A DNA stretch of 64,000 bases, taken from NCBI GenBank assembly GCA_007376805.1, contig VMGX01000001.1, positions 70,461 to 134,460 on the forward strand. Direction: 5' to 3'. The position numbers were made by a program, and so were the translations under genes. This document shows positions 1 through 64,000 of this stretch, one piece after another. Under the pieces are notes generated by a model, which had not been told where the DNA came from, ran no database searches, and saw only the letters and a program-made list of their open reading frames with translations. Within the stretch, counting starts at the first letter, position 1, and each line of letters opens with the position of its first letter. The DNA comes from Parcubacteria group bacterium Athens0714_16. Lineage in GTDB: Bacteria; Patescibacteriota; Minisyncoccia; Phycocordibacterales; 21-14-all-36-13.

Positions 1-104
1 AAGATCGTTAACCCTTGGAAATAAGTTTGAAGAAAGTTCTGTTATTAATAAACTTACCATAGCTTATATAATATAATAAAAAAAAACTTTATGGTAGGTG
101 AAAA

Positions 105-126
105 AGCCCGTTCAGGGCTTTTTCAC
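105..126. terminator. GC hairpin agcccgttcagggct followed by T-run
   Basis: Stem-loop plus TTTTT read directly in the sequence. Confidence 0.4.
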
Positions 127-182
127 CAATTTTTTAAATCTTTGGTAATGAAATTTAAAAACTATGTTAATTAATATAAAAA

Positions 183-207
183 GCCCCCAATTCGTGGGGG
201 CTTTTTA
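183..207. terminator. Bidirectional rho-independent terminator (gcccccaattcgtgggggc flanked by A-run and T-run)
   Basis: Perfect 7-bp GC stem with A/T runs on both sides. Sits just 3' of the stop of the minus-strand ORF 214..1245. Confidence 0.55.
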
Positions 208-213
208 AAAAAA

Positions 214-1245
214 TTATATGAGAGTATATTTTCCGTCTTTTGTTTTCTTAAAACATTTTGGATCTTGTAAATTAACAATGATTGTATTTTCCTTTACATA
301 TCTCTCTTTCAAAACATTTTCTATAATTTCATCCTTTGTCATTGGACCATTTTGTTTCAACATTTGGTTTATAACATCTTTTACAACACCAACCATATAG
401 CCCCATTCTTTTAGTGCATACAATCCTCTACCAACCAAAACAAATCTTGGATCTTTTATTAATTCATTGTGACAAGTAGCAACGTGCGCTTTTTTATTAA
501 ACATTTCACCTATTTTTCTTGTTACTTCAGCAAAGTGCATTGGTGAACCATGTTGTCTTATTATCAAATAAGCATAATCTCTCATTCCTTTTGCATTTAT
601 GTTTGAAGATGAAGACAGCCCCCATTCTCCTAATTGGTTTTTACCTACATTTTTTGAAATTAACAACCATCTCTTTAATGTCTCACTGTCTGAAACGTAT
701 TTTTTAGGAACATCACTTACAAGTTTTGAAAATAACTTCAATATTTCTTCTTCAGAGATTAAATCATTTTCTGCAATTTCACCATTGAGTTTTATCAAAG
801 CACTATGAACCTTGTCAGCTAAGTTTTTATCAATATACCATCTTGGATTAAAATTTTCAGTTTCTTTTTCTTTTGTGAATTCATCTCCCAAAACTAACAA
901 AAGATGTATGTGGTTTTTTTCATCTTCTTTTGCTGAAAGATTTTCAAAAAGATGGTCTTCATGTACTACACCACCAAGCGAATCAATCGCAGACAAAAGT
1001 TCATCAAAGATTTTTCTCTCTTTTGAAATCAGACCTGATTGCTTAATTTTACCCAAAGCATAGTTTTCTATTTGTCTTACTCTTTCTCTTGTTATTCCAT
1101 AATTTTGTCCTATGGCTTCTAGGGTCATTCTTTTTGAGTCTGCACCTAATCCATAACGACTAATCACAACAGTACAAGCGCGTTCTGGTAACGTCTCTAT
1201 TAATTTCTTCGTTATTTGCTTTGGTTTTGTTTGTAATACACTCAT
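214..1245 (-). CDS. DNA-binding protein with N-terminal sigma-70 region-4-like HTH and C-terminal HARE-HTH-like domain
   Basis: N-terminus LPERACTVVISRYGLG...TLEAIGQNYGITRERVRQIENYALGKIK matches the sigma-70 region 4 pattern. C-terminus MRDYAYLIIRQHGSPMHFAEVTRKI...DPRFVLVGRGLYALKEWGY resembles the HARE-HTH of the RNAP delta subunit. Confidence 0.5.
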   Translation of the reverse strand: MSVLQTKPKQITKKLIETLPERACTVVISRYGLGADSKRMTLEAIGQNYGITRERVRQIENYALGKIKQSGLISKERKIFDELLSAIDSLGGVVHEDHLFENLSAKEDEKNHIHLLLVLGDEFTKEKETENFNPRWYIDKNLADKVHSALIKLNGEIAENDLISEEEILKLFSKLVSDVPKKYVSDSETLKRWLLISKNVGKNQLGEWGLSSSSNINAKGMRDYAYLIIRQHGSPMHFAEVTRKIGEMFNKKAHVATCHNELIKDPRFVLVGRGLYALKEWGYMVGVVKDVINQMLKQNGPMTKDEIIENVLKERYVKENTIIVNLQDPKCFKKTKDGKYTLI

Positions 1246-1446
1246 ATTTTTATAATTTATATACTTATAATATTATTGCGTTTTTTAAAGATATCACAAA
1301 AATGACCCCCTGTCAAACTTTTAAAATGATGCCCCTTTCTGCGTCTTTTTATGCAATTTGTCTATACAGAATACATATAAGTAAATACCATGTCAACTCT
1401 TTTGAATTTTATCGAGGGCGGTGCGCTAAAATAGAATTGAGCTAGA

Positions 1447-4083
1447 TTAGATAGTAACAATATTTACAAGTTTCCCTTTGATATATATAGTTTTTTTGAT
1501 TTTTTTGTCCCCCACCCATTTTAGAACCACTTCCGATGAAAGAGCTTTTTCTTTTATTTCATCTTCACCAAGACCGTTATCCACAGTAAACTTATCTCTA
1601 ATTTTGCCATCCACTTGAACAACAACAATAAAGTTTTCGTTTTCTTTTATTTCGTCATATTTAGGCCATTCACTTTTTTGGATAGATTCTTTTTCCCCCA
1701 TCTCTGCCCACAATTCTTCTGTCACGTGTGGTGCAAATGGAGAAAAAATTTTCAAAAACTTTTTATAATTTTCTTTACTAATTCCATTCTTATCATAAAC
1801 GAAGTTTACAAACATCATCATGGAACTTACAGCAGTATTAAATTTTATGTTTTCAATGTCTTCTCCAACTTTTTTTATTGTTTTATTTAAATAATTATTT
1901 ACACCCTCGTTTTCATTATCAACTATTTTTTCCGAAAGCCCACAAACTCTTTCAATAAATCTAACCATTCCAACAACTCCATTTGTGCTCCAACTTGTTT
2001 CCTGGTCGTAGGGGCCAACAAACATTTCATAAAGTCGAAATGCATCTACTCCAAATTTTTTAACAACATCTTCTGGATTAATAACATTACCTCTGGACTT
2101 TGACATTTTTTCTCCACCTTCACCAAGAATCATTCCATGGGAGGTTCTTCTCACGTATGGCTCGTCAGTCGGAACCAAGCCGATATCAAACAAAAATTTA
2201 TGCCAAAAACGAGAGTACAAAAGGTGCAACGTTGTATGTTCCATTCCCCCGTTATACCAATCTACAGGAGTCCAATATTTTAATTTATCCATGCTTGCAA
2301 ACTCTTTGTCATTTTTGTTATCTGCATATCTCAAATAATACCAAGATGAACCAGCCCAGTTTGGCATTGTATCTGTTTCTCTTTTTGCAGGACCTCCGCA
2401 TTTTGGACATTTTACATTTACCCATTCTTTTATATCAGCCAATGGTGATTCTCCGTTATCATTCGGCTCATATTTTTTTACATCAGGAAGTTCAAGTGGA
2501 AGTTTTTCATCAACAACCCATCCTGGATTTAAAATTTCACCTTCATTAAATTTTTGATTTTGGATTTCTGATTTTGAATTTGGAACTTCTTTGGAATTTG
2601 GTGCTTGTAATTTGGAATTTTCCATTGATTTTTTGCACAATTCACAAAAAATCAATGGTATTGGTTCTCCCCAATACCTTTGTCTTGAAAAAATCCAATC
2701 GCGTAATTTATAAGTTGTTTTGAGTTCCCCACCAACAAATTTTGTAATTTCTTTAATCGCTTCTTCACTTTTCATTCCATCAAATTTTCCTGAATTCCTT
2801 AATACACCAAACTCTGTCCATATCTCATTACCAGCAAGAATCTTTTTAGTTTTTTCATCAATCGCAGTTGTAGTATCAAAATTATGAAATCCTGTCGGGA
2901 AAATTCCTCCAACCACAGGACTATTTGGATATGGATTGATTACGTTTATTATTTCAATTTTATCTGCGTTTATCTGCGATTTTTTATCTGCGTTCATCTG
3001 CGATGCGAATGCAAAGTCGCGTTCGTCATGTGCCGGAACCGCCATTATTGCTCCGGTCCCATAACCAGCTAAAACATAATCAGCTATAAAAACTGGAATT
3101 TCTTTTTTGTTTGCAGGATTTATTGCTTTAATCCCTTTTAATTCAATACCTGTTTTTTGTTTGCCTTCAGCCGTTCTGTCTATATCTTTCTTTTTTGCTG
3201 TTTCAGAAATATATTTTTCAACTTCTTTAAAATTTGAGATTTGAGATTTGAGTTTTGAGATTATTTCATGTTCTGGCGCCAAAACTAAATATGTAGCGCC
3301 AAACAAAGTGTCTGGTCGAGTTGTAAATACATTTACTTCATTTTTATTTTCAGATTTGAGATTTGAGATTTTAGATTTTATTTCAAAAGCAATCTCTGCT
3401 CCCTCACTTTTCCCTATCCAATTTCTCTGTTGAATTTTTATTTTTTCCAAAAATTCTGTTTTGTCCAAATCATCATATAATCTTTCAGCATATTTTGTTA
3501 TGGCTAACATCCATTGTTCCTTTTCTCTTTTTTCAACTGGCCCACCACATCTTTCACAAACACCATTAACAACTTCTTCATTAGCTAAACCAATTTTACA
3601 ACTCAAACACCAATTTATTGGCATCTTTTTTTTATAAGCGAGACCGTGTTTAAAAAATTGTAAAAATATCCACTGAGTCCATTTGTAATATTCAGGACTT
3701 GAAGTATTAATTTCACGAGACCAATCAAATGAAAACCCCAGCGATTTTAATTGTTTTCTAAAATTGTCTGTATTTTTTTTAGTTATTATTTTTGGATTTA
3801 CACCTGTTTTAATCGCATAGTTTTCCGTCGGTAAACCAAAAGCGTCCCATCCAATTGGATAAAGCACATTAAATCCTTCGGCTCTTTTTTTTCTGGCAAC
3901 AACGTCCATGGCCGTATAACCTCGTGCATGACCAACATGAAGTCCCTCTCCAGATGCATATGGAAATTCTATTAAACAATAATATTTGGGTTTTTTCTTA
4001 TCTTCCGTTGTTTTGTTTATTTCATCTTTCTCCCAAATCTTTTGCCATTTGCTTTCTATTTTTGAATGATTGTATTTCCCCAT
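1447..4083 (-). CDS. leuS: Leucine--tRNA ligase
   Basis: 878-aa ORF. HVGHARGYTAMDVVARKKRAEGFNVLYPIGWDAFGLP (HIGH region) and KMSKSRGN motifs. Contains low-complexity and NADK-repeat insertions. Confidence 0.95.
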   Translation of the reverse strand: MGKYNHSKIESKWQKIWEKDEINKTTEDKKKPKYYCLIEFPYASGEGLHVGHARGYTAMDVVARKKRAEGFNVLYPIGWDAFGLPTENYAIKTGVNPKIITKKNTDNFRKQLKSLGFSFDWSREINTSSPEYYKWTQWIFLQFFKHGLAYKKKMPINWCLSCKIGLANEEVVNGVCERCGGPVEKREKEQWMLAITKYAERLYDDLDKTEFLEKIKIQQRNWIGKSEGAEIAFEIKSKISNLKSENKNEVNVFTTRPDTLFGATYLVLAPEHEIISKLKSQISNFKEVEKYISETAKKKDIDRTAEGKQKTGIELKGIKAINPANKKEIPVFIADYVLAGYGTGAIMAVPAHDERDFAFASQMNADKKSQINADKIEIINVINPYPNSPVVGGIFPTGFHNFDTTTAIDEKTKKILAGNEIWTEFGVLRNSGKFDGMKSEEAIKEITKFVGGELKTTYKLRDWIFSRQRYWGEPIPLIFCELCKKSMENSKLQAPNSKEVPNSKSEIQNQKFNEGEILNPGWVVDEKLPLELPDVKKYEPNDNGESPLADIKEWVNVKCPKCGGPAKRETDTMPNWAGSSWYYLRYADNKNDKEFASMDKLKYWTPVDWYNGGMEHTTLHLLYSRFWHKFLFDIGLVPTDEPYVRRTSHGMILGEGGEKMSKSRGNVINPEDVVKKFGVDAFRLYEMFVGPYDQETSWSTNGVVGMVRFIERVCGLSEKIVDNENEGVNNYLNKTIKKVGEDIENIKFNTAVSSMMMFVNFVYDKNGISKENYKKFLKIFSPFAPHVTEELWAEMGEKESIQKSEWPKYDEIKENENFIVVVQVDGKIRDKFTVDNGLGEDEIKEKALSSEVVLKWVGDKKIKKTIYIKGKLVNIVTI
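2951..3000. repeat. Tandem ATCTGCG iteron array (4 units, ~11-nt period) inside leuS coding sequence, translated in-frame as SQMNADKKSQINADK
   Basis: ttatctgcgtttatctgcgattttttatctgcgttcatctgcg read directly. The same iteron occurs at 6762-6866, 28384-28478, 44917-44958 and 58606-58612. Confidence 0.7.
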
Positions 4084-4090
4084 TTTATTT

Positions 4091-4145
4091 ACCCTATTAA
4101 ATAATTCGCCCGAAAGTGAATTCCTGTAAACAGGATTTAACGGGG
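4091..4145. repeat. Degenerate MITE/REP-like element with inverted termini ACCCTATTAAAT / ATTTAACGGGGT
   Basis: Inverted termini related to the ACCCTGTTAAAT TIR family. Inner palindrome cctgtaaacagg. Immediately upstream of the leuS start. Confidence 0.45.
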
Positions 4146-4343
4146 TTAATTATACAATAAATTTCTTGTTTAAAAAATGACTAAAAATTAATTGTTGTAA
4201 AAAAAATATTTTTTGATACTATGTGGATTCGGTTTTATGGTTTTTGGATTTAAAACCGAAAGAACGTTAAAAAAGGACATGGTGATGAACAAAAGGGCTA
4301 GTACAAGGAACTAGTATCCTGGCAATCGCCAACATTTTTTGTA

Positions 4344-4366
4344 AGGGGCAATCAAAAATTGCCCCT
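4344..4366. terminator. Hairpin aggggcaat...attgcccct
   Basis: 8-bp GC-rich stem with flanking T/A runs in the leuS upstream intergenic region. Confidence 0.35.
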
Positions 4367-4490
4367 CTTTATTTGGTTTGCAAAATAAAAATATTATGAT
4401 AAATTACAGACGCGACCCTTCTTGGATTATGTGGAAAACGTCCAGGGGTACGGCTCAAATCTCCGAGCTAGAGGAGAGATAAAAACGGCG

Positions 4491-4530
4491 AAAAGGGGTG
4501 TTTGCGAATAGATGCAAACACCCCACTTTT
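4491..4530. terminator. Rho-independent terminator (aaaaggggtgtttgc...gcaaacaccccactttt) downstream of minus-strand gene 4570..5685
   Basis: Long perfect stem with T-run on both strands. Confidence 0.55.
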
Positions 4531-4569
4531 ATTTTCCAATGGTTTCGTCACTAGAAAATACTACTGAGC

Positions 4570-5685
4570 TTAATTCAAAAGTGGTTTTGGATATGGTGGA
4601 TATAAATCTTTATCTATTGTTCTTTCAAAACAAGTTTTTCCTTCTTTATGATCCCATGATTCATTTACTCCACCTGCAGGATAAGGACGAGACGCTACAG
4701 ATACATCCTTTCCATAATAATAATCCATCATCGGCATAACTCCTCCACCATTAGAATATTCTACCCAGCCCTTAGGAATTGGTAACGAAAATGTCGCACA
4801 AAGTTCAAATTTAAGTTTATCTTTTACAAAATATTCGTAAGTATTTCCTTTTTCAAACTCAGGATCAACTGGTAATGAATATCCCGATATTGGATTAGCA
4901 AGATCAGAAAGTTTTTCGGGTAATTTTTCTTTTGATTGCCAATAATATATAACTTGATACTGAATACTTTGAAGATCACCTATTCGTCTATCGTCCATTC
5001 TAAGTTTTCTTTGATTTGAGGGGCTTCCCATAATCATAAAACTGAAAATAACCGCTCCGATAACAAGAACTGCCCCAACTATTGCAAAAATTAAACTCGT
5101 TTTAGAAGAAGAATTTTTTTCTCTAAGTAAGAAGATGTAATATGCTCCAACTAAACCGGCAACTACAAGTGCAATTATTACTTTCAAAATAAATCGCGTA
5201 GTTATTTCACCAGAAATAAAATATCTTATGAGAGTAACCAAATCCACCATGATAACTACCGTGGAAAGAAATAAAATAATATACGTCACCCATTTTTTTA
5301 TAACTTCATCTGTGTGACCTATAATTCCTTTTGCATATTTTCTCCAAAAATAAGAGACAACAATAAAAACTGGGAAAAATATAATAAGTGTTGCGAGTGC
5401 TATACGAATGCTTTCATATTCATATAGAGAATATCCGTACTGATAACTTGCATTTAAAACATCCGGAAAATTTTTGTTGAGTGTTTCAAAAACTAGATTA
5501 AGAAATGATGTAACAGAAGTTATTAATGTTATTAATAATCCTAAGCACAAAAAGAAAAAACCTACATTTAATTTTGGTTTGTTTGATTCCATAATAGGTA
5601 TATTGTAGCATTTTTCTAAAAATCTAAAAAAACAATAAAACAAAGCAAAATAAGGATTTTTACAAATAGAAATAAAGAAGTTCAA
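4570..5685 (-). CDS. Polytopic membrane protein with C-terminal extracytoplasmic domain (hypothetical)
   Basis: Multiple hydrophobic helices followed by a ~160-aa soluble C-terminal region. The true start may be the internal Met (MESNKPK) at ~5592. Confidence 0.5.
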   Translation of the reverse strand: MNFFISICKNPYFALFYCFFRFLEKCYNIPIMESNKPKLNVGFFFLCLGLLITLITSVTSFLNLVFETLNKNFPDVLNASYQYGYSLYEYESIRIALATLIIFFPVFIVVSYFWRKYAKGIIGHTDEVIKKWVTYIILFLSTVVIMVDLVTLIRYFISGEITTRFILKVIIALVVAGLVGAYYIFLLREKNSSSKTSLIFAIVGAVLVIGAVIFSFMIMGSPSNQRKLRMDDRRIGDLQSIQYQVIYYWQSKEKLPEKLSDLANPISGYSLPVDPEFEKGNTYEYFVKDKLKFELCATFSLPIPKGWVEYSNGGGVMPMMDYYYGKDVSVASRPYPAGGVNESWDHKEGKTCFERTIDKDLYPPYPKPLLN

Positions 5686-5720
5686 AATAATTTTTTTAAA
5701 CTATCTGGAGGTACCTTAAA

Positions 5721-6119
5721 ATGACAAAGACAAATAAGTCAGTTGTTTTTGGATTATTATTAACAGGGCTTTTAACTTTTTTAATACCTGTGCTAAACGG
5801 GTTAACAAAAAAAGCCCCCATAATAACCACACCAAACAATGTGGTAAAAACTCTGTTGAAAGGAACAATCGCAGAAAAGCCAGAGTTTTATATTGGTATT
5901 GGTGGCTATGTGAAAATTAGAGTTTCCTACAACAAGGTGTCTGCAACAGACGACACCAAAATTGATTGTTACATTTTCTCAAACAACCCCGACTATATGC
6001 AAATTGGAGATTCTGTAACTTTTCGAAAAATTGATATTGCTTATAGGTTCACTTTTGAAGAGCATCAAAGTTCATTTGGTTTAATAACAAAAATTAAAGA
6101 CACATCGTATTCCTATTAA
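5721..6119 (+). CDS. Small secreted/membrane-anchored hypothetical protein
   Basis: GGAGG Shine-Dalgarno 8 nt upstream of the ATG. N-terminal hydrophobic signal. Terminator immediately downstream. Confidence 0.5.
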   Translation: MTKTNKSVVFGLLLTGLLTFLIPVLNGLTKKAPIITTPNNVVKTLLKGTIAEKPEFYIGIGGYVKIRVSYNKVSATDDTKIDCYIFSNNPDYMQIGDSVTFRKIDIAYRFTFEEHQSSFGLITKIKDTSYSY

Positions 6120-6123
6120 GCCA

Positions 6124-6168
6124 AAACTCGCGTTGTTTTTTAACAACAACGCGAGTTTTTTATTTCCC
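6124..6168 (+). terminator. Rho-independent terminator (aaaactcgcgttgtt...caacaacgcgagtttttt)
   Basis: 15-bp stem plus T-run directly after the stop of 5721..6119. Confidence 0.65.
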
Positions 6169-6180
6169 AAAAAATAAGGC

Positions 6181-6260
6181 CTGTCCGCCTCTGGCGGAAG
6201 TGGAGCGACTATATTTTTTGAGGATCCAGCTCCACTTTTGTAACTTATTTTTATTAAATT
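6181..6260. repeat. Dispersed repeat copy A (ccgcctctggcgg hairpin plus AGTGGAGC...GCTCCACT hairpin)
   Basis: 35 nt (gcgactatattttttgaggatccagctccactttt) are identical to the reverse complement of 62853-62887. Confidence 0.6.
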
Positions 6261-6381
6261 ATTAAACTCAAAGAAAATTTCTTTATTTTAGAATTACACC
6301 TGAAAACGAAAACAAAAGTGGGGCTGTGGTAAAATAAAAAACCCTATCATTCGCTTTCGCTACTAGATAAGGTTTGACCAC

Positions 6382-6630
6382 TTAAATTATTTTAAAAATT
6401 ATTAACAAGATAAATATAACACCAGCAATCACAAACACATCTCTGATTACACAACTCCAATTCCCGACACGAAACCAAAACTTTTTCTTTTTTCGCAGGC
6501 CGGAATTTTCCGGCATATGGTCAAGAAATCTGTTTTGTTTATAGAGATTCCTTCGCTTTGATTCAGAAACTTGAATCAAAAAATGAGCTCCAAGCGCTAA
6601 AACAAATAATATTAAAACAAAAATTTTCAT
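6382..6630 (-). CDS. Small hypothetical membrane protein
   Basis: 82-aa ORF with two hydrophobic segments. No recognisable motif. Confidence 0.3.
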   Translation of the reverse strand: MKIFVLILFVLALGAHFLIQVSESKRRNLYKQNRFLDHMPENSGLRKKKKFWFRVGNWSCVIRDVFVIAGVIFILLIIFKII

Positions 6631-6761
6631 AAGAACTATCCTCCAAAAAGTTGTTTTTCTATTACAAGATTATCACAGTATTACAATATTGTCAACCTTT
6701 GGTTTTTTGTTTTTAACTATTCAACCATTTAGCTAAATTAGAAAATAGTTTTTTGTTTTAT

Positions 6762-6866
6762 TATCTGCGTTTACCCTGTTAAATAAATTTGCTCAAGCAA
6801 ATTTTCTACTTTGTAGAATTTAACAGGGTTAATCTGCGGTTTTGTTATCTGCATTCATCTGCGGAA
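6762..6866. mobile_element. Miniature inverted-repeat element (57 bp, TIR ACCCTGTTAAAT) flanked on both sides by ATCTGCG iterons
   Basis: ttatctgcgtttACCCTGTTAAATaaatttgctcaagcaaattttctactttgtagaATTTAACAGGGTtaatctgcggttttgttatctgcattcatctgcgg. The TIRs are identical to those bracketing the GIY-YIG ORF at 58628-58915. Confidence 0.6.
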
Positions 6867-6867
6867 T

Positions 6868-7965
6868 TCAAATCTTGAATTCAACGACATCCCCGTCTTT
6901 AACAACATATTCCTTCCCTTCCGTACGAACAAGCCCTTTTGCTTTTGCATTTGCATGTGAACCGGCGTCAACTAAATCTTTCCAATTTATAATTTCTGCA
7001 CGAATAAATTTATCTTTGAAATCAGTGTGAATTGCCATCCCCGCCTCTGGCGCACTTGAATTTCTTTTTATAGTCCACGCCCTCGTCTCATCCTCGCCTG
7101 TCGTCAAAAATGTTATCAAGTCCAAAGCCGAGTACCCTTTTTTAATCAACTCATTTGTTCCGTCATCAAAAACATTTAATTCCTTTCTAAATTCTTTTGC
7201 GTCCTCAACACTCAAGTCCTTCAACTCGTTTTCAATTCCGGCATCAACAATAACAAACTCTGAGCCAGAATCTTTAAAAAACTTCATTAACTTTTCATAT
7301 CTCTCATCTTTTATCTCACACACATCCTTACAACCACTTTTTTTATTTAAAACATAAATTATTTTTTTTGTAGTCAAAAGGTTTAATGTCTTCAAAACTT
7401 CCCTTTCTTCTTTTTCTAAATCAAGTGTTGACGCGAGTTTCCCCTCGTCTAAAACTGCATATACTTTTTTAAAAACCCCTTCTTCAAAAATTGCTTTCTT
7501 ATCTCCCTTCTTAATATCCTTCGCGAGAGTATTAATTCTTTTTGAAACGACTTGAAAATCAGACATTATTAATTCCAAATTTATTATTTCAATATCTTTG
7601 AGCGGGTCTATTTCATTATGAACATGTGTTATATTTTTATCTTCAAATATTCTCACAACCTCCGCAATTGCATCGGTTTCTCTTATGTTCGCCAAAAATT
7701 GATTTCCAAGCCCCTCGCCTTCCGACGCTCCTTTCACAAGCCCCGCAATATCAACAAATTCCACAACCGCTGGAATTTTCTTTTTTGAATTTGAAAATTT
7801 ATTTAATATCTCAACTCGTTCATCGGGCACAGGAACAATCCCCACGGATGGGTCAATTGTGCAGAAAGGATAATTCTCCGCCGGAACGGACTTTTTCGTC
7901 AGCGCATTAAATAGCGTGGACTTCCCCACGTTTGGTAGCCCTACGATTCCTATTGAAATATTCAT
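6868..7965 (-). CDS. ychF: Ribosome-binding ATPase YchF (Obg-family GTPase with TGS domain)
   Basis: N-terminal IGIVGLPNVGKSTLFNALT P-loop, NYPFCTIDP, C-terminal TGS (VRTEGKEYVVKDGDVVEFKI). Confidence 0.9.
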   Translation of the reverse strand: MNISIGIVGLPNVGKSTLFNALTKKSVPAENYPFCTIDPSVGIVPVPDERVEILNKFSNSKKKIPAVVEFVDIAGLVKGASEGEGLGNQFLANIRETDAIAEVVRIFEDKNITHVHNEIDPLKDIEIINLELIMSDFQVVSKRINTLAKDIKKGDKKAIFEEGVFKKVYAVLDEGKLASTLDLEKEEREVLKTLNLLTTKKIIYVLNKKSGCKDVCEIKDERYEKLMKFFKDSGSEFVIVDAGIENELKDLSVEDAKEFRKELNVFDDGTNELIKKGYSALDLITFLTTGEDETRAWTIKRNSSAPEAGMAIHTDFKDKFIRAEIINWKDLVDAGSHANAKAKGLVRTEGKEYVVKDGDVVEFKI

Positions 7966-7988
7966 ACAAACATTAAATCACGAAAACA

Positions 7989-8516
7989 CTAAATCGCGAA
8001 ATCAAAAACTTTTACAGGAATTCTTTTTTTATTAGCTTTCTCAATAGTATCTTCTGTGCCAGCACCTTTACTTTCTTTTGTCTTTATATGAAATGCTATC
8101 AACTCATCAGAAAAATCTACAATCTTAGAATTACGTTCATAATACATTGTCTTTTTTGTTTCTTCTGTAAAATTTGTGTCAAAATTTTCCACTAATGCTT
8201 CCGAATTAATTTTTTTTAATTGTGTTAATTGTTTTATAAGATTTTCAGCTTGTTCTTGTGTGATAGTTCCTAAACGAGCATGTTTTCTATAGTGTTCCGA
8301 ATATTTTTCAAGTGTGGTCGGAAGAAAAATTTTTATTTTGTTTGCCTTAGGATCAAATCTGAATGCTTCATCAAGAGCAATGTAATCAACACCTAGCGCT
8401 CCACCAGAAACAATTCCATCTCCACGCTGAATAATTTCTCGCACAACTTTGCGAACTTTGTTTTCAATTTCTTGATTAGTTTTACGCCAACCACCACTAA
8501 TTCCAACCCATTTCAT
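7989..8516 (-). CDS. Rossmann-like SLOG/DprA-like domain protein (hypothetical)
   Basis: GDGIVSGGALGVDYIALDEA resembles the SLOG/DprA nucleotide-binding motif. Weak. Confidence 0.3.
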   Translation of the reverse strand: MKWVGISGGWRKTNQEIENKVRKVVREIIQRGDGIVSGGALGVDYIALDEAFRFDPKANKIKIFLPTTLEKYSEHYRKHARLGTITQEQAENLIKQLTQLKKINSEALVENFDTNFTEETKKTMYYERNSKIVDFSDELIAFHIKTKESKGAGTEDTIEKANKKRIPVKVFDFAI

Positions 8517-8621
8517 TTCTAAAATATACCAAATTTTCTATGAATTTGATAATTATTTTTTATTTGATTTGTCGGTTATAATAATCACATATTAAAAACT
8601 TACCTTTCATACTCTTTCAAA

Positions 8622-9314
8622 ATGAACACGGAACAAAATAAATATTGGGAAAATGTTTGGTCTAAAAAAGATTTGTTTCTAATCTCTTTATTCATATTGC
8701 TTGTGTTCGCACCATTTGTTGTAATAGCACTTTTAATAAATACCGAACTGGTTTTTAGAATGATGATAATAAATCTTGGTTCATTTTTTGCTATAACATC
8801 TGTTATTTTTACTTATTCAAAAAGAAAAGGTGTAAATATTAAAGAATTTGTTTTTAAAACTCCTGGTTTCAAATGGATGTTTATTGCGGTTCTAATTGCT
8901 TTGGGAGTTGTAATAATTGGCGGGGGTTTATCAAGTGCTTTTTCTAAATTATTAAATTTAGAATCCAGCGATTCGGGTTTAATAAATACGGTTTCAAGCG
9001 GTAAGTTGTGGTTAGATTTAATAAATCTCAAACTTATAGTGGGAATATTAATTCCTTTTGCGGAAGAATTATTTTTTAGAGGATTAATTTTTAGATATTT
9101 AAGACAAAAAAATTCTTTTGTTATGTCAGCACTTTTGAGTTCATTAATTTTTACACTCGCCCACCTTGACCCAACATCAATCTTTTTTACATTTTTGTTA
9201 GGATTTTCAAGTGCTTGGGTATTAGAAAAAACGAAGTCATTAATTCCTTCATTTCTAATTCATATGGGAGCTAACACCTTAGCAATAAACCTCCTCCTTC
9301 TTTCTATTTTTTAG
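8622..9314 (+). CDS. CPBP family intramembrane metalloprotease (CAAX protease/Abi)
   Basis: EELFFRG, FTLAHL and HMGANT motifs in a polytopic membrane protein. Confidence 0.8.
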   Translation: MNTEQNKYWENVWSKKDLFLISLFILLVFAPFVVIALLINTELVFRMMIINLGSFFAITSVIFTYSKRKGVNIKEFVFKTPGFKWMFIAVLIALGVVIIGGGLSSAFSKLLNLESSDSGLINTVSSGKLWLDLINLKLIVGILIPFAEELFFRGLIFRYLRQKNSFVMSALLSSLIFTLAHLDPTSIFFTFLLGFSSAWVLEKTKSLIPSFLIHMGANTLAINLLLLSIF

Positions 9315-9340
9315 GAGTTCAAAAATTAAGTAAAAACAAT

Positions 9341-10519
9341 TTATTTTTGCCCAATTATTTGGCTCATTTGTTGTATCGCTTCAGAAAGTTCTTCTTGAGT
9401 ATAAAAATTTTTATTATTTTTAATAGCTTCGTCTATCTCACTTTTTCTTGTAATTCCACACCTAAGAGTATTTGGATTACCTCCCGAGTGGTGTATCTGA
9501 TGTCGAATATATGTCAGATCAGGAATATCTGTACGTTCTACGCCTTTTTCATTTACATAGATTCTACTTTTTATATTTCCAATTTTCACATCTTTTATAT
9601 GTTTTTTCTGTTTCTTTTCTAAACAACTGTATAAAAAAATAAAAAGTAACTCATCTTCAATTCCGTTTATCAGGCCTTCTTTTAATACTTCAGTCATCCC
9701 ATTATTTTTCTGAAAAGAAAAAATTTTTTTGTTTAATTGTTCATCTAAGGCGGGAAAAACAAAATATGGGTCATGGGTAGTAATAATAACTTGGTGGTTT
9801 GGAAAACTTGCTATTTTTTCCAAGGTCGAATTCAGAGTTCTTTTTAGTTTGGGATGTAAATAAATTTCTGGTTCTTCAAATAAAATAAGAATTTGTTCAC
9901 CAATCAATGAATTATTTTCTAATAAAACATCCATATACGCCTTTAGAACAGAAAGAATTATCAATCTTTGTGTTCCCTGCCCAATTTCATTCAAGTTTCT
10001 CTCTTGTCCTTCTTCATTAACGACAATTTTGTCTATAAAAGATTGTATGATTATTTTTGAGTCCAATTCATTATTAGTAGGGTTTATATTGATTTTGTGT
10101 GTATTACACCCAGTAAAACTTTCAAGATTGATATTTGTTTTGTCTTCTGTATTTTTTAATATTTTTTTAATATTTTTTGAAATGTTTTCATCCAATTTAA
10201 TTTTTAAATTAATGTTTGAAAATAGTTTTGATAAGCTTTCTACCAACCATGTCGTTTTGGCCGTATGCTTCAAGACATCTTCGGATGGTTTTATATTTTC
10301 AGCTTTTATATAAATAATTTGTTCGTCTTTTAGTTTTATTTCTTCATCAAGATCATTAACAAACTTTGTGTTTTTACCAATAATTTCGTTTATAAAATTT
10401 GTTTTTCCAGAATTATTTTCTCCAGTGATTACAGTAATTTGTCCTAGTTCTAAAATAAAATTTTCAGGAATAGTTTTATTTTGTTTTGTAATTTCTATTT
10501 TTTTTATCATGTTATTCAA
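9341..10519 (-). CDS. AAA_21/ABC-type ATPase (defence-associated ATPase family) with uncharacterised ~130-aa C-terminal domain
   Basis: Walker A GENNSGKT, Q-loop/signature-like GQGTQR, Walker B ILILFEEPE, H-loop ITTHDP. Last gene of the MTase-MTase-HNH-ATPase operon. Confidence 0.75.
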   Translation of the reverse strand: MNNMIKKIEITKQNKTIPENFILELGQITVITGENNSGKTNFINEIIGKNTKFVNDLDEEIKLKDEQIIYIKAENIKPSEDVLKHTAKTTWLVESLSKLFSNINLKIKLDENISKNIKKILKNTEDKTNINLESFTGCNTHKININPTNNELDSKIIIQSFIDKIVVNEEGQERNLNEIGQGTQRLIILSVLKAYMDVLLENNSLIGEQILILFEEPEIYLHPKLKRTLNSTLEKIASFPNHQVIITTHDPYFVFPALDEQLNKKIFSFQKNNGMTEVLKEGLINGIEDELLFIFLYSCLEKKQKKHIKDVKIGNIKSRIYVNEKGVERTDIPDLTYIRHQIHHSGGNPNTLRCGITRKSEIDEAIKNNKNFYTQEELSEAIQQMSQIIGQK

Positions 10520-10619
10520 AATGGTTTATAATATTTCTATAATACACCACAACAAACTTGACACAAGTGCAAAAACCCTTTAAAAAGTTGAAAGATTGTG
10601 AATACCTGTGGATAACTAT

Positions 10620-11867
10620 TTATTCTAATTTGATTTTATACCACTTAAATAATTTTTCTAAGTCAAAAATAATACCAACCTTTTCAAGATGTTTTTTTCG
10701 ATTCTCAAATAAATTTTTAATAAAATCCTTTCTTTCTGTATCAACCGCGAGATGAATTTTTCTATGACAATTTGGACAAAGACAAATAATATTTTCTGTA
10801 ATATCTATACTAACATCAAATCTTTTTCTTTCAGAAAATGGTATCAAATGGTGCGCTTCAACATAATTTTTATTATTTGATTTTGAATTAAATGTCATGT
10901 GAGCATTATTATATTCGCATAAATAATTACTATTCTTTTTTGAAAATTCTTTCATGTTTTGACTAGAAAACAATATTTCATCGTCTGTATCTAAATCAAA
11001 ATTTTCTTTTTTCCATTCTTCAATAATCTTTCTTTTTTCTTCAAAAGAAAACCCTTCTTTTTGTAATTTTATTGATAAATTGCTTATTTTTAAGTTTCTG
11101 TTACTTATATTTTTTTCTGATATTTCAATATTTTTGTATTGTTCATCTACGAAGAAAAAATTTGATCTTAGTTTCCCTTTATTATTTTCAATTTCAGATT
11201 TATAATAATCTATTTTAAATGGCGTAAATAAACCAAATTTACTAATATAATAAAAAAGTGGCAATCTAAATTGGTCATTTTTCCTAAAAGATTTTTTTTG
11301 GACTAATCTTGGATTGTAGTTAAACACAGCTCCTATAATATCATTGTATTTGGTTAATTTTCTTTTTATCAACATAGGAGTTTTTTCTATTATATCCATA
11401 GAAATAAATCTATGATTAAAATCAAGTGAACCCCGAGCATCAATGGCTCCTGTAAAAAACATTGTTTTATATGTATCGTCTATATCTATAAGCCATTTTT
11501 CTATAATCCCGTATATATAAACTGACAGATCAACTGTGTTTGGTATTAACAAATCATTTTCTATCACAATAGATACTCCGTTTTTTATTCTTTGACTTTT
11601 ATCTTGTAAACTTGACCTGCTTATATCTTTATTTAATATGACCTCATAGTCATCACCCAAAAAATTTTCTAATTTTTTCTTATGAAGATAATAATATTCA
11701 TTGATGTTTTTCTCTAGTTTATTTTTACTTCTTTTTCCTTTTATGTATGCACTGTATGCTAAAATTTTATTATCATTCAATATAATAAAATGAGCATATA
11801 TCATTCCAAGAACAAAAGATGTTTGTATATTAGTATTTTCTATTTTTAATAACTCACTGAATTTCAT
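10620..11867 (-). CDS. HNH nuclease-domain protein (415 aa, HNH at C-terminus; candidate restriction endonuclease or Septu PtuB-like effector)
   Basis: C-terminal AHHLIPFSERKRF...IICLCPNCHRKIH HNH motif. Large N-terminal domain without recognisable motifs. 15-bp gap to the upstream MTase. Confidence 0.7.
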   Translation of the reverse strand: MKFSELLKIENTNIQTSFVLGMIYAHFIILNDNKILAYSAYIKGKRSKNKLEKNINEYYYLHKKKLENFLGDDYEVILNKDISRSSLQDKSQRIKNGVSIVIENDLLIPNTVDLSVYIYGIIEKWLIDIDDTYKTMFFTGAIDARGSLDFNHRFISMDIIEKTPMLIKRKLTKYNDIIGAVFNYNPRLVQKKSFRKNDQFRLPLFYYISKFGLFTPFKIDYYKSEIENNKGKLRSNFFFVDEQYKNIEISEKNISNRNLKISNLSIKLQKEGFSFEEKRKIIEEWKKENFDLDTDDEILFSSQNMKEFSKKNSNYLCEYNNAHMTFNSKSNNKNYVEAHHLIPFSERKRFDVSIDITENIICLCPNCHRKIHLAVDTERKDFIKNLFENRKKHLEKVGIIFDLEKLFKWYKIKLE

Positions 11868-11882
11868 ATAATTTTTTAACTT

Positions 11883-12563
11883 TTAAAATAACTTTTCTTG
11901 AATGTCATAATCTTTGATTCTTTTTTCCGTCATCTGACAATATTTTTTATTTATATCACCAACTATAAAATTACGAGCCTTTTTCTTACTTGCTACAGCT
12001 GTTGTACCAGAACCAACACAAGGATCTAATACAATATCACCTTTATTTGAACTCACATCTATTAAATATTCAAAAAGTTTCAATGGTTTTTGAGTTAAAT
12101 GTATTTTACTGCTACCATTCGGCATTTTTATAACTGTATTTTTATATTTTTCATTAAATGTTGCTCCTCTTTTTTTAAAATATATAAAAGATTCTACACC
12201 ACTAAGCCAAACGTGTTTTGAATTCATAGGACTGGGATTGGTTTTTTCCCAAATCATGAGACGAACAGAATAATTTTTGGAATTAAAATAATCAAAAATT
12301 TCTGATATCTGTTCTTTACCACAAAAAATATAACCACTACCTCTTGTAACTCTGTCTATCTCTACCAAAAAATCTCTTAATTCAAAGGTTTTTTTATTTG
12401 CTTCTCCTTTATCTAAATTTCTTAATCCGTTTGATTTTTTATTAACTTTTTCATAAGGTATATCAGTTAATACCAGATCAATAAAATTATTATCAATCAT
12501 TCTTAATAACAAAATTGCATCTTTTTGGTAAATCTTATTTAACTGAATGGTTTCTTTTTTCAT
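11883..12563 (-). CDS. Beta-class DNA methyltransferase (N4-cytosine or N6-adenine)
   Basis: Motif IV DIPY (DPPY-like) precedes motif I DPCVGSGTT. Overlaps the upstream Dcm gene by 29 nt. Confidence 0.8.
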   Translation of the reverse strand: MKKETIQLNKIYQKDAILLLRMIDNNFIDLVLTDIPYEKVNKKSNGLRNLDKGEANKKTFELRDFLVEIDRVTRGSGYIFCGKEQISEIFDYFNSKNYSVRLMIWEKTNPSPMNSKHVWLSGVESFIYFKKRGATFNEKYKNTVIKMPNGSSKIHLTQKPLKLFEYLIDVSSNKGDIVLDPCVGSGTTAVASKKKARNFIVGDINKKYCQMTEKRIKDYDIQEKLF

Positions 12564-13593
12564 ATCTTAATATATGTTTTGCAATTGCTTCCCCAAGTAA
12601 CGGTGGCACAGCATTCCCTATTTGTTTTATAATTGAAGACTTATTCCCAAAAAATATAAAATCATCTGGAAATGATTGAATTCTTGCCGCCTCTCTGGGA
12701 GTTATTGCTCTATGTAAAAATGGGTGTGAATTTTTTCCATTAGAAGGGGTATCAAATCTTGTTACAATAGTTGGACTGGGTTTATTTTTTTCTAATCTAC
12801 CCCATGTTTGTCCAAAAGTTGATGATATTTTTTCACTTAGAAACTCCTTTCCTTTCTCTGGTGGAATTCTTTTTAATCTATCGATGGCAATTTCAGAGTG
12901 TTTTGTGGCAACATGATTAAATAACTTTTTTGAATTTTTCCTCATTTTCTTTTGATACTTGCTTCTAGATTCTATTTTATATTCTGACTCAAAATTACCA
13001 TCGCCAGAATTTAAATACGACAAATCTGAGATTGCTTCCCAAACAGTAATTTTTCTATTAGTATTTTTTTCTGGCAACAAAAGTTTATCTTTTAATGATC
13101 CTATAAATATTGCTCTTTTTCTGTTTTGTGGAACCCCAAAATCAGAAGCGTCCAAAATACCAAAAGATATTTTATATCCAACCTTTGTTAATTCATTTAA
13201 AATTTGTTTTTTAAAATATCCACCTTGTTCTGTTAAAATAGTAGGCACATTTTCCATAACAAAATAAGTTGGTTTAAAAAATTTAATATATTTTATATAT
13301 TCTTTGAATAAAAAATTTCTTTCATCGTTTAATCCAGCTCTTTTTCCTTTTAATGAAAAGCCCTGACACGGTGGTCCACCAATAATTACATCTACATTTT
13401 TTATTTTCGATTTGATTTTTTGAGGTTTTATATTTCTTATATCTCCAACAAATATTTCCGTATTTTTATGATTTCTTTTCATTGATTCAGCAATCATTTT
13501 GTCATATTCCAATGCACCGACAATACAAAAACCCGCCATTTCAAAACCACGGCTTAATCCACCAACACCAGAAAATAAATCCAAAACTTTCAT
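12535..13593 (-). CDS. DNA (cytosine-5)-methyltransferase
   Basis: Motif I LFSGVGG, motif IV GGPPCQGFS, ENV motif. Confidence 0.9.
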   Translation of the reverse strand: MKVLDLFSGVGGLSRGFEMAGFCIVGALEYDKMIAESMKRNHKNTEIFVGDIRNIKPQKIKSKIKNVDVIIGGPPCQGFSLKGKRAGLNDERNFLFKEYIKYIKFFKPTYFVMENVPTILTEQGGYFKKQILNELTKVGYKISFGILDASDFGVPQNRKRAIFIGSLKDKLLLPEKNTNRKITVWEAISDLSYLNSGDGNFESEYKIESRSKYQKKMRKNSKKLFNHVATKHSEIAIDRLKRIPPEKGKEFLSEKISSTFGQTWGRLEKNKPSPTIVTRFDTPSNGKNSHPFLHRAITPREAARIQSFPDDFIFFGNKSSIIKQIGNAVPPLLGEAIAKHILRYEKRNHSVK

Positions 13594-13809
13594 TTTTTAA
13601 TAATTGTATCAGAAAAAATTTATTACTACTTCATTTTACCATTTTAAAATAATTATAAAAACAAAAACAATCGTCTTACTGCGATTGTCTTTATAACCTC
13701 TAGATTAGCTCTGCGCTTAGACCGTACTCACTAAATCATAAAATTATCCAGCAATATACAAACGGTTTGGCTCTCAGGTGGTCTCTAGAATTTTTAAGTT
13801 AAATATGTC

Positions 13810-13978
13810 TTACACTAAAATAGCATATGGAGCATTTATCCTAGTCCACATTACAGATTTTTTAGCATTTTCTAAAGAAGAATAACCTTCGCTCCAACAA
13901 ACAATTTCTCCATTAACAGCCTTTAGATGCCAGTGGTATAGTTTATCTTTACCAATATAAATTTCAAATTTAATCATG
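13810..13978 (-). pseudogene. Frameshifted DUF1508 (YegP-like) small protein
   Basis: MIKFEIYIGKDKLYHWHLKGC* then, in +1 frame, AVNGEIVCWSEGYSSLENAKKSVMWTRINAPYAILV*. An extra G in the GGG run at ~13919-13922 splits a 55-aa DUF1508-like domain. Confidence 0.45.
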
Positions 13979-14023
13979 TTAAATTTTAATTTAATTCTTA
14001 TAATTTTACGGCCCGCTCACAAA

Positions 14024-14057
14024 AACAAAAAACGAGACCATTCGGCCTCGTTTTTTG
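14024..14057. terminator. Hairpin aacgagaccattcggcctcgtt with flanking A/T runs
   Basis: Stem-loop plus TTTTTT read in the sequence. Confidence 0.5.
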
Positions 14058-14252
14058 TAAGATAATTTTTAAAAAAATTCAAAACATGGTCGAAGGTAGC
14101 TAATTTTTTGGTTCAAATCAATTTTTTTGTTGTTGAACCTTCGATAACTAAGTCTCTTTTTTAATTTTTAATGAATCGTATAGGGCATTATACCATACTC
14201 AAGCAAAAAATGCAAGTAAATTTATTCACAAAAATAGAAAAGTATTTACGCT

Positions 14253-14672
14253 CTACCCCCTTGAAATTGAGTTAATGATTTTATAAACACAAAACAAAGA
14301 AAGCAGTATTGGAATTAAAACAGATATTCCAAAGGCAACCGCAAAAAGAATATGTTGGAAACTTCCTATAACTACCACTCCGTTTGGTTGGAGTGTAATA
14401 GTAAATATCAAAAAAATATAGGGGATAAACGAACCTAAAATTATACGATTTATATAAATAAGATTTTTTTCTGATAAATTATTTTTAGAGAGTTCAAAGA
14501 AAAAATAAGAAGTTACATATAATGCTATTGGAAGAAAAAATTCAACAAATGTTTCAAATTGTCTCCCCGGAGAATAGGACATAATAGTTGGAAACAAAAG
14601 AACAACAACAAGAAGCGTTTTGAATCTATTTTGGATGTCATTTAATATTTCTTTTTGTTTTTCATTTAACAT
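14253..14672 (-). CDS. Hypothetical membrane protein (4 TM)
   Basis: Hydrophobic 139-aa ORF preceded by the conserved promoter-like module (TGGTAGAAT). Confidence 0.4.
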   Translation of the reverse strand: MLNEKQKEILNDIQNRFKTLLVVVLLFPTIMSYSPGRQFETFVEFFLPIALYVTSYFFFELSKNNLSEKNLIYINRIILGSFIPYIFLIFTITLQPNGVVVIGSFQHILFAVAFGISVLIPILLSLFCVYKIINSISRG

Positions 14673-14826
14673 ATTATTCAGTGCACCAATATCTATATTC
14701 TACCACTTTGAAAAAAATTGAATAACATCATCTCCACGTCCCACAAAACCTTTAAAAACTCCCAAAATCTCTATACAACCATTTAATTAAATGATTGAAT
14801 ACAAAAAAACTATTCAATTATTTAAT

Positions 14827-14868
14827 CCTGCCCCGTAGCCCAGCCCCGGGCTGGTGGTACTGGGGTGG
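14827..14868. repeat. GC-rich hairpin element (CCCCGTAGCC-CAGCCCCGGGCTGG-TGGTACTGGGG) inserted in the centre of the 26-nt palindromic repeat
   Basis: Member of a 4-copy family (16237-16272, 18911-18943, 61329-61359) with conserved outer arms CCCGTAGC / GYTACTGGG and covarying inner stems. Confidence 0.55.
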
Positions 14869-15216
14869 ATTAGAGAAAGTATCCGTATCCTCTAAAAACC
14901 CCATGCAACCATTCAATTGAATTAGAGAAAGTATTTCTCAACATTATTTTTGTCTGTTTTTGTATACAACCATTCAATTGAATTAGAGAAAGCATCCGTA
15001 TTCCCCCAAAACTTCTATACAACCATTCAATTGAATTAGAGAAAGCATTTCTCAACATTATTTTTGTCTGTTTTTGTATACAACCATTCAATTGAATTAG
15101 AGAAAGTACCCGTATCCTCTAAAAACCTCCATACAACCATTCAATTGAATTAGAGAAAGCATTTCTCAACATTATTTTTGTCTGTTTTTGTATACAACCA
15201 TTCAATTGAATCTTTA
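14868..15216. repeat. Higher-order tandem repeat: 26-nt unit CAACCATTCAATTGAATTAGAGAAAG alternating with two spacer types (A ~27 nt, B 35 nt), ~3 copies of a ~115-bp super-unit
   Basis: Direct reading. Spacer B (catttctcaacattatttttgtctgtttttgtata) is identical three times. Spacer A variants are near-identical. Overlaps the 3' end of the Fic ORF. Confidence 0.8.
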
Positions 15217-16136
15217 TCTCTTGAATTACTATCTGCAACAAACAAGGTCAAAGCTGTAAGAGTTGGCGGTGTTAATTTAGATAAATTTAAAATACCGGCT
15301 TTTTTCAAAAACCATATAAAAGCATACGCTCCCGTTCTTTTGTTTCCATCAACAAGCGGATGATTTTTTACTATAAAATATAAAATGTGTGCAGCTTTTT
15401 CTTCTACTGTAGGGTATAAATCTTTTTTATCAAACGATTGAAAAATTGAACCAACAATTCCTTCTATACTTCCATCAACACGTTCTTGTCCAAACAAATC
15501 ACCCGCTAAATTCTTTTTAGTAAGTTCTTTTTTAAAATCAGAAAAAGCATTAAACAATTCTTGAGCTACAAAAACTATTCGTTTTTTAGTCGCACCTTTT
15601 TGTGGTAAATAAGATTTGTCGTAGGCGTCAAGCGACAACCATGTGTTTGCAAAAGCAGAAATCAATTCAATCATACTGGCATGATCAACGCTTGAACTCG
15701 CGGGAAGTGAGTGCTTAATATTTTCAACCGCTTTTTGAAATTGCGTATAGTTTTTTGCAATTTGTTTTTTGTTTATTACATAGCCATCAACAATATATTG
15801 ACGAAGTGTTTTGGTTGCCCATTTACGAAATTCAATCGCTACTCTCGAATTTGTTCTATAACCAATTCCTAAAATAACATCGAGTGAATAAAGTGTGATT
15901 GGTTTATCAGAATTTGCATTATGCATTTTTTGCATATTGCTTTTTTCTTCAATTTCACCATCTCTAAATATATTCTTTATGTGACGAGATACCACAGATT
16001 GATCAACACCAAAAAGATCCACAATTTGCGCTTGCGTTGCCCAAATAGTTTCGTGTGTAAAATCACCTTTTAATTCTATGGAACCACTTTTGGTTTGATA
16101 TACAACAATATCTTTAGTTTTTTTAACTTTTTTCAT
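15150..16136 (-). CDS. Fic/Doc family protein with RhuM-like N-terminal domain
   Basis: Fic motif HPLVDGNKRTGAYAF. N-terminal region matches the RhuM-type pattern (TKSGSIELKGDFTHETIWATQAQIVDLFGVDQSVVSRHIKNIF). C-terminal ~25 codons run into the tandem repeat. Confidence 0.75.
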   Translation of the reverse strand: MKKVKKTKDIVVYQTKSGSIELKGDFTHETIWATQAQIVDLFGVDQSVVSRHIKNIFRDGEIEEKSNMQKMHNANSDKPITLYSLDVILGIGYRTNSRVAIEFRKWATKTLRQYIVDGYVINKKQIAKNYTQFQKAVENIKHSLPASSSVDHASMIELISAFANTWLSLDAYDKSYLPQKGATKKRIVFVAQELFNAFSDFKKELTKKNLAGDLFGQERVDGSIEGIVGSIFQSFDKKDLYPTVEEKAAHILYFIVKNHPLVDGNKRTGAYAFIWFLKKAGILNLSKLTPPTLTALTLFVADSNSRDKDSIEWLYTKTDKNNVEKCFL

Positions 16137-16149
16137 TTTTTTATATAAA

Positions 16150-16400
16150 AGTATTTATATTCTACCACTTTGAAAATTTTTTAAAAAATTTGAATAACCC
16201 TCCAAATTTTCTAAAAACCTCCATACAACCATTCAATCCTGCCCTGTAGCCAACTTGTTGTGGTACTGGGGTGAATTAGAGAAAGTATCCGTATCCTCTA
16301 AAAACCTCCATGCAACCATTCAATTGAATTAGAGAATACATCCGTTAAGTTTTTGTATATAACCATTCAATTGAATTAGAGAATAGAGAGAACGGAAAGG
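16150..16400. repeat. Promoter-like conserved module plus copies of the 26-nt palindromic repeat and a GC hairpin element (16237-16272)
   Basis: tattctaccactttgaaaattttttaaaaaatttgaataaccctccaaatt is shared with 14690-14740 and 17900-17950. caaccattcaattgaattagagaa occurs twice. Confidence 0.6.
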
Positions 16401-16444
16401 AAACAAAAAATAAATCGATGCAATAACAAACTACAACCCAAAAA

Positions 16445-16723
16445 TTATAAACCTGAGATTATGTTTGAAATAAAATTTGGCAACGATTTTGATATTGAAT
16501 AATAAACGAGTAAGCTTCTCTGATCAGGTGAGAGTATTTCAACGGCTTCCAAAAGTTTTATATGTTTTGAGGTGGCTTGAATAGAAATCTTTAATTCCTC
16601 GGCTATGTCACCCACCGATGCTTCGCCTTCTTTTTTAATAAATGAAATAATTGCTAGCCGACGATAATTCGCCAACGCCTTGATTGATCTCTCTAATTTT
16701 TTAAATTGTTTTGCTTCAATCAT
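16445..16723 (-). CDS. ArsR/SmtB-family winged-HTH transcriptional regulator
   Basis: LANYRRLAIISFIKKEGEASVGDIAEELKISIQATSKHIKLLEAVEIL matches the ArsR HTH pattern. Confidence 0.55.
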   Translation of the reverse strand: MIEAKQFKKLERSIKALANYRRLAIISFIKKEGEASVGDIAEELKISIQATSKHIKLLEAVEILSPDQRSLLVYYSISKSLPNFISNIISGL

Positions 16724-16825
16724 TTTTTATATTTTTAACTTTTAATATTCCAAAAATATTTTTTGTTTTTGTAATTAATTCTAAAATATTTTTACTGAAT
16801 ATATTATATCTCTCAAAAATCCACC

Positions 16826-16910
16826 ATACAACCATTCAATTGAATTAGAGAATACATCCGTTAAGTTTTTGTATACAACCATTCAATTGAATTAGAGAAA
16901 GCATTTATAA
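16826..16910. repeat. Two further copies of the 26-nt palindromic repeat CAACCATTCAATTGAATTAGAGAA upstream of the ArsR-like gene
   Basis: Direct reading. Spacer catccgttaagtttttgtata is shared with 16340-16362. Confidence 0.6.
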
Positions 16911-17043
16911 AAACGCCTGCTCGCCTTTGGAGAGAACGGGTAATTAAATTAGAAAATAGAAAGAAAATAAATCTATCCCCCTATTCGCTACAATTAGGGG
17001 ATAGATAATGCAAAAAATAAACGGGTCTATTTTTAAAAATTTT

Positions 17044-17886
17044 CTATAAAAAATACATATCTTGTCCATAACCACCAACACCAATATATTCTGCCTCGCC
17101 TTTCAAAATAGATTCGTATGGCTTACAAGCAAAACATCCTTTTTCTCCGCGAGGACAATTGAAAATTTCTTTTTCTCTGGCCTCTTTAACTTTTAAAGCA
17201 ATCGCAAGCACTTTTTCTTTGGCTTCATCAATATTTGGCAATTTCATTTCTATTGGTTCGTCATCTTTATCAAGATACCAATATGATGCTCCTGAAATTT
17301 TTCTTTTTTGTAATGCATTTAAAAGCAAGAGGTAGATTGGAAGCTGAAGTGAATCTTCGGCTTCGTCATTTTTACCAGTTTTAAAATCAATGATACGAAC
17401 ACTGTCATTTTTTTCAACATATTCCAACCAATCAATAAGCCCACAAAGTATTATATTTTCATCTTCGGAAAGATAAAAATTTGGTGGCATATTATTATGT
17501 CCATCTTTTATTTTTACAGTTTTTCTTGCAATAGGTCCCGGATTTTTTATAACCCGTTCTATCATTTCAACTCCTCTTTTTTTAAATTCATTTTCTTCGT
17601 CATCATTTTTAAATCCGCCTTTTTTACCAGATACTTGCGACCAAGCATTTTCAAAATCGGCTAAAAAATCTCGCTTCATTCTTTCTTCAACTGGAATATT
17701 TTTTGATGATTCAAGTGTGGTATGCACTGCCTGACCAAGAGAAAGATACGGATTAACTATATTTATTTTTCTCCCAGTTTTTGGGTCTTTATAAATATTG
17801 TGCAAATAATAAGCCCGTGGACATTTCAAAAAATCCCCCATTGAAGAATGCGATACCCATATTGACTTGTATTTATCTGGCGTCAT
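17044..17886 (-). CDS. PD-(D/E)XK nuclease, Cas4/RecB-C-terminal-like with 4-Cys cluster
   Basis: N-terminal Cys (LKCPRAY), IDFKTGK (D/E-x-K), C-terminal CPRGEKGCFAC (Cx6Cx2C) typical of Cas4-type Fe-S nucleases. Confidence 0.6.
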   Translation of the reverse strand: MTPDKYKSIWVSHSSMGDFLKCPRAYYLHNIYKDPKTGRKINIVNPYLSLGQAVHTTLESSKNIPVEERMKRDFLADFENAWSQVSGKKGGFKNDDEENEFKKRGVEMIERVIKNPGPIARKTVKIKDGHNNMPPNFYLSEDENIILCGLIDWLEYVEKNDSVRIIDFKTGKNDEAEDSLQLPIYLLLLNALQKRKISGASYWYLDKDDEPIEMKLPNIDEAKEKVLAIALKVKEAREKEIFNCPRGEKGCFACKPYESILKGEAEYIGVGGYGQDMYFL

Positions 17887-17899
17887 TGTTTTAAATAAT

Positions 17900-18080
17900 T
17901 ATTTATATTTTACCACTTTAAAAATTTTTTAAAAAATTTGAATAACCCTCCAAATTCCACAAAATTCTTTAATTCTTTAATTTCTCTATTCAACCATTTA
18001 ATTAAATGATTGAATACAAAAAAACTATTCAATTATTTCCTACAAAAACGGACGAGTAATTAAATTAGAAAATAGTTTCT
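17900..18080. repeat. Promoter-like conserved module plus stem-loop module (ttaaatgattgaatac aaaaaaa ctattcaattattt)
   Basis: Near-identical to 14690-14826. Contains TGGTAAAAT/TGGTAGAAT extended -10-like sequence on the minus strand ~22 nt upstream of the ATG. Confidence 0.6.
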
Positions 18081-18099
18081 GGTATTAAATATAATAAAA

Positions 18100-18121
18100 A
18101 CCCGCTTCTCTCGGAAGCGGG
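18100..18121. terminator. Hairpin cccgcttctctcggaagcggg with A-run on plus and T-run on minus
   Basis: Would terminate a minus-strand transcript covering 18122-18470. Confidence 0.5.
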
Positions 18122-18505
18122 CATGGCCACAAAGGCCTAGGGTCAAACCATGTAGTGTGGAATTTGTTCGTTTCTGCTCGTCCTCAAATCCAGGACCCAA
18201 TCTGGTTATCTGATTTTCGAGACAGTACAACCCTTAAACAATTCCGAATGATCGAGTGTTTCACTATAATTTTAAATATTTCATTTCGGGTTTGCACTCC
18301 ATATTTAAAATTTCTAGCTATCCCTGTCTAGCGGGAACCCATAGGAACCTAAGTAAAGATTTTCATTCTCTCCCCGTCCCATGAGAGAGAACATCGATGA
18401 ATTTGGGACAAAAGTCCATATCACTATTCTTATTTGTCCCATCTAAGAATAATGAACCGTAGATACATTATAGCAGATACAAAAAATGTGTCAATACGCA
18501 AAAAT

Positions 18506-18796
18506 TTAATCACTCAAATATTTGTGCATAGTAGTATCTTCCGGTATTGTCCATGCTCCTTCACGCAAAGGAATGATGAGTGTCTTTATATAAAAAACTC
18601 TCATGTTTTTATACCGTCTTGATTTTTCTATAACAACGGTACAAACATCTTTTTCATCGGCAGAAACTAATTCTGCAAGTTTTTTTGCATTGGAGTTCAA
18701 CATATCAACGATTTCCTTCACATAAGGAGAATTGTCAGTATATCCGACAACCCAAAATAATATTTTTTCAGAAAGTGAATAAAAAAGATTTTTCAT
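18506..18796 (-). CDS. Hypothetical protein
   Basis: 96-aa ORF, no recognisable motif. Confidence 0.35.
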   Translation of the reverse strand: MKNLFYSLSEKILFWVVGYTDNSPYVKEIVDMLNSNAKKLAELVSADEKDVCTVVIEKSRRYKNMRVFYIKTLIIPLREGAWTIPEDTTMHKYLSD

Positions 18797-19004
18797 TTCA
18801 ACACCTACTTTTGTTTATATTTTATTGAACTTTTCGCTGTATATAATACATGAATATATTATTTTGTCAATATTTAGTAATAGGTTTTCTCATTCTCTAA
18901 TCCAATTTATCCCGTAGCCAACTTGTTGTGGTACTGGGACAGGATTAGAGAATGGAAAAAACAAAAAAATTATGAATTAAAAATCTCATTAAGAGCTTTT
19001 TAAT

Positions 19005-20282
19005 TTAAACATTCATCCCTGCAACATAGCCCGTGGTCCAACAAAGTTGTAAAGAGAAACCCCCCGACGGACGATTGATGTTGAGTAAATCGCCTGTGAT
19101 ATAAAGATTTGGATGAATACGAGAACGCATTGTTCTCATATCAATTTCAGTTAGTAATACTCCACCGTCCGAAACAACTGCCCTATCAAAACCCATCAGA
19201 CCAGTGACCGTGAGTGGCATTGCTTTTAGTAAATCAACAATTTTTTTACGTTCATCTTTTTCTACACTATGAACTTTTTTTTCAAGATCTAAACCTAATT
19301 TAGGAAGTAATAACTCAAGCGCTGGAGATAATCCATGTGGTGCAATTTCTGGTAAAACATTTTTGAGAGTTTTATTTTTATTTTTATTAAAAGTTCTAAC
19401 AATTTCTTTTTCAAGTGCCCCAAGGTCAGTGTGAGGATATGTATCAATTTTTGCAGTAACAACTCCAGCTCTCAATAATTCCTTAACCTGTCGTGCGCTG
19501 TTTAAAATAAGTGGCCCTGACAAACCAAAGTGAGTAAAAAGAATTTTTCCCATTTTACTAAATTTTTTCACACCATCAAGAAAAAAAGTAATTTTCATAA
19601 ATGATAAAGTCACGCCCGACAAATCTTTAACCCATTTTTCACGTACTGCAAAAGGCACAATATCCGGTGATGCTTCTTTAACCTTATGCCCGAGCAATTT
19701 AAGCCAAGCAAAACCATCCCCTGTCGCACCCAACTCTGGATGTGAAAAACCACCTGTCGCTAAAATTAAAGAATTACAAAAATATTTTTCCTTACCAACA
19801 ACAACTCCAGATATTCTGTCATTGTCTTTTTGAATTTTATTAACTCCATGTCCAAGTCTGACAACAACACCATTATCACGCATAAATTTTTCTAACACGC
19901 GGAAAACATCTTCAGCTTTTTGAGTTGAAGGAAAAACACGCTTTCTTGCTTCAGTCACAAGTGGCAAACCACGTTTTTCAAAAAAAGAAAATGTCTCTTT
20001 TACACCAAATCGCGCAAATGCTGAATATAGAAAATCTTTAGCAGTGCCATAATGTCTAATGAAAACTTCATGATCTTCTTCTGCGTTTGTAATATTACAG
20101 CGACCACCACCGGTTGCTTTGAGTTTGTCGCCCAAATGATTATTTTTTTCTATAAGCAAAACACGAAGTCCGCGTTCGCCAGCAAAACCTGAAGCCATCA
20201 TTCCTGATGGCCCTCCTCCTACAACAATAACATCAAATGTATTGTTAGAATTTTTTGAATTTGGACTAGAATTTTTAAACAT
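19005..20282 (-). CDS. HI0933-family NAD(P)/FAD-dependent oxidoreductase (BaiN/aminoacetone oxidase-like)
   Basis: N-terminal dinucleotide-binding VIVVGGGPSGMMASGFAGERGLRVLLIEKN plus GGGRCNITN. Confidence 0.8.
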   Translation of the reverse strand: MFKNSSPNSKNSNNTFDVIVVGGGPSGMMASGFAGERGLRVLLIEKNNHLGDKLKATGGGRCNITNAEEDHEVFIRHYGTAKDFLYSAFARFGVKETFSFFEKRGLPLVTEARKRVFPSTQKAEDVFRVLEKFMRDNGVVVRLGHGVNKIQKDNDRISGVVVGKEKYFCNSLILATGGFSHPELGATGDGFAWLKLLGHKVKEASPDIVPFAVREKWVKDLSGVTLSFMKITFFLDGVKKFSKMGKILFTHFGLSGPLILNSARQVKELLRAGVVTAKIDTYPHTDLGALEKEIVRTFNKNKNKTLKNVLPEIAPHGLSPALELLLPKLGLDLEKKVHSVEKDERKKIVDLLKAMPLTVTGLMGFDRAVVSDGGVLLTEIDMRTMRSRIHPNLYITGDLLNINRPSGGFSLQLCWTTGYVAGMNV

Positions 20283-20292
20283 AAAATAATTA

Positions 20293-20511
20293 TTATTTTA
20301 TGCCTTTTAACTCACTTTCATATTTTTTTGCAATTTCCATCGCAACAGTCATTTGGTCTCTTCCTTTCTTAACCTCTTCCTGAATTTCTTGAGCAATTTT
20401 CATTAAAAGTTCTGGGTTTTCATCAATCATTTTTTCCGCCTTCTCTCTTTGGTCTTCTGGCAACTTCTTCAATTGCATCTTCATTAAATTTTTCATTATA
20501 AAATTTTTCAT
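20293..20511 (-). CDS. Small hypothetical helical protein
   Basis: 72-aa charged ORF. Start overlaps the upstream stop by 4 nt. Confidence 0.35.
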   Translation of the reverse strand: MKNFIMKNLMKMQLKKLPEDQREKAEKMIDENPELLMKIAQEIQEEVKKGRDQMTVAMEIAKKYESELKGIK

Positions 20512-20942
20512 AATATTTCAATTTTTAAATTTTCCGTAAAAACATCTATCCTTAACTTTATCTTTTTAATTATCTCTGTTATCTCCTCTGGATTATGTTT
20601 TTTCGTATCTTTAATATTCCATTGGATAATCTGTTTATTTGGTTTTGTTTTCCCAAAAATCTTTTTAGGCACATCGTCTGCGACTATGACAATCAGATTT
20701 TGCCAAAGGAGAAGTTTACTGCTTAATCCTTGTGGTTTACCTTTCATCGGAACTCCAAGTTTTTTGGCTATTTTTATTGTCTCTAAATTTAATGAAGTCC
20801 CTTTTATTAAACCCGCGGATTTTACTTTTATTTTTTTGTTTTTATTTATTTTTTTAAAATAACCTTCAGCTATTTTGCTTCTGAATCTGTTATATTTACA
20901 TACAAATAACAAATTTATTTGTTTTGAATTTTTAGTATACAT
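20508..20942 (-). CDS. Low-molecular-weight phosphotyrosine phosphatase / ArsC-like protein
   Basis: N-terminal P-loop LLFVCKYNRFRS (CX5R-S). Size 144 aa typical of LMW-PTP. Confidence 0.5.
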   Translation of the reverse strand: MYTKNSKQINLLFVCKYNRFRSKIAEGYFKKINKNKKIKVKSAGLIKGTSLNLETIKIAKKLGVPMKGKPQGLSSKLLLWQNLIVIVADDVPKKIFGKTKPNKQIIQWNIKDTKKHNPEEITEIIKKIKLRIDVFTENLKIEIL

Positions 20943-20978
20943 GTTAAAAAATACTTTCCCTACAGTGAGTTTTTAAAG

Positions 20979-23099
<2,121 letters not shown>

Positions 23100-23299
23100 T
23101 TATGGTTAAAAATAAAAATATCGCCACTTTGCGATGGTGTTATTATAGCAAAAATTCCTTTATTTTGAAAGGAATTTTTGTCATTTCTGTGCATAAATTC
23201 AAAAGCCCTGGGAGGGCTTTTGAATCCATAATGTGGTCGTTTTTTAAGGTATTATTTTAGTTTAAAAAATTATATATTTAAAAACTGACACTCTTCTTG

Positions 23300-23324
23300 A
23301 AAACCTCATTTAGAGGTTTTCAAG
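23300..23324. terminator. Hairpin gaaaacctcatttagaggttttc immediately 3' of the stop of 23325..24866
   Basis: 9-bp perfect stem. A second hairpin is at 23197-23222 (aaagccctgggagggcttt). Confidence 0.5.
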
Positions 23325-24866
23325 TTAAATTACCTTATCTATATAGTAATCCACCGGAGCAAAATCATCAGTTAAAATTGGTACATCTATTTTAATTTCT
23401 TTTTTCCAAACACGTTGTAAATATTTATTCAATTCTGGGTCATTACTACTGAAAATTTGTTTTCCTGCCTGCGCAGGCAGGTCTTTTGTTTTTAATGCTA
23501 TCAAAATTATATTTTGGACTTCTTCTCCATTGTTATTTTCGCCGACTGGAAAAACATAAACGTGCGGGAAAATATTTTTATATGTTGCATATTCAGCTCT
23601 CAAAAATTTTCCACTCTCGCCTTCAATTGAAGAAATGAGATTTAAAACAACAACCCCATTTTCATTTAAAATATCATATTTTTTTTGAACCGCTTCTTTG
23701 GTAGTTAACTGATATGGAATAGAATATCGAGAACCGAAAGCGTCGCCAAAAATAACATCATACTTTTCTTTCCCTACTAAGCGGGCAAGCGTTTTATTTA
23801 AATAAACTCTCCCATCTTCATGATAAATGGTTAATCTTGGATTCTCTTTCAAATTAAAATATTTTTTTGCGAGTTCAGTAATTTTTGAATCAATTTCAAC
23901 AACATCAATCGTTGCATCGGGATATTTTAGTAAATAATCTTTTGGATATGAATACCCGGCCCCACCAAATACTAATGATTTTTTAAAATTGGGATTAAAA
24001 TATTTTGCCAAATGAAAATATTTTGAATATTCGTTTACTAATTCATCACTGTCTAAAAACATAGACGAGTGGTTTTCGTTGTTTATCCCCATTACACGAA
24101 CAATCCTGTCTGTCTTTATGTCTTTGTGTTCAGAAATTAAAATACGATTATAGGTAGTATCAACATCTATAAACCCATTTTTTTCAGATAAAGAATTGAA
24201 TTGGTTAAATGATATCCAGCTGGCCAAAACAAATATCAAGACAAATACTTTTCCTATCAAATTTCGTTTTGAATAAATTAATATGGAAACAATTATTAAA
24301 ACAAAAACTAAAATGAGCAACATCTTATTTGTTCCAAACTGTGGAATTAAATAAAAGCCGGCTAGAAATGTTCCAAATATACTTCCGGCAGTAGACAGTG
24401 CATAAAGCGTTCCTATAGTTGAACCAGATGTATCTAAACTATTTATTTTTAATTTTGCAGAATAAGGAGAAACCATCCCCAACAAAACACTTGTTGGTAA
24501 GAATAAAATTAGAGATGCTAAAACAGAGCCAGTTTTAATATTCAATGAACTGTTTTGTAAAATAAGAAGTAGCGGTTCTTTAATTAAGACAGTTAGACCA
24601 ATAAAAATTGCCGACAAAAAAACAATTAGAGACAAATTAGAAAAACTTGGATTTTTGTCTGCAATTTTTCCACCAAAATAATAGCCTAAACTTAAACTCC
24701 CCAAAATAATTCCAATTAAACTAGTCCAAACAAAAATTGATGTTCCAAAAAATGGCCCAAGCACTCTTGAACCAACAAGCTCAAACACCATAACAACGGC
24801 GCCACAAATAAACACGGATATTTCTAAAATGTATTTTTTCATTTTATTTATAAACAAAAATTGCAA
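23325..24866 (-). CDS. Membrane-anchored spermidine synthase-like (polyamine aminopropyltransferase) protein
   Basis: N-terminal ~220 aa with multiple TM helices. C-terminal methyltransferase-fold spermidine synthase motifs (VVEIDSKITELAKKYF, HEDGRVYL). Confidence 0.7.
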   Translation of the reverse strand: MQFLFINKMKKYILEISVFICGAVVMVFELVGSRVLGPFFGTSIFVWTSLIGIILGSLSLGYYFGGKIADKNPSFSNLSLIVFLSAIFIGLTVLIKEPLLLILQNSSLNIKTGSVLASLILFLPTSVLLGMVSPYSAKLKINSLDTSGSTIGTLYALSTAGSIFGTFLAGFYLIPQFGTNKMLLILVFVLIIVSILIYSKRNLIGKVFVLIFVLASWISFNQFNSLSEKNGFIDVDTTYNRILISEHKDIKTDRIVRVMGINNENHSSMFLDSDELVNEYSKYFHLAKYFNPNFKKSLVFGGAGYSYPKDYLLKYPDATIDVVEIDSKITELAKKYFNLKENPRLTIYHEDGRVYLNKTLARLVGKEKYDVIFGDAFGSRYSIPYQLTTKEAVQKKYDILNENGVVVLNLISSIEGESGKFLRAEYATYKNIFPHVYVFPVGENNNGEEVQNIILIALKTKDLPAQAGKQIFSSNDPELNKYLQRVWKKEIKIDVPILTDDFAPVDYYIDKVI

Positions 24867-25431
24867 ACTTTTTCCACATCTCTAAAAAAATATCTTTTGA
24901 TACAAAAATATTTTTACCTTGTTCTATTGATTCTGAATTTGGTTCATTATAAAAAAAACCTACAATATTTTTGTTTCTCTTTTCATATCCAGTTAAAACA
25001 ATCAAATGACCTCCTTTTTGTTCGTTTACATTTCTAAAAATTGAGACTATTACGGGATTGTTGTTTTTTATTTGTTCACATATTTTGTTTAGTGCATTTT
25101 CAGAAAATGTATTTTCGTGTTCATTTACAAACATATCTTCATTTTCATAATTCATTGAACGACTTCTAAATTCTTGATTATACGAACTGACTCCATAATT
25201 TCTTATCAAAGAAGTTAAAGATTTATGAACCCAATATCCATTTATAAAACCTTTTATAAAGATACCCTCATCAAATAATTTGCTTAGTTTTGGAGTTTCA
25301 AAATCAGTATCTTTATAAAAATAATCTATTATCATTTTTATAGAAACAATTCCACATCCTGATTTTTTCCAATAATCCTCTTCCACGTCTAATATTTGAG
25401 AATAATAAGGTACATCTAATATCTTTTTCAT
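24844..25431 (-). CDS. Peptidase C39-like domain protein
   Basis: VPYYSQ...SGCGIVS pattern typical of C39_2-like cysteine peptidase domains. Confidence 0.45.
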   Translation of the reverse strand: MKKILDVPYYSQILDVEEDYWKKSGCGIVSIKMIIDYFYKDTDFETPKLSKLFDEGIFIKGFINGYWVHKSLTSLIRNYGVSSYNQEFRSRSMNYENEDMFVNEHENTFSENALNKICEQIKNNNPVIVSIFRNVNEQKGGHLIVLTGYEKRNKNIVGFFYNEPNSESIEQGKNIFVSKDIFLEMWKKFAIFVYK

Positions 25432-25440
25432 GATAGAAAA

Positions 25441-27819
25441 TTATCTAACATTCCATCCATTTTTAAAATTTAATTTGGATGTAACGTTTTCCATTATATG
25501 ATTAACTTCTTCATCGGTGAGTGTTTTTTCCTGTGACTGAAAAACTAATCGAAACGCGTATGAAACCTTATCTTCTTTTTTATATTCATCAAATAATTTA
25601 TTTTGAACAAGTAAACTTCCGGCATTTTCTCTGACAATATTTAAAATTTCCTCACTTTTTATTTCGACTGGAACCCAAACGGCAATATCTCTCAAAACGA
25701 AAGGATATTGAGAAATGTTTTTATACTTTATTACTGTATCCTTGTAATTTTCAGAAAATTCTTTAAACAATTTTTCATATGAATTAACTTCTGGAAGTTT
25801 TTCAATTATTTCTTCCAAGTCAACTCTAAAAAAATAACTTTTTCCATCATCAAATTCTGGTGCAATAACTTTTGTTTGTAAAATTTCTAAAAGTTTATTT
25901 TTAATTTCTTCAATATAATCTTTTACATTTTTTATACCTTTTTTTCTTATACCAAAAGACAAAAAGAGTTTTTCTCCAGTTTTTTCATAAATTTTACCTA
26001 TTTCAAAAATTTTTATTTCATCAAGCGCAAGTAAATCAGAATACACTGAATTAAAATCCAAATTTTGATTGAATTGTTTTTTTGTAGTATCTCTCAGAAA
26101 TTTTTTATCAATAGCAAGTGGATTCAATAATTCAACTTCCCCACTATCAACAAATGCATAATTATAAACCTCTGAAAATCCTTCGTTTATAAAAAAGTTT
26201 TTAATTAAGTTTGAATAATAAAATATCTTGTCCTTTTTTGCATCAGAATCCTTTTTTTGTAAATCATAAGAAATATTTTCATAACCAAATATTCTTCCTA
26301 TTTCTTCTGCCAAATCTTCTTTTATTCTAATATCATTTCTATAATAAGGAATCGTTAAAACATATCTTTCTTCATTATCTGTAAATCTTCTATAACCAAC
26401 GATCGTTTTGAAAGAAAGATTATCTTCTATATTCTGAACATCAACTTTATTCCCGTTAAACCTTGAAGTATGTAAAACCTTTCCATCTCCTAAATATAAA
26501 CCACAATGATCAACGCCTTCCTGAACTTTCGTACCTTTTATAAAATCTACCGTTTCATAATGAATTTTTCCATTCCCCGTATTCGAAAAAACGATATCAC
26601 CAAATTGCGCTTCTTTTTCAGAAATTTCTTTTCCAAAAACATATTGGTCAACAGAAACTCTTGGAATTTGTATTCCTGCTTGTGCAAACAAATACGCTGT
26701 TAAAGACGAACAATCAAAATAATTTGGTGCATCAAAACTCACACTTGCGCCAAACTTATACGGCTTACCTTCAAGCGTAGGAATAATTTTTTTAATTTCA
26801 TCAAGTGGTTTTATTTTTTTGTATTCAAAACCAAGTTTATCTAAAATTTTTTCAAATTCCTTTTCTTTAATTTCAGTCCCTAAAATTTTATTAATTTCAT
26901 CAATTGAAATTCCTATTTTGTATGGATTTGATTTTCTTGGATATTCATCCAAAATATCTTCGCTCACTCTACCGCCAGATAATTCAGAAGCGAGTTGAGA
27001 CAATCTTTGCATTGCTATAAAAACCAACTCAGGACTTATGTCTGCTTCAAATCTTTTTGATGCTTCTGTTTGTAATCCTAATTTTTTAGATGTTTTTCTT
27101 ATACTCTTTGGATTAAAACTACACACAGATAAAACAATATTTTTTGTTTTTTCGTCTATACCCGTATCAATTCCTCCTTTTATTCCCGCAATATCAAGTG
27201 GCTTTTTGCCGTCGTGAATTACTAAAATTTCTTCATCCAAAATATAATTATTTTCATCTAAGGTAGTGATTTTTTCACCTTTGTCTGCAAATTTTATTGA
27301 AATATTTTTTTTGTTGTTTGTTCCGATGGCTAATTTATCAAAATCAAAAGCATGAACTGGCTGTCCTGTTTCCATCATTACAAAATTTGTTGTATCAACA
27401 ATATTATTTATTGATTTTTGTCCAAATTTTGATAATTTTTCTTTGAGCCAATCTGGTGACTCTTTTACTTGAACATCAACAACAAGTCGTTTTGTTGCTC
27501 GTCTGCATTCGTTTGGATTTTCAATTTTTAAAGTTAAAAAATCAGATGATTTTAAACTTTTGTCTGTTTGTAATTTATTTAAATCTGGAAATTTTGTTTT
27601 TAAGTCAAAAAGCATTTCTATTTCACGTGTAATCCCAAAATAAGAAAGCGAATCGTGAGCTCTGTTTGGTAATATGTCTATATCAAAAATAAAATCATCT
27701 TTGTCTTTTGAAATTTCAGAAATTTCATATGAATGCATCGTAAGAGTGTCCTTTATTTTTTCAGGACTAGGTAATTTTTCGTCAAAATATTCTTGAAGCC
27801 ACTTATAAGAAATTAACAT
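25441..27819 (-). CDS. pheT: Phenylalanine--tRNA ligase beta subunit carrying an inserted NlpC/P60 domain
   Basis: B1 (MLISYKWLQEYF), B3/4 (NIVDTTNFVMMETGQPVHAFDFDKL), B5 (ISIDEINKILG), B6 entry (LTIPYYRNDIRIKEDLAEEIGRIFGYENI). Residues ~355-470 between B5 and B6 are NlpC/P60-like (FDCSSLTAYLF...GDIVF...HCGLYLGDGKVLHTS). Confidence 0.9.
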   Translation of the reverse strand: MLISYKWLQEYFDEKLPSPEKIKDTLTMHSYEISEISKDKDDFIFDIDILPNRAHDSLSYFGITREIEMLFDLKTKFPDLNKLQTDKSLKSSDFLTLKIENPNECRRATKRLVVDVQVKESPDWLKEKLSKFGQKSINNIVDTTNFVMMETGQPVHAFDFDKLAIGTNNKKNISIKFADKGEKITTLDENNYILDEEILVIHDGKKPLDIAGIKGGIDTGIDEKTKNIVLSVCSFNPKSIRKTSKKLGLQTEASKRFEADISPELVFIAMQRLSQLASELSGGRVSEDILDEYPRKSNPYKIGISIDEINKILGTEIKEKEFEKILDKLGFEYKKIKPLDEIKKIIPTLEGKPYKFGASVSFDAPNYFDCSSLTAYLFAQAGIQIPRVSVDQYVFGKEISEKEAQFGDIVFSNTGNGKIHYETVDFIKGTKVQEGVDHCGLYLGDGKVLHTSRFNGNKVDVQNIEDNLSFKTIVGYRRFTDNEERYVLTIPYYRNDIRIKEDLAEEIGRIFGYENISYDLQKKDSDAKKDKIFYYSNLIKNFFINEGFSEVYNYAFVDSGEVELLNPLAIDKKFLRDTTKKQFNQNLDFNSVYSDLLALDEIKIFEIGKIYEKTGEKLFLSFGIRKKGIKNVKDYIEEIKNKLLEILQTKVIAPEFDDGKSYFFRVDLEEIIEKLPEVNSYEKLFKEFSENYKDTVIKYKNISQYPFVLRDIAVWVPVEIKSEEILNIVRENAGSLLVQNKLFDEYKKEDKVSYAFRLVFQSQEKTLTDEEVNHIMENVTSKLNFKNGWNVR

Positions 27820-27841
27820 AATTGATTTTTAATTTATCTTT

Positions 27842-28672
27842 CTAAAATTGATTTACCAATCTCAAATCTCCAGAATAAAGCATCCTTATATCTGGAATTT
27901 CGTATTTAAGCATAACCAATCTGTCTATACCAACCCCAAATGCGAAACCCTGCCACTCTTGTGGATTAATCCCACAATTTTCTAAAACCTTTGGATGAAC
28001 CATGCCCGCACCCATTATTTCTATCCACCCGGTTCCCTTACATATTGAACAACTTGAATTTATTTTTTTATCTTTTGCACATTTAAAACATGTCATATCA
28101 ACTTCAAGTCCCGGTTCAACGAATGGGAAATAACTTGGTCGAAAACGAATATCAATTTTTGCTTCAAAAAATTTTTCTAAAAATTCCTTCAAAACACCTC
28201 TAAGATTAGCGAGTGTAGTATTTGGAGTAATCATAAGTCCTTCCAATTGATAAAACTGTGCTTCATGTGTTGCATCCGTTGCTTCATATCTAAAACATTT
28301 TCCGGGAGCAATAATTTTTATAGGAGGTTTATTTTTCTCCATATATCTAATCTGAACAGGAGAAGTGTGTGTTCTTAACAACGCAGATTCTCGCAGATTT
28401 TCACGCAGATTTACGCCAATGTTTTTATCTGCATTCATCTGCGTTTTTTTATCTGCGTTTATCTGCGTCTTAATCCAAAAGGTATCCCACATATCTCGTG
28501 CTGGATGATTTGCAGGAATATTTAGTGCATCAAAATTATGATATTCATCTTCCATGTGTGGCCCATCCACTATTTCAAATCCCAAATCATCAAATATTTG
28601 AGCTATTTTCATCATTGCCAATGACAATGGATGATAATGTCCTTTTTCTTTGTTTTTGTCTTGTGGCTCCAT
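27842..28672 (-). CDS. pheS: Phenylalanine--tRNA ligase alpha subunit (short form lacking N-terminal coiled coil)
   Basis: HPARDMWDTFWI, FRPSYFPFVEPGLEVDM, GAGMVHPKVLENCGI motifs. Contains the NADK-repeat insertion. Confidence 0.85.
   Translation of the reverse strand: MEPQDKNKEKGHYHPLSLAMMKIAQIFDDLGFEIVDGPHMEDEYHNFDALNIPANHPARDMWDTFWIKTQINADKKTQMNADKNIGVNLRENLRESALLRTHTSPVQIRYMEKNKPPIKIIAPGKCFRYEATDATHEAQFYQLEGLMITPNTTLANLRGVLKEFLEKFFEAKIDIRFRPSYFPFVEPGLEVDMTCFKCAKDKKINSSCSICKGTGWIEIMGAGMVHPKVLENCGINPQEWQGFAFGVGIDRLVMLKYEIPDIRMLYSGDLRLVNQF
28384..28478. repeat. ATCTGCG iteron array in inverted arrangement (3x CGCAGAT then 4x ATCTGCG) inside pheS, translated in-frame (INADKKTQMNADKNIGVNLRENLRES)
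   Basis: Direct reading of cgcagattctcgcagattttcacgcagatttacgccaatgtttttatctgcattcatctgcgtttttttatctgcgtttatctgcg. Confidence 0.7.
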
Positions 28673-28740
28673 TACAATAACAATTCTATATCAAATTTAT
28701 TTATTTTCAAAATAAAAATATTTTCTTGATAAGTTGTAAT

Positions 28741-28778
28741 TTTGTCTCAATTTACGCTATAGCGTAAATTGAGACAAA
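28741..28778. promoter_or_regulatory. Perfect 38-bp palindrome tttgtctcaATTTACGCTATAGCGTAAATtgagacaaa
   Basis: Perfect dyad symmetry. Shares the 20-bp core ATTTACGCTATAGCGTAAAT with the palindrome at 29166-29199 on the other side of ORF 28782..29147. Confidence 0.6.
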
Positions 28779-28781
28779 AAA

Positions 28782-29147
28782 TTAATTATCTTCAATTGGT
28801 TTATTTAATTTAAATATTCTAAATTTATCTTTCAAGCCAATTTCTTGTAAATAATTAATGAAATATTTGGGTAGCGGTGATGGCCCAGCCCAAACACTTC
28901 TCTGTATCAAAATAAAACCAAGATTTATTAATTGGCGACGAAACCAATCTCTTTCCCTTTTTAAGGTATCCGGTATGTCATACACTAAAAGTAAATTTTT
29001 AGGACTATTTTCCTTCAAATCAGATGTAAATGAATTAAGATATTCTCTTTTAATATATTTTCTTTTTTTCTCACAATTGTTAGAAACAGGGATTCCTATT
29101 AAATTTACCGTTAATCCTTTATATTTAAATTTTTTTCTTTCAGCCAT
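28782..29147 (-). CDS. Small Cas2/VapD-fold-like hypothetical protein
   Basis: LLVYDIPDTLKRERDWFRRQLINLGFILIQRSVW resembles the Cas2/VapD core pattern (VYDI..RR..v.k.L..yG.r.Q.SV). No CRISPR array or cas1 nearby. Confidence 0.35.
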   Translation of the reverse strand: MAERKKFKYKGLTVNLIGIPVSNNCEKKRKYIKREYLNSFTSDLKENSPKNLLLVYDIPDTLKRERDWFRRQLINLGFILIQRSVWAGPSPLPKYFINYLQEIGLKDKFRIFKLNKPIEDN

Positions 29148-29165
29148 AATGAATCATTATATCAA

Positions 29166-29199
29166 AATCCCCATTTACGCTATAGCGTAAATGGGGATT
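29166..29199. promoter_or_regulatory. Perfect 34-bp palindrome aatccccATTTACGCTATAGCGTAAATggggatt
   Basis: Perfect dyad symmetry. Same 20-bp core as 28741-28778. Confidence 0.6.
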
Positions 29200-29267
29200 A
29201 AAAATAGTTTCAAAGAAATTTATATATTTTAAAAGTAATTGAAAATTTTGCTATCCACAAATATTAT

Positions 29268-29296
29268 TTGACCATACCCCCCTGGGGGTATATACT
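29268..29296 (+). promoter_or_regulatory. Sigma70-type promoter TTGACC-17-TATACT whose spacer is a CsoR-type operator palindrome ATACCCCCCTGGGGGTAT
   Basis: TTGACC 29268-29273, palindrome 29274-29291, TATACT 29291-29296, ATG of csoR at 29306 (near-leaderless). GC-rich ATACCC...GGGTAT dyad matches known CsoR operators. Confidence 0.7.
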
Positions 29297-29305
29297 TGTT
29301 TCCAT

Positions 29306-29572
29306 ATGAAAAACACAAATAAACAAAAAATTATTAAACGACTTAAAATTCTTGAAGGACAAATTCGTGGGCTTCAAGAAATGGTAATGAAAGATGTATA
29401 CTGTATAGATGTAATAACTCAAACATCAGCAGTAAAACAAGGTCTTTCAAATGTGGAGGATCTACTATTAGAAAATCATTTAGGAAGTTGTATTTTGAAT
29501 CAGTTAAAGTCGGGACAAACAAACAAGGCAAAGAATGAAATTCTAAAAGTTTATAAACTAAAAAGAAAATAA
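29306..29572 (+). CDS. csoR: Copper-sensing transcriptional repressor CsoR/RcnR family
   Basis: 88 aa. LKILEGQIRGLQEMVMKDVYCIDVITQTSAVKQGL with the conserved Cys and H-x-x-x-C region. Confidence 0.7.
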   Translation: MKNTNKQKIIKRLKILEGQIRGLQEMVMKDVYCIDVITQTSAVKQGLSNVEDLLLENHLGSCILNQLKSGQTNKAKNEILKVYKLKRK

Positions 29573-29573
29573 C

Positions 29574-31889
29574 ATGCATAACGAAACATATAATATAAAA
29601 GGGATGCACTGTGCCTCATGTGCTAGTACTATCGAAAAAACTTTCAAAAAAGTTGACGGTGTAAACTCCGTTGAAGTTAATTACGGAACAGAAAAGGCAA
29701 AAATATCCTTTGACCCACTAAAAACAAATCCCACTACCCTTTCCAAACATATCGAACCATTTGGATATTCATTGATTATACCAATGGCAAATACCTCGAC
29801 TTCATTTAGTGCCGGTGAAATGGGAATATCAGAAAATGAACATGCAAAACATTTGGGTCTAAATCAATCAAAAAACGAAAAACTTGCTGAATTGAAAGAT
29901 ATGAAAAATAAAGTTATATCTGTTATCCCTCTCACTATTTTTAGTAGCTTCGTATTAGCGTGGGAAACTCTTTCTCAATTTAATATTGTTCCTACTATCC
30001 CGTATTTTTGGGAAGAATTTTTTCATCATTTACTCCCAATAATGGCTACCTATACTTTGTTCGTTGTTGGAAAACCATATCTTTTAGGATTTTATCGTTT
30101 TCTTCGTTATGGCAAAGCCAATATGGATACTCTGATAGGAATCGGAACATCCGTTGCTTTTATTTTTAGTTTTATTGTTTCTGCTTTTGAAGAAAGTTTA
30201 AGATCCTTTATAAATGTAGAGCAGAGTTATTACGACGTGACAATTATTGTTATTGCCTTTATTACCCTCGGTAAATATCTTGAAGCTCGTTCAAAATTAA
30301 AAACAGGTGACGCCATAGAAAAATTATTAAATCTGCAAGCAAAAACTGCACTTGTTATTCGTGAAGGAAAAGAAGTTGAAATATCAATAGACCAAGTCCT
30401 ACACGGAGATTTGATAATTGTAAAACCAGGAAATTCAATACCTGTTGACGGTATTATTACAGATGGCACTTCCTTTATAGATGAAGCAATGATCACTGGT
30501 GAACCAATGCCCGTTTCAAAAAAAATTGGAGATGCTGTCGTGGCTGGAACAATAAACACAAATGGTTCGTTTACTTTTAGAACAACAAAAGTTGGTTCAG
30601 AAACTTTGCTTGCTAAAATAATAAAAATGGTTGAAGAAGCACAAGGAAGTAAGGCACCTATACAGGCATTAGCAGATAAAATTTCTGGCGTTTTTGTTCC
30701 AATTGTTTTAGTTTTGTCTTTTGTTTCTTTGGGACTTTGGCTTGTTGTTGGTTCAAGCTACCTCGGTTTTTCGCAAGCACTTTCTTTTGGCCTAGTTTCT
30801 TTCGTGGGCATTCTTGTTATAGCTTGCCCTTGTGCACTTGGTCTCGCAACACCAACGGCAATTATTGTTGGTGTAGGAAAGGGTGCGAGAGAAGGAATAC
30901 TTGTTAAAGACGCCGGAACACTTGAAAAACTTCACAAAGTAAATGTAATTGTTGTTGATAAAACTGGAACACTTACACGCGGGAAACCAGAACTTGTTTC
31001 AATAAAAAATCTTTCCGACAAAAGTGATGATGAACTAATATCAATTATTGCTTCTCTTGATAGTCAGTCATCTCATCCTGTCGCCCACGCAACTGTTTCC
31101 TATGCACGAGAAAAAAATATTCCATTTCAACCAGTAACTTCTTTTGAATCAATCAAAGGAAAAGGATCAAGAGGAATAATTAATGGCAATGAATATTATG
31201 TTGGCAGTCCAAAATTTTTGGCAGATTTTAATATTTCCTTTGACATTTCTTCTTTAGAAAAAGAAACATTAGAAGGTAAAACACCTGTAATTTTAATTAA
31301 AGAAAAAAATATTCTAGGCGTAGTAATGGTTGCAGATGCAATAAAACCAGAAGCTGTTGAATCAATAAAAAATCTTCATAAACTTGGTATAAAAATAATC
31401 ATGGTTACTGGAGATAATAAAAATACTGCTGATTATATTGCAAAGCAAATTGGTATTGATGAGGTTGTTGCAGAAGTAATGCCAGAAGATAAATTAAATA
31501 AAATAAAAGAATTACAGTCACAAGGAAAAATCGTTGCGATGGCTGGTGATGGAGTGAATGATGCCCCCGCCCTTGCTCAAGCTGATGTGGGTATAGCAAT
31601 GGCAACTGGGACTGACGTGGCAATAGAAACTGCTGGCATCACACTTTTGCATGGTGATATTTCAAAACTAGTAAAAGCTATTCGTTTATCCAAATTAACA
31701 ATGCGTGGGATTAAACAAAATCTTTTCTGGGCGTTTGTTTACAATATTGTAGGGATACCACTTGCAGGAGGTTTGTTTTATCCAATTTTTGGTTGGATGT
31801 TAAGTCCAGTTTTTGCCGGATTCGCAATGGCAATGTCCAGCGTATCGGTTGTCGGTAATTCACTTAGATTAAAAGTAAAAAAATTATAA
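29574..31889 (+). CDS. copA: Copper-translocating P1B-type ATPase
   Basis: N-terminal HMA MHCASCASTIE, CPC (ACPCALGLATP), DKTGTLT, TGEP, GDGVNDAPAL, MxxSS. Confidence 0.9.
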   Translation: MHNETYNIKGMHCASCASTIEKTFKKVDGVNSVEVNYGTEKAKISFDPLKTNPTTLSKHIEPFGYSLIIPMANTSTSFSAGEMGISENEHAKHLGLNQSKNEKLAELKDMKNKVISVIPLTIFSSFVLAWETLSQFNIVPTIPYFWEEFFHHLLPIMATYTLFVVGKPYLLGFYRFLRYGKANMDTLIGIGTSVAFIFSFIVSAFEESLRSFINVEQSYYDVTIIVIAFITLGKYLEARSKLKTGDAIEKLLNLQAKTALVIREGKEVEISIDQVLHGDLIIVKPGNSIPVDGIITDGTSFIDEAMITGEPMPVSKKIGDAVVAGTINTNGSFTFRTTKVGSETLLAKIIKMVEEAQGSKAPIQALADKISGVFVPIVLVLSFVSLGLWLVVGSSYLGFSQALSFGLVSFVGILVIACPCALGLATPTAIIVGVGKGAREGILVKDAGTLEKLHKVNVIVVDKTGTLTRGKPELVSIKNLSDKSDDELISIIASLDSQSSHPVAHATVSYAREKNIPFQPVTSFESIKGKGSRGIINGNEYYVGSPKFLADFNISFDISSLEKETLEGKTPVILIKEKNILGVVMVADAIKPEAVESIKNLHKLGIKIIMVTGDNKNTADYIAKQIGIDEVVAEVMPEDKLNKIKELQSQGKIVAMAGDGVNDAPALAQADVGIAMATGTDVAIETAGITLLHGDISKLVKAIRLSKLTMRGIKQNLFWAFVYNIVGIPLAGGLFYPIFGWMLSPVFAGFAMAMSSVSVVGNSLRLKVKKL

Positions 31890-31949
31890 GATTATTATTA
31901 ACTTTCAGCCATAGGCTGATCCGCCTCTGGCGGAAATTAAAAAATTAAT

Positions 31950-32186
31950 ATGACATATGGACTATATAATGGGTTGGGGTTCGGAAATATGATGGGTTTT
32001 TGGGGAGGTGGAATTATGATGATTATTTTTTGGGGAATAATTATTTATTTTATTGTTTGGCTTGTTCGTAGTAACAAAACAAGTGAAGTAGATAATAAAA
32101 AAGCCCTTGATATTCTTAAAGAAAGATATGCGCGAGGAGAAATAGAAAAAAAAGAATTTGAAGAAAAGAAAAAAGATTTAAATTAA
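31950..32186 (+). CDS. SHOCT-domain small membrane protein
   Basis: TM helix followed by ALDILKERYARGEIEKKEFEEKKKDL (SHOCT-like). Confidence 0.5.
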   Translation: MTYGLYNGLGFGNMMGFWGGGIMMIIFWGIIIYFIVWLVRSNKTSEVDNKKALDILKERYARGEIEKKEFEEKKKDLN

Positions 32187-32243
32187 AACATTAGAAATTT
32201 ATTTTCGATCGAAATGACAAAATAATAATAAAAATATATAATT

Positions 32244-32417
32244 ATGTTTAATATATTTAAAGAAAAATGCCCAGTTTGTAAGATGGAACTTGAAAAAGGT
32301 AAAGTTTATCCTGAAGACGCTGGTAAAAAGTTTTGTTCAGAAAATTGCAAACAAGAATATAAAAAACAATTAATACAAAGACAATTACATCATCCCGGTG
32401 GCGGATGTTGTCATTAA
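32244..32417 (+). CDS. TRASH/YHS-type metal-binding zinc-ribbon protein (57 aa, not in ORF track)
   Basis: MFNIFKEKCPVCKMELEKGKVYPEDAGKKFCSENCKQEYKK...HHPGGGCCH: CxxC...FCSxxC plus Cys/His tail. Located in the copper island. Confidence 0.5.
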   Translation: MFNIFKEKCPVCKMELEKGKVYPEDAGKKFCSENCKQEYKKQLIQRQLHHPGGGCCH

Positions 32418-32449
32418 AAAATCGAATAAGTTAAAACTAATTAAAAAAT

Positions 32450-32671
32450 ATGAAACTGTCAAAATTAATGCATGTAGCTAGCGTTATAATTGGTCTTGCT
32501 GGGGTAATTACATTTGCATCCGCGATTCTCAGCGGTGCTGATAATCTTGTATTTGGAATTACAAAATTGGATGCACTATTATGTTCTGCCATCCTTGTTC
32601 TTATTGCAATTTGGCTATCAATTGGAACGATTCATCACATAATACTTGAGAAACGAGGAGATATCATTTAA
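32450..32671 (+). CDS. Small membrane protein (2 TM), hypothetical
   Basis: Hydrophobic 73-aa ORF. Confidence 0.3.
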   Translation: MKLSKLMHVASVIIGLAGVITFASAILSGADNLVFGITKLDALLCSAILVLIAIWLSIGTIHHIILEKRGDII

Positions 32672-32727
32672 TAACTCAATCATTAAAAAAATATAAAATT
32701 ATAATAAAAGAGTTATAATAATTACTA

Positions 32728-33150
32728 TTGTTAATTTATATGTCATCTTTGTTAAAAAAAACCATTGCATCATTTGTTCTGTTATCATTTTTGATAATTG
32801 TGTTTTTTAGTTTTGTTGTAATGATGCACGAACCTAATGGGGGCATGTCTAAAAACTGTCTTTTTTCAACGGTTGATGTTTCTCTTTGTCCGCAGGATGC
32901 ATTGGTTATGGTTTTTCACCATATTTCTTCTTATCAATCATTCATTAACATACCAATAGATTTTGGTATTTCAATATTAGTTATTTTTTTACTTTTTGTT
33001 TTATATACAATTCTAACAACATTTATAAATTCGTCTCAATTTAAATTAGTTTCTATTGGTATTTCTTATAGCCCCCCGCAAGAAACTTCACACGAAAGAA
33101 AAATAGCGCGCTGGGTGGCTCTACACGAAAATAGTCCTACTATTTTTTAG
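32728..33150 (+). CDS. Hypothetical membrane protein
   Basis: 140 aa, two hydrophobic segments, Cys/His-containing loop (CLFSTVDVSLCPQDALVMVFHH). Confidence 0.3.
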   Translation: MLIYMSSLLKKTIASFVLLSFLIIVFFSFVVMMHEPNGGMSKNCLFSTVDVSLCPQDALVMVFHHISSYQSFINIPIDFGISILVIFLLFVLYTILTTFINSSQFKLVSIGISYSPPQETSHERKIARWVALHENSPTIF

Positions 33151-33286
33151 GGTGCTAATACAAAATCCTTTATTTTCTTTTGTATAAAACAAAAGAATAA
33201 CAAGTCGAACAAGTTTTGTATTACGCATCCATGATCCCTTAATTAAAGGGGTCTTTTATTTCTAATTTATTCTCTAATAATCAAAT

Positions 33287-33778
33287 ATGAAAAATACAAT
33301 AATAACAGGTGTGATTATAGTGCTCGGACTGATTGGTCTCATGATTTGGGGTAAAAGTAATCAAACAGCGGAAATTCCAAAAAATTCTGATGCAATAAGT
33401 TCTTTAACAACATCAGAAAAATTATATGATTTTGGAACAATCTCCATGAAAAATGGACTGGTTAATCATGTGTTCAAAGTTACAAATCCATCAAACAAAG
33501 ATATATTCGTAAAAAAAGTTAGTACTTCGTGTATGTGCACGCAGGCATATATTGGAAGCGCGGGTGGAGAAAAAGGACCTTTCGGTATGGAAGGTATGGG
33601 ATATGTTCCACCGGCAAATGAAATCATCAAAGCGGGAGAATCTAAAGATATAAAGGTCGTATACGATCCAAATGCTCACGGACCGGCGGGCGTAGGAGTA
33701 ATTGATAGATTTATTTATCTCGTAGAAACAAATGGTGAAACTACACAGCTTGAAATAAAAGCAATAGTAACTCCATAA
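33287..33778 (+). CDS. DUF1573-like secreted protein
   Basis: YDFGTISMKNGLVNHVFKVTNPSNKDIFVKKVSTSCMCTQ matches the DUF1573 signature (FG.i..g...h.F...N.G...l.i..v..SCgCT). Confidence 0.55.
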   Translation: MKNTIITGVIIVLGLIGLMIWGKSNQTAEIPKNSDAISSLTTSEKLYDFGTISMKNGLVNHVFKVTNPSNKDIFVKKVSTSCMCTQAYIGSAGGEKGPFGMEGMGYVPPANEIIKAGESKDIKVVYDPNAHGPAGVGVIDRFIYLVETNGETTQLEIKAIVTP

Positions 33779-33783
33779 AACTT

Positions 33784-34563
33784 ATGAAAAGAACACTAAT
33801 ATTTCTTTCTGTTTTAATCGTAGTCATTATCGGGCTTGTAATACTCAAAAACAGCACAGCTACTTCTTCTTTAATTTGGAACTTGAGCAATAACGGCGTG
33901 TGGCTTTTGCCACTTATTTTAGTGTCGGCTATTCTTGACAGTGTTCATCCTTGTTCATTTTCTATTCTTCTAATTACTATCGCATTTCTTTTTGGGATGC
34001 AAATGACTAGAAAAAAAATTCTACAAATCGGTGGAACATACATAGCTGGAATCTTTACAGCATACCTTTTGATAGGCCTTGGTATTCTTAAAATATTACA
34101 TCTATTCAACACACCACACTTCATGGGCAAACTCGGAGCTACACTTTTGATTGTCTTTGGAATTATAAATCTTGTAAATTATCTTTTCCCAAAATTTCCA
34201 CTCAAACTCAAAATTCCAAGTGTCTCGCATACTGCAATGGGACGACTAATGGAAAAAGCATCTTTCCCAGCTGCATTTGGATTGGGACTTTTGGTTGGCA
34301 TATGTCAATTTCCATGCATGGGTGGTCCATACCTAATGGTTATTGGTTTACTTCGTGATCAAGTCACATATTTCAGTGGTTTTGGTTATCTCGTACTCTA
34401 TAATTTAATTCTCATATTACCTCTCATAGCCGTGCTTTGGATTACGGCAGACAAAACAATCGTAGATAAAATACAAGAATGGAAAAAAACAAATATGAAA
34501 GGAGTAAAATTTTGGGCGGGTCTTGCCATGATTATTATAGGCATCTTAATCTTCTTCATTTAA
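33784..34563 (+). CDS. CcdA/DsbD-like transmembrane thiol-disulfide electron transporter
   Basis: Two conserved membrane-embedded Cys (HPCSF, FPCMGGP) in a 6-TM protein. Confidence 0.6.
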   Translation: MKRTLIFLSVLIVVIIGLVILKNSTATSSLIWNLSNNGVWLLPLILVSAILDSVHPCSFSILLITIAFLFGMQMTRKKILQIGGTYIAGIFTAYLLIGLGILKILHLFNTPHFMGKLGATLLIVFGIINLVNYLFPKFPLKLKIPSVSHTAMGRLMEKASFPAAFGLGLLVGICQFPCMGGPYLMVIGLLRDQVTYFSGFGYLVLYNLILILPLIAVLWITADKTIVDKIQEWKKTNMKGVKFWAGLAMIIIGILIFFI

Positions 34564-34567
34564 ATTT

Positions 34568-35104
34568 ATGAAAACTTTTAACGAGGCGGAAACAAAACCG
34601 CCAACAATTGATGAATTTCTCATTAAAATAGAATCATTAAAAGAAAAAGCTGGAGTTGATTTATCAACGGCAGAAGATTTGAGTTTGGCCGTTATGAATT
34701 TAATTAGTTTGGAAGAACATTTTTTCTTTACTGGCATAAAAACAAAGCAAAACGAATATTTTGACACCTCACTGGAAATTCGAAATATCCGAAAAGAATT
34801 GTTGGCAGATCTCATGCCAAACCATGAAGGAGAAACGTGGTGTATATCTAAACATTTGCTTTCAACAACAATGCGACTTATTGAGGTAGGTAATAAACTT
34901 CAATCCGAAAATAAAAAAGATGAAGCAAGAAAAATGTTTGAAAGAGCCTATAAAATATATTCGATTTTTTGGGCCTTAAAATTAAAATTAATCACTGGGG
35001 GAAAAATACAAAAAACAGCCAAAGATAGTTCCGCAACACTCAATACAAATAGTTCACAACTCGAGGATTTGGTAACTAAACTTGCTGATTGTTGTAATGA
35101 ATAA
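34568..35104 (+). CDS. Hypothetical soluble helical protein
   Basis: 178 aa, no recognisable motif. Translationally coupled to neighbours. Confidence 0.4.
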   Translation: MKTFNEAETKPPTIDEFLIKIESLKEKAGVDLSTAEDLSLAVMNLISLEEHFFFTGIKTKQNEYFDTSLEIRNIRKELLADLMPNHEGETWCISKHLLSTTMRLIEVGNKLQSENKKDEARKMFERAYKIYSIFWALKLKLITGGKIQKTAKDSSATLNTNSSQLEDLVTKLADCCNE

Positions 35105-35144
35105 ATATTAAAATATTTTTAAAAATATTCACTTAAATAAAATT

Positions 35145-36140
35145 ATGAAAAATGAAAATTTAGAAGATAAAATATCAAAAAAAATTACTTCGTTTATAAC
35201 ACCAATGCCCATAGCAATTATTATCGCCGCGGCCTTAATTTCTATGGCGTGGGTATATAACACTAGTTTAAAAAATTCTGACAATACACAGAAAACGAAT
35301 GGCGCATCAGAAAAAGTTCAAATATCCGAATTAGAGGAAAGTGTGTTGCCGGCCGATGGAGTTATATTGCCAGTAAGTTGGGGGGATTTGGGACCTAAAC
35401 TTATAAATGTTGGGGCAATTGATGCTAATAAATTTCAAGCAATATATGAACAAAAAAATGCTTTTACAGATGAATACAAAAATTTGCTTATCGGAAAAAA
35501 TGACGGCAAACTCAAAATAACAAGTGAAAATGCCGGATATATTTTGAACTTATTTTGGGCACTTGGTCTAGCAAGCAAAAACACTATTTTAGAATCAGGT
35601 GAAATGTCAGATCCAAAATATGGTGGAGCTGGAAACTTTGCGTCTACTGGCGGTTGGACGATAGCTAAAGGAAACCCAATGGACCATTATAGTAAACATA
35701 AATTCTTTGATCTGACTCCAGAACAACAAGCCCTAGTAGATAAAGTATCACGAGGTATATACAGACCATGCTGTGGCAATTCAACCCATTTCCCTGATTG
35801 TAATCATGGGATGGCAATGCTTGGACTCTTAGAACTTATGGCGTCACAAGGTGTAAATGAACAAGATATGTGGAAAACAGCATTGATAGTAAATTCATAC
35901 TGGTTCCCTGATACATACATTACAATCGCAACATACATGAAAAATAAAGGGATTGATTGGAAAGATGTAAGCCCACAAGAAATATTAGGATTTGATTATT
36001 CTAGTGCTCAAGGATATGCAAAAATTGCGTCTCAGGTTGTTCAACCAGAACAACGTAGCGGAGGAAGTGGATGTGGTGTTGATACAGGTGAATCAACTCC
36101 TGTTCAACAAAGACAACAAAGTGGATGTGGTGTGCAGTAA
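35145..36140 (+). CDS. Hypothetical membrane-anchored extracytoplasmic protein with Cys motifs
   Basis: N-terminal TM, RPCCGNSTHFPDCNHG motif, C-terminal repeated SGCGV. Confidence 0.4.
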   Translation: MKNENLEDKISKKITSFITPMPIAIIIAAALISMAWVYNTSLKNSDNTQKTNGASEKVQISELEESVLPADGVILPVSWGDLGPKLINVGAIDANKFQAIYEQKNAFTDEYKNLLIGKNDGKLKITSENAGYILNLFWALGLASKNTILESGEMSDPKYGGAGNFASTGGWTIAKGNPMDHYSKHKFFDLTPEQQALVDKVSRGIYRPCCGNSTHFPDCNHGMAMLGLLELMASQGVNEQDMWKTALIVNSYWFPDTYITIATYMKNKGIDWKDVSPQEILGFDYSSAQGYAKIASQVVQPEQRSGGSGCGVDTGESTPVQQRQQSGCGVQ

Positions 36141-36218
36141 TCTAAAACCGACAAAAAACACCATTAAATTAAAAACCCCGTTCTGGGGTTTTTAATTTAA
36201 TGGTATAATTGTTTTCTT

Positions 36219-37247
36219 ATGCCACAACAAAAAACTTATATATTCCACGTTAATGGTATGCACTGCAAAGCATGTGTATTATTAACAGAAAGTGAGCTTG
36301 GTGAAATACCAGAAATATCCCACGTAAAAGCATCCCTAAAAAATCTCGAAGTTAAGGTGACGGGTGAATTTGGAAACAAAGAGCCTGAATTTATTGCAGA
36401 AGATTTGAGTAAAATATTGAAACCACATGGTTATACACTTTCTCTCGAAAAACAAAAACATTTTGTTAAATGGTCAGATTTTCGTATCGCTATTCCGATT
36501 GCGTTGGTATTTATTGTATTGTTTATAATCTTACAAAAATTAGGCATCGTTAACTTAATAACAACATCAGATGTTAGTTACGGCACAGCGTTTGTGGTTG
36601 GTCTTATTGCATCTGTTTCCACGTGTATGGCAGTGGTTGGGGGAATAGTTCTTTCTATGTCAACAAACTTTGCAAAAGAAGGCGACCATATACGCCCACA
36701 AATTTTATTTCATGTTGGACGACTTGTATCATTTTTTATTCTTGGAGGTTTGGTTGGTGCACTTGGTTCAGCATTTCAACTTGGAACAATCGGAACATTT
36801 ATTCTTAGTTTTATTGTTGCAATAGTTCTTCTCATTCTTGGTATTAATCTTCTCGATGTATTTCCCTGGGCTAAAAAGCTTCAGCCAACAATGCCAAGTT
36901 TTGTAGGAAAACATATTCATGGGCTTAAAAACTTTAATCACACTCTCACACCACTTCTAGTCGGTGTAGCAACATTCTTTTTGCCCTGTGGTTTTACTCA
37001 ATCAATGCAAATTTATACATTAAGCACGGGAAGTTTTTTAACTGGATCGTTAATTATGTTTGCGTTCTCACTTGGAACACTCCCGGTGCTTTCACTTTTG
37101 GGTTTTAGTTCACTTGGTATTCATAAAAAAACTCAATCTGGTGTATTCTTTAAAACAGCCGGCCTTATTGTAATATTCTTTGGTATTTTCAATTTAATAA
37201 ATGCACTAGCCGCTTCTGGTATTATTTCACCAATCTTTAATTTTTAA
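36219..37247 (+). CDS. HMA (heavy-metal-associated) domain fused to DsbD_2/CcdA-like membrane domain
   Basis: N-terminal MHCKACV HMA motif. Membrane domain with STCMAVVGG and LPCGFTQSM conserved Cys. Confidence 0.6.
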   Translation: MPQQKTYIFHVNGMHCKACVLLTESELGEIPEISHVKASLKNLEVKVTGEFGNKEPEFIAEDLSKILKPHGYTLSLEKQKHFVKWSDFRIAIPIALVFIVLFIILQKLGIVNLITTSDVSYGTAFVVGLIASVSTCMAVVGGIVLSMSTNFAKEGDHIRPQILFHVGRLVSFFILGGLVGALGSAFQLGTIGTFILSFIVAIVLLILGINLLDVFPWAKKLQPTMPSFVGKHIHGLKNFNHTLTPLLVGVATFFLPCGFTQSMQIYTLSTGSFLTGSLIMFAFSLGTLPVLSLLGFSSLGIHKKTQSGVFFKTAGLIVIFFGIFNLINALAASGIISPIFNF

Positions 37248-37254
37248 TCAAATT

Positions 37255-37662
37255 ATGAAAACAATCACAACATCTGTAGTTTTAGCAATAATTATAATTG
37301 GAGGAGCAATTCTTCTTGGTGGTGGAAATAACAAAAATTCAAATGACCAAAATACAAACCCCTCACAAATTGTTAACAACGTAAGCGTGATTGATGGCAA
37401 ACAAATTATTGAAATTCGTGCAAAGGGTGGATATTCTCCCAGAACAACAACTGCTAAGGCAGATATACCAACTGTTATAAAAATTGAGACGCAGGGAACG
37501 TTTGATTGTTCGTCGGCATTGGTTATTCCAAGCTTGGGTTATCGAGAAAACCTCCCACCCTCAGGAGAAACTCTCATTGATTTACCCCCACAAAAAGCTG
37601 GTTCAAAATTGCAGGGCTTGTGTACAATGGGAATGTATAATTTCATAATAAATTTTGAATAA
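37255..37662 (+). CDS. Small secreted hypothetical protein
   Basis: N-terminal TM/signal, Cys residues (FDCSS, LCTMGMY). Confidence 0.4.
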   Translation: MKTITTSVVLAIIIIGGAILLGGGNNKNSNDQNTNPSQIVNNVSVIDGKQIIEIRAKGGYSPRTTTAKADIPTVIKIETQGTFDCSSALVIPSLGYRENLPPSGETLIDLPPQKAGSKLQGLCTMGMYNFIINFE

Positions 37663-37664
37663 AC

Positions 37665-37703
37665 AAAAATAAAAGCCGTTAAGAAATTCTTAACGGTTTT
37701 TAT
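37665..37703 (+). terminator. Rho-independent terminator (aaagccgttaagaaattcttaacggttttt)
   Basis: 11-bp stem plus T-run after the last gene of the copper island. Confidence 0.6.
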
Positions 37704-37725
37704 TGTTTGGAGCCGCCTCCTTGAA

Positions 37726-38148
37726 CTATTGGTTTTTAATATATTTTTTATTTCTCCATTGCCTACCTTTACTTGCGTGGTTTAAATTTTTAAAATTTGG
37801 AGTTAATGAATGGCAGTTTGGACATAACAATCTTAAATTACTTTCTAAATTATTTTCAGAATTTCCATCAATATGGTCAATTTCTATAGGGACTTTCTTG
37901 GATTTTGGATGTTTTTTGTTCCACCCACACTGCGAACAGTGTTCTCCATATTTTTCCGATAGATATCTTTTCAAATGTTTTGATACATTTCTAGTATGTA
38001 TTCCTACGTTTCCATTTTTATTTCCAAGTTTCCATTCTTTTATATATTTTTTATATTGAGCAACAAATTGACATTTATTTGAACAATATTTTAATTGCCA
38101 ACGATTTATCAGATTTACACCACAATTGCTACATATCCCTTTTTTCAT
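37726..38148 (-). CDS. Free-standing HNH endonuclease
   Basis: N-terminal Cys-rich (CSNCG...C..KC) and EIDHIDGNSENN...LRLLCPNCH HNH motif. Confidence 0.7.
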   Translation of the reverse strand: MKKGICSNCGVNLINRWQLKYCSNKCQFVAQYKKYIKEWKLGNKNGNVGIHTRNVSKHLKRYLSEKYGEHCSQCGWNKKHPKSKKVPIEIDHIDGNSENNLESNLRLLCPNCHSLTPNFKNLNHASKGRQWRNKKYIKNQ

Positions 38149-38214
38149 ACATTAAGTATACCATCTCTTATATGAAAAATGGTATACAGCGATAAATGAT
38201 AATTACTACTCTTG

Positions 38215-38287
38215 AGCCGAAAGAGGGATTCGAACCCACGACATCCACTTTACAAAAGTGGCGCTCTACCAACTGAGCTATTTCGGC
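38215..38287 (-). tRNA. tRNA-Thr (anticodon UGU)
   Basis: GCCGAAA-TA-GCTC-AGTTGGTA-GAGC-G-CCACT-TTTGTAA-AGTGG-ATGTC-GTGGG-TTCGAAT-CCCTC-TTTCGGC-T. 7-bp acceptor stem perfect. T-stem has one T:T mismatch. No encoded CCA. Confidence 0.7.
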
Positions 38288-38292
38288 ACACA

Positions 38293-38709
38293 CTAAACTA
38301 TTGTATTATCAATATCAGGTCTATTCTCATTACTTTCTCTTTTAAAATCAGCAATGTCATTAAGAAATGAAGAAACCTCCCCGTCTCGTCTTAAAACTTT
38401 CTTACCCATAATTATATTAACTATTTTTGAATCACTATTTTTCACCTTTTTTACTGCAATATGAAAAATTCTAACAACAAAAGTTTTTATTTCTTCGTAA
38501 ATAAAAAAAACAAATCTAATTGCATTTCTTCTATTAAAGTATGATGCGTAAAAATTTAATATAGACAAATGTTTCTTTGTTTTTCTTTCAAGATGATTTT
38601 TAATGTTCTCTGATATAACAACTCTGTCTTTTTGAAACTCAAAAATTTTAAAACAAAAAAGCATCGTAAGCCCAAGCAAAGATATTATAAATAAAATATA
38701 AACAAACAT
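38293..38709 (-). CDS. Hypothetical membrane protein
   Basis: 138-aa ORF with N-terminal TM helix. Confidence 0.35.
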   Translation of the reverse strand: MFVYILFIISLLGLTMLFCFKIFEFQKDRVVISENIKNHLERKTKKHLSILNFYASYFNRRNAIRFVFFIYEEIKTFVVRIFHIAVKKVKNSDSKIVNIIMGKKVLRRDGEVSSFLNDIADFKRESNENRPDIDNTIV

Positions 38710-38713
38710 ATTT

Positions 38714-39301
38714 TTATCTTCCCATTACAGAAAAACGAGTAAATCTTGTTATTTCTATTTTTTCACCAAATTTTTGTGTTGCTGATTCTACCAAATTTCT
38801 TATAGTGCTATCAGGATTTTTTATAAAACTTTGTTCCAAAAGAACTTTGTCTTTAAAATATGAGTGCAACTTTCCCTCTAAAATTTTTTCTCGTAATTCT
38901 GCTGGTTTATTTTTAACTTCCTCTTCAAAAACCTCAGATGCTGTTTTTTTGTCTGCCTCTGTTATTTCTCCCATTGTTAAAAACGTAGGATTCATAGCAA
39001 CAACTTGCATTGCCACATTATACGCAAAATCTTTAAATTCTTGATTTCTTGCAACAAAATCTGTCTCGCACACGACTTCAACCATCGCCGCAACTGTTCC
39101 GTCTGTGTGAACATATGTTGAAATTAAACCAGCACCAATTTTTCTATCAGATTTTTTTGATGTAACTTCACTCCCCTTTTTCTGTAATACAACCAATGCT
39201 TTCGCCATATCACCACCAACACTCTCAAGTGCTTTTTTACATTGCATTATCGAAACACCGGTTTTATCACGAAGTTCTTTTATGAGTTCTGTTGTAATCA
39301 T
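38714..39301 (-). CDS. tsf: Elongation factor Ts (short form)
   Basis: MITTELIKELRDKTGVSIMQCKKALESVGGDMAKALVVLQKKG UBA-like N-terminus, dimerisation domain. Confidence 0.9.
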   Translation of the reverse strand: MITTELIKELRDKTGVSIMQCKKALESVGGDMAKALVVLQKKGSEVTSKKSDRKIGAGLISTYVHTDGTVAAMVEVVCETDFVARNQEFKDFAYNVAMQVVAMNPTFLTMGEITEADKKTASEVFEEEVKNKPAELREKILEGKLHSYFKDKVLLEQSFIKNPDSTIRNLVESATQKFGEKIEITRFTRFSVMGR

Positions 39302-39335
39302 ATTTTAAAAAATTAGAGTAGACCAAATAAAAAAA

Positions 39336-40058
39336 TTATACTTTAGATTTTGTAGCGTTTTGTGCAGACTTGCAAGCTTCTACTATTTGATTAACAAAAA
39401 AAGTTACACTGGCTAAGGAAGAATCGTTTGCTGGAATTGGATAATCTATATCAGTAAAATCACAATCCGAACTGCAAAGAGCCACTATTGGTATCTTTTT
39501 TATTATTGCTTCTGCAACAGCATTTTTTTCTTTTCTGGAATCAATTACAAATAAAGCGGAGGGTAAATTAGGCATTGAGACAATACCACCAAAACTTTCT
39601 TCGAGTTTTTTAATTTCCCTATCCATAAGCAATCTCTCTTTTTTTGTATGTTTTGAAAATTCACCCTTTTCTTTTTTTTCTTTCATATCAACCAATCTTT
39701 TAACTCTTTTTTTTATTTCAGAAAAATTTGTTAATGTCCCACCAATCCATCTACCTGCAACATATGGTTGAAGAGCACCTTCTGCACCATATTGAATAAC
39801 ATTTTTAAATTCATTTTTACCAGAAACAAAAACGATTTGTTTGCCATTTTCAACAATAGATTTTACAAATTCTTTCGCTTCTTCAAGTGCTTTTTCTGTT
39901 TTTTCTAAATCAAAAATTTCTACTCTATTTTTTGCACCAAATATATATTTCTTTGCTGATGGGTGTCTTCTTGATTTTGAATAACCATAATGAGCTCCAG
40001 ATTTAAACATCTGTTCAATAGTAGCGTTGTTTTCTGTTTTTTCCATTTTCTTTTCCAT
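39336..40058 (-). CDS. rpsB: 30S ribosomal protein S2
   Basis: MFKSGAHYGYSKSRRHPSAKKYIFGAKNRVEIFDLEKT... Confidence 0.9.
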   Translation of the reverse strand: MEKKMEKTENNATIEQMFKSGAHYGYSKSRRHPSAKKYIFGAKNRVEIFDLEKTEKALEEAKEFVKSIVENGKQIVFVSGKNEFKNVIQYGAEGALQPYVAGRWIGGTLTNFSEIKKRVKRLVDMKEKKEKGEFSKHTKKERLLMDREIKKLEESFGGIVSMPNLPSALFVIDSRKEKNAVAEAIIKKIPIVALCSSDCDFTDIDYPIPANDSSLASVTFFVNQIVEACKSAQNATKSKV

Positions 40059-40153
40059 TTATAAATTAATACACCGCAAAAGTTTACCAGAAGAAGCGTT
40101 ATTTTGCAACAGTTCTTTGTTGGTTTACTTTTATGCTATTTAACCATCAGATT

Positions 40154-41110
40154 TCAATTTTGTTCCTCAACTGGGTTCTGGAGTTTATCAATAATATCTT
40201 CCATATGACCAGCCATTATATTTTCAATATTATGCCAAGATTCTTTAATACGATGGTCTGTAATTCTATCTTGTAAATAATTATAAGTCCTTATTTTTTC
40301 AGATCTATCACCAGAACCAATTTGTGATTTTCTTTCTGCTGATAATTTTTTTGCCTCTTCTTCTTGATGTGCTACTTCAAGTCTTGCTTGCAAAATACTC
40401 ATAGCTTTTTCACGATTTTTTAACTGACTTCTTTCTTCTGTACATCTCACAGCAATTCCGGTTGGTTTGTGTATGAGGCGAACAGCAGTTTCAACCTTGT
40501 TTACATTTTGCCCACCAGCACCTCCAGAACGAGAAAATTCCATTTCAATATCCGAAGGATTTATTTCTACACTACTTTTCTTTCTAATTGGTAAAACCGC
40601 AACGGATGCAGTTGAGGTATGTATTCTTCCGGATTTTTCTGTCGCTGGAATTCTTTGAACACGGTGCACTCCCGTTTCATAACGCATTTTTTTATAAACA
40701 TCCTTCCCTCTTATTTCAAAAATTACTTCTTTATAACCACCAAGTGAGTTTCTCGATTCATCTATTTTTTTAAAACTCCACCCATTAAATTCGGCAAATT
40801 TTTCATACATCAAAGATAAATCTTCTGCAAAAATAGACGCCTCGTCTCCACCCGCACCCGCACGAACTTCTATAATTATTTCATTCGGAAATTCCTCTTC
40901 TTCTTTTTCAGATAAAATAATGTCTTGAATTTGTTTTTCTATGGCTTCTTTTTGAATCACAACCGAAGACAGTTCGTTTTCAGCGAGCTCTTTCATATCA
41001 ACATCTTTCATCATTTTTCTTATTTCTTCTTCTTCTTTGAAAAGTCGTTCGTATTCCTTTGTTAGAAAAGATGTTTTTGGATTCTTTTTTAATTCTTCTA
41101 TGTTTTCCAT
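40154..41110 (-). CDS. prfA: Peptide chain release factor 1
   Basis: PAT (PxT) codon-recognition motif in [16 protein letters not shown] and GGQ in [21 protein letters not shown]. Confidence 0.85.
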
Positions 41111-41176
41111 AATTTATATTATACAACAGAAAAAGCGTTCCGTTTTAAAACAGATACGCTTTTTGCTTTTTCTTAG

Positions 41177-41425
41177 TTATTTTTTAGTCTTTGGAGTTTT
41201 TTTAACCTCTTTTTTTGTTGTTTCCGCTTTTGCCATTCTTGTTTTAAATTTCTCAACTCTTCCTGCTGTATCAACTATCTTTTCATTTCCTGTATAAAAT
41301 GGATGACAAGCACCACAAATTTCCACATCTATCTTTTCTAATGTAGATCCTACTTCAAATTTGTTTCCACAAGCACAAGTTACCTTCGCTTTTGGGTAAT
41401 ATTTTGGATGAATGTCTTTTTTCAT
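41177..41425 (-). CDS. rpmE: 50S ribosomal protein L31 (with Lys-rich C-terminal tail)
   Basis: [28 protein letters not shown]...[10 protein letters not shown]. Start moved to the internal Met (codon 20 of the tracked ORF). Confidence 0.85.
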
Positions 41426-41506
41426 AACTAAATTAGAATAGCATAAAAAAATAAAAAAACAACTATAAAAAAGAGGTGTCAAATAAATTCAACACCTCAA
41501 AACAAA

Positions 41507-42493
41507 CTACAATACCGCCACCGAACGAACAGACCCATCACCCCAGTGACTGTCAGAATTGCCACAACTAACGTGAGAAAGTCCACCATTAGTGGAATTA
41601 CCACCAAACAAACAAATCGTCAAATGGCCAAAAAATTCATCATACCGGCACCAAGTGTTTGTGTTGCCATCATTTTTACGAGGCATGTGTTGGTACATTT
41701 GTGGAATCACATTGGCTTCAATTGTTTTTTCAAAACGGATTTGTTTAATTTTTAAATCTAACAAATCAGCTACGTGTGGTTTGAGCTGTGTTTCAAACTC
41801 ATCTGCAGAAATATTGAATCTAGATTCCCACGGAATGTTAGAATCATATTTAATTTTTTCTTCCTTTCTTAGTTTGAGTATGACCGAACTGAGAAAGTTA
41901 TCATTTTCATACATCTGCGAACCACTTGTATATTGTGGTTTACAACGTGTATCAATGAGTAGAGTTACACCGTCTGTTTCAACAATTTTTAGTGTAATTA
42001 AATTACCGTTGATATTATGAAGAATTTTACCAGCAGTAACATTTTCGTAAAACCAATCATTAGGTTTTATTTTCCAGCCGGGATAATTATTCTTTGGCAT
42101 AAATGCCATTTTTGGAATAAAATGTGGTTCAAGCATTAAACTTTTCCAATATTGAATTTTCTTCTTTCCATATTTTTGCAAATTCTCTGCAAATTGGGTT
42201 AAATCAAATTCCTTACCGAAGAAAGCTAAATGTGCTTTCTTCTCTGACTCAAGTATTGCATTGAGCCAGGAGGGATATTTAATTTCAGATTTCATCATTG
42301 ATTTAAACAAAGAAAAAATTTCTTCTGCTAAAATTTCTCCGTTTTGACTTAAAATTTTATTTAAATCATTTATGGAAAAATTCTCATAACACTGAAGTAA
42401 TTTAATCGCTCTAGATGTTGCCGGAATAATTGCACGAAGTGTTTCGGCAAATTTTCCGATTTCATTTGGGGTTGTTCCATTCTTTTCAGACAT
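41507..42493 (-). CDS. Hypothetical protein
   Basis: 328-aa ORF, no recognisable motif. Confidence 0.45.
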   Translation of the reverse strand: MSEKNGTTPNEIGKFAETLRAIIPATSRAIKLLQCYENFSINDLNKILSQNGEILAEEIFSLFKSMMKSEIKYPSWLNAILESEKKAHLAFFGKEFDLTQFAENLQKYGKKKIQYWKSLMLEPHFIPKMAFMPKNNYPGWKIKPNDWFYENVTAGKILHNINGNLITLKIVETDGVTLLIDTRCKPQYTSGSQMYENDNFLSSVILKLRKEEKIKYDSNIPWESRFNISADEFETQLKPHVADLLDLKIKQIRFEKTIEANVIPQMYQHMPRKNDGNTNTWCRYDEFFGHLTICLFGGNSTNGGLSHVSCGNSDSHWGDGSVRSVAVL

Positions 42494-42717
42494 GGCTGTT
42501 CCTCCTTATTTTTGTTATTAAAATATTTAAAAGAACTTGAATTTATATCAAATTCTCTGTTTTAAATGATATAACAAATCATCAAAAAAGTCAAATTTTT
42601 TCCAAAAGACTCCCCCTCGAAGAAAAAACTTATTTAAAATATGTGCACAACTACGGAGGCAAAAAACAAAGGAGGCGTTGAATAAATTCAACGCCTCAAA
42701 CAAAATTAATTACTTGT

Positions 42718-42783
42718 CCCGTTAAATGCGGAGCATATTTAACTGGGATGGATGAAAAAGCTCATTCAGAGCTTTTCATTCAT
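42718..42783. repeat. Mini palindromic element CCCGTTAAAT-9nt-ATTTAACTGGG plus terminator module GAAAAGCTCATTCAGAGCTTTTC overlapping the stop of 42780..44138
   Basis: Near-identical copy at 47166-47225. Related terminator hairpin at 44199-44220. Confidence 0.55.
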
Positions 42784-44138
42784 TGATTAAGTATATCAAT
42801 CTGTTTCTGATACATATCAGCAAGATCCATAACTTCATCTCCATAGAATGAATATGCTGGTTTTGATGCATTTGTCCATCCCGCAAAATATCTCAACGCC
42901 GCGAGATTTTCAGAGCTTCTGGTTCCCTTCTTTGCTCCATTATCAGCCAACAACATTGCAGAAGCGGTAAATGCGTCAAAAGGATCCCATGGATTTGGAA
43001 CACTATGCCCAGTTAAACTTGCAATCCTTTTTTCATACATAACCCAAGTAGAAGGAATAAATTGTGCTGGTCCCATTGCTCCTCCCCACCCATACCATGG
43101 TTTTTTAGAAACGGGCATCATGTCGGGATCAAAACCCAATCTTTCGGTTATTTGTTGGAACACAGGTCTGTCTCTGGTTGGATGCATGTCGGTTTTCCAA
43201 TTTCCCGTTCCAACGTTTTGTCCAAGATTTGATTCCTCAGCTATAACACCTAAAATAAACGCGGGTCTAACCCCTGTTTTTTTACCAACGAGTGTTGCAT
43301 ATTCAAGTGCCTTTTCAAAAGATATGGCAGTAGAACCTCTAAGTGTGAACAGCTCTGAACGGATTTCTGCTGCGGATTTTTGTTTGGCTTTTAATATTTT
43401 TTGGTATATTGCCTCTTCTCCCTTACTTACATTCAAAATTTGTTTTTTTTCTGCTTTTTGTTGTTCTATTTTCTTTTTTTCTCTATCTTGAATGTTTTTT
43501 AATTCTATTTCTGCCGTTCTCTTGTCAACTAAAGATTCTTTTTGCACATTTGTTACTGTTTTTGTTTCTTCTATCTGTGAAAATGAATCTGAAAGAGCGG
43601 TTTCAATTGATGAAAACATATCAACATCCTCAAAAAAATCAGATAAATTTTTATTACTCAAAATAACTTCAACTAATGAAAAAGAATCTATTTCATTTCT
43701 TTTTTTAAGTAGCTGAGCCAAAGATTTTTTTTCTTTTATTATTTTTTCATTCAAAGAAACAATTGTTGTTTCCTTTCCTCTAATATCAACGGAAAGTTTT
43801 GATATGGTTATCTCTCTCGCACGAATGCTTAATTCTGATTTTTTTATTTCAGCATCTATAATTGCAATATCTCTTTCTAATGATTGTGATTGTGCTTTTT
43901 TACTATCTAGAATTGCCTGTTGATGTGCTATCTCTTGTTCAAGTACTGTTAATTCACTTTCAAGCTGATTTCTACGAGAACTTACTTGTTCTTGTGCCGT
44001 TTGTGCAAAAACTACATTACCAAAAGATAATGTCATCAAAAATATAACCGCTGAAAGAATAAGCGGATGATTGTGTTTCCACATATTGCTTAATATTATA
44101 CTAAACTTATTGAATAAAACGAAAACTTTTTTACACAA
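42780..44138 (-). CDS. Secreted coiled-coil protein with C-terminal MltB-like lytic transglycosylase domain
   Basis: Signal/TM, long coiled coil, then GVIAEESNLGQN...GGAMGPAQFIPSTW (AQF.PsTW motif of MltB-type lytic transglycosylases). Confidence 0.65.
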   Translation of the reverse strand: MCKKVFVLFNKFSIILSNMWKHNHPLILSAVIFLMTLSFGNVVFAQTAQEQVSSRRNQLESELTVLEQEIAHQQAILDSKKAQSQSLERDIAIIDAEIKKSELSIRAREITISKLSVDIRGKETTIVSLNEKIIKEKKSLAQLLKKRNEIDSFSLVEVILSNKNLSDFFEDVDMFSSIETALSDSFSQIEETKTVTNVQKESLVDKRTAEIELKNIQDREKKKIEQQKAEKKQILNVSKGEEAIYQKILKAKQKSAAEIRSELFTLRGSTAISFEKALEYATLVGKKTGVRPAFILGVIAEESNLGQNVGTGNWKTDMHPTRDRPVFQQITERLGFDPDMMPVSKKPWYGWGGAMGPAQFIPSTWVMYEKRIASLTGHSVPNPWDPFDAFTASAMLLADNGAKKGTRSSENLAALRYFAGWTNASKPAYSFYGDEVMDLADMYQKQIDILNQ

Positions 44139-44201
44139 AAAAGAGACATAACGTCTCTTTTTTAATTCAAAAAAATAAAAAATTATGGATTGAAAAGCTC
44201 A

Positions 44202-44846
44202 TTAAGAGCTTTTCAATTCTTCTCCCTCTTTTTCTTCCTTACCCTTCTTTTCAACTTCAATTGATGATAAGTCTGCTTCAACAACAGGAGCTTCTTCTTC
44301 CTCTTTTGGTTGTTCAACCAAAACAATAATTTCTTCTGGTTCTTCTGTGGTCCTTACACCTGCTGAGAATTTTAAATCTTTAATCGCAATATGGCCATCA
44401 ATCTCAGTAATACTTGATACATCAACAATAATTTCGTGAGGTAAATTACTTGGTTCTGCCTCAACTTCAATTTCGTGCAAAATTTTAACAAGCGCACCAC
44501 CAAGGTTTTTAACAGCTGGTGATTCACCAATAAATTCAATCGGTATCGAAACTGTAACTGTTTGTCCTTTTTCTACAACATAAAAATCAGCGTGTACGGG
44601 TTCATCTGAAACAGGATGTAACTGAACATCGTGTATAAGTGCTTGCATTTCTGTATTTCCATTTTTTATATTAAAAACTCCTGATTCACCAACTTCTTTC
44701 CACATTTTTTTAAATTGAATCATAGAAACAAGCACGGGTGTAGATTCCGTTTTTTTACCATAATAAACAGCTGGCATATTGCCCTCATTTCTTATTTCTT
44801 CTGGTGTTTTTATATTATCTCTCTTTTTTACTTCAAGTGTTTTCAT
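44202..44846 (-). CDS. rplY: 50S ribosomal protein L25 / general stress protein Ctc
   Basis: LEVKKRDNIKTPEEIRNEGNMPAVYYGKKTESTPVLV... Start moved to the internal Met (codon 16 of the tracked ORF). Confidence 0.8.
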   Translation of the reverse strand: MKTLEVKKRDNIKTPEEIRNEGNMPAVYYGKKTESTPVLVSMIQFKKMWKEVGESGVFNIKNGNTEMQALIHDVQLHPVSDEPVHADFYVVEKGQTVTVSIPIEFIGESPAVKNLGGALVKILHEIEVEAEPSNLPHEIIVDVSSITEIDGHIAIKDLKFSAGVRTTEEPEEIIVLVEQPKEEEEAPVVEADLSSIEVEKKGKEEKEGEELKSS

Positions 44847-44916
44847 AATAATTAACAGGTGTAAGTATACCGAAAATAACCAAGAAAGCAAGAAAACAAA
44901 GAAGCAAAAAACATCT

Positions 44917-44958
44917 GCGTCTATCTGCGATTTTTTATCTGCCTGAATCTGCGTTCAA
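44917..44958. repeat. ATCTGCG iteron array (4 units) forming the 3' end of fba and the fba-rplY spacer
   Basis: catctgcgtctatctgcgattttttatctgcctgaatctgcg. The last 7 codons of fba (FLNADSGR) are encoded by the iterons. Confidence 0.65.
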
Positions 44959-45819
44959 AAAATTAAACAATTTCATTCTTTCTTCCACCACCTTTTCCAT
45001 CGCCAATACGACACTTTTCATTATTTTATACGGTGCTATTTCGTCAGGATTTTCTTGAAGAAATAATTGAATTGCTTTTTTGTATGCCAATCTTATTTCT
45101 GTGTTTATATGTATGATGGAAATTCCAGCTTTTATAGCTTTTTTAAAATCTTCATCGGTTGTCCCTGAACCACCGTGTAGAACTAACGGTACACCTGCTT
45201 CTTTTCTTATTTCTTTTATAAGTTCTATATTTAGAGACGGATCTTTCCCAACCCCCAACATACCATGAATATTGCCAACGGCTGGTGCAAACAAATCAAT
45301 CCCGGTTTTTTTAACAAAATATTTTGCGTCTGTTGGTTTTGTTAATGAGTTTTCATCTAAATTTACATCTTCTGGTATTTCATCCAAAATTTTTGACGAA
45401 GAGCCTATAAATCCAAGTTCTGCTTCAACTAAAATTTTTGGATTAGTTTTTTTAACATATTCAACACACTGTTTTGTTATTTTTATATTTTCTTCAGTAC
45501 TCAACTTTGCTCCATCAAAAATTACAGAATCAAAACCAGCATCTACAACTTCTTTAACCCTTTCAAAAGAATATGTATGGTCAGCATTTAAAAAAATTGG
45601 ATAGTTGTGTTCTTCGCGTAAACTTTTAACCAACGCTACAACTTGTTTAATTCCGATAAAATCTCTTTCTCCTTCTGATACACCAATTATCACTGGTAAA
45701 TTAAGTTTTTTCGCTACATTAAAAACAGCATGCAATCCTTCAATATTTGAAATATTAAAATGTCCAACGGCAACACCTGTCTTTTCAGCATTTTCTATTG
45801 TTTTCTTTAATGTTTCCAT
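44935..45819 (-). CDS. fba: Class II fructose-bisphosphate aldolase family protein
   Basis: GHFNISNIEGLHAV, LNADHTYS, PAVGNIHGM, LVLHGGSGTTDEDF motifs. Confidence 0.8.
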   Translation of the reverse strand: METLKKTIENAEKTGVAVGHFNISNIEGLHAVFNVAKKLNLPVIIGVSEGERDFIGIKQVVALVKSLREEHNYPIFLNADHTYSFERVKEVVDAGFDSVIFDGAKLSTEENIKITKQCVEYVKKTNPKILVEAELGFIGSSSKILDEIPEDVNLDENSLTKPTDAKYFVKKTGIDLFAPAVGNIHGMLGVGKDPSLNIELIKEIRKEAGVPLVLHGGSGTTDEDFKKAIKAGISIIHINTEIRLAYKKAIQLFLQENPDEIAPYKIMKSVVLAMEKVVEERMKLFNFLNADSGR

Positions 45820-45890
45820 GGTTAATATTGTACCACATGATTTCCACTAATTTTTTAATTAATGTGCAAAATTCATGCTAATATTTATGT

Positions 45891-46898
45891 ATGGGATTAT
45901 TTACTAAAAAACAATTTGATTTTATCGGGATCGGAGATATAACAAACGATGCATTTATTCGCGTTAAAGAAGCAAATATTTCGTGCGACGAACAAAATAA
46001 AAAATGCCAAATTTGTTTAAACTTTGCAGACAAAATTGCCTACGATCATGTGACTGTAGTAAAAGGTGTTGGGAACGCTTCAAACGCATCCGTATGCGCA
46101 CATAGATTGGGTTTGAGTTCTTCGATTGTTGCAAATGTTGGTGATGATGAAAATGGACTGGCATGTGTAGAAACATTAAAAAACGAAGGTGTTGGCACTG
46201 AATTTATAAAAATCCAAAAAGGAAGAGAAACAAATTATAATTATTTAATTTTATACGAAGAAGAAAGAACAATACTTTCAAAACATAGGGAGTATGATTA
46301 TAAACTTCCAAATATCGGCTCACCAAAATTTGTTTATTTTAGTTCTCTTGGAGAAGATACGATTGATTACCACAACGAAATTGCAAATTATATTGAAAAA
46401 CATCCAGAAATAAATTTTGTATTCCAGCCCGGAACATTTCAAATAAAACTCGGCTACGAACCATTAAAAAAAATATATCAGTTGAGTAAATTATTTTTCT
46501 GCAACAAAATGGAAGCAAAAAGAATTTTAGAAACAGAAGAAGACAATATAACCGAATTACTTAAAATGATGTACAACAGAGGACCTAAAATTGTTGTTAT
46601 AACAGATGCAATAAATGGTGCATATTCATATGATGGAAATGAGGTGTGGAAAATCCCAATGTATCCTGATCCAAAACCACCAATCGACAGAACGGGTGCT
46701 GGTGATGCATTTTCAGCAACATTTACTTCAGCAATCGCACTTGGAAAAACAATCAAAGAAGCTCTTATGTGGGGACCAATCAATTCCATGTCTGTTGTTC
46801 AATATGTTGGAGCACGAAGAGGACTTTTAACTCGTGAAGCATTAGAAAAATACCTTGCTGAAGCACCTTTATTCTATAAACCCGAAAGATTTCTATAA
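45891..46898 (+). CDS. PfkB-family carbohydrate/sugar-phosphate kinase
   Basis: GGNASNASVCAHRLGL, DRTGAGDAFSATF (PfkB signature 2). Confidence 0.7.
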   Translation: MGLFTKKQFDFIGIGDITNDAFIRVKEANISCDEQNKKCQICLNFADKIAYDHVTVVKGVGNASNASVCAHRLGLSSSIVANVGDDENGLACVETLKNEGVGTEFIKIQKGRETNYNYLILYEEERTILSKHREYDYKLPNIGSPKFVYFSSLGEDTIDYHNEIANYIEKHPEINFVFQPGTFQIKLGYEPLKKIYQLSKLFFCNKMEAKRILETEEDNITELLKMMYNRGPKIVVITDAINGAYSYDGNEVWKIPMYPDPKPPIDRTGAGDAFSATFTSAIALGKTIKEALMWGPINSMSVVQYVGARRGLLTREALEKYLAEAPLFYKPERFL

Positions 46899-46906
46899 CC
46901 ACAAAA

Positions 46907-46935
46907 AACACGGCTCAATAAAGCCGTGTTTTTTA
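46907..46935 (+). terminator. Rho-independent terminator (acacggctcaataaagccgtgttttttaat)
   Basis: 8-bp stem plus T-run after the pfkB-like stop. Confidence 0.6.
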
Positions 46936-47211
46936 ATATTAAAAAGAAAGTTTAAAAACACTTGACTTTCTTTTTAATATATGATATTATTATACCAGAT
47001 ACTTAGATTACAGCACCAGCCAACTTGCGGAGTGAGAAATACTCACACCCACCAAAAAAACGGCTGTGATCTAAAAAAACAAATTCCCACATAAAAGCCT
47101 CGTTGCAAACTTCCAATCATCTGCAACGAGGCTATCTTTTTTTAAACAAAAAAAATATTACTTGTCCCGTTAAATACAAAGTATATTTAATTGGGATGGA
47201 TCAAAAATCTC

Positions 47212-48213
47212 TTAATAAGATTCTTGATTTCTTTTAATAACTTTCACAATCGCTTTTTTAATTGATTCGACATCAAGTCCATAATGTTTAATTAATTCAG
47301 CCGAAGAACCTGATTGTCCAAATTTATTATTTATTCCAACAAATTCAATTGGTACTGGATATGTTTTTGCCAAAAATTCTGCAACCGCAGAACCCATACC
47401 TCCTGCAATTTGATGATCTTCAACTGTAACAATCGCCCCCGTTCTTTTTGCAACACCTAAAATTAATTCTTCATCCATTGGTTTAACGGTGTGATTATTT
47501 ACAACCAAAACTTGTATTCCCTCTTTCTCTAATTCTTTTGCACAAAGCAACGCATTATAAACAAGATATCCAATCGCAATAATTGTAACTACCGGATTAC
47601 TAGAATCCCACAAAATATCTGCCTTTCCAATTTTAAAAGGAGAATCCTCTGTGGTTATAACCGGCACCTTGCTTCTGTCGAAACGCATATAAACAGGTTT
47701 ATTATGTTCAATCATTTCACCAACAGCTTTTTTTGCTTCTTCATAATCGCATGGAACAATTACAGTTACATTTGGTAAAATTCGCATGAGTGCAATATCT
47801 TCAAGTGATTGATGTGTCGCACCATCTTCACCAACGGCAATACCAGCATGTGAACCAATCATTTTTACAGGAACATTGTTTAGTGCAATTGTGGTTCTTA
47901 TCTGTTCCCAATTCCTCCCGGGACTAAAAGCAGCAAACGAAGTCATAAAAGGAATTTTGCCATAACAAGCAAGACCAGAAGCAACTGTTGCCAAGTTTTG
48001 TTCAGCAACACCAACTTCAAAATATCTTTCAGGAAATCTTTCTTCAAACTGAGTTAATCTTATTGAATCAGATAAATCCGCAGATAAAGCAACAACTTTC
48101 CTATTTTTCTCCCCAGCAAAAAGAAGCCCTTGCCCAAAACCGTCACGAATGTATTTTTTTTCTACATCCGCATCAAAAAGTTTTGGGTTTAAATGTTTGG
48201 TTCTATTTAGCAT
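47212..48213 (-). CDS. Transketolase, C-terminal (pyrimidine-binding) subunit
   Basis: RDGFGQGLLFAGEKN..., FEVGVAEQNLATVASGLA, C-terminal TK_C domain. Split-transketolase arrangement. Confidence 0.85.
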   Translation of the reverse strand: MLNRTKHLNPKLFDADVEKKYIRDGFGQGLLFAGEKNRKVVALSADLSDSIRLTQFEERFPERYFEVGVAEQNLATVASGLACYGKIPFMTSFAAFSPGRNWEQIRTTIALNNVPVKMIGSHAGIAVGEDGATHQSLEDIALMRILPNVTVIVPCDYEEAKKAVGEMIEHNKPVYMRFDRSKVPVITTEDSPFKIGKADILWDSSNPVVTIIAIGYLVYNALLCAKELEKEGIQVLVVNNHTVKPMDEELILGVAKRTGAIVTVEDHQIAGGMGSAVAEFLAKTYPVPIEFVGINNKFGQSGSSAELIKHYGLDVESIKKAIVKVIKRNQESY

Positions 48214-48418
48214 ATTCGAAATGATTATACTTGTTTTTTGTTTATTAAATTTTTATTACGATTACAAAAATGAAAAATGTAAATCTCAAAATGTAAAATG
48301 ACAATCAAAAATGTCAAAATCATTTTATAACTTTGCATTGTCATTTTTCATTTTGATTTTTTAATTTTCAATTCTTATTATTATAAAATCCGATACTTAC
48401 AACAAAACATACAAAAAA

Positions 48419-49231
48419 CTAACCAGAACTCAGTTCCAACAAAAATCTCTCTCCCTGTTCCTTATTTGGTGCAATGCCATGCCACTTGTAATCATTTTCA
48501 ATTTCTTTTATTCCCTTCCCAGGAATTGTGTGGGCAATGATTACAGTTGGTTTGCCACGAGAAATTTTTGCCATTTCAACGGCATCAATAAATTTTACAA
48601 AATCATGCCCGTCAACCTCAATAACATTCCAATTGAACGCCTCATATTTATTTCTCAATGATTCTAATGGCATTACATTCTCTGTTCTGCCGGTGATTTG
48701 GATATTATTTCTATCTATAATTCCTATTAAATTATCTATTTTATATTTTCCGGCAAACATTACAGATTCCCAAAGATTTCCTTCCTGATGTTCCCCGTCG
48801 GACATTATGCAATATGTGTAAAAATCTTTTCCATCCATTTTTGCTCCAAGTGCAATACCACACGCCTGTCCTAAACCACAACCAAGCGGACCAGACGTAG
48901 TTTCCATTGATGGCAAAAATTTTCTGTCTGGGTGACCTTGAAAAATTGTTCCAAATTTTCGCAAACCATTTTCTAATTCATCTACAGAAAAATATCCAGC
49001 ATGAGCCATAGCAGAATATCTCGCAGGAACAATATGACCGTTTGATAAAATTAATCTATCTCTCTCGGGCCAGGCCGGCTCTTTTGGTTTATGTTTTAAT
49101 ATATGAAAATAAAAAGCAGTAAATATGTCCGCCATACCAAGAGACCCACCTGTGTGCCCTGATTCAGCAGAAACAAGAGATTTTATAATTGTTTTACAAA
49201 CTTCATTCGCAATTTTTTTTAATTCAATCAT
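48419..49231 (-). CDS. Transketolase, N-terminal (TPP-binding) subunit
   Basis: HTGGSLGMADIFTAFYF, SNGHIVPARY, GPLGCGLGQACGIALG, SDGEHQEGNLWE. Confidence 0.85.
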   Translation of the reverse strand: MIELKKIANEVCKTIIKSLVSAESGHTGGSLGMADIFTAFYFHILKHKPKEPAWPERDRLILSNGHIVPARYSAMAHAGYFSVDELENGLRKFGTIFQGHPDRKFLPSMETTSGPLGCGLGQACGIALGAKMDGKDFYTYCIMSDGEHQEGNLWESVMFAGKYKIDNLIGIIDRNNIQITGRTENVMPLESLRNKYEAFNWNVIEVDGHDFVKFIDAVEMAKISRGKPTVIIAHTIPGKGIKEIENDYKWHGIAPNKEQGERFLLELSSG

Positions 49232-49233
49232 CT

Positions 49234-49923
49234 TTATGTTTTAGGAATAGCTAAATTTTTTAATTCTTCAAATGCTTCTTCAATATTATCTGCGTCAAAA
49301 ATTGCAGAACCAGATATTAATTTATTTGCACCAGCATCAACAAGAAGTTGTATTGTTTCCCTATTAACACCTATATCAACAGAGATTGGTAGGTTTGGAT
49401 ACTTATTTCTTAAATCTTTTATTTTTTCATAAATCCTCTCGTCTAATTCAACCCCGTGATGCCCAATTTTATCATTACCCATAAATTGCACGAAATTTAT
49501 TTTTTCTATTAGTGGATATATTTTTTCATTTGGAGTACTCGGGTTCAGAGAAATTCCAACCGCAATATTAGAATTTTTTATTTTTTCTATTATTTTTTCA
49601 ATTTCATTTGTGCTTTCAATATGAATTATTAAATTTATAGCACCAATATTAATCCAATTATCAATCGTTTTCTCTGGATTTTGTATCATCAAATCCATTT
49701 CAAAATTAAAATCTTGCCAGAATGGCATTCCTTCTTCTTGTTCAATTATTTTTTTAAAATCTAAATCATTTTTGTTTATGTAAGGCCATGTTGTAACTGG
49801 AGCAAAAAAACCATCCACAATATCAATTTGAACCAGTGGAGCAATATCTCTAACCATAGATAATTGTTCACTGAGATGTTCAAAGCTTTCGGGTATAATA
49901 GCTGGTATTATTTCATTTTCCAT
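49234..49923 (-). CDS. rpe: Ribulose-phosphate 3-epimerase-like protein
   Basis: TIM-barrel pattern VQIDIVDGFFAP, ...HIES..., MGNDKIGHHG, SVDIGVN. Start codon is 3 nt after the transketolase N-subunit stop. Confidence 0.55.
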   Translation of the reverse strand: MENEIIPAIIPESFEHLSEQLSMVRDIAPLVQIDIVDGFFAPVTTWPYINKNDLDFKKIIEQEEGMPFWQDFNFEMDLMIQNPEKTIDNWINIGAINLIIHIESTNEIEKIIEKIKNSNIAVGISLNPSTPNEKIYPLIEKINFVQFMGNDKIGHHGVELDERIYEKIKDLRNKYPNLPISVDIGVNRETIQLLVDAGANKLISGSAIFDADNIEEAFEELKNLAIPKT

Positions 49924-50058
49924 CCCGTTAGAGGTAGGAAATCTTTAGATTTCCGTAGTTAATTTTAATAAATAATGACTTTTTGATATATAACATTCTA
50001 CCACTTCCCGTGGTTATATTAACTGTATAACTTCTAACGGGATTCCATAATTATGTTT

Positions 50059-51216
50059 TCACTTGGTGGCTCCGAAACTAAGTGACTCTATTTCTTTTAT
50101 TCTACGAACATGTCTTTCTTCTTTAGAAAACGGTGTGTCCAACCAAAGTTTCGCTACCGTTTTTGCTTCTTCTTCTGTAATAAATCTTGCGCCTAGAGAT
50201 AAAATATTTGCATCGTTGTGTTCACGAGATAATTTTACAACTTCAGTATCTCCACCATAATAAACCGCCGTCCTAACATTTTTAAACCTATCCGATATCA
50301 TAGCTTCCCCCTGTCCAGAACCACCCAAAATTATTCCTTTTGAATTGTCTGGATTATTTGAAATTTCTTTCGCAACGAAAGAAACAAAATCTGTGTAGTC
50401 ATCAGCTTCATCGTATTTATAGGCACCCTTATCAATAACATCATAGCCAAGATTTTTAAGAAATTTTACTAATTTACCCTTCAACTCAAACCCGGCATGG
50501 TCAGTTCCTATAAATATTTTTGTTTTTGTTGTTGTTTTTGATTTGGTTTTTATTCGAGTATCACTTTCTCCATTACCGATAAAATTTTTATACCAAGGCA
50601 TTACTTTTATGTGTTTATGAACATATCTACGATATAGCCAAAATAAAACAACGGCAGATATGATTATAAAAGCCAGAGTATCAAAAAAGTATCTAGAACT
50701 TTTTATCGCTCCGCCAAAATAATAACCAACAGCAATAATTGCACTAACCCACACTAACTGCCCAAAAAAGACACCGGTCATAGCTTTTTTATAACTTGCT
50801 CCGAGAGCCCCGCCTGCTATCAAAACAGCTTCAGGAATACCTGGAATCGGAATTAATTTTGTTACAAGAAGTGTTTTTACTATATGTTCCTTAAATAATG
50901 GTGTCCATTCATTTTCTCCCAACTCATCCTCTGTCTTTATCTTTTTAATAACCTTTCTATAGAAACGAAATTTTTCAAGAAAAGAAAACCCCGATTTGGC
51001 CAGAAAAAAAATTATTGAATCTGTTAAAAGTCTCATTGAAACACAGATAGCAAGAACAATGAAAGGATTAAATACCCCCAGTGACGAAAGTATCCCAGCA
51101 AAAAAAGCGATATATGTGGTATCAACAAGAGATACTATTATGAGAATTGGATAACCATAACTAATAAGCCATTCAAAAACATCTTTTCCTAAAATTACTT
51201 CTTGGCCTGTTATCAT
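50059..51216 (-). CDS. Fusion protein: N-terminal DedA/SNARE-associated membrane domain + C-terminal ribose-5-phosphate isomerase B (RpiB/LacAB)
   Basis: Membrane part LIPIPGIPEAVLIAGGALGASYKKAMTGVFFGQL (DedA-like). Soluble part KIFIGTDHAGFELKGKLVKFLKNLGYDVIDKG...ILGGSGQGEAMISDRF...ILSLGARF (RpiB). Confidence 0.7.
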   Translation of the reverse strand: MITGQEVILGKDVFEWLISYGYPILIIVSLVDTTYIAFFAGILSSLGVFNPFIVLAICVSMRLLTDSIIFFLAKSGFSFLEKFRFYRKVIKKIKTEDELGENEWTPLFKEHIVKTLLVTKLIPIPGIPEAVLIAGGALGASYKKAMTGVFFGQLVWVSAIIAVGYYFGGAIKSSRYFFDTLAFIIISAVVLFWLYRRYVHKHIKVMPWYKNFIGNGESDTRIKTKSKTTTKTKIFIGTDHAGFELKGKLVKFLKNLGYDVIDKGAYKYDEADDYTDFVSFVAKEISNNPDNSKGIILGGSGQGEAMISDRFKNVRTAVYYGGDTEVVKLSREHNDANILSLGARFITEEEAKTVAKLWLDTPFSKEERHVRRIKEIESLSFGATK

Positions 51217-51344
51217 TTACCCTGTTAAACAAAATTTGAACATTTTCAAATTTTAATTTTAAATTATTTTTTTAAAAACATAGACTTTTATCTTTCTAAT
51301 TTTTGTAGAGCATACACCACACATATTACAAACCCTATTTAAAA

Positions 51345-52100
51345 TTATTTCGCTTTATTTTCAGTTTCACCAAATTTTTCAAACGCCCTAAGTACTTCCA
51401 ATGGAACAGCAAATACGACCGTATTTGATTGATCGGAACTTATATCATTTATTGATTGTAATGTTCGTAAATGTAACGCACCCGTTGATCCAGAAAGTAT
51501 GTTCGCAGCTTTTGCCATATTTTTTGCCGACATAACTTCTCCCTCAGCCTTTATAATAACAGCACGCCTTTCTCTTTCTGCTTCTGCTTGTTTTCCTATT
51601 ATTCTTTCCATGTCCGGTGGCAAAACAACATCTTTCAATTCAACATCATCAACTCTTATGCCCCAAGCATCACTCGCCTTACTAACAATGCTTTTTATTT
51701 TTTCAGAAACTTTTTCTCTCTGACCCAGAAGTTCATCTAATTCTACTTCCCCAACAACATTTCGCATTGTTGTTTGTGCTAATTGAGATACTGCGTGATA
51801 AAAATTTTCAACTTCCAAAATCGCTTTTGATACATCTGAAACTTTATAATAAATAACAGCCGTGACTCCAACCGGGATATTATCTTTTGTTATTGCTTTT
51901 TGTTCCGGCACTTCAACGGCCTTAACTCGCACATCAACTATTTTTAATTTTTGAAATATAGGAACAACCAATCTCCACCCGGGCTGTTTAATGCCCGTAT
52001 ACTTGCCAAGCTTAAACATAACCCCTCTTTCATATTGGTTAACTTGTTTTATAAACAAAAACAGAAGCGCTATGATTATTAAAATAAAGAAATAAAACAT
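51345..52100 (-). CDS. SPFH/band-7 (stomatin/prohibitin-like) membrane protein
   Basis: N-terminal TM, YERGVMFKLGKYTGIKQPGWRLVVPIFQKLKIVDVRV, IPVGVTAVIYYKV. Confidence 0.8.
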   Translation of the reverse strand: MFYFFILIIIALLFLFIKQVNQYERGVMFKLGKYTGIKQPGWRLVVPIFQKLKIVDVRVKAVEVPEQKAITKDNIPVGVTAVIYYKVSDVSKAILEVENFYHAVSQLAQTTMRNVVGEVELDELLGQREKVSEKIKSIVSKASDAWGIRVDDVELKDVVLPPDMERIIGKQAEAERERRAVIIKAEGEVMSAKNMAKAANILSGSTGALHLRTLQSINDISSDQSNTVVFAVPLEVLRAFEKFGETENKAK

Positions 52101-52396
52101 AAATTAAAATTATATTATTTAATAACATAATTATAACACGAAAAAGCGTTTGTAAACCAAGAGTTTCAAAGACAAAAAAAGACCAAATTCTCATTAAAAA
52201 TAAGAATTTTATAGATATATTCCCTTATTTTCTTAAGAGTATATTAAATAAAGTTATGACAACACTAAAGCATCCTGATAAAAATGCAATTCTTGTGGGT
52301 CTATCTGTAATAAATTTTTTCATATTTTTGTTGCTATATTACTATTACATATATATTTTACACCAAACTCAAAATAAGAAATAGTGCAACTGTTAA

Positions 52397-53071
52397 TTAC
52401 TTTGCTCTCGGCCAAATTGTATTCGCCCTTGGATAAATCTTTGTTAGGGGATGTGTTTTGCAGTCGTGTTTTCTTGCTCCACAGATTTCTTGTCCATATC
52501 TTACAAGTTTGAAAGAAAAATCATTCCAATATTTTTTTGGCAAAATTTCCATTAAGTCTTTTTCTATTTTTTCTGGATTTTTGTTATCAGTTAAATCAAA
52601 TTTAATTGATAATCTCCTGACGTGTGTATCCACAACGATCCCTTCAACAACATTAAAAACATTATTCAATACCACATTTGCCGTCTTTCTCCCAACTCCC
52701 GGAATTTTGAGCAAATCTTCCATATTATTTGGAATATGACCACTAAAATCTATTTTTATCATTTTTGCTGCTGATAAAATATTTTTTGTTTTATTTTTAT
52801 AATATCCAGTTGATTTTATATCTTTTTCAAACTCCGTTTTTTTGGCACTAACATAATCATCTAATTTTTTATACTTTTTAAATAATTTTTTTGTAACCAT
52901 ATTAACTCTCTTGTCTGTACATTGGGCAGACAAAATAACAGAAACCAATAGTTCCCAATTATTTTTATAACCAAGAGATGTTCCTTGTTCGTCTATAAAT
53001 AGTCTATTCAAAACTTTGGCTATTTTTATAGCCCTATTCTTTCGTTCCTTGAATTTTTTCGATGCCATCAT
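52397..53071 (-). CDS. nth: Endonuclease III
   Basis: HhH-GPD LVSVILSAQCTDKRVN, IPGVGRKTANVV, C-terminal 4Fe-4S CGARKHDCKTHPL. Start set at the internal MMASKK. Confidence 0.8.
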   Translation of the reverse strand: MMASKKFKERKNRAIKIAKVLNRLFIDEQGTSLGYKNNWELLVSVILSAQCTDKRVNMVTKKLFKKYKKLDDYVSAKKTEFEKDIKSTGYYKNKTKNILSAAKMIKIDFSGHIPNNMEDLLKIPGVGRKTANVVLNNVFNVVEGIVVDTHVRRLSIKFDLTDNKNPEKIEKDLMEILPKKYWNDFSFKLVRYGQEICGARKHDCKTHPLTKIYPRANTIWPRAK

Positions 53072-53528
53072 TTCTTTTTCTAAAATTAACAAAAAATATA
53101 ATACCAAAAATTAATAAAGAAACAGAAAGAAAAGTAGACAACAAACAATATGTACAAAGTGCCTTAATAACAAAAATTTGTAAATAAACAAACCATATGG
53201 ACATTAAAAAACCAACGATAGAAAAAACTGATAAATATTTCAAAACAATTTCTTTTCTTTTGACAAAAGAAAACACGGCAAAGCAGAAAATAGAAAAATA
53301 ATACAGAAAACCCAAAATTGGAACCGGAATGCCTAAAATCACAGAATATTGACTGGTCAAAACAATGTCACATCCTTCAACCAAAAGACACAACGCAGGA
53401 TTACCTTTGAAATGTTCTACAGTAAGAAAAACAGAATCAATGATTCCCACAAAACTAAGAACCATAAATAAAATTATTATAAAAACAAAAAACTTATTCC
53501 ATATTTTGTCGTCGGTTTTGTTCATCAT
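53034..53528 (-). CDS. Vitamin K epoxide reductase (VKOR)-family membrane thiol oxidoreductase
   Basis: Loop Cys pair CLLVEGCD and TM CXXC (ALCTYCLLS). 4-5 TM helices. Confidence 0.6.
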   Translation of the reverse strand: MMNKTDDKIWNKFFVFIIILFMVLSFVGIIDSVFLTVEHFKGNPALCLLVEGCDIVLTSQYSVILGIPVPILGFLYYFSIFCFAVFSFVKRKEIVLKYLSVFSIVGFLMSIWFVYLQIFVIKALCTYCLLSTFLSVSLLIFGIIFFVNFRKRNDGIEKIQGTKE

Positions 53529-53536
53529 ATTTTTTA

Positions 53537-54712
53537 TTAGAGAGAAAGAATTGACTTTTGAAAAATTTCTTCTACTTCATCCGTTGTAATCACTCCAACT
53601 TTTACAGGTAAGGTGCCATCTTCAATAAAACCGTCAACGTCCAGTGTATTCTTATTTTTTTGCTTATCAATTTTTATTCCAAGATATTCCATTTCTGAAC
53701 ATATTTTTGAGCGGATTATATCAGATCCTTCACCTATGGCTCCTGAAAAAATTAGCATATCCAAACCATTCAACAGAGCAGAATAAGCACCTATAAATTC
53801 TTTCACATCACCAGAATATATATCTAAAGTAAGAATAGCATTTTTATCCCCACTTTCTGCTAAACTTACAATTTTTCTGGTATCTCCCTGCCCGCTAAGA
53901 CCAAGTAAACCACATTTTGTATTTAAATAATTTTCTAATTCCTCAAAATTTAAATTTTCTTTTTTGGCAAAATAAATCAAAGCCCCCGGATCTATATTCC
54001 CCACCCTTGTTCTCATTGTGAGACCTTCCAGTGGAGTAAATCCCATTGAAGTATTAAAACTTTTCCCATTTTTTACTGCTGTAACACTCGAACCACTCCC
54101 AAGGTGACAAATTATTATATTTTGGGGAACCTTTTTTTCTTTTTGTTCAATCTTTCTAATTATTGAGCTCGCCGATATTCCGTGGTATCCATATCTGCGA
54201 ATATCATATTTCTCTGTATCTGATTTTTTAATGCTGTAATATCTGAAACGCTCCAACATATCAACATGAAACTTACTATCAGAAACCCCAATCAATTTAC
54301 TTTTCCCAAACTCTTTCATCAAATATTCAATTTCTTTTATAACTGGTTCTATATGAAGAGGAGCGCTTTCTTTTACATTAATTAATTCTTTTAGATATTT
54401 ATCATCAATAATTTTGTCTTCTAAAAAATGTCTACCGGGAGCAACAATTCTTAACCCAATTGTGTTTATATCTTTTTTATTTTGCAAAATATTTTTTTCT
54501 TTTAAAAAATTAAAAAAATACTCCGTTGAGTTTAAAAAATCTTTTTCTACTATGGCAATTTTTTCTTTGGAACCCTTGTGTGTTATTGATAACGAAAAAT
54601 TATTATCACAACATCTCTCAAAATGTGTGTAAGCCACTTTTTCATCACCAATATAAAAACCATGTCTCTTTGAAACACTTCCTGCATTTATAATTAATGT
54701 TTTTTTATCCAT
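53537..54712 (-). CDS. ackA: Acetate kinase
   Basis: LIINAGSVS, RYGYHGISA, IICHLGSGSSVTAVKNGKSFNTSMGFTPLEGLTMRTRVGNIDPGAL. Start set at the internal MDKKTLII. Confidence 0.85.
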   Translation of the reverse strand: MDKKTLIINAGSVSKRHGFYIGDEKVAYTHFERCCDNNFSLSITHKGSKEKIAIVEKDFLNSTEYFFNFLKEKNILQNKKDINTIGLRIVAPGRHFLEDKIIDDKYLKELINVKESAPLHIEPVIKEIEYLMKEFGKSKLIGVSDSKFHVDMLERFRYYSIKKSDTEKYDIRRYGYHGISASSIIRKIEQKEKKVPQNIIICHLGSGSSVTAVKNGKSFNTSMGFTPLEGLTMRTRVGNIDPGALIYFAKKENLNFEELENYLNTKCGLLGLSGQGDTRKIVSLAESGDKNAILTLDIYSGDVKEFIGAYSALLNGLDMLIFSGAIGEGSDIIRSKICSEMEYLGIKIDKQKNKNTLDVDGFIEDGTLPVKVGVITTDEVEEIFQKSILSL

Positions 54713-54747
54713 ATTTTTGTTTTGTTGTTTTGTTGATTTAGTGATTT

Positions 54748-57105
54748 CTATGATTGCCCCCACTTCCAATTTTCTATTTCTTCCATATCAACTCCGTGTT
54801 TTTTTATATATTCTGTATGTTCTAATAACTTATTTTCATATTTTTTAACAAGCTCATCTGCTTTGTTTTTTTCTATATTTCCTTTTTGACTTAGTTTTCT
54901 AAATACATCCATTGCCAAATTAAATCTATCTGTTTTGTTTCTTACATGCATATCAAAAGGTGTTGTTGTTGAACCATTTTCTACATAACCACGGATTATA
55001 AATCTTTCTGAATCAACGCCATAATCAAATAAAATTTGTTTCATTGATTGTGGATATCCGTGAAAATTTATTATCACAGGTTTATCAGTTGTAAAATATT
55101 CATCAAATTCCTTTTTAGAAACTATTTTACCAGTTGGGCCCAAACCAGTTGGCGACATTGCCATTATATTTACAAATCTAATTTTGATTTGTGGTAATTC
55201 TTTTTTTATAACATCAACAGATGCAAGAGCTTCTGTGGTTAAGTAATCCCCAACCGAAGTTATAACAATGTTTGGATTTTCATCACTAGCAAAATCCCAA
55301 ATCATTATTCCATTTTCCAATTCTTTTTTGGCTAAATTTGGTGTGAGCCACCTAGGTTCTACTTTTTTACCAGCAACTAAAATATTTATTTCATTTTTTG
55401 ATGACAACATTTTTTCAAGAACAGCTAGCGTGCTATTTCCATCCGGTGGAAAATATACATTTACAAAATCTTCTTGTCTCTGCAACATATCATCTATAAA
55501 TCCAGGATTTTGGTGTGAAAAACCATTATGTTCCTGTCTCCAACCAGATGAAGTTAAAATGTAGTTAAACGAAGAAATATCTCCACGCCATTTTGTTTTT
55601 CTCGCTATTTTCAAAAACTTTGCATATTGATCAGCCATACTTGAAACAATCTGTATAAATGCTTCGTATGATGCAAAAATTCCATGTCTTTTTGTTAGAA
55701 CATATCCTTGCATTAAACCTTGTAAAGAGTGTTCACTTAACATTTCCATAACTCTGCCATCTTGTTTTAAATCTTTGTCCCAACTTTCTACTGGCCATAC
55801 AAAAGCTCTTGATGTGGTTTTGAAAACTTCATCAAGTTTATTTGAATATGTTTCATCGGGAGAAAATAAACGAAAATTTTTATTTTTTTCATTTAATTTA
55901 AAAACTTCATTTAAATACAAACCGGCTCTTCTCATCGAACTTGAACCAATTGTTCCTGGGATCGAGGAATCCTCACTAAATTTATCCACTTCCGGAAGTT
56001 TTAATGATTTGTATTCCGTCCTGTCCCCCATACAATATTTACTATCCCCCATTCTCAATTTTTTATCAGGAATTATTTCTTTTATTTCTTCACAAAAACC
56101 ATTTTTCTTATCAAATAATTCACCAAAATTATATGATTTTAACCAATTTTCAATTGCTTTGAGAGTTTCTGGATTTTCTTTTGCATCCGGACCAATAACT
56201 TGATGTGATAAACAATTTCCTTCTATTTTTTGTCCGTCCAATTCTTTTATTCCTGTCCATCCTTTTAGTGTTTTCAAAATTATCATCGGAAATCTTGGGG
56301 GAATAATTTCTTTTTCATTTCTTGCTTGATTTTGTATTTCCTTTATTTTTTTATAACAACCATTTAATGTTTCAAACATTTTTTCATAAACATTTTCTAC
56401 ATCATTCCATCCATCAACAATAAACGGTTCGTAACCATAACCACTAAAAAGATTTGTAAGCTCTTCGTTAGACATTCTCCCAAAAACAGTTGGCCCTGAA
56501 ATTTTATATCCATTTAAATGAAGAATAGGTAAAACTGCACCATTTGTTTTTGGATCAACAAATTTATTTAAATGCCATGCAGTTGCAGTTGGGCCAGTTT
56601 CAGCTTCCCCATCTCCTATAAGGGCACATGTTATTAGGTCTGGATTGTCTAAAACTGAGCCATAAGCAGTTGATAACGCATATCCAAGCTCTCCTCCTTC
56701 CAAAATGACTCCAGGGGTCTCTGGGTTGCTGTGACTTGGAAATCCATATGGCCAAGAAAAATTTTTAGAAATATACCCAACGCCTTTTTCGTCTCGTGTA
56801 GCTTCGGAATAATATTTTTCTAACGTTCCTTCAATAAATAAATTTGATTGAAGTGCCGGAAATCCGTGTCCGGGACCAAGAATAAATAAAACATCGTTTG
56901 AATATTTTTTTACAAGTGCATTCAAATTTGCGTAGACAAAATTTATTCCTGGACAAGAACCCCAATGACCAAGCAAACGAGGTTTTATATCTTCGAGCTT
57001 TAATTCTCTCTCTAAAAGAAAATTGTCTTGTAAATAAATTTGAACAGCAGACAGGTAATTCGCCACTCTTGTGTATTTTTTTATTGATTCAATTGTATTA
57101 TTCAT
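54748..57105 (-). CDS. xfp: Xylulose-5-phosphate/fructose-6-phosphate phosphoketolase
   Basis: 785 aa. GHWGSCPGINFVYANLNALV, GPGHGFPAL, TPP-binding GDGEAETGP. Confidence 0.9.
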   Translation of the reverse strand: MNNTIESIKKYTRVANYLSAVQIYLQDNFLLERELKLEDIKPRLLGHWGSCPGINFVYANLNALVKKYSNDVLFILGPGHGFPALQSNLFIEGTLEKYYSEATRDEKGVGYISKNFSWPYGFPSHSNPETPGVILEGGELGYALSTAYGSVLDNPDLITCALIGDGEAETGPTATAWHLNKFVDPKTNGAVLPILHLNGYKISGPTVFGRMSNEELTNLFSGYGYEPFIVDGWNDVENVYEKMFETLNGCYKKIKEIQNQARNEKEIIPPRFPMIILKTLKGWTGIKELDGQKIEGNCLSHQVIGPDAKENPETLKAIENWLKSYNFGELFDKKNGFCEEIKEIIPDKKLRMGDSKYCMGDRTEYKSLKLPEVDKFSEDSSIPGTIGSSSMRRAGLYLNEVFKLNEKNKNFRLFSPDETYSNKLDEVFKTTSRAFVWPVESWDKDLKQDGRVMEMLSEHSLQGLMQGYVLTKRHGIFASYEAFIQIVSSMADQYAKFLKIARKTKWRGDISSFNYILTSSGWRQEHNGFSHQNPGFIDDMLQRQEDFVNVYFPPDGNSTLAVLEKMLSSKNEINILVAGKKVEPRWLTPNLAKKELENGIMIWDFASDENPNIVITSVGDYLTTEALASVDVIKKELPQIKIRFVNIMAMSPTGLGPTGKIVSKKEFDEYFTTDKPVIINFHGYPQSMKQILFDYGVDSERFIIRGYVENGSTTTPFDMHVRNKTDRFNLAMDVFRKLSQKGNIEKNKADELVKKYENKLLEHTEYIKKHGVDMEEIENWKWGQS

Positions 57106-57198
57106 TAGTATAATAATAACATTTTTTTAATTTAACAAAAATAAATAAAAAAGGTGCGTTAGTAAAAACTAACGCACCAAGAGAAAAAGAAAAAAGGA

Positions 57199-57975
57199 TT
57201 AAGGTAAAGAAAGAAATAGCTGACGAGGACCATCGTACGGATGCGTACGGTCAACATTGTCAGAGTCAGCGCACAGCTCCGCATCACCATCAAACCAGCT
57301 GCCAATCACGAGATAGCCGTCGAACCATAAAGATGAAGTCCGTGTCCAACCATTTCTGTCCATAAAATAACCCTTCGTGAATCTGTGAAAACCTGTAGCA
57401 CGAAGGTACTCACGATATTTCATGAATTGTATTTTTTTCTCAATTGTCGTGTTATACGACATATTAAGCAAATCTGGTTCATCTCCGCCCTTGTGAGCAA
57501 AGACAACTAAACCAGATTGAAGTGTACGAACTTGTAGTTTTTCAGACTCACGGTCAATGTTTTTAGCAACCGGATTTTTGTATTTGTATAGATTTACAGG
57601 ACTGTCCGGTTTGTTAAAGAATTTCTGTATGCAATCCATGATTTGGTCTTCATATTGCGACAAATCGTCAACCATAATTACTGGAAAGTCTGGATTTTCT
57701 GGAAATGTTATTCCAGACAAATCCAGCGTGATTCCATATACTTCTTGGTAGTATTTTTCAAGAAGTGGGAGTTGGGTGAGGATTGATTCAGATTGAAATG
57801 GGATATTAAGTTTTTTACAAACATCAGTTAAAAGTTTCCTTGTTTGCGTTTTATTACTTAATATTTTTTTCGCAAGATCAAAAGGTATGTTTTGAAATAC
57901 TCTCCCAAATTCGTGCTGAAGATCCAACACCTGTTGGGTTGTTGCTTTTTTAGGGCTTGTTCCATGTCTTTCCAT
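57199..57975 (-). CDS. Hypothetical protein (compositionally GC-richer than surroundings)
   Basis: 258-aa ORF, no recognisable motif. Visibly higher G+C than flanking genes. Confidence 0.45.
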   Translation of the reverse strand: MERHGTSPKKATTQQVLDLQHEFGRVFQNIPFDLAKKILSNKTQTRKLLTDVCKKLNIPFQSESILTQLPLLEKYYQEVYGITLDLSGITFPENPDFPVIMVDDLSQYEDQIMDCIQKFFNKPDSPVNLYKYKNPVAKNIDRESEKLQVRTLQSGLVVFAHKGGDEPDLLNMSYNTTIEKKIQFMKYREYLRATGFHRFTKGYFMDRNGWTRTSSLWFDGYLVIGSWFDGDAELCADSDNVDRTHPYDGPRQLFLSLP

Positions 57976-58140
57976 GGTCTGTTCTCCTTTTTTTTATTTA
58001 AAAAATTATTTAAAAGAGCTTATTTGAAATATAAATATTCCAAAACTCTCTACAATAGATAATAGCACAACAAAATTAATTTGTCAAAAACTTTTGCAAA
58101 TCAAAAAAACCACGATTTTATTCGTGGCTTTTTGTTAAAG

Positions 58141-58566
58141 TTACTTTATTGTTACATCAAATACCTTTTGGTCTACTGGGGCAACATCTATCTCCCATTC
58201 ACGTAGATAATAGAAATTAATTTTTGTATCCCCTGTTTTCAAGGTCTTGAATTGAAATTTTTCTGTTCCACCCGCTCCTACGATTTGTTCATCTCCATTT
58301 TGTTCTTGTTGTACAAAATTTTTGTTTACAAATTCTATATAATTTTCATCAAAATCTGAAACCCACGAATAACCAGTCGTTGGATTTGATTCAAGAAGAA
58401 TTTCAAAATTTTCTCCAATTTTAACTTCTATATCATTTACAACATTTTCAATTGTATTATTGATTGTTTCTTCTTCTAAACCCTTTTTGTCAGAATAAAA
58501 AAACATCGAACCAAAAATAATTATCGCCAACGCAAAATATATATATATTGTTTTTTTGTTTTCCAT
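58141..58566 (-). CDS. Chagasin-family (I42) protease inhibitor, membrane-anchored
   Basis: N-terminal TM. LLESNPTTGYSWV ... VGAGGTEKFQFKTLKTGDTKINFYYLREWE matches the chagasin signature. Confidence 0.6.
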   Translation of the reverse strand: MENKKTIYIYFALAIIIFGSMFFYSDKKGLEEETINNTIENVVNDIEVKIGENFEILLESNPTTGYSWVSDFDENYIEFVNKNFVQQEQNGDEQIVGAGGTEKFQFKTLKTGDTKINFYYLREWEIDVAPVDQKVFDVTIK

Positions 58567-58626
58567 ATTGAAACGTAGATTACCGCAAATAAAAACGCAA
58601 ATCCACGCAGATTAAATAAAATTAAT

Positions 58627-58881
58627 TCACCCTGTTAAATAAGACTTGAGACGATTTTTAATAAACATTTTTCCCAAGTGTGTTTTCAAGTATTTTTCTC
58701 TATGTGTAGCATCGTCCCGACCTAGACATGCTTCATAGTATATCAATTTTATAGGTATTCTGTTCTTTGTTGATTCTACGAGTCCTTTTTTATGCTTCTC
58801 AAGTCTTAATTTTAAATCTTTTGTATACCCCGTATAAAACTTTTTATCTTTACTCGATTTTAATACATAAACATAATACAT
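58627..58881 (-). CDS. GIY-YIG nuclease family protein (YhbQ/UPF0213-like, 84 aa)
   Basis: YYVYVLKSSKDKKFYTGYTKDLKLRLEKHKKG...IKLIYYEACLGRDDATHREKYLK: GIY...YIG(YTG) beta-hairpin, conserved Arg, Glu. Confidence 0.7.
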   Translation of the reverse strand: MYYVYVLKSSKDKKFYTGYTKDLKLRLEKHKKGLVESTKNRIPIKLIYYEACLGRDDATHREKYLKTHLGKMFIKNRLKSYLTG

Positions 58882-58915
58882 ATCACCTTTGATTAAAAAT
58901 TATTTAACAGGGTAA
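58628..58915. mobile_element. 284-bp element: 12-14-bp terminal inverted repeats ACCCTGTTAAATAA bracketing a GIY-YIG nuclease ORF
   Basis: Left attcACCCTGTTAAATAAgac (58626-58645), right aattATTTAACAGGGTaaag (58899-58918). The ORF fills the interior. CGCAGAT iteron sits immediately outside the left end. Confidence 0.6.
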
Positions 58916-60071
58916 AGTAATAAAGACCCATCGCAATTAAAATAACACCTTCTACTAATGTCGCCCATTTTGTAAATTTAGGTGATGTTAACCATATATC
59001 CATTTTATATATTGCAATAAGAAATACGATTATTTCATCTATTAAATAAAATACAATAAATATACCTATATAAAACAACGTGCCAAAATTTGAGATTCCT
59101 CTTTCAGCTAAAATACCCGCAAAAGAAACAGGGACTGCTGCTGAACAAGGAAATTCAATTAAAGTAACCAAACCAGAAAATACAACCACACCGAGAAGTA
59201 TCTGCAAAACCTTGTTTGTCTCACCAAACATATTTTTAATTTTTGTTGCCGCTGATGAAATAATTTTTGAATCAGACGATTCACAAACCAAGCCCTGTTT
59301 TCTAATTCTTATAAATTCTTTTATAAAATAAATCCCGCCAGCCAATCCAACAAACCCAACCACCAATTCAATTGTTTGGATGTAAGAACTAACTAAAACA
59401 AAGAGACGGTGCCAGAGAATAATCAATAAACCATAAACAAGGGCCGTAACAACAAGATATGCTCCTCCATATAAAATTATTTTCTTTCTCGAACGAAGTT
59501 TGAGAACAAGCCCAAGTATTAAAATAAGTGCACCAAGCGAACACACGTTCACACCGTCAAGTGTCCCAAGAACGACCGAGAGTGCCACAAGAGAATAATT
59601 TTTTACATTAATTTTCCCTAAAATTGGTAAATTTACAGACGAATCCTTAGCTCCGTCTTCGGTTTTAATAACGCCCGTAGTTTTTAATTGATTTTGAATT
59701 GATGTCTCTATATCTTTTCCTATTTTATCTTCTGAATCAAAACCGGCAAAAAAATCTTTCCCTACAAATGTAAGTGGAACAACACCAAAATATTCCCCCT
59801 TTTTAATTTCTTCCAATTTTTTAAACATCGGACTTATATTTGCCTCAATATCAACTGCGTATCTGTTTATTATAAGTCCTTCATATTTCCCTTCTATTTT
59901 GTCTAAAAATGCATTTTCCGCAATACAGTGTGGACATGTTTCACTATAATAGAAATCCAAATTTAATTCTGATTTTATTTCTTGTGCATGAACACGACCA
60001 AAAGAAATAAAAAATAAACCCAGAATTAAGCTGAGGGCAAAAAAAACAAAAAATTTATCCTTGAATTTCAT
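58893..60071 (-). CDS. Thioredoxin-like domain fused to CcdA/DsbD-like transmembrane domain
   Basis: Signal peptide, SETCPHCIAENAF (CxxC thioredoxin motif), membrane domain with VCSLGAL and FPCSAAVP conserved Cys. Confidence 0.6.
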   Translation of the reverse strand: MKFKDKFFVFFALSLILGLFFISFGRVHAQEIKSELNLDFYYSETCPHCIAENAFLDKIEGKYEGLIINRYAVDIEANISPMFKKLEEIKKGEYFGVVPLTFVGKDFFAGFDSEDKIGKDIETSIQNQLKTTGVIKTEDGAKDSSVNLPILGKINVKNYSLVALSVVLGTLDGVNVCSLGALILILGLVLKLRSRKKIILYGGAYLVVTALVYGLLIILWHRLFVLVSSYIQTIELVVGFVGLAGGIYFIKEFIRIRKQGLVCESSDSKIISSAATKIKNMFGETNKVLQILLGVVVFSGLVTLIEFPCSAAVPVSFAGILAERGISNFGTLFYIGIFIVFYLIDEIIVFLIAIYKMDIWLTSPKFTKWATLVEGVILIAMGLYYFTLLNNF

Positions 60072-60081
60072 AGTATTAAGT

Positions 60082-60492
60082 TTATTTTAACATATTTATG
60101 TCGTCAACGCTTATCCAAGCAGACATCATACCAAAACCTTTTTTATTTATTTCAAAAGGTTTTATTTTCTTTGGTTTTTTAATAAAAACCAAAATACAAT
60201 ATTTTTTATCTTTAATTTTTTCAAAAAAATCATCCTTTTCTTTTTTCAATATACCTATTTCCTTGTGATATTTATTTAATATTTTGGTTATTTTTATGGG
60301 TGTTAAATCAGAAAATTGAATACAACTTGAAACCACGACCTGAACTGTAATTGGTTCTCCAGAATTTTTGAAATACACAACATCATCCGAAGTAATCACA
60401 CCCCATGGTACACGCCTTGTTTGATACCATCGAGATTCTATCGTTTTCTCTCCAGATAATATTTTTGGGACAAAGCCCCAAGACTTTTTCAT
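60082..60492 (-). CDS. ASCH (PUA-like) domain protein
   Basis: KILSGEKTIESRW... pattern. Start set at internal Met 14 of the tracked ORF. Confidence 0.45.
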   Translation of the reverse strand: MKKSWGFVPKILSGEKTIESRWYQTRRVPWGVITSDDVVYFKNSGEPITVQVVVSSCIQFSDLTPIKITKILNKYHKEIGILKKEKDDFFEKIKDKKYCILVFIKKPKKIKPFEINKKGFGMMSAWISVDDINMLK

Positions 60493-60591
60493 TATTGCTA
60501 TGTGGACCATCCTGTAGTAATGATATAACAATTCTTGGTTTATTCAACCATCAAAAAACATCCAATAAATTGGATGTTTTTTTGAGTAAAA

Positions 60592-60648
60592 TTTTTACAG
60601 TTAACTGTAAAAATAATTTTATCCAAAATTACAGTTAGCTGTAATTTT
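60592..60648. promoter_or_regulatory. Two related 16-20-bp palindromes TTTACAGTTAACTGTAAAA and ATTACAGTTAGCTGTAATTT, 36 bp apart
   Basis: Direct reading. Upstream of the minus-strand ASCH gene, downstream of the zinc-ribbon gene terminator (60555-60588). Confidence 0.45.
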
Positions 60649-60675
60649 TAGTACAGTTGTTATTTTCAAAAAATA

Positions 60676-61290
60676 TTATTTCTTCTTTGACACCTTTTTT
60701 ACTGTTTTCTTGATCTTTGGAGTTTCTACTTTTTTAATAGGTTTTTTCGTGTCAATAATTTCCTTCGATACCTCTGGTGATAAACTTTTTAAAATTTTAT
60801 CCAATTTAGTATTTAGTATTTCAAACTGTTTTTGAAATTGGTCTGTATTTTTATTCCCGCCATTATCATTTTTTTCAAAACAATTACTACAGTAAACTGG
60901 TTTGCCATTTGTTGGTTGAAATGGAACTTCACATCTATTTCCACATCCAGAACATACAGTTGAATACATTTTTTTCTCTCCAAAACTAGATTTGCCGGAA
61001 TCTCTTCCACCAAATCTTTTTGGACCTGATTTTAATTCTGAATTTCCTCCTTTATTTCTGAAACAATCACTACAATAAACTGGTTTATCGCCAGTCGGTT
61101 TGAAAGGAACTTCACACGCATTGCCACATTCAGAACATGTTGTTTTAAACATATCCATTTTTTCTTTTCTATTATCAAAACCTCCACCGCCTCTTTCATT
61201 TCTACCACCAAAACTTCTTTCGCCGGAATTTCTTCCACCAAATTTTTTACCACCCCCACTAGATCTATTATCTCTACCAAAATTTTTCAT
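60676..61290 (-). CDS. Gly/Arg-rich protein with two tandem CxxC-x17-CxxC zinc ribbons and Lys-rich tail
   Basis: FGGRNSGERSFGGRNERGGGG, then twice C(S/T)xCGNxCEVPF(K/Q)PTxGKPVYCSxCF. Confidence 0.5.
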   Translation of the reverse strand: MKNFGRDNRSSGGGKKFGGRNSGERSFGGRNERGGGGFDNRKEKMDMFKTTCSECGNACEVPFKPTGDKPVYCSDCFRNKGGNSELKSGPKRFGGRDSGKSSFGEKKMYSTVCSGCGNRCEVPFQPTNGKPVYCSNCFEKNDNGGNKNTDQFQKQFEILNTKLDKILKSLSPEVSKEIIDTKKPIKKVETPKIKKTVKKVSKKK

Positions 61291-61375
61291 AATTTAATTT
61301 ATTTTTTATTATTAATATTTTTTACTCGTCCCGTAGCGAGCTTTGCTCTGCTACTGGGATTGTTTTATTGTTTTA

Positions 61376-61606
61376 TTACTCTTCGTGATGAGAAGCAAGC
61401 CAGTCCATTAATTTTTTTCTGTGTTTATCAACCGTCCAATCACCTTTGTCTTTAAAAAGTGTTGGATATGCTTCTTTAAATTTTTGTAATATTTTTAACG
61501 TCGCATGAGGAAATCCATCCGGAATATTTTTATTGTATTCTTCAGCAAATTTAGAAAGTGGCACTTCAACGAAGTTTATAGCCGTGTCATCGATTTTATT
61601 TTTCAT
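61376..61606 (-). CDS. Small hypothetical protein
   Basis: 76-aa ORF, no motif. Confidence 0.35.
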   Translation of the reverse strand: MKNKIDDTAINFVEVPLSKFAEEYNKNIPDGFPHATLKILQKFKEAYPTLFKDKGDWTVDKHRKKLMDWLASHHEE

Positions 61607-61748
61607 TTAGTAATACTACCACAGATTTACTAAATTATCAAGATTTAGAAAAGTCGCACTTGGCGGTGAAACCGCCAAGTGCTATACATAGGACGGCTAC
61701 GGGCGAGGGACAACCCCACAAAAACTTTTATCAAATTTCATCACTGAG

Positions 61749-61819
61749 CTGGGGGATAGGGACTCGAACCCCAATAACATCCTCCAGAGGGATGTGTCCT
61801 ACCATTAGACGATCCCCCA
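61749..61819 (-). tRNA. tRNA-Gln (anticodon CUG)
   Basis: TGGGGGA-TC-GTCT-AATGGTA-GGAC-A-CATCC-CTCTGGA-GGATG-TTAT-TGGGG-TTCGAGT-CCCTA-TCCCCCA-G. U1:A72 pair. All stems pair (one G:U). Confidence 0.75.
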
Positions 61820-62164
61820 GTTCAGAGATTAAATTATTTTATTTTTAATTTTAATTCTTTTTTTTGTCTTTTGCAGTTTTATTAGTTTGCCCATAGGACG
61901 GCTACGGCCGAGGGACGAACCCGCAAAACAATTTAAGTTTACATTTATAAACGTATTTTTTCAATAAATAAAAAACGGTGCGAGTTGACAAACTCGCACC
62001 AAACAAAAAAAGGAGATTAAAAATGGATTTAAAAAAAGTGAGTGAAAAAAGAACTCTGCTTTGATTATCCGTTCAGGAAAGCATTACGACTATATTAACA
62101 CATCAAAAAAACAATGCAATAATATAGTCGCGATAGTGGATAACCTATATAGCTTTAAAATCTC

Positions 62165-62617
62165 ATGAGAAATCTACTCAAAATTGCGTTCGGAATTATT
62201 ATAATAATTATCTTGGGTTATCTTACATATATACAACTCTATTCTCATAGCAAACCATTGTCGCCAGAAGAATCAAATTCATTAATACAAGTTTATTATC
62301 CAAAATCAAATGACACCGTTTCTTCCCCATTTGTTATAACCGGCAAGGCGAAAGGCAATTGGTTTTTTGAAGCAACTGCACCGGTTGTGTTGGTTGATTG
62401 GGATGGGTTGATAATCGCAGAAGGATATATACAAGCTAAAGGCGACTGGATGACTGAAAATTTTGTTGAGTTTGAAGGAACATTAGAATTTAAAAAACCA
62501 GAAATGGCAGAAAAAACAGATTTTGGTAAAAATGGTGCACTAATATTAAAAAAAGATAATCCATCTGGATTACCTGAAAATGACGATTCTCTGGAGATAC
62601 CTGTAAGGTTTGAATAA
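62165..62617 (+). CDS. Gmad2-like immunoglobulin-fold secreted protein
   Basis: N-terminal TM/signal. SPFVITGKAKGNWFFEATAPVVLVDWDGLIIAEGYIQAKGDWMTENFVEF matches the Gmad2 pattern. Confidence 0.5.
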   Translation: MRNLLKIAFGIIIIIILGYLTYIQLYSHSKPLSPEESNSLIQVYYPKSNDTVSSPFVITGKAKGNWFFEATAPVVLVDWDGLIIAEGYIQAKGDWMTENFVEFEGTLEFKKPEMAEKTDFGKNGALILKKDNPSGLPENDDSLEIPVRFE

Positions 62618-62627
62618 ATGAAAATTA

Positions 62628-62745
62628 TCGTTTAACGATAATTTTCATCCCTGTTCTTTAAAATCTCCGGGGGAGGTTTTAAAGAATAATGATAAATTTT
62701 AATCCTTATTTTAAAAATTATCGCTTAATGATAATTTTCATCCAC
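62628..62745. repeat. Two copies of a ~28-bp palindromic repeat (gaaaattatcgtttaacgataattttc / aaaattatcgcttaatgataatttt), ~90 bp apart
   Basis: Direct reading. Both followed by catcc. The first overlaps the stop of 62165..62617. Confidence 0.5.
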
Positions 62746-62769
62746 AATATTTTGTTAATTTTTGGGCAC

Positions 62770-62900
62770 CACAGCTCCACTTTTTTATAACAAACCATAC
62801 TTATTTTTAAGTTTTGTAACTCTCTTGTAGTTTTGTGATACTTTGTCTTTTCTAGAAAAGTGGAGCTGGATCCTCAAAAAATATAGTCGCTTCGCTCCTT
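62770..62900. repeat. Dispersed repeat copy B (inverted orientation relative to 6181-6260), includes inverted repeat cagctccactttt...aaaagtggagctg and a GC hairpin at 62920-62943
   Basis: 35-nt identity to the reverse complement of 6206-6240. cagctccactttt shared with 6228-6240. Confidence 0.6.
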
Positions 62901-63026
62901 ATTTTTTGGGAAACACAAAATCCCGCGAAGCGGGATTCTATGCAGAACTTTTGTGTTAAAGCACGCATATTTACGCACTCACATTACACATAGTATATCA
63001 TAATGAAATTCAAAGTCAACAAATAA

Positions 63027-63944
63027 TTACTTATACAAACCACTTTTTATTTCTGTTATTACCTTTTCTCCTTGTTCTTTGTATGTGGGAATTGCTTCTA
63101 TTGCTCCCTCAACTTCTTTTATTGCTTCTGAAGATCTGCCCAATTTTAGATAAGAAGATATTAAATATAACCTGTTTTGTAAATTGGTTGGATTTTTTTG
63201 TATTTCCTCTCTCTCTATTGAAATAACCTTACCGAATTGATTTGTGTCAAAATATGCTTTTATAATCATGTCGTCTGGAACAAGAACTGTTTTAAATTCT
63301 GGAACTAATAATTCCTCTGTGAGCTTGTCTTCCCCATTATAAATCGCAGCAACTGCGTATACTTTTCTTGCATCTAAATAACTTTTATCTAATTCAAAAG
63401 CGTTCTTTAACAAAACAAGTGCTTTTTCTCTTTCGTTTTTGTTTAAATATGAGGCGCCCAATTCAAACATTGTTGATTGTTTGTTAGGAGATAATACAAG
63501 AGCCCTTTCAAGATGTGTTATCGCATTATCATAAACTCTATATCTGTTAAAGAAGACACCTAGAAATACTTCGTATCTCGTGTTCTCTGGATCTTCTTGA
63601 ATTTGTTTCGTCATTTCACCACTGGCCAAATCAAAAAACTTTTGTTTCAAATTCAAATCAATATTTGCAGTCGCATAACTTGCAGACGTCTGAATTAATT
63701 GTTCACGGATCTCTGGACGCCCGAGATAGCCATAGCCCAAAGCTTTTTCAAAATAACCAATGCTTATTGCTGGATTATTTGCATTTTGTAATGCGCCTAT
63801 CATATTTGTACCAACCATCATCCCTCTCACATTGAAAAAATAAATTGAAAACAAAGTTAAAATTAAAATAAATGAAGCGCCAACACCTTTCATCCAATCA
63901 TTATGGACATTGACCGGTTTATTATTTTCTTCTTTTTCGCGCAC
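63027..63944 (-). CDS. TPR-repeat protein with N-terminal membrane anchor
   Basis: Repeated A..Y..LG...EA...... 34-residue TPR-like pattern. TM helix near the N-terminus. Confidence 0.6.
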   Translation of the reverse strand: MREKEENNKPVNVHNDWMKGVGASFILILTLFSIYFFNVRGMMVGTNMIGALQNANNPAISIGYFEKALGYGYLGRPEIREQLIQTSASYATANIDLNLKQKFFDLASGEMTKQIQEDPENTRYEVFLGVFFNRYRVYDNAITHLERALVLSPNKQSTMFELGASYLNKNEREKALVLLKNAFELDKSYLDARKVYAVAAIYNGEDKLTEELLVPEFKTVLVPDDMIIKAYFDTNQFGKVISIEREEIQKNPTNLQNRLYLISSYLKLGRSSEAIKEVEGAIEAIPTYKEQGEKVITEIKSGLYK

Positions 63945-64000
63945 ATTAAATGTGTGAATATAGGCAAGTAAAGAAAAGAAAAGAATATAACTTACTATGT

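Follow-up and report, generated by a model that had tools for sequence, protein, structure and literature searches.

The window analysed here is a 64,000-nt stretch of 'Parcubacteria group bacterium Athens0714_16' (GCA_007376805.1, contig VMGX01000001.1, 70,461-134,460), a groundwater member of the Parcubacteria with a tiny genome. Its locus between gyrB and ychF combines strain-variable accessory genes with a repeat-rich core and contains the following genes and transcription signals (coordinates, strand, feature).

14253-14672, minus, gene for a 139-aa predicted membrane protein, the last gene of the repeat-bounded stretch
15150-16136, minus, RhuM/Fic(DOC) gene (Pfam; PADLOC candidate PDC-S23, E=6e-97)
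16445-16723, minus, ArsR/SmtB winged-helix regulator, 92 aa and cysteine-free (Pfam HTH_20/HTH_5; NCBIfam NF033788)
17044-17886, minus, Cas4-like PD-(D/E)XK nuclease with four cysteines
18100-18122, minus, intrinsic terminator
18467-18494, minus, consensus promoter TTGACA-16-TATAAT with upstream TG
18506-18796, minus, 96-aa ORF with no function assigned by matches

The cargo identities proposed in an earlier note on this DNA stand for Fic/RhuM and for the ArsR helix-turn-helix protein, which scores 58 bits against an NCBIfam cut-off of 55; the nuclease scores 35.9 against TIGR00372 (Cas4), below the cut-off of 65, and is Cas4-like only. The membrane protein has no Pfam, NCBIfam or PADLOC match. 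As the same note remarked of integrases, no recombinase or transposase domain occurs among the window ORFs examined. The Fic ORF (328 aa) has a chimeric 3' end, its final 19 codons coming from the repeat array and displacing the conserved C-terminus KVIGLILMLLKK, as compared with L002, L040 and six homologues. The ∼365 nt between consensus promoter and terminator (18100-18494) hold no ORF longer than 56 aa and may represent a non-coding RNA or what remains of a gene.

Between these genes lie copies of a short palindromic box, here termed the M box, together with hairpins and a shared promoter module.

14690-14725, minus, partial 36-nt copy of the promoter module at the membrane gene, with core TTCAAAGTGGTAGAAT (14697-14712) and extended -10 TGGTAGAAT
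14769-14880, minus, M box split by two hairpins, with right arm AAATGGTTGTATAGAG at 14769-14784 and left arm TTCTCTAAT after the GC hairpin
14789-14823 and 14827-14868, minus, AT-rich stem-loop and GC hairpin inside that box
14869-15212, minus, tandem array of three 114-nt units (14869-15211, 342 nt), 92% matching
14906, 14967, 15020, 15081 and 15134, minus, five intact M boxes in the tandem array, with spacers alternating between 37 and 29 nt
15195-15212, minus, truncated sixth M box fused to the Fic coding sequence
16138-16208, minus, Fic copy of the promoter module, 90% identical to 17886-17956
16226-16283, minus, M box split by a 34-nt GC hairpin (16238-16271) between TTCA and ATTG
16313-16383, minus, M-box pair downstream of ArsR, with starts 47 nt apart
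16803-16831, minus, proposed arsR promoter/operator, in which the proximal M box gives TTGTAT exactly 17 nt before TATAAT
16829-16852 and 16876-16899, minus, M-box pair upstream of ArsR, within 16803-16899
16941-16959, minus, left arm CTATTTTCTAATTTAATTA of a variant box
16971-17006, minus, palindromic hairpin with loop GTAGCG, at the Cas4-like gene's 3' end
17886-17956, minus, Cas4-like copy of the promoter module, 71 nt
17984-18075, minus, variant box split by the second copy of the AT-rich stem-loop, with right arm 17984-17999 and left arm 18057-18075
18004-18038, minus, AT-rich stem-loop in that variant box
18891-18955, minus, symmetric element made of left arm CCATTCTCTAATCC, GC hairpin and left-arm complement GGATTAGAGAATG

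Every feature in the earlier description is present at or near the place it was given. The M box, CAACCATTCAATTGAATTAGAGAA, occurs in the window as eight exact copies and one with a single mismatch, all on the plus strand between 14906 and 16899; these nine intact copies compare with a chance expectation of 0 in 100 shuffles. In gene orientation it reads TTCTCT(A/T)ATT-CAATTG-AATGGTTGTAT, an imperfect dyad with 10-nt arms around a 6-nt centre. The palindromic repeat between genes is thus as reported, except that the box measures 24 nt, or ∼30 nt with its conserved flanks, rather than 26. All copies are direct repeats in one orientation. Their spacings of 46, 47, 48, 53, 56 and 61 nt do not keep a constant helical phase, the spacers between boxes (23-37 nt) are themselves repeated and fall into only three types in the window, and some units between boxes are short and lack a gene. 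Neither the M arms nor the ATTC-N4-GAAT dyad is found elsewhere in the window or in the other fragments of the same genome (L028-L030).

Some boxes are interrupted by hairpins, always at the box centre and with conserved bulged bases. The AT-rich stem-loop module is repeated as described, its two copies (14768-14823 and 17983-18038) being 98% identical, and the core CCCAGTACCAC of the GC-rich hairpins occurs three times against 0.17 expected. Arms are seen in three combinations (left/left', left/right and right'/right). The symmetric element, which has the same left arm as the M box, lies directly downstream of an HI0933-like gene, and palindromes related to it follow other non-ArsR genes in these genomes, including the Cas4-like gene, an NYN gene and a 413-aa gene, and occur in the pyrG-secA spacer. 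Across nine symmetric palindromes, three variable stem pairs run CG/UG/UA, and the observed pairing was reached in 0 of 500 shuffles. U·G is the sole intermediate, with no C·A in gene orientation. The symmetric palindromes have in this the character of RNA hairpins, located where genes end.

The ∼50-nt module noted before consecutive genes is in fact 71 nt at full length and complete for Fic and the Cas4-like gene, with a partial copy at the membrane gene. Its extended -10-like core was placed ∼22 nt before the start codon, and TTCAAAGTGGTAGAAT indeed ends 22, 24 and 20 nt before the three ATGs. The ArsR gene lacks this module and has its own promoter, and five different genes across lineages carry the module upstream. 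The elements form one small, lineage-specific intergenic set comprising M boxes, hairpin-interrupted M boxes, symmetric palindromes and a portable promoter of ∼70 nt with an extended -10.

The modular layout of repeat, promoter, gene and repeat recurs in other genomes. Related Parcubacteria have the same box around an ArsR gene and a Cas4-like gene at the syntenic gyrB-ychF locus, and in a second, L010-like lineage these modules also flank units for Fic and NYN. Gene content and order vary among relatives: the Cas4-like gene precedes ArsR in the window, whereas ArsR comes first in L007/L026, L010 and L031, all of which have the Cas4-like nuclease at the syntenic locus. ArsR and the nuclease, which the earlier note counted as cargo, are residents of the locus in related species rather than variable cargo. 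ArsR is nonetheless missing from one co-occurring haplotype.

Comparison of related strains reveals that co-occurring haplotypes differ exactly at the repeat-bounded locus, with ArsR and Fic present in some and absent from another. Haplotype L001 lacks 14996-16905, which spans both genes; its flanks are 100% identical to the window, and its junction falls inside a ∼40-nt stretch common to two repeat copies. At 16906 the window lacks 31 nt carried by haplotypes L001-L003, and it has one extra repeat unit. The window Fic gene has lost its last 12 codons together with the left arm of one box. Of 15 differences from L002, 13 cluster at 16210-16312, a single repeat copy that now resembles the copy at 14877-14905 and looks gene-converted. 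Several haplotype differences are not precise site-specific events: they are deletions with imprecise ends, duplications or cases of gene conversion. Where the gyrB-ychF interval differs more strongly in gene content, it does so outside the repeat-bounded part, where neighbouring variable genes (an R-M system, an ATPase and a 750-aa gene) have no bounding boxes.

One possible source of such differences is short-read assembly across repeats. Assemblies from two other samples end inside the repeats, 133 nt upstream of the membrane gene, and the array of three 114-nt units exceeds typical read length, so that copy-number differences in the 342-nt array could partly reflect assembly error. However, the overlap with the alternative arrangement is only ∼40 nt at the junction of the ArsR+Fic deletion and 2 nt at that of the Fic truncation, far below k=119 (a value inferred from contig names), and therefore reads must span them. 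Flanks are 100% identical over 4.7-7 kb, and the same kind of differences appears in independent studies and species. An artefact is a very improbable account of the variability.

What the M box does is suggested by its position at the ArsR gene, a regulatory aspect absent from the earlier note: the repeat aligns with the promoter/operator of that gene. Upstream of arsR in five lineages the M core is the invariant block, and TTGTA(T/G) always lies 17 nt before the -10. An L032 homologue, 78% identical and in a different neighbourhood, is flanked by M upstream and downstream. More distant homologues (66, 58 and ∼45-46% identity) have different dyad-symmetric boxes on both sides, as does an 88-aa ArsR paralogue at three loci; these dyads all keep ATT-N6-AAT in unrelated contexts, and the upstream dyad of the homologues lies in or next to the promoter, overlapping -35 or -10. 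M aligns base for base with TTGTCTTATTCGTACGAATGGTACAAT of L039, and the recognition-helix residues S-x4-S-x-H are invariant across the compared proteins. For ArsR/SmtB repressors, the reported binding sites are 12-2-12 imperfect inverted repeats that adjoin or cover the promoter (PMC8790569). The M box is best read as a putative operator, joined to a promoter hexamer, for the array-encoded ArsR, which would autoregulate through the multiplied boxes and co-regulate its neighbours, namely the Cas4-like nuclease, the Fic toxin-like protein and the membrane protein.

Several observations count against an operator. A box with 34-90 nt inserted at its dyad centre could not be recognised like an ordinary double-stranded dyad, a correctly spaced -10 is missing from most array copies, and box spacing varies in helical phase. 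A downstream box, unneeded for autoregulation alone, is present at every ArsR gene, L001 retains boxes though it has lost ArsR, and single boxes lie far from any ArsR gene, for example in the pyrG-secA spacer.

On another account the modules are selfish or structural palindromes of the REP/BIME or BOX kind, which would have no dedicated transcription factor and would work through RNA only, forming hairpins at 3' ends, terminating transcripts or stabilising them in a co-transcribed string; proximity to ArsR would be incidental or an insertion preference, and recombination between copies would cause the variation. The mosaic architecture with tandem copy-number change, the RNA-style covariation of the symmetric palindromes, their relatives after many non-ArsR genes and the invariable insertion of hairpins at the box centre all fit. 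Several other palindrome families coexist in these genomes, one of them flanking a RAYT-like Y1 transposase that adjoins gyrB in L010, although this transposase has a different palindrome of its own. This account, a serious but doubtful alternative, is less at ease with the low copy number at one locus in this genome, with an asymmetric M stem of just 4-6 bp, with the fixed distance to the arsR -10 and with dyads that bracket both ArsR paralogue families in 12 of 12 loci examined.

It is unlikely, though worth weighing, that strand exchange by a recombinase with its gene elsewhere in the genome (Xer-like, another tyrosine enzyme or one acting on folded single strands) takes place at the M box, the units between box centres being true mobile cassettes, integron- or pdif-like, in CPR bacteria. 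The arm-6-arm geometry holds through all three arm combinations, directly repeated boxes bracket single genes, units are present or absent and reordered, gene-less units occur, central hairpins keep their bulged bases, and the ArsR+Fic deletion is compatible with box-by-box exchange. Yet no integrase or other recombinase is found in the 64-kb window, the part of this genome covered by the search, or among the genes tabulated for L031 and L032; RYYYAAC/GTTRRRY core-site pairs of attC type number 0 under strict criteria, and under relaxed criteria they are fewer than the mean of shuffled sequences. At least two haplotype differences end away from the box centre, one of them imprecisely inside a gene whose end it destroys. 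For these reasons the integron analogy of the earlier note fails as a mechanism, while the modular layout and variability on which it was built hold. Gene conversion between copies, the unbounded variable genes nearby and a search of viral contigs that found no module weigh the same way, and repeats of 35 to >100 nt suffice for RecA-type exchange. Junctions within identical repeats do not, for their part, separate homologous from site-specific recombination. Largely refuted, and very improbable, is the idea that the arrays encode guide or antitoxin RNAs, as a degenerate CRISPR or TIGR array or as type III toxin-antitoxin repeats. Regular 24-nt repeats with 23-37-nt spacers beside a Cas4-like gene invite it, and TIGR arrays are reported in CPR bacteria, but with a period of 36 nt and 9-nt spacers (PMC12045711) rather than the 47-61 nt seen here. 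Moreover, the few spacer types recur, the array contains protein genes, the nuclease is under the Cas4 cut-off, and the locus has no Cas1/Cas2, effector, Nop-domain Tas protein or ToxN-like toxin.

Taken together, the region appears to be a mosaic family of repeats specific to this lineage, in which homologous recombination between copies generates cassette-like variation. The modules are near-identical direct repeats of 35 to >100 nt. At the level of sequence comparison, homologous recombination, gene conversion and slippage between them are seen to delete, duplicate and reorder units, and probably also import them, which yields the cassette-like pattern without a dedicated integrase. The joint explanation, in which the M box is an ArsR operator/promoter and repeat recombination varies the units, is given a probability of about 0.5.

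Integron arrays and CALINs resemble the locus in their co-oriented single-gene units separated by structured, imperfect palindromic repeats of a species-specific type, in units present, absent or reordered among close relatives, and in toxin-like and defence-like cargo. They differ in that here neither IntI nor another recombinase is seen in the window or the L031/L032 gene tables, the repeats lack complementary RYYYAAC/GTTRRRY core sites, each unit has its own, often identical, promoter, one variant junction is imprecise, the repeat apparently coincides with a regulator's promoter/operator, and two of the 'cassettes' (ArsR and Cas4-like) reside at the locus across species.

Mosaic intergenic repeats are known from enterobacteria (REP/BIME elements) and from Streptococcus pneumoniae (BOX elements). 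Like them, the elements here combine short palindromic units with few linker types into arrays of variable tandem copy number, lie between co-oriented genes with evidence of RNA hairpins, and are recombination substrates; unlike them, they are few, concentrated in one locus and all directly oriented, a promoter is among the modules, and the core box is conserved across species and tied to a regulator gene. Acinetobacter plasmids contain pdif modules, gene modules whose XerC/XerD boundary sites fit the Xer consensus and switch orientation from one to the next. Small discrete modules in varied combinations and arm-6-arm sites of ∼26-28 bp are common to both, whereas the boxes here are chromosomal direct repeats with no dif similarity and nothing implicating Xer. 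TIGR-Tas and CRISPR arrays (PMC12045711) likewise present short, regularly interspaced repeats in a CPR genome, but the array here does not fit them in period, spacer length or spacer diversity, genes lie within it and no Tas/Cas effector is at the locus.

Relative to the 12-2-12 operators of ArsR/SmtB proteins (PMC8790569), the boxes here stand out by up to five or six tandem copies, by a copy also downstream of every ArsR gene and by hairpin-split copies, and the ArsR protein lacks obvious metal-binding residues. What the two share is an imperfect inverted repeat of ∼26 bp over the -35/-10 of the regulator's own gene, with a dyad that is kept while its sequence shifts with protein divergence.

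The feature is real and well delimited, and it represents a new lineage-specific repeat family that yields cassette-like variation. The flagged stretch (14673-18950) lies on the minus strand of a genome with 30% GC and is flanked by gyrB and ychF. In gene orientation, the interval contains the following features.

20979-23096: gyrB
Low-molecular-weight phosphatase gene
Small ORF
HI0933-like flavoprotein gene
96-aa ORF
18100-18494, minus strand: ORF-less unit of 365 nt
Cas4-like nuclease gene
ArsR gene
RhuM/Fic gene
Gene for a 139-aa membrane protein
DUF1508 gene
Two DNA methyltransferase genes with an HNH endonuclease gene
OLD/Gabija-like ATPase gene
6868-7965: ychF

All of the features that the earlier note had listed are found in the sequence, and its protein annotations hold, with the qualification that the nuclease is Cas4-like only. 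The principal repeat is a 24-nt box, CAACCATTCAATTGAATTAGAGAA, that occurs nine times on one strand between 14906 and 16899 (eight of the nine copies are exact), where chance predicts none. In gene orientation it reads TTCTCT(A/T)ATT-CAATTG-AATGGTTGTAT, in which a palindromic centre of 6 nt separates the left arm from a differing right arm; the outer arms are mutually non-complementary, and conserved flanks extend the unit to ~30 nt. In a variant box, TTTTCTAATT-TAATTA-AATAGTTGAATAG (also given as ATTTAATTAAAT), the dyad is preserved by a paired change from C-G to T-A. All copies are direct. Each gene invariably has a right arm before it and the next left arm after it, and gene-less stretches between successive boxes measure 23, 29, or 37 nt. 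In several copies one or both of two hairpins, GC or AT, interrupt the box near its centre; the GC hairpin core is present three times, and the AT-rich stem-loop module (56 nt) twice with 98% identity. Three 114-nt tandem units cover 14869-15211. All box copies in the 64-kb window fall within 14.7-19 kb, the arms do not occur elsewhere in the window, and 27 kb of other fragments from the same genome contain no copies.

A 71-nt module precedes both Fic and the Cas4-like gene (90% identity between the copies), and the membrane gene has a partial copy of 36 nt upstream. The module core, TTCAAAGTGGTAGAAT, carries an extended -10 and ends 20-24 nt before each ATG; with these putative promoters, transcription would start ~7 nt past TGGTAGAAT and past the TATAAT of arsR. 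Upstream of the C5 methyltransferase gene, TTTAAAATGGTAAAAT (13633-13648, minus strand) displays the same extended -10 pattern, and thus the module core may simply be this organism's preferred promoter form.

The decisive lead to the identity of the box came from ArsR homologues in unrelated contexts. In L032, a locus with a different neighbourhood, a 78%-identical ArsR follows a P-type ATPase, and the box is still present on both sides. A 66%-identical homologue is bracketed by ATTCCCTTATT-TAGCTA-AATAAGGGAAT. At 58% identity, CCCATT-CGTACG-AATG lies directly before a TACAAT -10, with a long palindrome of unchanged core downstream, and at 46% identity TTGTCTTATT-CGTACG-AATGGTACAAT is followed by the start codon. 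Similarly, at three loci an 88-aa paralogue of the 92-aa ArsR has CATTCTCTAATT-CGCTAC-AATTAGAGAATG (or its CGCGCG counterpart) ~40 nt upstream of the ATG, and its stop codon is followed by a related hairpin. The promoters of the homologues and of the paralogue carry equivalent dyads. ATT-N6-AAT is kept in all ArsR-associated sites compared, and the recognition-helix residues are invariant in the compared proteins.

The known targets of ArsR/SmtB repressors are 12-2-12 imperfect inverted repeats located at promoters or overlapping them, usually including that of arsR itself (PMC8790569). The sequence TTCTCTAATTCA-AT-TGAATGGTTGTA fits this rule and places TTGTAT 17 nt before the arsR TATAAT. TTGTA(T/G) of the box is exactly 17 nt before the arsR -10 in five lineages, in which the box is the sole invariant block of the arsR upstream region, and the window-type box aligns base for base with the promoter at locus L039. 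This comparative footprinting suggests that the box is regulatory, and probably an ArsR operator fused to a promoter hexamer; such a fusion would explain its asymmetry and fixed orientation. The main observations against an operator are these: some boxes are interrupted, some are 3′ of genes, their spacing is uneven, and one haplotype retains boxes without ArsR.

The left arm joined to its own complement generates symmetric palindromes, CTATTCTCTAATT-(CGCGCG, CGCTAC or GTAGCG)-AATTAGAGAATAG, at gene 3′ ends and also upstream of an ArsR paralogue, and a right-arm/right-arm palindrome occurs once. An alignment of nine symmetric palindromes in gene orientation, a small sample of related sequences, has three variable stem pairs that go from CG through UG to UA; U·G is the sole intermediate among the nine. 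In this alignment 89% of cells are paired versus 84.5% in shuffles (0/500 shuffles reach 89%), and pairing is lost when the partner column is slid. The strand asymmetry argues that the symmetric palindromes are transcript hairpins, with a predicted role as 3′-end or terminator structures.

Other hairpin families are present in these genomes. A 227-aa Y1/HUH transposase-like protein adjoins gyrB in the syntenic locus L010 (9517-10200, minus strand) and at the start of L021. The L010 protein scores 29.5 bits against Pfam Y1_Tnp, has HFH and YIHLN motifs, and is encoded by a gene with its own palindrome, TTTAGTCCAAGGG...CCCTTGGACTAAA, on both sides, which is the REP/RAYT arrangement. A link between RAYT and the boxes was rejected, as this gene has a different palindrome and the window has no homologue of it; nor does the window contain a RAYT (Y1 HUH) transposase flanked by box palindromes. 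The motif ACGCAGAT(A/G)AA forms tandem and inverted in-frame copies in pheS (~28381-28468, flanked by the conserved stretches DTFWIK and LLRTHTS) and leuS (~2958-3004), resembling the in-frame gene-inserting palindromic elements of Rickettsia, and it is also repeated just upstream of gyrB in L010 (~9280-9330). Further intergenic palindrome families, such as ATTCAAATGCTC...GAGCATTTGAAT and AAAACCTC...GAGGTTTT, are found in L006 (~300-560), L010 (~6350-6400 and 9380-9420), and the window (~23200-23260). Stereotyped hairpins may be a general feature of these Parcubacteria, as these examples suggest.

Contigs of the same organism from other samples, retrieved by exact-protein look-ups, provide a view of variation among co-occurring haplotypes. 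The flanks of L001 match the window at 100% identity over 7.1 kb to one side and 5.0 kb to the other, but L001 lacks window 14996-16905, comprising ArsR, Fic, and their repeats. Its junction falls within ~40 nt common to two repeat copies and is compatible with precise exchange. L002 has the full gene set and a Fic with the normal C-terminus of its family. In the window, sequence is missing from the last 12 Fic codons through the 3′ untranslated region to the left arm of the box that follows, and the ORF continues into the repeats. The window also has one additional repeat unit and lacks 31 nt that are present 3′ of the Cas4-like gene in L001-L003. L002 and the window differ in 15 places, thirteen of them within a single 100-nt repeat copy upstream of Fic, which in the window looks like the copy upstream of the membrane gene; this clustering and likeness are a signature of gene conversion. 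Two more assemblies end 133 nt upstream of the membrane gene. The junctions are not assembly joins, because the shared sequence is too short at k=119, the value implied by the contig names. Unit counts in the tandem array should nevertheless be treated with caution.

Pattern scans of genomes and metagenomes place the box at 18 metagenome loci and in three further genomes of Patescibacteria, with one to a few box loci in the other genomes. In the syntenic gyrB-ychF loci of other lineages (L007/L026, L010/L021, and L031), boxes bracket ArsR and the Cas4-like gene in the order ArsR to Cas4-like, opposite to that of the window, with different neighbouring genes. An L010-related contig has two additional units, NYN and an 83%-identical Fic, each with the same promoter module, and the same repeats at both ends. 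Across lineages, this module precedes Cas4-like, Fic, NYN, membrane, and 750-aa genes. Elsewhere, box arrays surround a 109-aa gene (L020/L027) or are gene-less (L015), and ordinary intergenic regions also hold single boxes. The interval's large differences in gene content have no box boundaries, including the restriction-modification system and ATPase of the window and the 750-aa gene, among others, of L031. Three further module patterns gave no exact match in viral contigs. A 23-nt match to a box variant (TTCTCTTATTCAATTGAATGATT) occurs in five contigs, two viral and three metagenomic (L008, at 6840-6863, L009, L013, L014, and L017; one is 1.49 Mb). The match is conserved among the five; its context is GC-rich and unrelated to the locus, with a GC hairpin before it, and these matches are probably coincidental.

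A defence cluster directly downstream of the repeat array (9341-13593) encodes C5 and N4/N6 DNA methyltransferases, a 415-aa HNH endonuclease that weakly matches type IV restriction, and an OLD/AriA/GajA-like ATPase of 392 aa with no visible Toprim domain. The 18100-18494 unit (minus strand) has a perfect sigma-70 promoter (TTGACA, 16 nt, TATAAT, with TG upstream) and is closed by an intrinsic terminator, with ~365 nt between them and a largest ORF of at most 56 aa. It has no Rfam match, its RNAfold z-score is -2.7, and it is the same in L001 and L002. It shows no homology to the 234-aa gene at the equivalent position of L026 or to any fetched locus, and may represent either a non-coding RNA specific to this lineage or the recent remnant of a gene. 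Rfam at gathering thresholds detects just two tRNAs, distant from the locus, and at E<=5 yields only chance microRNA and sRNA matches in 13.5-19.1 kb. A 121-aa protein with a PaaX-type Cas2-like domain (PF20803, E=3e-12; 28782-29147, minus strand) adjoins pheS; no CRISPR array or other cas genes accompany it in the window, and L031 has a homologue at the matching position. A look-up of the protein at 4570-5685 gave no record.

Sequence comparison of haplotypes and lineages shows that near-identical direct repeats of 35 to >100 nt recombine, convert, and slip. The outcomes are loss of ArsR and Fic, duplicated units, a truncated gene, a gene order that is reversed from one lineage to another, and Fic and NYN units that are present in some cases and absent in others. 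Units may be gained through homologous exchange with DNA bearing the same flanking modules, and ArsR binding to the boxes would join the units in one regulatory group. CPR bacteria have very small genomes with few recognisable mobile elements, and their exchange of accessory and defence genes is poorly understood. The locus offers a concrete route: an operator-like box, hairpins, and a portable promoter bracket single genes, and module recombination within one natural population removes, duplicates, reorders, and probably imports units. If the box is an ArsR operator, a resident regulator and a standard promoter would immediately govern any incoming gene, which would amount to simple regulated gene capture with no need for a dedicated integrase. 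Practical gains are a testable candidate operator for an uncharacterised ArsR clade without obvious metal ligands and the flagging of a repeat family at which short-read assemblies of these genomes break.

The earlier note had proposed an integron-like cassette array. Cassette-like variation is indeed present and the locus is similar in look, but it is not an integron. An integron has the tyrosine recombinase IntI beside its array, and a CALIN at least two attC sites by the attC model. As the earlier note had remarked, no integrase is visible: Pfam scans and gene tables of the window ORFs reveal no recombinase or transposase domain, and the L031 and L032 gene tables list no recombinase. An attC site has complementary core sites, RYYYAAC (R″) and GTTRRRY (R′), at the foot of a bulged hairpin and separated by 50-150 nt. 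Strict core-site pairs number zero on both strands of 14601-19000, and the relaxed core-site count is 18 versus 22.4 +/- 6.8 in shuffles. One variant junction, moreover, is outside any box. A literature search for integrons in Patescibacteria returned nothing relevant. It is also conceivable, but unlikely, that the box is a true crossover site (10-nt arms with a 6-nt centre, or a hairpin foot) for a recombinase encoded elsewhere in the genome, so that box-to-box units, each with a standard promoter and operator, are mobile cassettes. Two haplotype differences, the deletion at the Fic 3′ end and the 31-nt indel, each terminate outside a box centre. A site-specific cassette mechanism would be of high interest if true, as an integron-analogous form of gene capture in CPR/Patescibacteria that dispenses with attC and IntI and is wired to a resident ArsR.

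Among other known systems, Xer sites follow an 11-6-11 dif consensus, with dif single at the terminus and pdif alternating in orientation on plasmids. The arm-6-arm geometry is common to both, but box copies are all direct, and the box, judged by eye, shows no similarity to the dif consensus. A dif or terminus function was rejected, since genomes carry several loci each and the skew does not turn here. CRISPR and TIGR arrays have unique spacers, a fixed short period, and an adjacent Cas or Tas effector, the TIGR period being 36 nt with 9-nt spacers (PMC12045711), whereas here three spacer types recur with a period of 47-61 nt. Window scans found no Tas or Cas effector domains, and CRISPR, TIGR, and type III toxin-antitoxin arrays were rejected on the repeated spacers, the period, and the absent effectors. 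DNA-uptake sequences, with genome-wide over-represented terminator-forming arms, were rejected because the arms are limited to this locus. Relative to ArsR/SmtB operators, the box agrees in form and position and differs in multiplicity. REP/BIME and BOX elements exist as many dispersed genome copies, whereas this family is low-copy, locus-bound, and in direct orientation; yet these are the systems with most in common with the locus, sharing short palindromic units with few linker motifs, intergenic location, and variable tandem number.

What the first reader, a model, noticed from the sequence alone, without database searches (positions are those of the whole stretch)
14827..14868. Family of GC-rich hairpin elements with conserved outer arms and covarying inner stems
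Four copies (14827-14868, 16237-16272, 18911-18943, 61329-61359) share outer arms CCCGTAGC ... G(C/G)TACTGGG. The inner stems differ but stay complementary (CCAAC/GTTGTGG, CGAGC/GCTCTG, CAGCCCC/GGGGCTG). Compensatory variation implies selection for structure, on RNA or as a cruciform recombination site. Two copies are inserted exactly at the centre of the 26-nt palindromic repeat, replacing TGA of ATTCAAT-TGA-ATT.
Basis: seen in the sequence. Interest (0 to 1): 0.55.

Follow-up and report, generated by a model that had tools for sequence, protein, structure and literature searches.

The report
Mobile GC-rich DNA hairpin family
The four hairpins are copies of a tiny (about 34-45 base) mobile DNA hairpin, built like the ends of IS200/IS605 transposons, that is spread through candidate-phyla-radiation bacteria, sulfate-reducing Desulfobacterota and some of their phages and even sits in-frame inside essential genes.

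Summary
Four hairpins share the arms CCC(C)GTAGC...G(G/C)TAC-T-GGG(G), far above chance, and a covariance model finds two diverged relatives (42713-42748, 47161-47196).

They are not a local curiosity. An exact-pattern scan hit its 120-locus limit, and about 113 hits are true members. These come from Patescibacteria, Desulfobacterota and three phage types.

The foot is near-invariant: CYTG-CCCC-G...C-T-GGGG-T. The inner stem varies with strict Watson-Crick compensation.

Three filled-versus-empty comparisons show a discrete insert, CCTG...GGGG, with no target duplication. Copies also lie in-frame inside IleRS, DnaG and RseP genes, in ribosomal-protein operons and in phage capsid modules. They show no consistent orientation to genes or to GC skew.

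The arms equal the IS608 subterminal hairpin (CCCC-TAGC...GCTA-T-GGGG) plus one G-C pair, with the same extrahelical T and a conserved tetranucleotide 5' of the foot.

Best reading: a non-autonomous, REP-like single-strand-DNA element moved in trans by a Y1 HUH transposase. The enzyme is not identified. The CPR RAYT family tested is not flanked by these hairpins.

Structured RNA and attC-like recombination site are disfavoured.

The parts
14827..14865 (+). Copy 1: CCTG-CCCC-GTAGC-[CCAGCC CCG GGCTGG]-T-GGTAC-T-GGGG, inserted in a degenerate palindromic unit (ATTTAAT^TGGATTAGAG).
   Evidence: CM 56.4 bits, E 8e-12. DNA fold -13.1 kcal/mol. Present unchanged in L001 and L002.
16238..16271 (+). 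Copy 2: CCTG-CCCT-GTAGC-[CAAC TT GTTG]-T-GGTAC-T-GGGG, a clean 34-nt insert between ATTCAAT and TGAATTAGAG of the 26-nt palindromic repeat, with no target duplication.
   Evidence: Nine unfilled units serve as empty sites. CM 50.5 bits. L002 has CCCC at this site.
18906..18939 (+). Copy 3: TTTA-TCCC-GTAGC-[CAAC TT GTTG]-T-GGTAC-T-GGGA. It belongs to the 'TTTA...C' flank class.
   Evidence: CM 45 bits. An identical 39-nt sequence occurs in two contigs of another Patescibacteria MAG (L067, L140).
18893..18952 (.). Outer 11-bp perfect inverted repeat, TTCTCTAATCC (18893-18903) and GGATTAGAGAA (18942-18952), that encloses copy 3 and makes a 60-nt composite hairpin at the edge of the cassette island.
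   Evidence: DNA fold of 18880-18955 gives -16.2 kcal/mol, z -6.05.
61325..61359 (+). Copy 4: CTCG-TCCC-GTAGC-[GAGC TTT GCTC]-T-GCTAC-T-GGGA, between two minus-strand genes and outside the island. The outermost pair has changed C-G to T-A on both sides.
   Evidence: CM 49.8 bits. DNA fold -10.9 kcal/mol, z -5.15. The same inner stem GAGCTTTGCTC occurs in L155 and L100.
42713..42748 (+). Diverged relative: CTTG-TCCC-G-TTAAAT-[loop]-ATTTAA-C-T-GGGA. The foot, the G-C pair and the bulged T are kept; the middle is AT-rich.
   Evidence: CM 20.8 bits, E 0.006. Sequence. DNA fold z -4.73. Also present in L166 and L167.
47161..47196 (+). Second diverged relative of the same AT-rich-arm subtype.
   Evidence: CM 14.3 bits, E 0.26, weak on its own. 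It is nearly identical in its arms to 42713-42748.
14888..15229 (+). Unfilled target sites: a 114-nt tandem repeat (three copies) holding six of the nine exact copies of the palindromic repeat core ATTCAATTGAATTAGAGAA (five within it, a sixth begins at 15201). Further copies are at 16318, 16365, 16834 and 16881.

Best explanation
The hairpins are copies of a very small (about 34-45 nt), non-autonomous mobile DNA element.

Anatomy:
- A conserved tetranucleotide (CYTG; variants CTCG and TTTA) lies directly 5' of the foot.
- The foot is a 4-bp CCCC/GGGG stem.
- One extrahelical T sits on the 3' arm.
- Above it is a short GTAGC/G(G/C)TAC helix, then a second bulged T.
- The top is a free-to-vary stem-loop.

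This is the anatomy of the single-strand DNA substrates of Y1 HUH transposases: the subterminal hairpins of IS200/IS605 elements, and REPs. The arms are those of the IS608 hairpin plus one G-C pair.

Shown:
- The unit CCTG...GGGG is a discrete insert with no target duplication.
- It has landed in palindromes, intergenic spacers, a tRNA fragment and open reading frames.
- The family spans Patescibacteria, Desulfobacterota and phages.
- The variable stem is kept paired by compensatory changes.

Inferred:
- It is excised and re-inserted as single-stranded DNA ('peel and paste') by a Y1 transposase supplied in trans.
- The enzyme reads the folded foot, the bulged T and the 5' tetranucleotide. That is why the fold, but not the inner sequence, is conserved.
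- Pairs of copies in direct orientation may occasionally carry a passenger gene, for example the RhuM/Fic gene between copies 1 and 2.
For: Family and structure:
- An exact-pattern scan of one genome per species hit its 120-locus limit.
- The CM confirms 116 matches in 100 of those loci.
- The hosts are Saccharibacteria, Nomura-, Moran-, Taylor- and Kaiserbacteria, Paceibacterota, Desulfobacterales and Desulfatiglandales.
- Five phage contigs of three types carry it.
- Inner-stem covariation is strong, with almost no G.U.
- CM-only hits show compensation in the arms too: GTAGG/CGTAC, GGAGC/GGTCC and GTACC/GGTAC.

Discrete insertion without duplication:
- Window copy 2 against nine empty palindromes.
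- Copy 1 at the homologous point of a duplicated block, but with a different inner stem.
- L127: an intact tRNA-Ile, and a duplicated 3' half that carries CCTG...GGGG at CAGG^TTCG.
- Stacked half-units in Desulfobacteraceae drawn from different subfamilies.

Behaviour of selfish DNA:
- In-frame insertions in IleRS, DnaG and RseP appear as gaps against solved homologues.
- Hairpins sit at different positions of the same ribosomal-protein operon in different genomes.
- There is no orientation bias to genes or GC skew.

Link to Y1 substrates:
- IS608 LE is AAAG-CCCCTAGCTTTTAGCTATGGGG and RE is GAAT-CCCCTAGCTTTAGCTATGGGG (supplement of PMC5934647).
- IS608 has a guide tetranucleotide 5' of the foot and inserts without gain or loss of DNA (PMC3201880).
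- Y1_Tnp genes lie within 2 kb of the hairpin in L164 and L100, with a fragment in L082.
Against: - No Y1 transposase lies in the window or next to most copies. A tblastn with a recalled IS608 TnpA found none in about 1 Mb.
- The large CPR RAYT-like family is not flanked by these hairpins: 3 hits in 436 kb around 80 such genes, none closer than 2.5 kb. That family has its own CCACTTGG...CCAAGTGG palindromes.
- The insert ends 4 nt 5' of the foot and exactly at the 3' foot. In IS608 the cleavage sites lie 19 nt and 10 nt away.
- Target preference is only G^T, not a tetranucleotide.
- No replication-strand bias is seen with a local GC-skew proxy. In the window the T-bulge strand lies on the C-rich strand, opposite to the IS608 expectation.
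- Enrichment in hairpin loops is not significant (27% against 17%, p 0.14).
- The arms in the large sample were fixed by the search pattern, so their invariance is partly ascertainment.
Confidence: 0.55

Rival explanations
1. A structured RNA motif, such as a terminator, a stabiliser, a processing site or a protein-binding site, selected at the transcript level.
For: - Covariation in the stem is strong.
- The closing pair is G.T in 49 of 67 members, with A.C as the main alternative. These two are isosteric wobbles in RNA.
- Copy 2 has a T.G pair that works only on the + strand.
- Many copies lie just 3' of genes. All six in the window do.
Against: - The orientation to flanking genes is mixed: 14 antisense-tandem, 13 divergent, 9 convergent and 7 sense-tandem.
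- The six window copies are antisense to their genes.
- Three of the four lack a T-run.
- Inner stems hold about 1-2% G.U.
- C(GAA)G triloops, typical of stable DNA mini-hairpins (own knowledge), are frequent.
- Copies occur in coding frames and in a tRNA pseudo-copy.
- No Rfam family matches.
Confidence: 0.1
2. An attC-like folded recombination site that marks cassette boundaries of an integron-like array and is recombined by a tyrosine recombinase.
For: - Three copies lie in a cassette-like island of accessory genes.
- A sister strain lacks two of those cassettes.
- Bulged bases on one arm plus a variable terminal stem recall the extrahelical bases and variable terminal structure of attC (own knowledge).
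- Copy 3 is enclosed by TTCTCTAAT...ATTAGAGAA, which is near RYYYAAC/GTTRRRY.
- Pairs of hairpins flank RhuM or MazF-like genes in L059 and L100.
Against: - No IntI or other tyrosine recombinase is detected in the window by tblastn.
- The L001 deletion junction lies in the 26-nt palindromes (14990/16899), and copy 1 is untouched.
- The conserved sequence is about 20 nt, not two 7-nt core sites.
- Copies occur singly in ribosomal operons, essential genes and phage capsid modules.
Confidence: 0.08
3. A once-mobile element that is now a domesticated or host-maintained DNA structure, for example a binding site for a nucleoid or topology protein as proposed for REP/BIME. On this reading the copies are kept mainly by vertical descent.
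For: - An apparently orthologous copy in the rplN-rplX spacer of two Parcubacteria/Paceibacterota genomes keeps identical arms. Its inner stem has changed by compensation, CAAATCTGAAAGATTTG against CAAGCCCGAAGGGCTTG.
- The arms are conserved across phyla.
Against: - No partner protein is known.
- Density varies: 6 in 64 kb here against 3 in 436 kb of other CPR DNA.
- Positions differ between genomes within the same operon.
- Identical copies are shared between different MAGs.
Confidence: 0.15
4. Chance similarity, or simple recent local duplicates with no family behind them.
For: Copies 2 and 3 have identical cores. Copies 1 and 2 share a duplicated right flank.
Against: - The motif counts are far above shuffles.
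- More than 110 members lie in unrelated genomes.
- Copies 1 and 2 differ in the inner stem despite their shared flank.
Confidence: 0.01

Closest known systems
Subterminal imperfect palindromes (IP_L / IP_R) of IS608, IS200/IS605 family
   Same: - The arm sequence is nearly the same. IS608 has CCCC-TAGC...GCTA-T-GGGG; here it is CCCC-G-TAGC...GCTA-C-T-GGGG.
- The extrahelical T sits directly above the GGGG foot in both.
- Both have a conserved tetranucleotide immediately 5' of the foot, which is the guide position in IS608.
- Both insert with no gain or loss of target DNA.
- When two copies flank a gene, both lie on the same strand.
   Different: - There is no tnpA or tnpB between the copies, and most copies are solitary.
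- The element ends 4 nt 5' of the foot and exactly at the 3' foot, instead of 19 nt and 10 nt away.
- It has one extra G-C pair, a second bulged T and a long variable upper stem.
- No tetranucleotide target is seen, only G^T.
- No lagging-strand bias is detected.
REP / REPIN elements mobilised by RAYT (TnpA_REP)
   Same: - Both are short GC-rich imperfect palindromes with a bulge, preceded by a conserved motif.
- Both are many dispersed, mostly extragenic copies.
- Both have subfamilies with complementary stem changes.
- Both occasionally insert within genes (PMC3733652; PMC8266576).
   Different: - GTAG is inside the stem and paired, not an unpaired 5' tag. The 5' motif here is CYTG.
- Copies are single, not inverted doublets.
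- The CPR RAYT genes tested are not flanked by them.
- The same arms are shared across phyla, whereas REPs are usually lineage-specific.
Rickettsia palindromic elements (RPE)
   Same: Both are palindromic selfish DNA found in-frame inside essential protein genes of a reduced-genome bacterium. Here the genes are IleRS, DnaG and RseP.
   Different: - RPEs are 100-150 bp and restricted to Rickettsia.
- There is no sequence relation.
- Here the coded peptide is about 13-16 residues, (N/D/F)PSTT...ATGQA.
Integron attC sites
   Same: Both are imperfect hairpins with extrahelical bases on one arm and a variable terminal stem-loop. Some copies lie between accessory gene cassettes.
   Different: There are no RYYYAAC/GTTRRRY core sites and no integrase. 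The conserved part is much longer, and copies occur outside arrays.
Mobile GC clusters of yeast mitochondrial DNA
   Same: Both are short GC-rich hairpin-forming inserts in AT-rich DNA. Both insert into their own kind, giving stacked arrays (own knowledge; compare).
   Different: The yeast clusters are organellar and unrelated in sequence. They duplicate their target, and their mechanism is unknown.

Membership tests
REP / RAYT system (REPtron) | [quoted passage not shown] | tested here: met
   The foot, two bulged T and the CYTG motif are conserved in 67 aligned members. The definition is from PMC8266576.
REP / RAYT system (REPtron) | An unpaired GTAG or GTGG tetranucleotide 0-2 nt 5' of the hairpin foot. 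| tested here: not met
   GTAG lies 4 nt inside the stem and pairs with (C/G)TAC. The tetranucleotide at the foot is CYTG, CTCG or TTTA. The rule is from PMC6006769 and PMC3733652.
REP / RAYT system (REPtron) | The RAYT gene is flanked by its own REPs. | tested here: not met
   80 metagenome loci centred on the CPR RAYT-like family hold 3 hairpins in 436 kb, none within 2.5 kb of the gene. Their flanks carry CCACTTGG/CCAAGTGG instead. Only one Y1 family was tested.
REP / RAYT system (REPtron) | Copies mostly arranged as inverted doublets (REPIN/BIME). | tested here: not met
   Copies are single. Where two share a locus they are co-oriented in 13 of 15 cases.
IS200/IS605 insertion sequences | Subterminal hairpin with an extrahelical T and a guide tetranucleotide 5' of the foot. 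| tested here: met
   Direct comparison with the IS608 LE and RE oligonucleotide sequences and the description in PMC3201880.
IS200/IS605 insertion sequences | Encodes a Y1 transposase (tnpA) between a left-end and a right-end hairpin. | tested here: not met
   No Y1 gene lies between paired copies in the window, L059, L100 or L108. No classical TnpA was found by tblastn in about 1 Mb. The element is at most a non-autonomous derivative.
IS200/IS605 insertion sequences | Insertion without target duplication, 3' of a fixed tetra- or pentanucleotide. | tested here: inconclusive
   The absence of duplication is shown in three filled-versus-empty pairs. The target shows only G at -5 (38/60) and T at +1 (46/60).
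IS200/IS605 insertion sequences | Orientation bias relative to replication (active strand on the lagging-strand template). | tested here: inconclusive
   The local GC-skew sign is 31 against 22 (CPR type) and 24 against 22 (Desulfobacterota type), not significant. The proxy is weak on 8-kb fragments.
Integron attC site | R''/R' core sites RYYYAAC...GTTRRRY, and an integron integrase nearby or in the genome. | tested here: not met
   The element has no such cores. No tyrosine recombinase is detected in the window.
Intrinsic terminator | GC-rich hairpin followed at once by a U-run on the transcribed strand. | tested here: not met
   Only copy 4 is followed by a T-rich run, and that is on the strand antisense to both neighbouring genes.
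Any Rfam 15 family | A match at or near the family gathering score. | tested here: not met
   No hit at gathering score. Relaxed scans gave only microRNA noise: MIR5298 at 29.5 bits against a cut-off of 70, and mir-51 at 20.5 against 70.

The most novel reading that the evidence does not exclude
A single hairpin of about 34 nt (tetranucleotide plus foot plus bulged T) is by itself a complete transposable unit. That would make it the smallest known. It would move by a Y1-type or still unknown single-strand DNA enzyme and pass between phyla (Patescibacteria and Desulfobacterota) on phages. It would shape CPR genomes by inserting into palindromes, operons and essential genes, and by bracketing accessory genes into mobilisable cassettes.
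Probability: 0.3. Interest if true: 0.8.

Novelty: new variant of a known kind. Interest (0 to 1): 0.6.

Why it matters
- CPR bacteria have tiny genomes and are thought to be poor in repeats. A widespread mobile hairpin that also sits inside essential genes would be a new force in their genome evolution and a handy strain marker.
- The near-identity of its arms to the IS608 end gives a concrete, testable candidate mechanism. It also gives a minimal natural substrate for single-strand HUH transposases, which are used as tools (HUH tags, targeted insertion).
- Sharing between CPR, Desulfobacterota and phages points to gene flow between co-resident anaerobes.
- The family is absent from Rfam. I found no description in the paper library. 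That search was limited, so prior description cannot be excluded.

Tried and rejected
- Rfam at gathering and relaxed thresholds gave nothing.
- Full-text search for the arm sequences gave only unrelated primers. Searches for REP or palindromic elements in CPR found no relevant paper.
- CRISPR array was considered for the 26-nt repeats and dropped, because the 'spacers' recur.
- Terminator reading: there is no T-run after three of the four copies.
- tRNA-derived or 5S-derived origin and group II intron domain V were only superficial resemblances by eye and were not pursued.
- RAYT partnership was tested on 80 loci and not met.
- GIY-YIG nuclease neighbours are not consistently adjacent.
- Integrase neighbours: only a decayed fragment in L081.
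- Preference for hairpin loops as targets is not significant.
- Replication-strand and coding-strand bias are not significant.
- No head-to-tail junctions (GGGG|CCTG) occur in the DNA held.
- Recent transfer of a RhuM cassette between phyla is ruled out: the proteins are only 36% identical.
- Of 43 viral pattern hits, only 5 loci are true members by the CM. Seven genome hits in GC-rich taxa were chance.

Full report
**The window**

The window is about 31% G+C. Most genes are on the minus strand and GC skew is steadily negative. Its gene content fits a candidate-phyla-radiation (Patescibacteria) genome: phosphoketolase, T4SS pilins and small ribosomal operons. Near-identical contigs exist in ENA and Logan assemblies (L001, L002, L166-L169).

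**The observation**

- The arm words are far above chance: CCCGTAGC 4 times against 0.19 expected, GTACTGGG 3 times against 0.35.
- The common fold is a CCC(C)/GGG(G) foot, a bulged T on the 3' arm, GTAGC paired with G(G/C)TAC, a second bulged T, then a variable stem-loop. A G.G mismatch forms when the 3' arm reads GGTAC.
- Copies 2 and 3 have the same inner stem, so the window shows three stems.
- Copy 2 is a clean 34-nt insert, CCTG...GGGG, between ATTCAAT and TGAATT of a 26-nt palindromic repeat. That repeat occurs nine more times unfilled.
- Copy 1 is at the same point of a degenerate unit. It shares 47 nt of right flank with copy 2 yet has a different inner stem.
- Nothing is replaced and nothing is duplicated at either site.

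**Beyond the window**

- A scan of viral contigs for CCCGTAGC-N(9-18)-GSTACTGGG gave 43 hits. Five of them, from three phage types, are true members by structure and by the model.
- In those phages the hairpin lies right after or before the major capsid gene, or after a 1775-residue gene.
- Nearly all hits are Patescibacteria or Desulfobacterota. The Patescibacteria are Saccharibacteria, Nomura-, Moran-, Taylor- and Kaiserbacteria, Paceibacterota and Parcubacteria.
- The consensus is G-CYTG-CCCCGTAGC-[stem-loop]-T-G(G/C)TAC-T-GGGG-T. No conservation extends beyond it in the CPR set.
- Inner stems fall into types: CA..TG, GA..TC and TC..GA. They are strictly complementary.
  - The first inner pair is CG 27, GC 22, UA 4.
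  - The third inner pair is AU 31, GC 16, CG 4.
  - No shuffle and no slid register comes near the observed score, and G.U pairs are almost absent.
- A covariance model (R1) recovers the four window copies and two diverged relatives at 42713-42748 and 47161-47196. These keep only CTTG-TCCC-G...C-T-GGGA-T around an AT-rich middle.
- In other loci the model finds arm variants with compensation: GTAGG/CGTAC, GGAGC/GGTCC and GTACC/GGTAC.
- The exact 39-nt sequence of copy 3 recurs twice in another Patescibacteria MAG.

**Mobile DNA rather than RNA or a recombination site**

- Three filled-versus-empty comparisons give the same boundaries, CCTG...GGGG, with no target duplication.
  - Two are in the window's palindromic units.
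  - The third is in L127. There an intact tRNA-Ile is followed by a duplicated 3' half that carries the insert at CAGG^TTCG of the T-arm.
- In Desulfobacteraceae, left halves (CCTGCCCCG) and right halves (TAG...GGGG) are stacked. The units come from different subfamilies, as expected if copies insert into copies at G^TAG. The numbers of halves are unequal, so slippage also contributes.
- Orientation to neighbouring genes is mixed, and so is orientation to local GC skew.
- Copies lie inside ribosomal-protein operons at different positions in different genomes. In two genomes an apparently orthologous copy sits in a duplicated start of rplX. Its arms are identical but its inner stem has changed by compensation.
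- Copies lie in-frame in IleRS, DnaG and RseP, read as (N/D/F)PSTT...ATGQA. Against solved structures the coded peptides fall in insertions: about 30 residues between the two Cys of the IleRS zinc motif, and about 19 residues in DnaG.
- This is the behaviour of selfish palindromic DNA, as in Rickettsia RPEs and intragenic REPs (PMC3733652).

**The cassette island**

Copies 1-3 lie in an island (about 13.6-19.0 kb) of accessory genes: DUF1508, a membrane protein, RhuM/Fic, an HTH_20 protein, a PD-(D/E)XK protein and a 96-residue protein. The genes are separated by promoter-like repeats and the 26-nt palindrome.

Strain L001 lacks the HTH and RhuM cassettes. The junction lies in the palindromes at 14990 and 16899, not at a hairpin. 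No tyrosine recombinase is detected in the window. The palindromes look like the recombining sequences and like a favoured target of the hairpin. The hairpin itself does not behave as an attC.

**How it most likely works**

The arms are those of the IS608 subterminal hairpin with one added G-C pair.
- IS608 LE: AAAG-CCCCTAGCTTTTAGCTATGGGG.
- IS608 RE: GAAT-CCCCTAGCTTTAGCTATGGGG (supplement of PMC5934647).
- Here: CYTG-CCCC-G-TAGC...GCTA-C-T-GGGG.

The extrahelical T is at the same place, and a conserved tetranucleotide sits where IS608 has its guide sequence (PMC3201880).

IS608 moves as single-stranded DNA and inserts without gain or loss of DNA. REPs, processed by the related TnpA_REP, are likewise bulged palindromes preceded by a conserved motif (PMC8266576; PMC6006769).

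I therefore infer a non-autonomous element mobilised in trans by a Y1 HUH transposase. The enzyme would read the folded foot, the bulged T and the tetranucleotide, which explains conservation of fold over sequence in the upper stem.

Pairs of copies in direct orientation flank RhuM in the window and in L059, and a MazF-like gene in L100. This is the LE...RE geometry, so such pairs may carry passengers.

**What weakens this**

- Y1_Tnp genes lie within 2 kb in only L164 and L100, plus a fragment in L082.
- The large, well-conserved CPR RAYT-like family (3780 proteins) is not associated. Eighty loci centred on it hold three hairpins in 436 kb, none closer than 2.5 kb. Their flanks carry a different palindrome, CCACTTGG...CCAAGTGG.
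- No classical TnpA was seen near any copy.
- The element's ends lie much closer to the hairpin than in IS608.
- The target is only G^T.
- No replication-strand bias appears.
- The preference for hairpin loops is not significant.
- The invariance of the arms in the big sample is partly due to the search pattern.

**Verdict**

The RNA and recombination-site readings are disfavoured.
- It works like a REP or an IS200/IS605 end. It fails defining tests for REP/RAYT (tag position, doublets, RAYT flanking) and is not an autonomous IS.
- I file it as a new variant of the miniature palindromic mobile elements, with the mobilising enzyme still open.

Noticed in passing
window 13600-19000; L001 11250-14450; L002: This is a cassette-like island of accessory genes. 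Each gene is preceded by a promoter-like repeat, TATTCTACCACTTTGAAAA (13633, 14690, 16152, 17900). The genes are separated by the 26-nt palindrome core ATTCAATTGAATTAGAGAA (nine exact copies) and a 114-nt tandem repeat (three copies, 14888-15229) that runs into the 3' end of the RhuM/Fic ORF. Strain L001 lacks the HTH_20 and RhuM cassettes, with the junction inside the palindromes, and has 30 extra bases there. The palindrome occurs only in this organism's contigs among 249 loci.
   Followed up: partly
window 18085-18460, minus strand: A stretch of about 370 nt is richer in G+C than its surroundings and has no ORF over 56 residues. It ends in a clean intrinsic terminator (GCCCGCTTCCGAGAGAAGCGGGTTTTT). 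The RNA fold gives z -2.6 and no Rfam match. It is identical in L001 (L002 was not read). It may be an unclassified non-coding RNA inside the island.
   Followed up: partly
L100 3175-3870; proteins P0001-P0120; alignment A2: A large and well-conserved CPR family of RAYT-like Y1 transposases (3780 hits, 56-65% identity across classes) carries two in-frame peptide motifs QLGxxxSKL. In L100 both are encoded by palindromes, AACTTGG-N-CCAAGTT. The gene flanks are enriched in the related CCACTTGG/CCAAGTGG. This looks like REPs inside their own transposase gene.
   Followed up: partly
window 61655-61685 and 61690-61745: The perfect hairpin CACTTGGCGG-TGAAA-CCGCCAAGTG is of the same class as the CPR RAYT-flanking palindromes. 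It is the only such copy in the window. It lies just downstream of tRNA-Gln, next to a GC-rich stretch that holds a fifth CCCGTAGC word on the minus strand without the hairpin.
   Followed up: no
L068 2339-2675; L121 842-1178: In two Parcubacteria/Paceibacterota genomes the first 20-35 nt of rplX are duplicated. The hairpin sits in the upstream copy. This makes a short upstream ORF whose stop lies close to or overlaps the true rplX start (ATGA in L121), which suggests translational coupling after an insertion into an essential gene.
   Followed up: partly
L067 about 6560-6960; L140 about 6200-6600: In another Patescibacteria MAG the copy-3-type hairpin lies near one end of a MITE-like unit of about 200-250 nt, bounded by inverted repeats CCAAATTACAAAT...ATTTGTAATTTGG.
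   Followed up: no
L059, L087, L158; L064/L073/L109/L117/L122/L157/L163; L105: In Desulfobacterota the hairpin is often embedded in longer, genome-specific repeats. One example is ACAATTATTCAACATAGCCTGCCCTGCCTG[hairpin]TAAAATCATGGTTGCTTTTATTTAACTGGGG. Another is flanking direct repeats of ATCTGCG on both sides.
   Followed up: no
window 9341-13593: A restriction-modification and defence cluster lies next to the island: an AAA-ATPase-like protein, an HNH protein, an N6/N4 methylase and a C5 DNA methylase.
   Followed up: no
L081 300-560: A decayed fragment of an integron-integrase-like N-terminal domain lies directly after a hairpin in a Desulfobacteraceae contig.
   Followed up: partly

Follow-up and report, generated by a model that had tools for sequence, protein, structure and literature searches.

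A papain-like NlpC/P60 domain nested within the B5 domain of the phenylalanyl-tRNA synthetase β subunit of Paceibacterota

The window, the whole 64,000-nucleotide stretch of DNA that was analysed, carries on its minus strand the genes for both subunits of a phenylalanyl-tRNA synthetase (PheRS) and for a C39-like cysteine peptidase (Table 1). PheT scores 424.2 bits with the NCBIfam equivalog model TIGR00472 (pheT_bact; cut-off 402.65). Its domains follow each other in the order B1, B3/4, N-terminal half of B5, NlpC/P60, C-terminal half of B5, B6/7, and B8, with Pfam matches to B3_4, NLPC_P60, B5, tRNA_synthFbeta, and FDX-ACB. The AF2 model of PheT has a pLDDT of 92.2 and matches bacterial PheRS β chains in Foldseek (E 1e-52 to 1e-49). 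With B3/4, B5, B6/7, and B8 all found by Pfam and pheS adjoining, the protein is a bacterial PheRS β subunit, and pheS also lies upstream of pheT in the genome loci that have upstream sequence to inspect. Like the canonical β subunits from T. thermophilus (1pys/2iy5), S. haemolyticus (2rhs), and E. coli (3pco), it possesses domains B1, B3/4, B5, B6/7, and B8, a pheS-adjacent gene, the acidic motif of B5, and most residues at the presumed E. coli editing-site positions. It differs from them in a B5 hairpin longer by ~147 residues and in lacking B2. Specifically, PF01588 (tRNA_bind, the OB-fold of B2) has no match in PheT, and E. coli residues ~40–150 are missing in the alignment; a few relatives of ~900 aa retain B2. 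The PheRS of the window is therefore a reduced one, with a PheS of only 276 residues and a PheT without B2. Within B3/4, the alignment with the E. coli protein shows that positions H265, T354, and A356 (E. coli numbering) are conserved and that the E334 position is occupied by Ser231; we take these four to be the editing-site residues of B3/4. Nearly all full-length relatives have the equivalents of H265, T354, and A356, and their E334 position is Glu in 136/175 and Ser in 37/175.

Table 1. Positions of genes, domains, and putative catalytic codons in the window
Feature	Position	Strand	Basis or remark
C39-like protein: Peptidase_C39_2-type papain-like cysteine peptidase, cytosolic, 195 aa	24844..25431	-	9 bp downstream of pheT; Pfam PF13529
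pheT, phenylalanyl-tRNA synthetase β subunit, 792 aa	25441..27819	-	ORF, TIGR00472, and Pfam
B8 / FDX-ACB anticodon-binding domain, residues 703–792	25444..25713	-	Pfam PF03147, E 2.5e-23
B5 C-terminal half, residues 484–515, ERYVLTIPYYRNDIRIKEDLAEEIGRIFGYEN	26275..26370	-	Pfam B5; acidic motif D496, D502, E505, E506
Nested NlpC/P60 (MEROPS C40) papain-like cysteine hydrolase domain (predicted), residues ~337–483	26371..26811	-	Replaces ~4-residue turn of B5 β-hairpin
Codon of putative third triad residue His450 (VLHTS)	26470..26472	-	His in 309/330 family sequences, others mostly Q, D, N, or Y; codon checked
Codon of putative catalytic His438 (VDHCG)	26506..26508	-	His in 327/330 family sequences; codon checked
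Codon of putative nucleophile Cys370 (FDCSS)	26710..26712	-	Cys in 327/330 family sequences; codon checked
B5 N-terminal half, residues 300–336, YKIGISIDEINK...LGFEYKKI	26812..26922	-	Ends in first strand of B5 hairpin
B3/4 (editing) domain, residues 105–282	26974..27507	-	Pfam B3_4, E 6.3e-59
pheS, PheRS α subunit, 276 aa	27842..28672	-	22 bp upstream of pheT; Pfam tRNA-synt_2d, E 1.9e-97

The original prediction placed an in-frame NlpC/P60 domain with a Cys-His(-polar) triad inside PheT, and profile search, structure prediction, and fold comparison bear it out. The minus strand at 26410..26760 encodes the quoted peptide, YKFGASVSFDAPNYFDCSS...NIEDNLSF, within the 792-residue ORF. Pfam NLPC_P60 (PF00877) matches residues 351–478 over profile positions 1–105 of 105, with an E value of 1.1e-20 and 74 bits (gathering score 23), which is far beyond chance. 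The insert has a papain-like α+β fold that can be superposed on solved C40 enzymes. The putative catalytic Cys and His lie where they had been proposed, at Cys370 and His438, and are followed by His450 in the order Cys (at a helix N-terminus)-His-third polar residue; the three positions are conserved at 99%, 99%, and 94%, respectively.

In fold, motifs, and Cys-His-His triad, the insert corresponds to the peptidoglycan DL-endopeptidases of the NlpC/P60 (C40) family, which include C. difficile Acd24020 (7cfl), B. subtilis CwlO and LytE, E. coli MepS/Spr, M. tuberculosis RipB, and B. cereus BCE_2878 (3h41), the last being presumably a YkfC-type enzyme. The full motif set of these enzymes is present at 33–38% identity. 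Different from them, the insert has neither a signal peptide nor a cell-wall-binding domain, is nested in a cytosolic aminoacyl-tRNA synthetase (aaRS) domain, and belongs to a family with its own extension of 20–40 residues, which separates the GDxVF strand from the strand of the catalytic His. Being internal to cytosolic PheT, it lacks the export or wall targeting that is typical of, if not strictly defining for, wall hydrolases. Glutathionylspermidine synthetase/amidase and trypanothione synthetase join a CHAP amidase to an ATP-dependent ligase. Their amidase is terminal and reverses the ligase's own reaction, whereas the insert in PheT is nested and is of the p60 rather than the CHAP branch.

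Some NlpC/P60 domains are catalytically silent, and one of them, RipD, is among the matches. The nested domain could thus be a structural, docking, or regulatory element, either stabilising the α/β interface of a PheRS that lacks B2 and the N-terminal coiled coil of α, or binding a ligand or a partner such as the C39-like protein. The reduced state of this PheRS and the loss of Cys or His in a few family members are in line with such a role. However, with Cys and His each present in 327/330 sequences and the third residue in 94%, it is exactly the catalytic residues that are retained across sequences only 40–55% identical, which is not expected of a purely structural element. We consider a non-enzymatic role quite improbable.

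The site of insertion differs from that originally proposed, which was between B5 and B6/7, with LTIPYYRNDIRIKEDLAEEIGRIFGY as the start of the B6/B7 core. In the alignment with E. coli PheT, the insert occupies the site of the 4-residue turn at the tip of the B5 hairpin. Pfam B5 matches PheT in two stretches, and the better one aligns residues 467–513 with profile positions 27–67, which identifies LTIPYYRNDIRIKEDLAEEIGRIFGY as part of the C-terminal half of B5. The alignment together with the split Pfam match places the NlpC/P60 domain within B5 itself. Neither of the two conditions set beforehand for refuting the prediction holds: profile searches assign the segment to NlpC/P60, and the E. 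coli alignment and the solved PheRS structures mark it as an extra rather than a canonical PheT domain; among the PDB matches to PheT, no PheRS β chain aligns across the NlpC/P60 part. The two halves still form a normal B5 with the acidic α-interface motif, of which D496 is present in 185/185, D502 in 164/185, E505 in 163/185, and E506 in 162/185 full-length relatives. In UniProt/HAMAP annotation, this motif is the binding site of a Mg2+ ion shared with the α subunit.

The nesting of NlpC/P60 in B5 is a genuine, ancient, and selectively maintained trait shared by the Paceibacterota/Parcubacteria (ultra-small CPR bacteria). All 120 of the 120 listed homologues have the same Pfam architecture. 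At E≤1e-30 there are 182 representative clusters, of which more than 100 are PheT proteins of 760–840 aa. Two peptide patterns retrieved relatives in 182 genome stretches, and the 80 loci retained, which come from many samples, carry the names of Patescibacteria/Paceibacterota lineages or of uncultured bacteria. The mean identity to the window protein is 0.56 for the insert, compared with 0.50 for B3/4, 0.33 for B6/7, and 0.58 for B8. The dN/dS of the insert is 0.05–0.09, the lowest in the gene, versus 0.09–0.12 and 0.21–0.25 for other parts, so that purifying selection on the insert is at least as strong as that on the core synthetase domains. Three readings had been offered beforehand: a moonlighting enzyme, a degenerate structural insertion, and a selfish insertion. 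The first survives. The other two are not supported, given the retention of the triad in 99% of ~330 sequences, the low dN/dS, and the lineage-wide occurrence. The G+C content is locally raised over the insert, 0.31–0.34 versus about 0.25 in the flanks, as it might be after a recent mobile-domain or intein-like insertion now decaying, or in a chimeric metagenome assembly; yet a coding sequence under strong conservation is expected to show such a rise when the genome is AT-rich. A neutral, selfish, or artefactual origin is effectively refuted by the identical architecture in the listed homologues and at the 80 independent genome loci, by the dN/dS of the insert, and by the absence of intein and homing-endonuclease families from the Pfam matches.

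B5[NlpC/P60] is a composite that can be separated from the other parts of PheT. Some lineages retain it as a gene of its own of ~190–240 aa, which overlaps by 4 bp the end of an upstream gene for a PheS+FDX-ACB (B8) fusion. The gyrB synteny at the free-standing locus is the same as in the window, i.e., the unit sits at the chromosomal position of pheT. A rough NJ tree places the main clade of free-standing units inside the full-length forms. The acidic α-interface residues of B5 decay in the free-standing forms. In a check for export signals, a 15-residue window with a hydrophobicity above 1.8 occurred in only 1/113 of the free-standing units. The seven free-standing contexts that we inspected (L001–L004 and L088–L090) are genuine. 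P0091 resembles a free-standing unit and has a good B5, but it derives from a frameshifted full-length pheT, and several other genes on its contig are broken up as well, which indicates that some short "free-standing" database entries are fragments.

The PheS+B8 fusions (L001, L003, L088, and L090) combine the PheS core and FDX-ACB in one chain, which is the architecture of mitochondrial-type PheRS. They score 239–249 bits with TIGR00469, just under its cut-off of 258, and equally well, 257–261 bits against a cut-off of 300, with the NCBIfam model of the "PheS-related mystery ligase SrmL". The monomeric mitochondrial PheRS (human FARS2, 3cmq/3tup) is likewise a single chain of PheS catalytic core and FDX-ACB, and the fusions look like its bacterial counterpart. 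They differ from it in that they are bacterial and that a B5[NlpC/P60] gene, absent from mitochondria, has been retained after them.

The protein encoded downstream of pheT matches PF13529 with an E value of 4.5e-15 and 56.9 bits against a threshold of 24. Among 55 homologues, Q12, C26, and H142 are 100% and D/E163 is 91% conserved. This C39-like partner is conserved, and its putative catalytic Gln-Cys-His-Asp set is intact. Of 73 informative loci, 48 have a C39_2 homologue downstream and on the same strand, directly adjacent in 36 of them, and in P0121, P0112, and P0235 it is fused to B5[NlpC/P60]. The genes for the fusion proteins lie away from pheS, beside Peptidase_S11, Glycos_transf_4, and CAP genes, and MurG-type genes are also found beside the fusion gene in L091; the Glycos_transf_4 family includes MraY. 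This cell-wall gene neighbourhood comes from two short contigs of compact genomes. By sequence, the C39-like protein has only insignificant matches in the PDB (E 0.17–0.66), among them Nostoc Alr0975, presumably a phytochelatin-synthase-like enzyme; this match gives no more than a hint. The spermidine-synthase-like membrane gene (23325..24866) and the PaaX/Cas2-like gene (28782..29147) are not part of the unit, as both are present only in the closest relatives. A role in anti-phage defence was also rejected: PADLOC has no match for PheT, C39_2, P0121, or P0008.

The nested thiol hydrolase may act on a product of PheRS. It could hydrolyse mischarged aminoacyl-tRNAPhe or aminoacyl-adenylate as a second or replacement proofreading site, or it could accept the aminoacyl group in thioester linkage on Cys370 and then hand it over, as an aminoacyl transferase; the free-standing unit would then be the minimal β of a monomer-type PheRS without B3/4. 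B5 touches the α catalytic core as well as the editing domain B3/4 (10.1101/067587; PMC12449066), and by these contacts the insert could lie close to the route of the tRNA 3′ end, which would speak for a role linked to PheRS. This link to PheRS chemistry is nonetheless unlikely. The presumed editing-site positions of B3/4 are mostly intact in full-length forms, which removes the need for a replacement site, and we rejected the replacement of a dead editing site as a general explanation. The insert keeps the full DL-endopeptidase motif set, and nothing in it points to remodelling towards a nucleotide or tRNA substrate; the acidic α-docking motif decays in free-standing forms, the fusion proteins are encoded away from pheS, and the C39-like partner is left unexplained. 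A broader version holds that B5[NlpC/P60] and the C39-like partner form a PheRS-coupled thiol unit acting on aminoacyl-adenylate or aminoacyl-tRNAPhe, the unit being the minimal β of a CPR monomer-type PheRS that arose independently of mitochondria. We think this improbable; if true, a papain-like Cys-His triad would underlie a new class of proofreading or aminoacyl-transfer chemistry associated with aaRSs.

The reading that we favour, with about even confidence, is that the nested domain acts in the cytoplasm as a thiol hydrolase, has its own function, and uses the B5 of PheRS as scaffold. Cys370 would attack the substrate, His438 would act as the base, and His450 would orient His438. The most likely reaction would be the cleavage of a γ-glutamyl-type or peptide amide, e.g., in cell-wall-derived or precursor peptides, and the domain would work together with the C39-like enzyme. 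B5 would provide for folding and expression, and the nested domain would take no part in tRNA charging. The decay of the acidic residues in free-standing forms and the location of the fusion genes away from pheS point to independence from PheRS chemistry. Besides the contacts of B5, three points run counter to an independent hydrolase. A cytoplasmic DL-endopeptidase risks destroying cell-wall precursors, there is no evident reason for building a peptide hydrolase into an aaRS, and translational coupling to PheRS genes persists in two different architectures.

Aminoacyl-tRNA synthetases have often acquired extra domains. Our full-text literature search, which combined PheRS or aaRS with NlpC, CPR, Patescibacteria, Parcubacteria, and SrmL, found no description of a nested NlpC/P60 domain. 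A wall-hydrolase-type cysteine peptidase with an apparently intact catalytic set, as judged by its residues, nested in a core PheRS domain thus seems, as far as we could find, to be undescribed. Throughout a major CPR lineage, this feature is fixed and strongly selected, and it outlives the loss of the remaining β subunit at that locus. It offers a system for asking what a cytoplasmic pair of NlpC/P60 and C39 enzymes does in organisms of minimal metabolism, whether the fidelity or products of PheRS are coupled to this pair, and how a heterotetrameric aaRS shrinks to a monomer. It also bears on annotation: database labels for these proteins read either "C40 family peptidase" or "PheRS beta subunit-related protein", so that free-standing units are called wall hydrolases in some entries and PheRS β chains in others.

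The window pheT encodes a protein that scores 424.2 bits against the NCBIfam model of bacterial PheT (TIGR00472, cut-off 402.65). The peptide that the original prediction read as NlpC/P60 is encoded at 26410..26760, and a profile search bears out the assignment, with Pfam NLPC_P60 matched over its full length at an E of 1.1e-20. Residues 368-454 also give partial NCBIfam matches to p60, RipA, RipB, RipC, and MepS-type wall hydrolases, and translation places the codons of the predicted triad, Cys370, His438, and His450. The domain had been located between B5 and B6/7, which is wrong. Alignment of the window protein (...DKLGFEYKKI[~147 residues]ERYVLTIPYYRNDIRIKEDLAEEIGRIFGY) with E. coli PheT reveals that it is nested in B5, where it stands in place of the short turn of the β-hairpin, and that the segment beginning LTIPYYRNDIR is the second half of B5. 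We put the insert boundaries at residues ~337-483. The AlphaFold2 model of the module (residues 296-525, 114-sequence alignment) has a pLDDT of 94.2 and a pTM of 0.90, and that of the whole PheT a pLDDT of 92.2. In these models B5 strands 332-336 and 485-489 flank a compact α+β domain, so the predicted structures support nesting in the hairpin. The whole-PheT model matches bacterial PheRS β chains with E of 1e-52 to 1e-49 and NlpC/P60 structures as separate local matches only; among its PDB matches, no PheRS chain aligns over the insert or carries an NlpC/P60-type domain. The window protein is a PheRS β subunit that differs from the usual one also in lacking B2 (tRNA_bind/OB-fold), the alignment having a gap after residue ~40. 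B2 is missing in most relatives as well; a few of ~900 residues (P0303, P0319, L010) have both B2 and the insert.

Coordinates of the features described (window positions unless a residue range or a locus of a relative is named)
Feature	Location	Strand	Remark
pheS	27842..28672	minus	Pfam tRNA-synt_2d, E 1.9e-97; precedes pheT
pheT, 792-aa ORF	25441..27819	minus	TIGR00472 equivalog cut-off reached
B2 absent	27685-27819
B3_4	PheT residues 105-282		Pfam
NLPC_P60	PheT residues 351-478		Pfam, 74 bits vs gathering score 23; whole profile 1-105
B5	two stretches in PheT; best 467-513		Pfam, profile 27-67
B6/7 core	PheT residues 529-614		Pfam
FDX-ACB	PheT residues 703-792		Pfam
Insert	26371..26811		boundaries approximate
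Cys370 codon	26710-12
His438 codon	26506-08
His450 codon	26470-72
PheT Ser231	27127-27129	minus	aligned with E. coli Glu334
Peptidase_C39_2 gene, 195 aa	24844..25431	minus	Pfam E 4.5e-15; 9 bp downstream of pheT
513-aa protein gene	23325-24866	minus
gyrB	20979..23096
PaaX_M/Cas2-like gene, 121 aa	28782-29147	minus	E 3.2e-12, weak Cas2 match
PheS low-complexity insertion	28382-28465	minus
CsoR and P-type ATPase genes	29306-31889	plus
PheS+B8 fusion genes	L001:6856-8004; L003:6862-8004; L088:3853-5004; L090:3829-5004		Paceibacterota
Unit-C39 fusion genes	L086:3598-4779; L091:6001-7194
Broken pheS and pheT	L087:4696-8056		JGI contig

The window PheT is 100% identical to a database entry from 'Parcubacteria group bacterium Athens0714_16', and all 120 homologues among the matches listed (44-82% identical) share its Pfam architecture; in NCBI they go under the name 'C40 family peptidase' or 'phenylalanine--tRNA ligase beta subunit-related protein'. 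Searching 1.84 billion representative proteins with a profile of the nested domain and its B5 halves, hereafter the unit, gave 182 matches at E<=1e-30, of which more than 100 are proteins of 760-840 residues that carry the unit at ~290-530. When one genome per species was scanned, 182 stretches coding for relatives turned up, and 80 of these were kept. Their names are those of Patescibacteria/Paceibacterota lineages (Campbell-, Taylor-, Nomura-, Yonath-, Lloyd-, Terrybacteria, and others) or of uncultured bacteria; a unit-bearing PheT is encoded in every one, with pheS upstream in each locus that includes this upstream sequence. Hence, the nested domain is a lineage-wide trait rather than a one-off, and its occurrence in many independent samples rules out an assembly artefact. 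Among ~330 unit sequences (324 distinct, from overlapping sources), Cys and the catalytic His are each kept in 327, and the third triad position is His in 309 and otherwise mostly Gln, Asp, Asn, or Tyr. In the PheT alignment, identity to the window averages 0.56 for the insert, 0.50 for B3/4, 0.33 for B6/7, and 0.58 for B8; by this measure, the insert equals the essential PheT domains in conservation. Compared with the three closest genomes (L005, L056, L006), dN/dS is 0.05-0.09 in the insert, 0.09-0.12 in B1-B3/4, and 0.21-0.25 in B6/7-B8. The conserved residues and the low dN/dS of the insert, below that of the other PheT parts, exclude the degenerate or selfish insertion once considered, and likewise a neutral one.

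Searched alone, the insert segment finds as closest matches not PheT but ~220-residue Parcubacteria proteins, which align end to end with window PheT residues ~298-515, including the B5-derived flanks (N-terminal YRVGLS...G(L/F)xY, C-terminal R(Y/F)VVEIPxD(R/K)x(E/D)LR). The profile search returned 488 such free-standing-type proteins at E<=1e-5, mostly of 190-240 residues, some carrying the source name 'PheRS subunit beta'. Some short database entries are gene fragments, such as P0091, which derives from a frameshifted pheT. P0002, from an 18-kb ENA contig, is a truncated ORF of 83 residues that shares 88% identity with the first half of the window insert; it stems either from fragmented gene calling or from disruption of the copy in a close relative. 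At seven loci (L001-L004, L088, L089, L090), the unit gene shares a 4-bp overlap with the end of a gene for a 380-391-residue protein, in which the PheS catalytic core is fused to the FDX-ACB (B8) anticodon-binding domain. These fusions share the architecture of mitochondrial monomeric PheRS; they score 239-249 bits against TIGR00469 (pheS_mito), just below the cut-off of 258, and 257-261 against the NCBIfam 'PheS-related mystery ligase SrmL' (cut-off 300). Gene order at the free-standing loci is pheS derivative, unit, (C39_2), gyrB, and that in the window is pheS, pheT, C39_2, one extra gene, gyrB; the synteny is common to both. In a rough neighbour-joining tree without support values, the main free-standing clade is nested among full-length forms. 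The simplest history is that a pheT already carrying the insert was reduced in place, with the transfer of B8 to PheS needing rearrangement or replacement. In free-standing forms the N-terminal half of B5 is ~12 residues shorter. Asp496, Asp502, Glu505, and Glu506 are invariant in full-length PheT, while free-standing forms have Asn, Lys, or Ala at 502 and mostly Lys at 505; in UniProt/HAMAP annotation, this acidic motif binds the Mg2+ shared with the α subunit. A full-text literature search found no publication on the free-standing unit or on bacterial PheS+B8 fusions or monomer-type PheRS in CPR, nor one describing NlpC/P60 in PheT or its relatives. As the architecture is visible in automatic annotations, the sequences are known; the feature itself is without a description that we could find.

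The gene following the window pheT encodes a cytosolic Peptidase_C39_2 protein, whose sequence has no evident signal-peptide-like N-terminus; the maximum 15-residue hydrophobicity of its 54 homologues has a median of 1.34 and exceeds 1.8 in 9. Gln12, Cys26, and His142 are invariant among 55 homologues, and position 163 is Asp or Glu in 91%. Of 73 informative loci, 48 have a C39_2 homologue on the same strand and downstream (adjacent in 36, overlapping in 13), and the free-standing unit of L088-L090 likewise has one behind it. No C39 gene is present in L056, the closest relative of the window; the partner is therefore frequent but dispensable. In P0121, P0112, and P0235, unit and C39-like domain form one ~395-residue protein. 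Two contigs carry such a fusion gene away from pheS, beside genes for Peptidase_S11, Glycos_transf_4 (the family including MraY), and CAP, and in L091 also MurG-type genes. The C39-like protein bears a faint, insignificant resemblance to phytochelatin-synthase-like proteins, and PADLOC defence-system models matched none of PheT, the C39_2 protein, the fusion P0121, and the free-standing unit P0008.

In fold, motifs, and triad, the NlpC/P60 domain corresponds to DL-endopeptidases, and it shows every testable feature of NlpC/P60/C40 members but one, the setting of export or wall targeting that is typical of wall hydrolases. It is cytosolic and strongly selected, can stand apart from the remainder of PheT, and has a second papain-like enzyme as partner. 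The insert would be an active thiol hydrolase, and a purely structural role, fitting poorly with near-invariant catalytic residues, is very improbable. We also inspected the positions equivalent to E. coli His265, Glu334, Thr354, and Ala356, presumably B3/4 editing-site residues. Across 175 sequences, His265 is kept in all, Thr354 in 168, and the Ala356 position is Ala or Ser; at the Glu334 position, 136 have Glu and 37 have Ser, the window among the latter, and its clade may differ in editing capacity. This Glu-to-Ser change would suit the chief alternative, a chemistry linked to PheRS, in which the domain proofreads aminoacyl-tRNA or adenylate, or transfers aminoacyl groups via a Cys thioester. 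So would the facts that the translational coupling to PheRS genes persists, that the unit is kept precisely where B3/4 has gone, and that B5 lies between the α catalytic core and B3/4 (10.1101/067587; PMC12449066). We nevertheless consider such chemistry unlikely. The putative editing-site positions are mostly intact in full-length forms, which leaves no need for a substitute editing site; the α-docking motif decays once the unit is free; and the unit-C39 fusions stand away from pheS among cell-wall genes. These three points argue that the unit's job is independent of the synthetase reaction, and on their account we favour, at about even confidence, a cytoplasmic amide or peptide hydrolase working with the C39-like enzyme on wall-derived or precursor peptides. 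Its specificity, by analogy with the closest relatives, is probably γ-glutamyl, and B5 would serve as a scaffold for folding and expression.

Several other features of these loci were observed. The window PheS is short (276 residues), without the N-terminal coiled coil, and has a low-complexity insertion, QINADKKTQMNADKNIGVNLRENLRESA, in the loop between DTFW and LLRTHTS. It is encoded by short tandem DNA repeats (periods 10, 12, and 24), and its length varies even among the closest relatives; it is longer in L005 and L006, and L007, L030, L041, and E. coli lack it. In L087, sequencing errors that shift the frame have probably broken pheS, pheT, and other genes into several short ORFs. A C39_2 gene follows them, and the opposite strand carries an ATE_C/Acetyltransf_6 gene; the ATE family comprises aminoacyl-tRNA-dependent transferases. 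The extra window gene, overlapping the C39_2 gene end by 23 bp, encodes a 513-residue protein with a spermidine-synthase-like domain and an N-terminal half that, as read from the sequence, is hydrophobic and resembles a membrane segment. Its conservation is limited to L056, where the gene comes directly after pheT. Just upstream of pheS lies a PaaX_M/Cas2-like gene, for which a homologue was found only in L005, one of the closest relatives. Upstream of the pheST operon, the other strand carries an ordinary copper-export pair: a gene for a metal-sensitive repressor of the CsoR type and, after it, one for a heavy-metal P-type ATPase that has an HMA domain.
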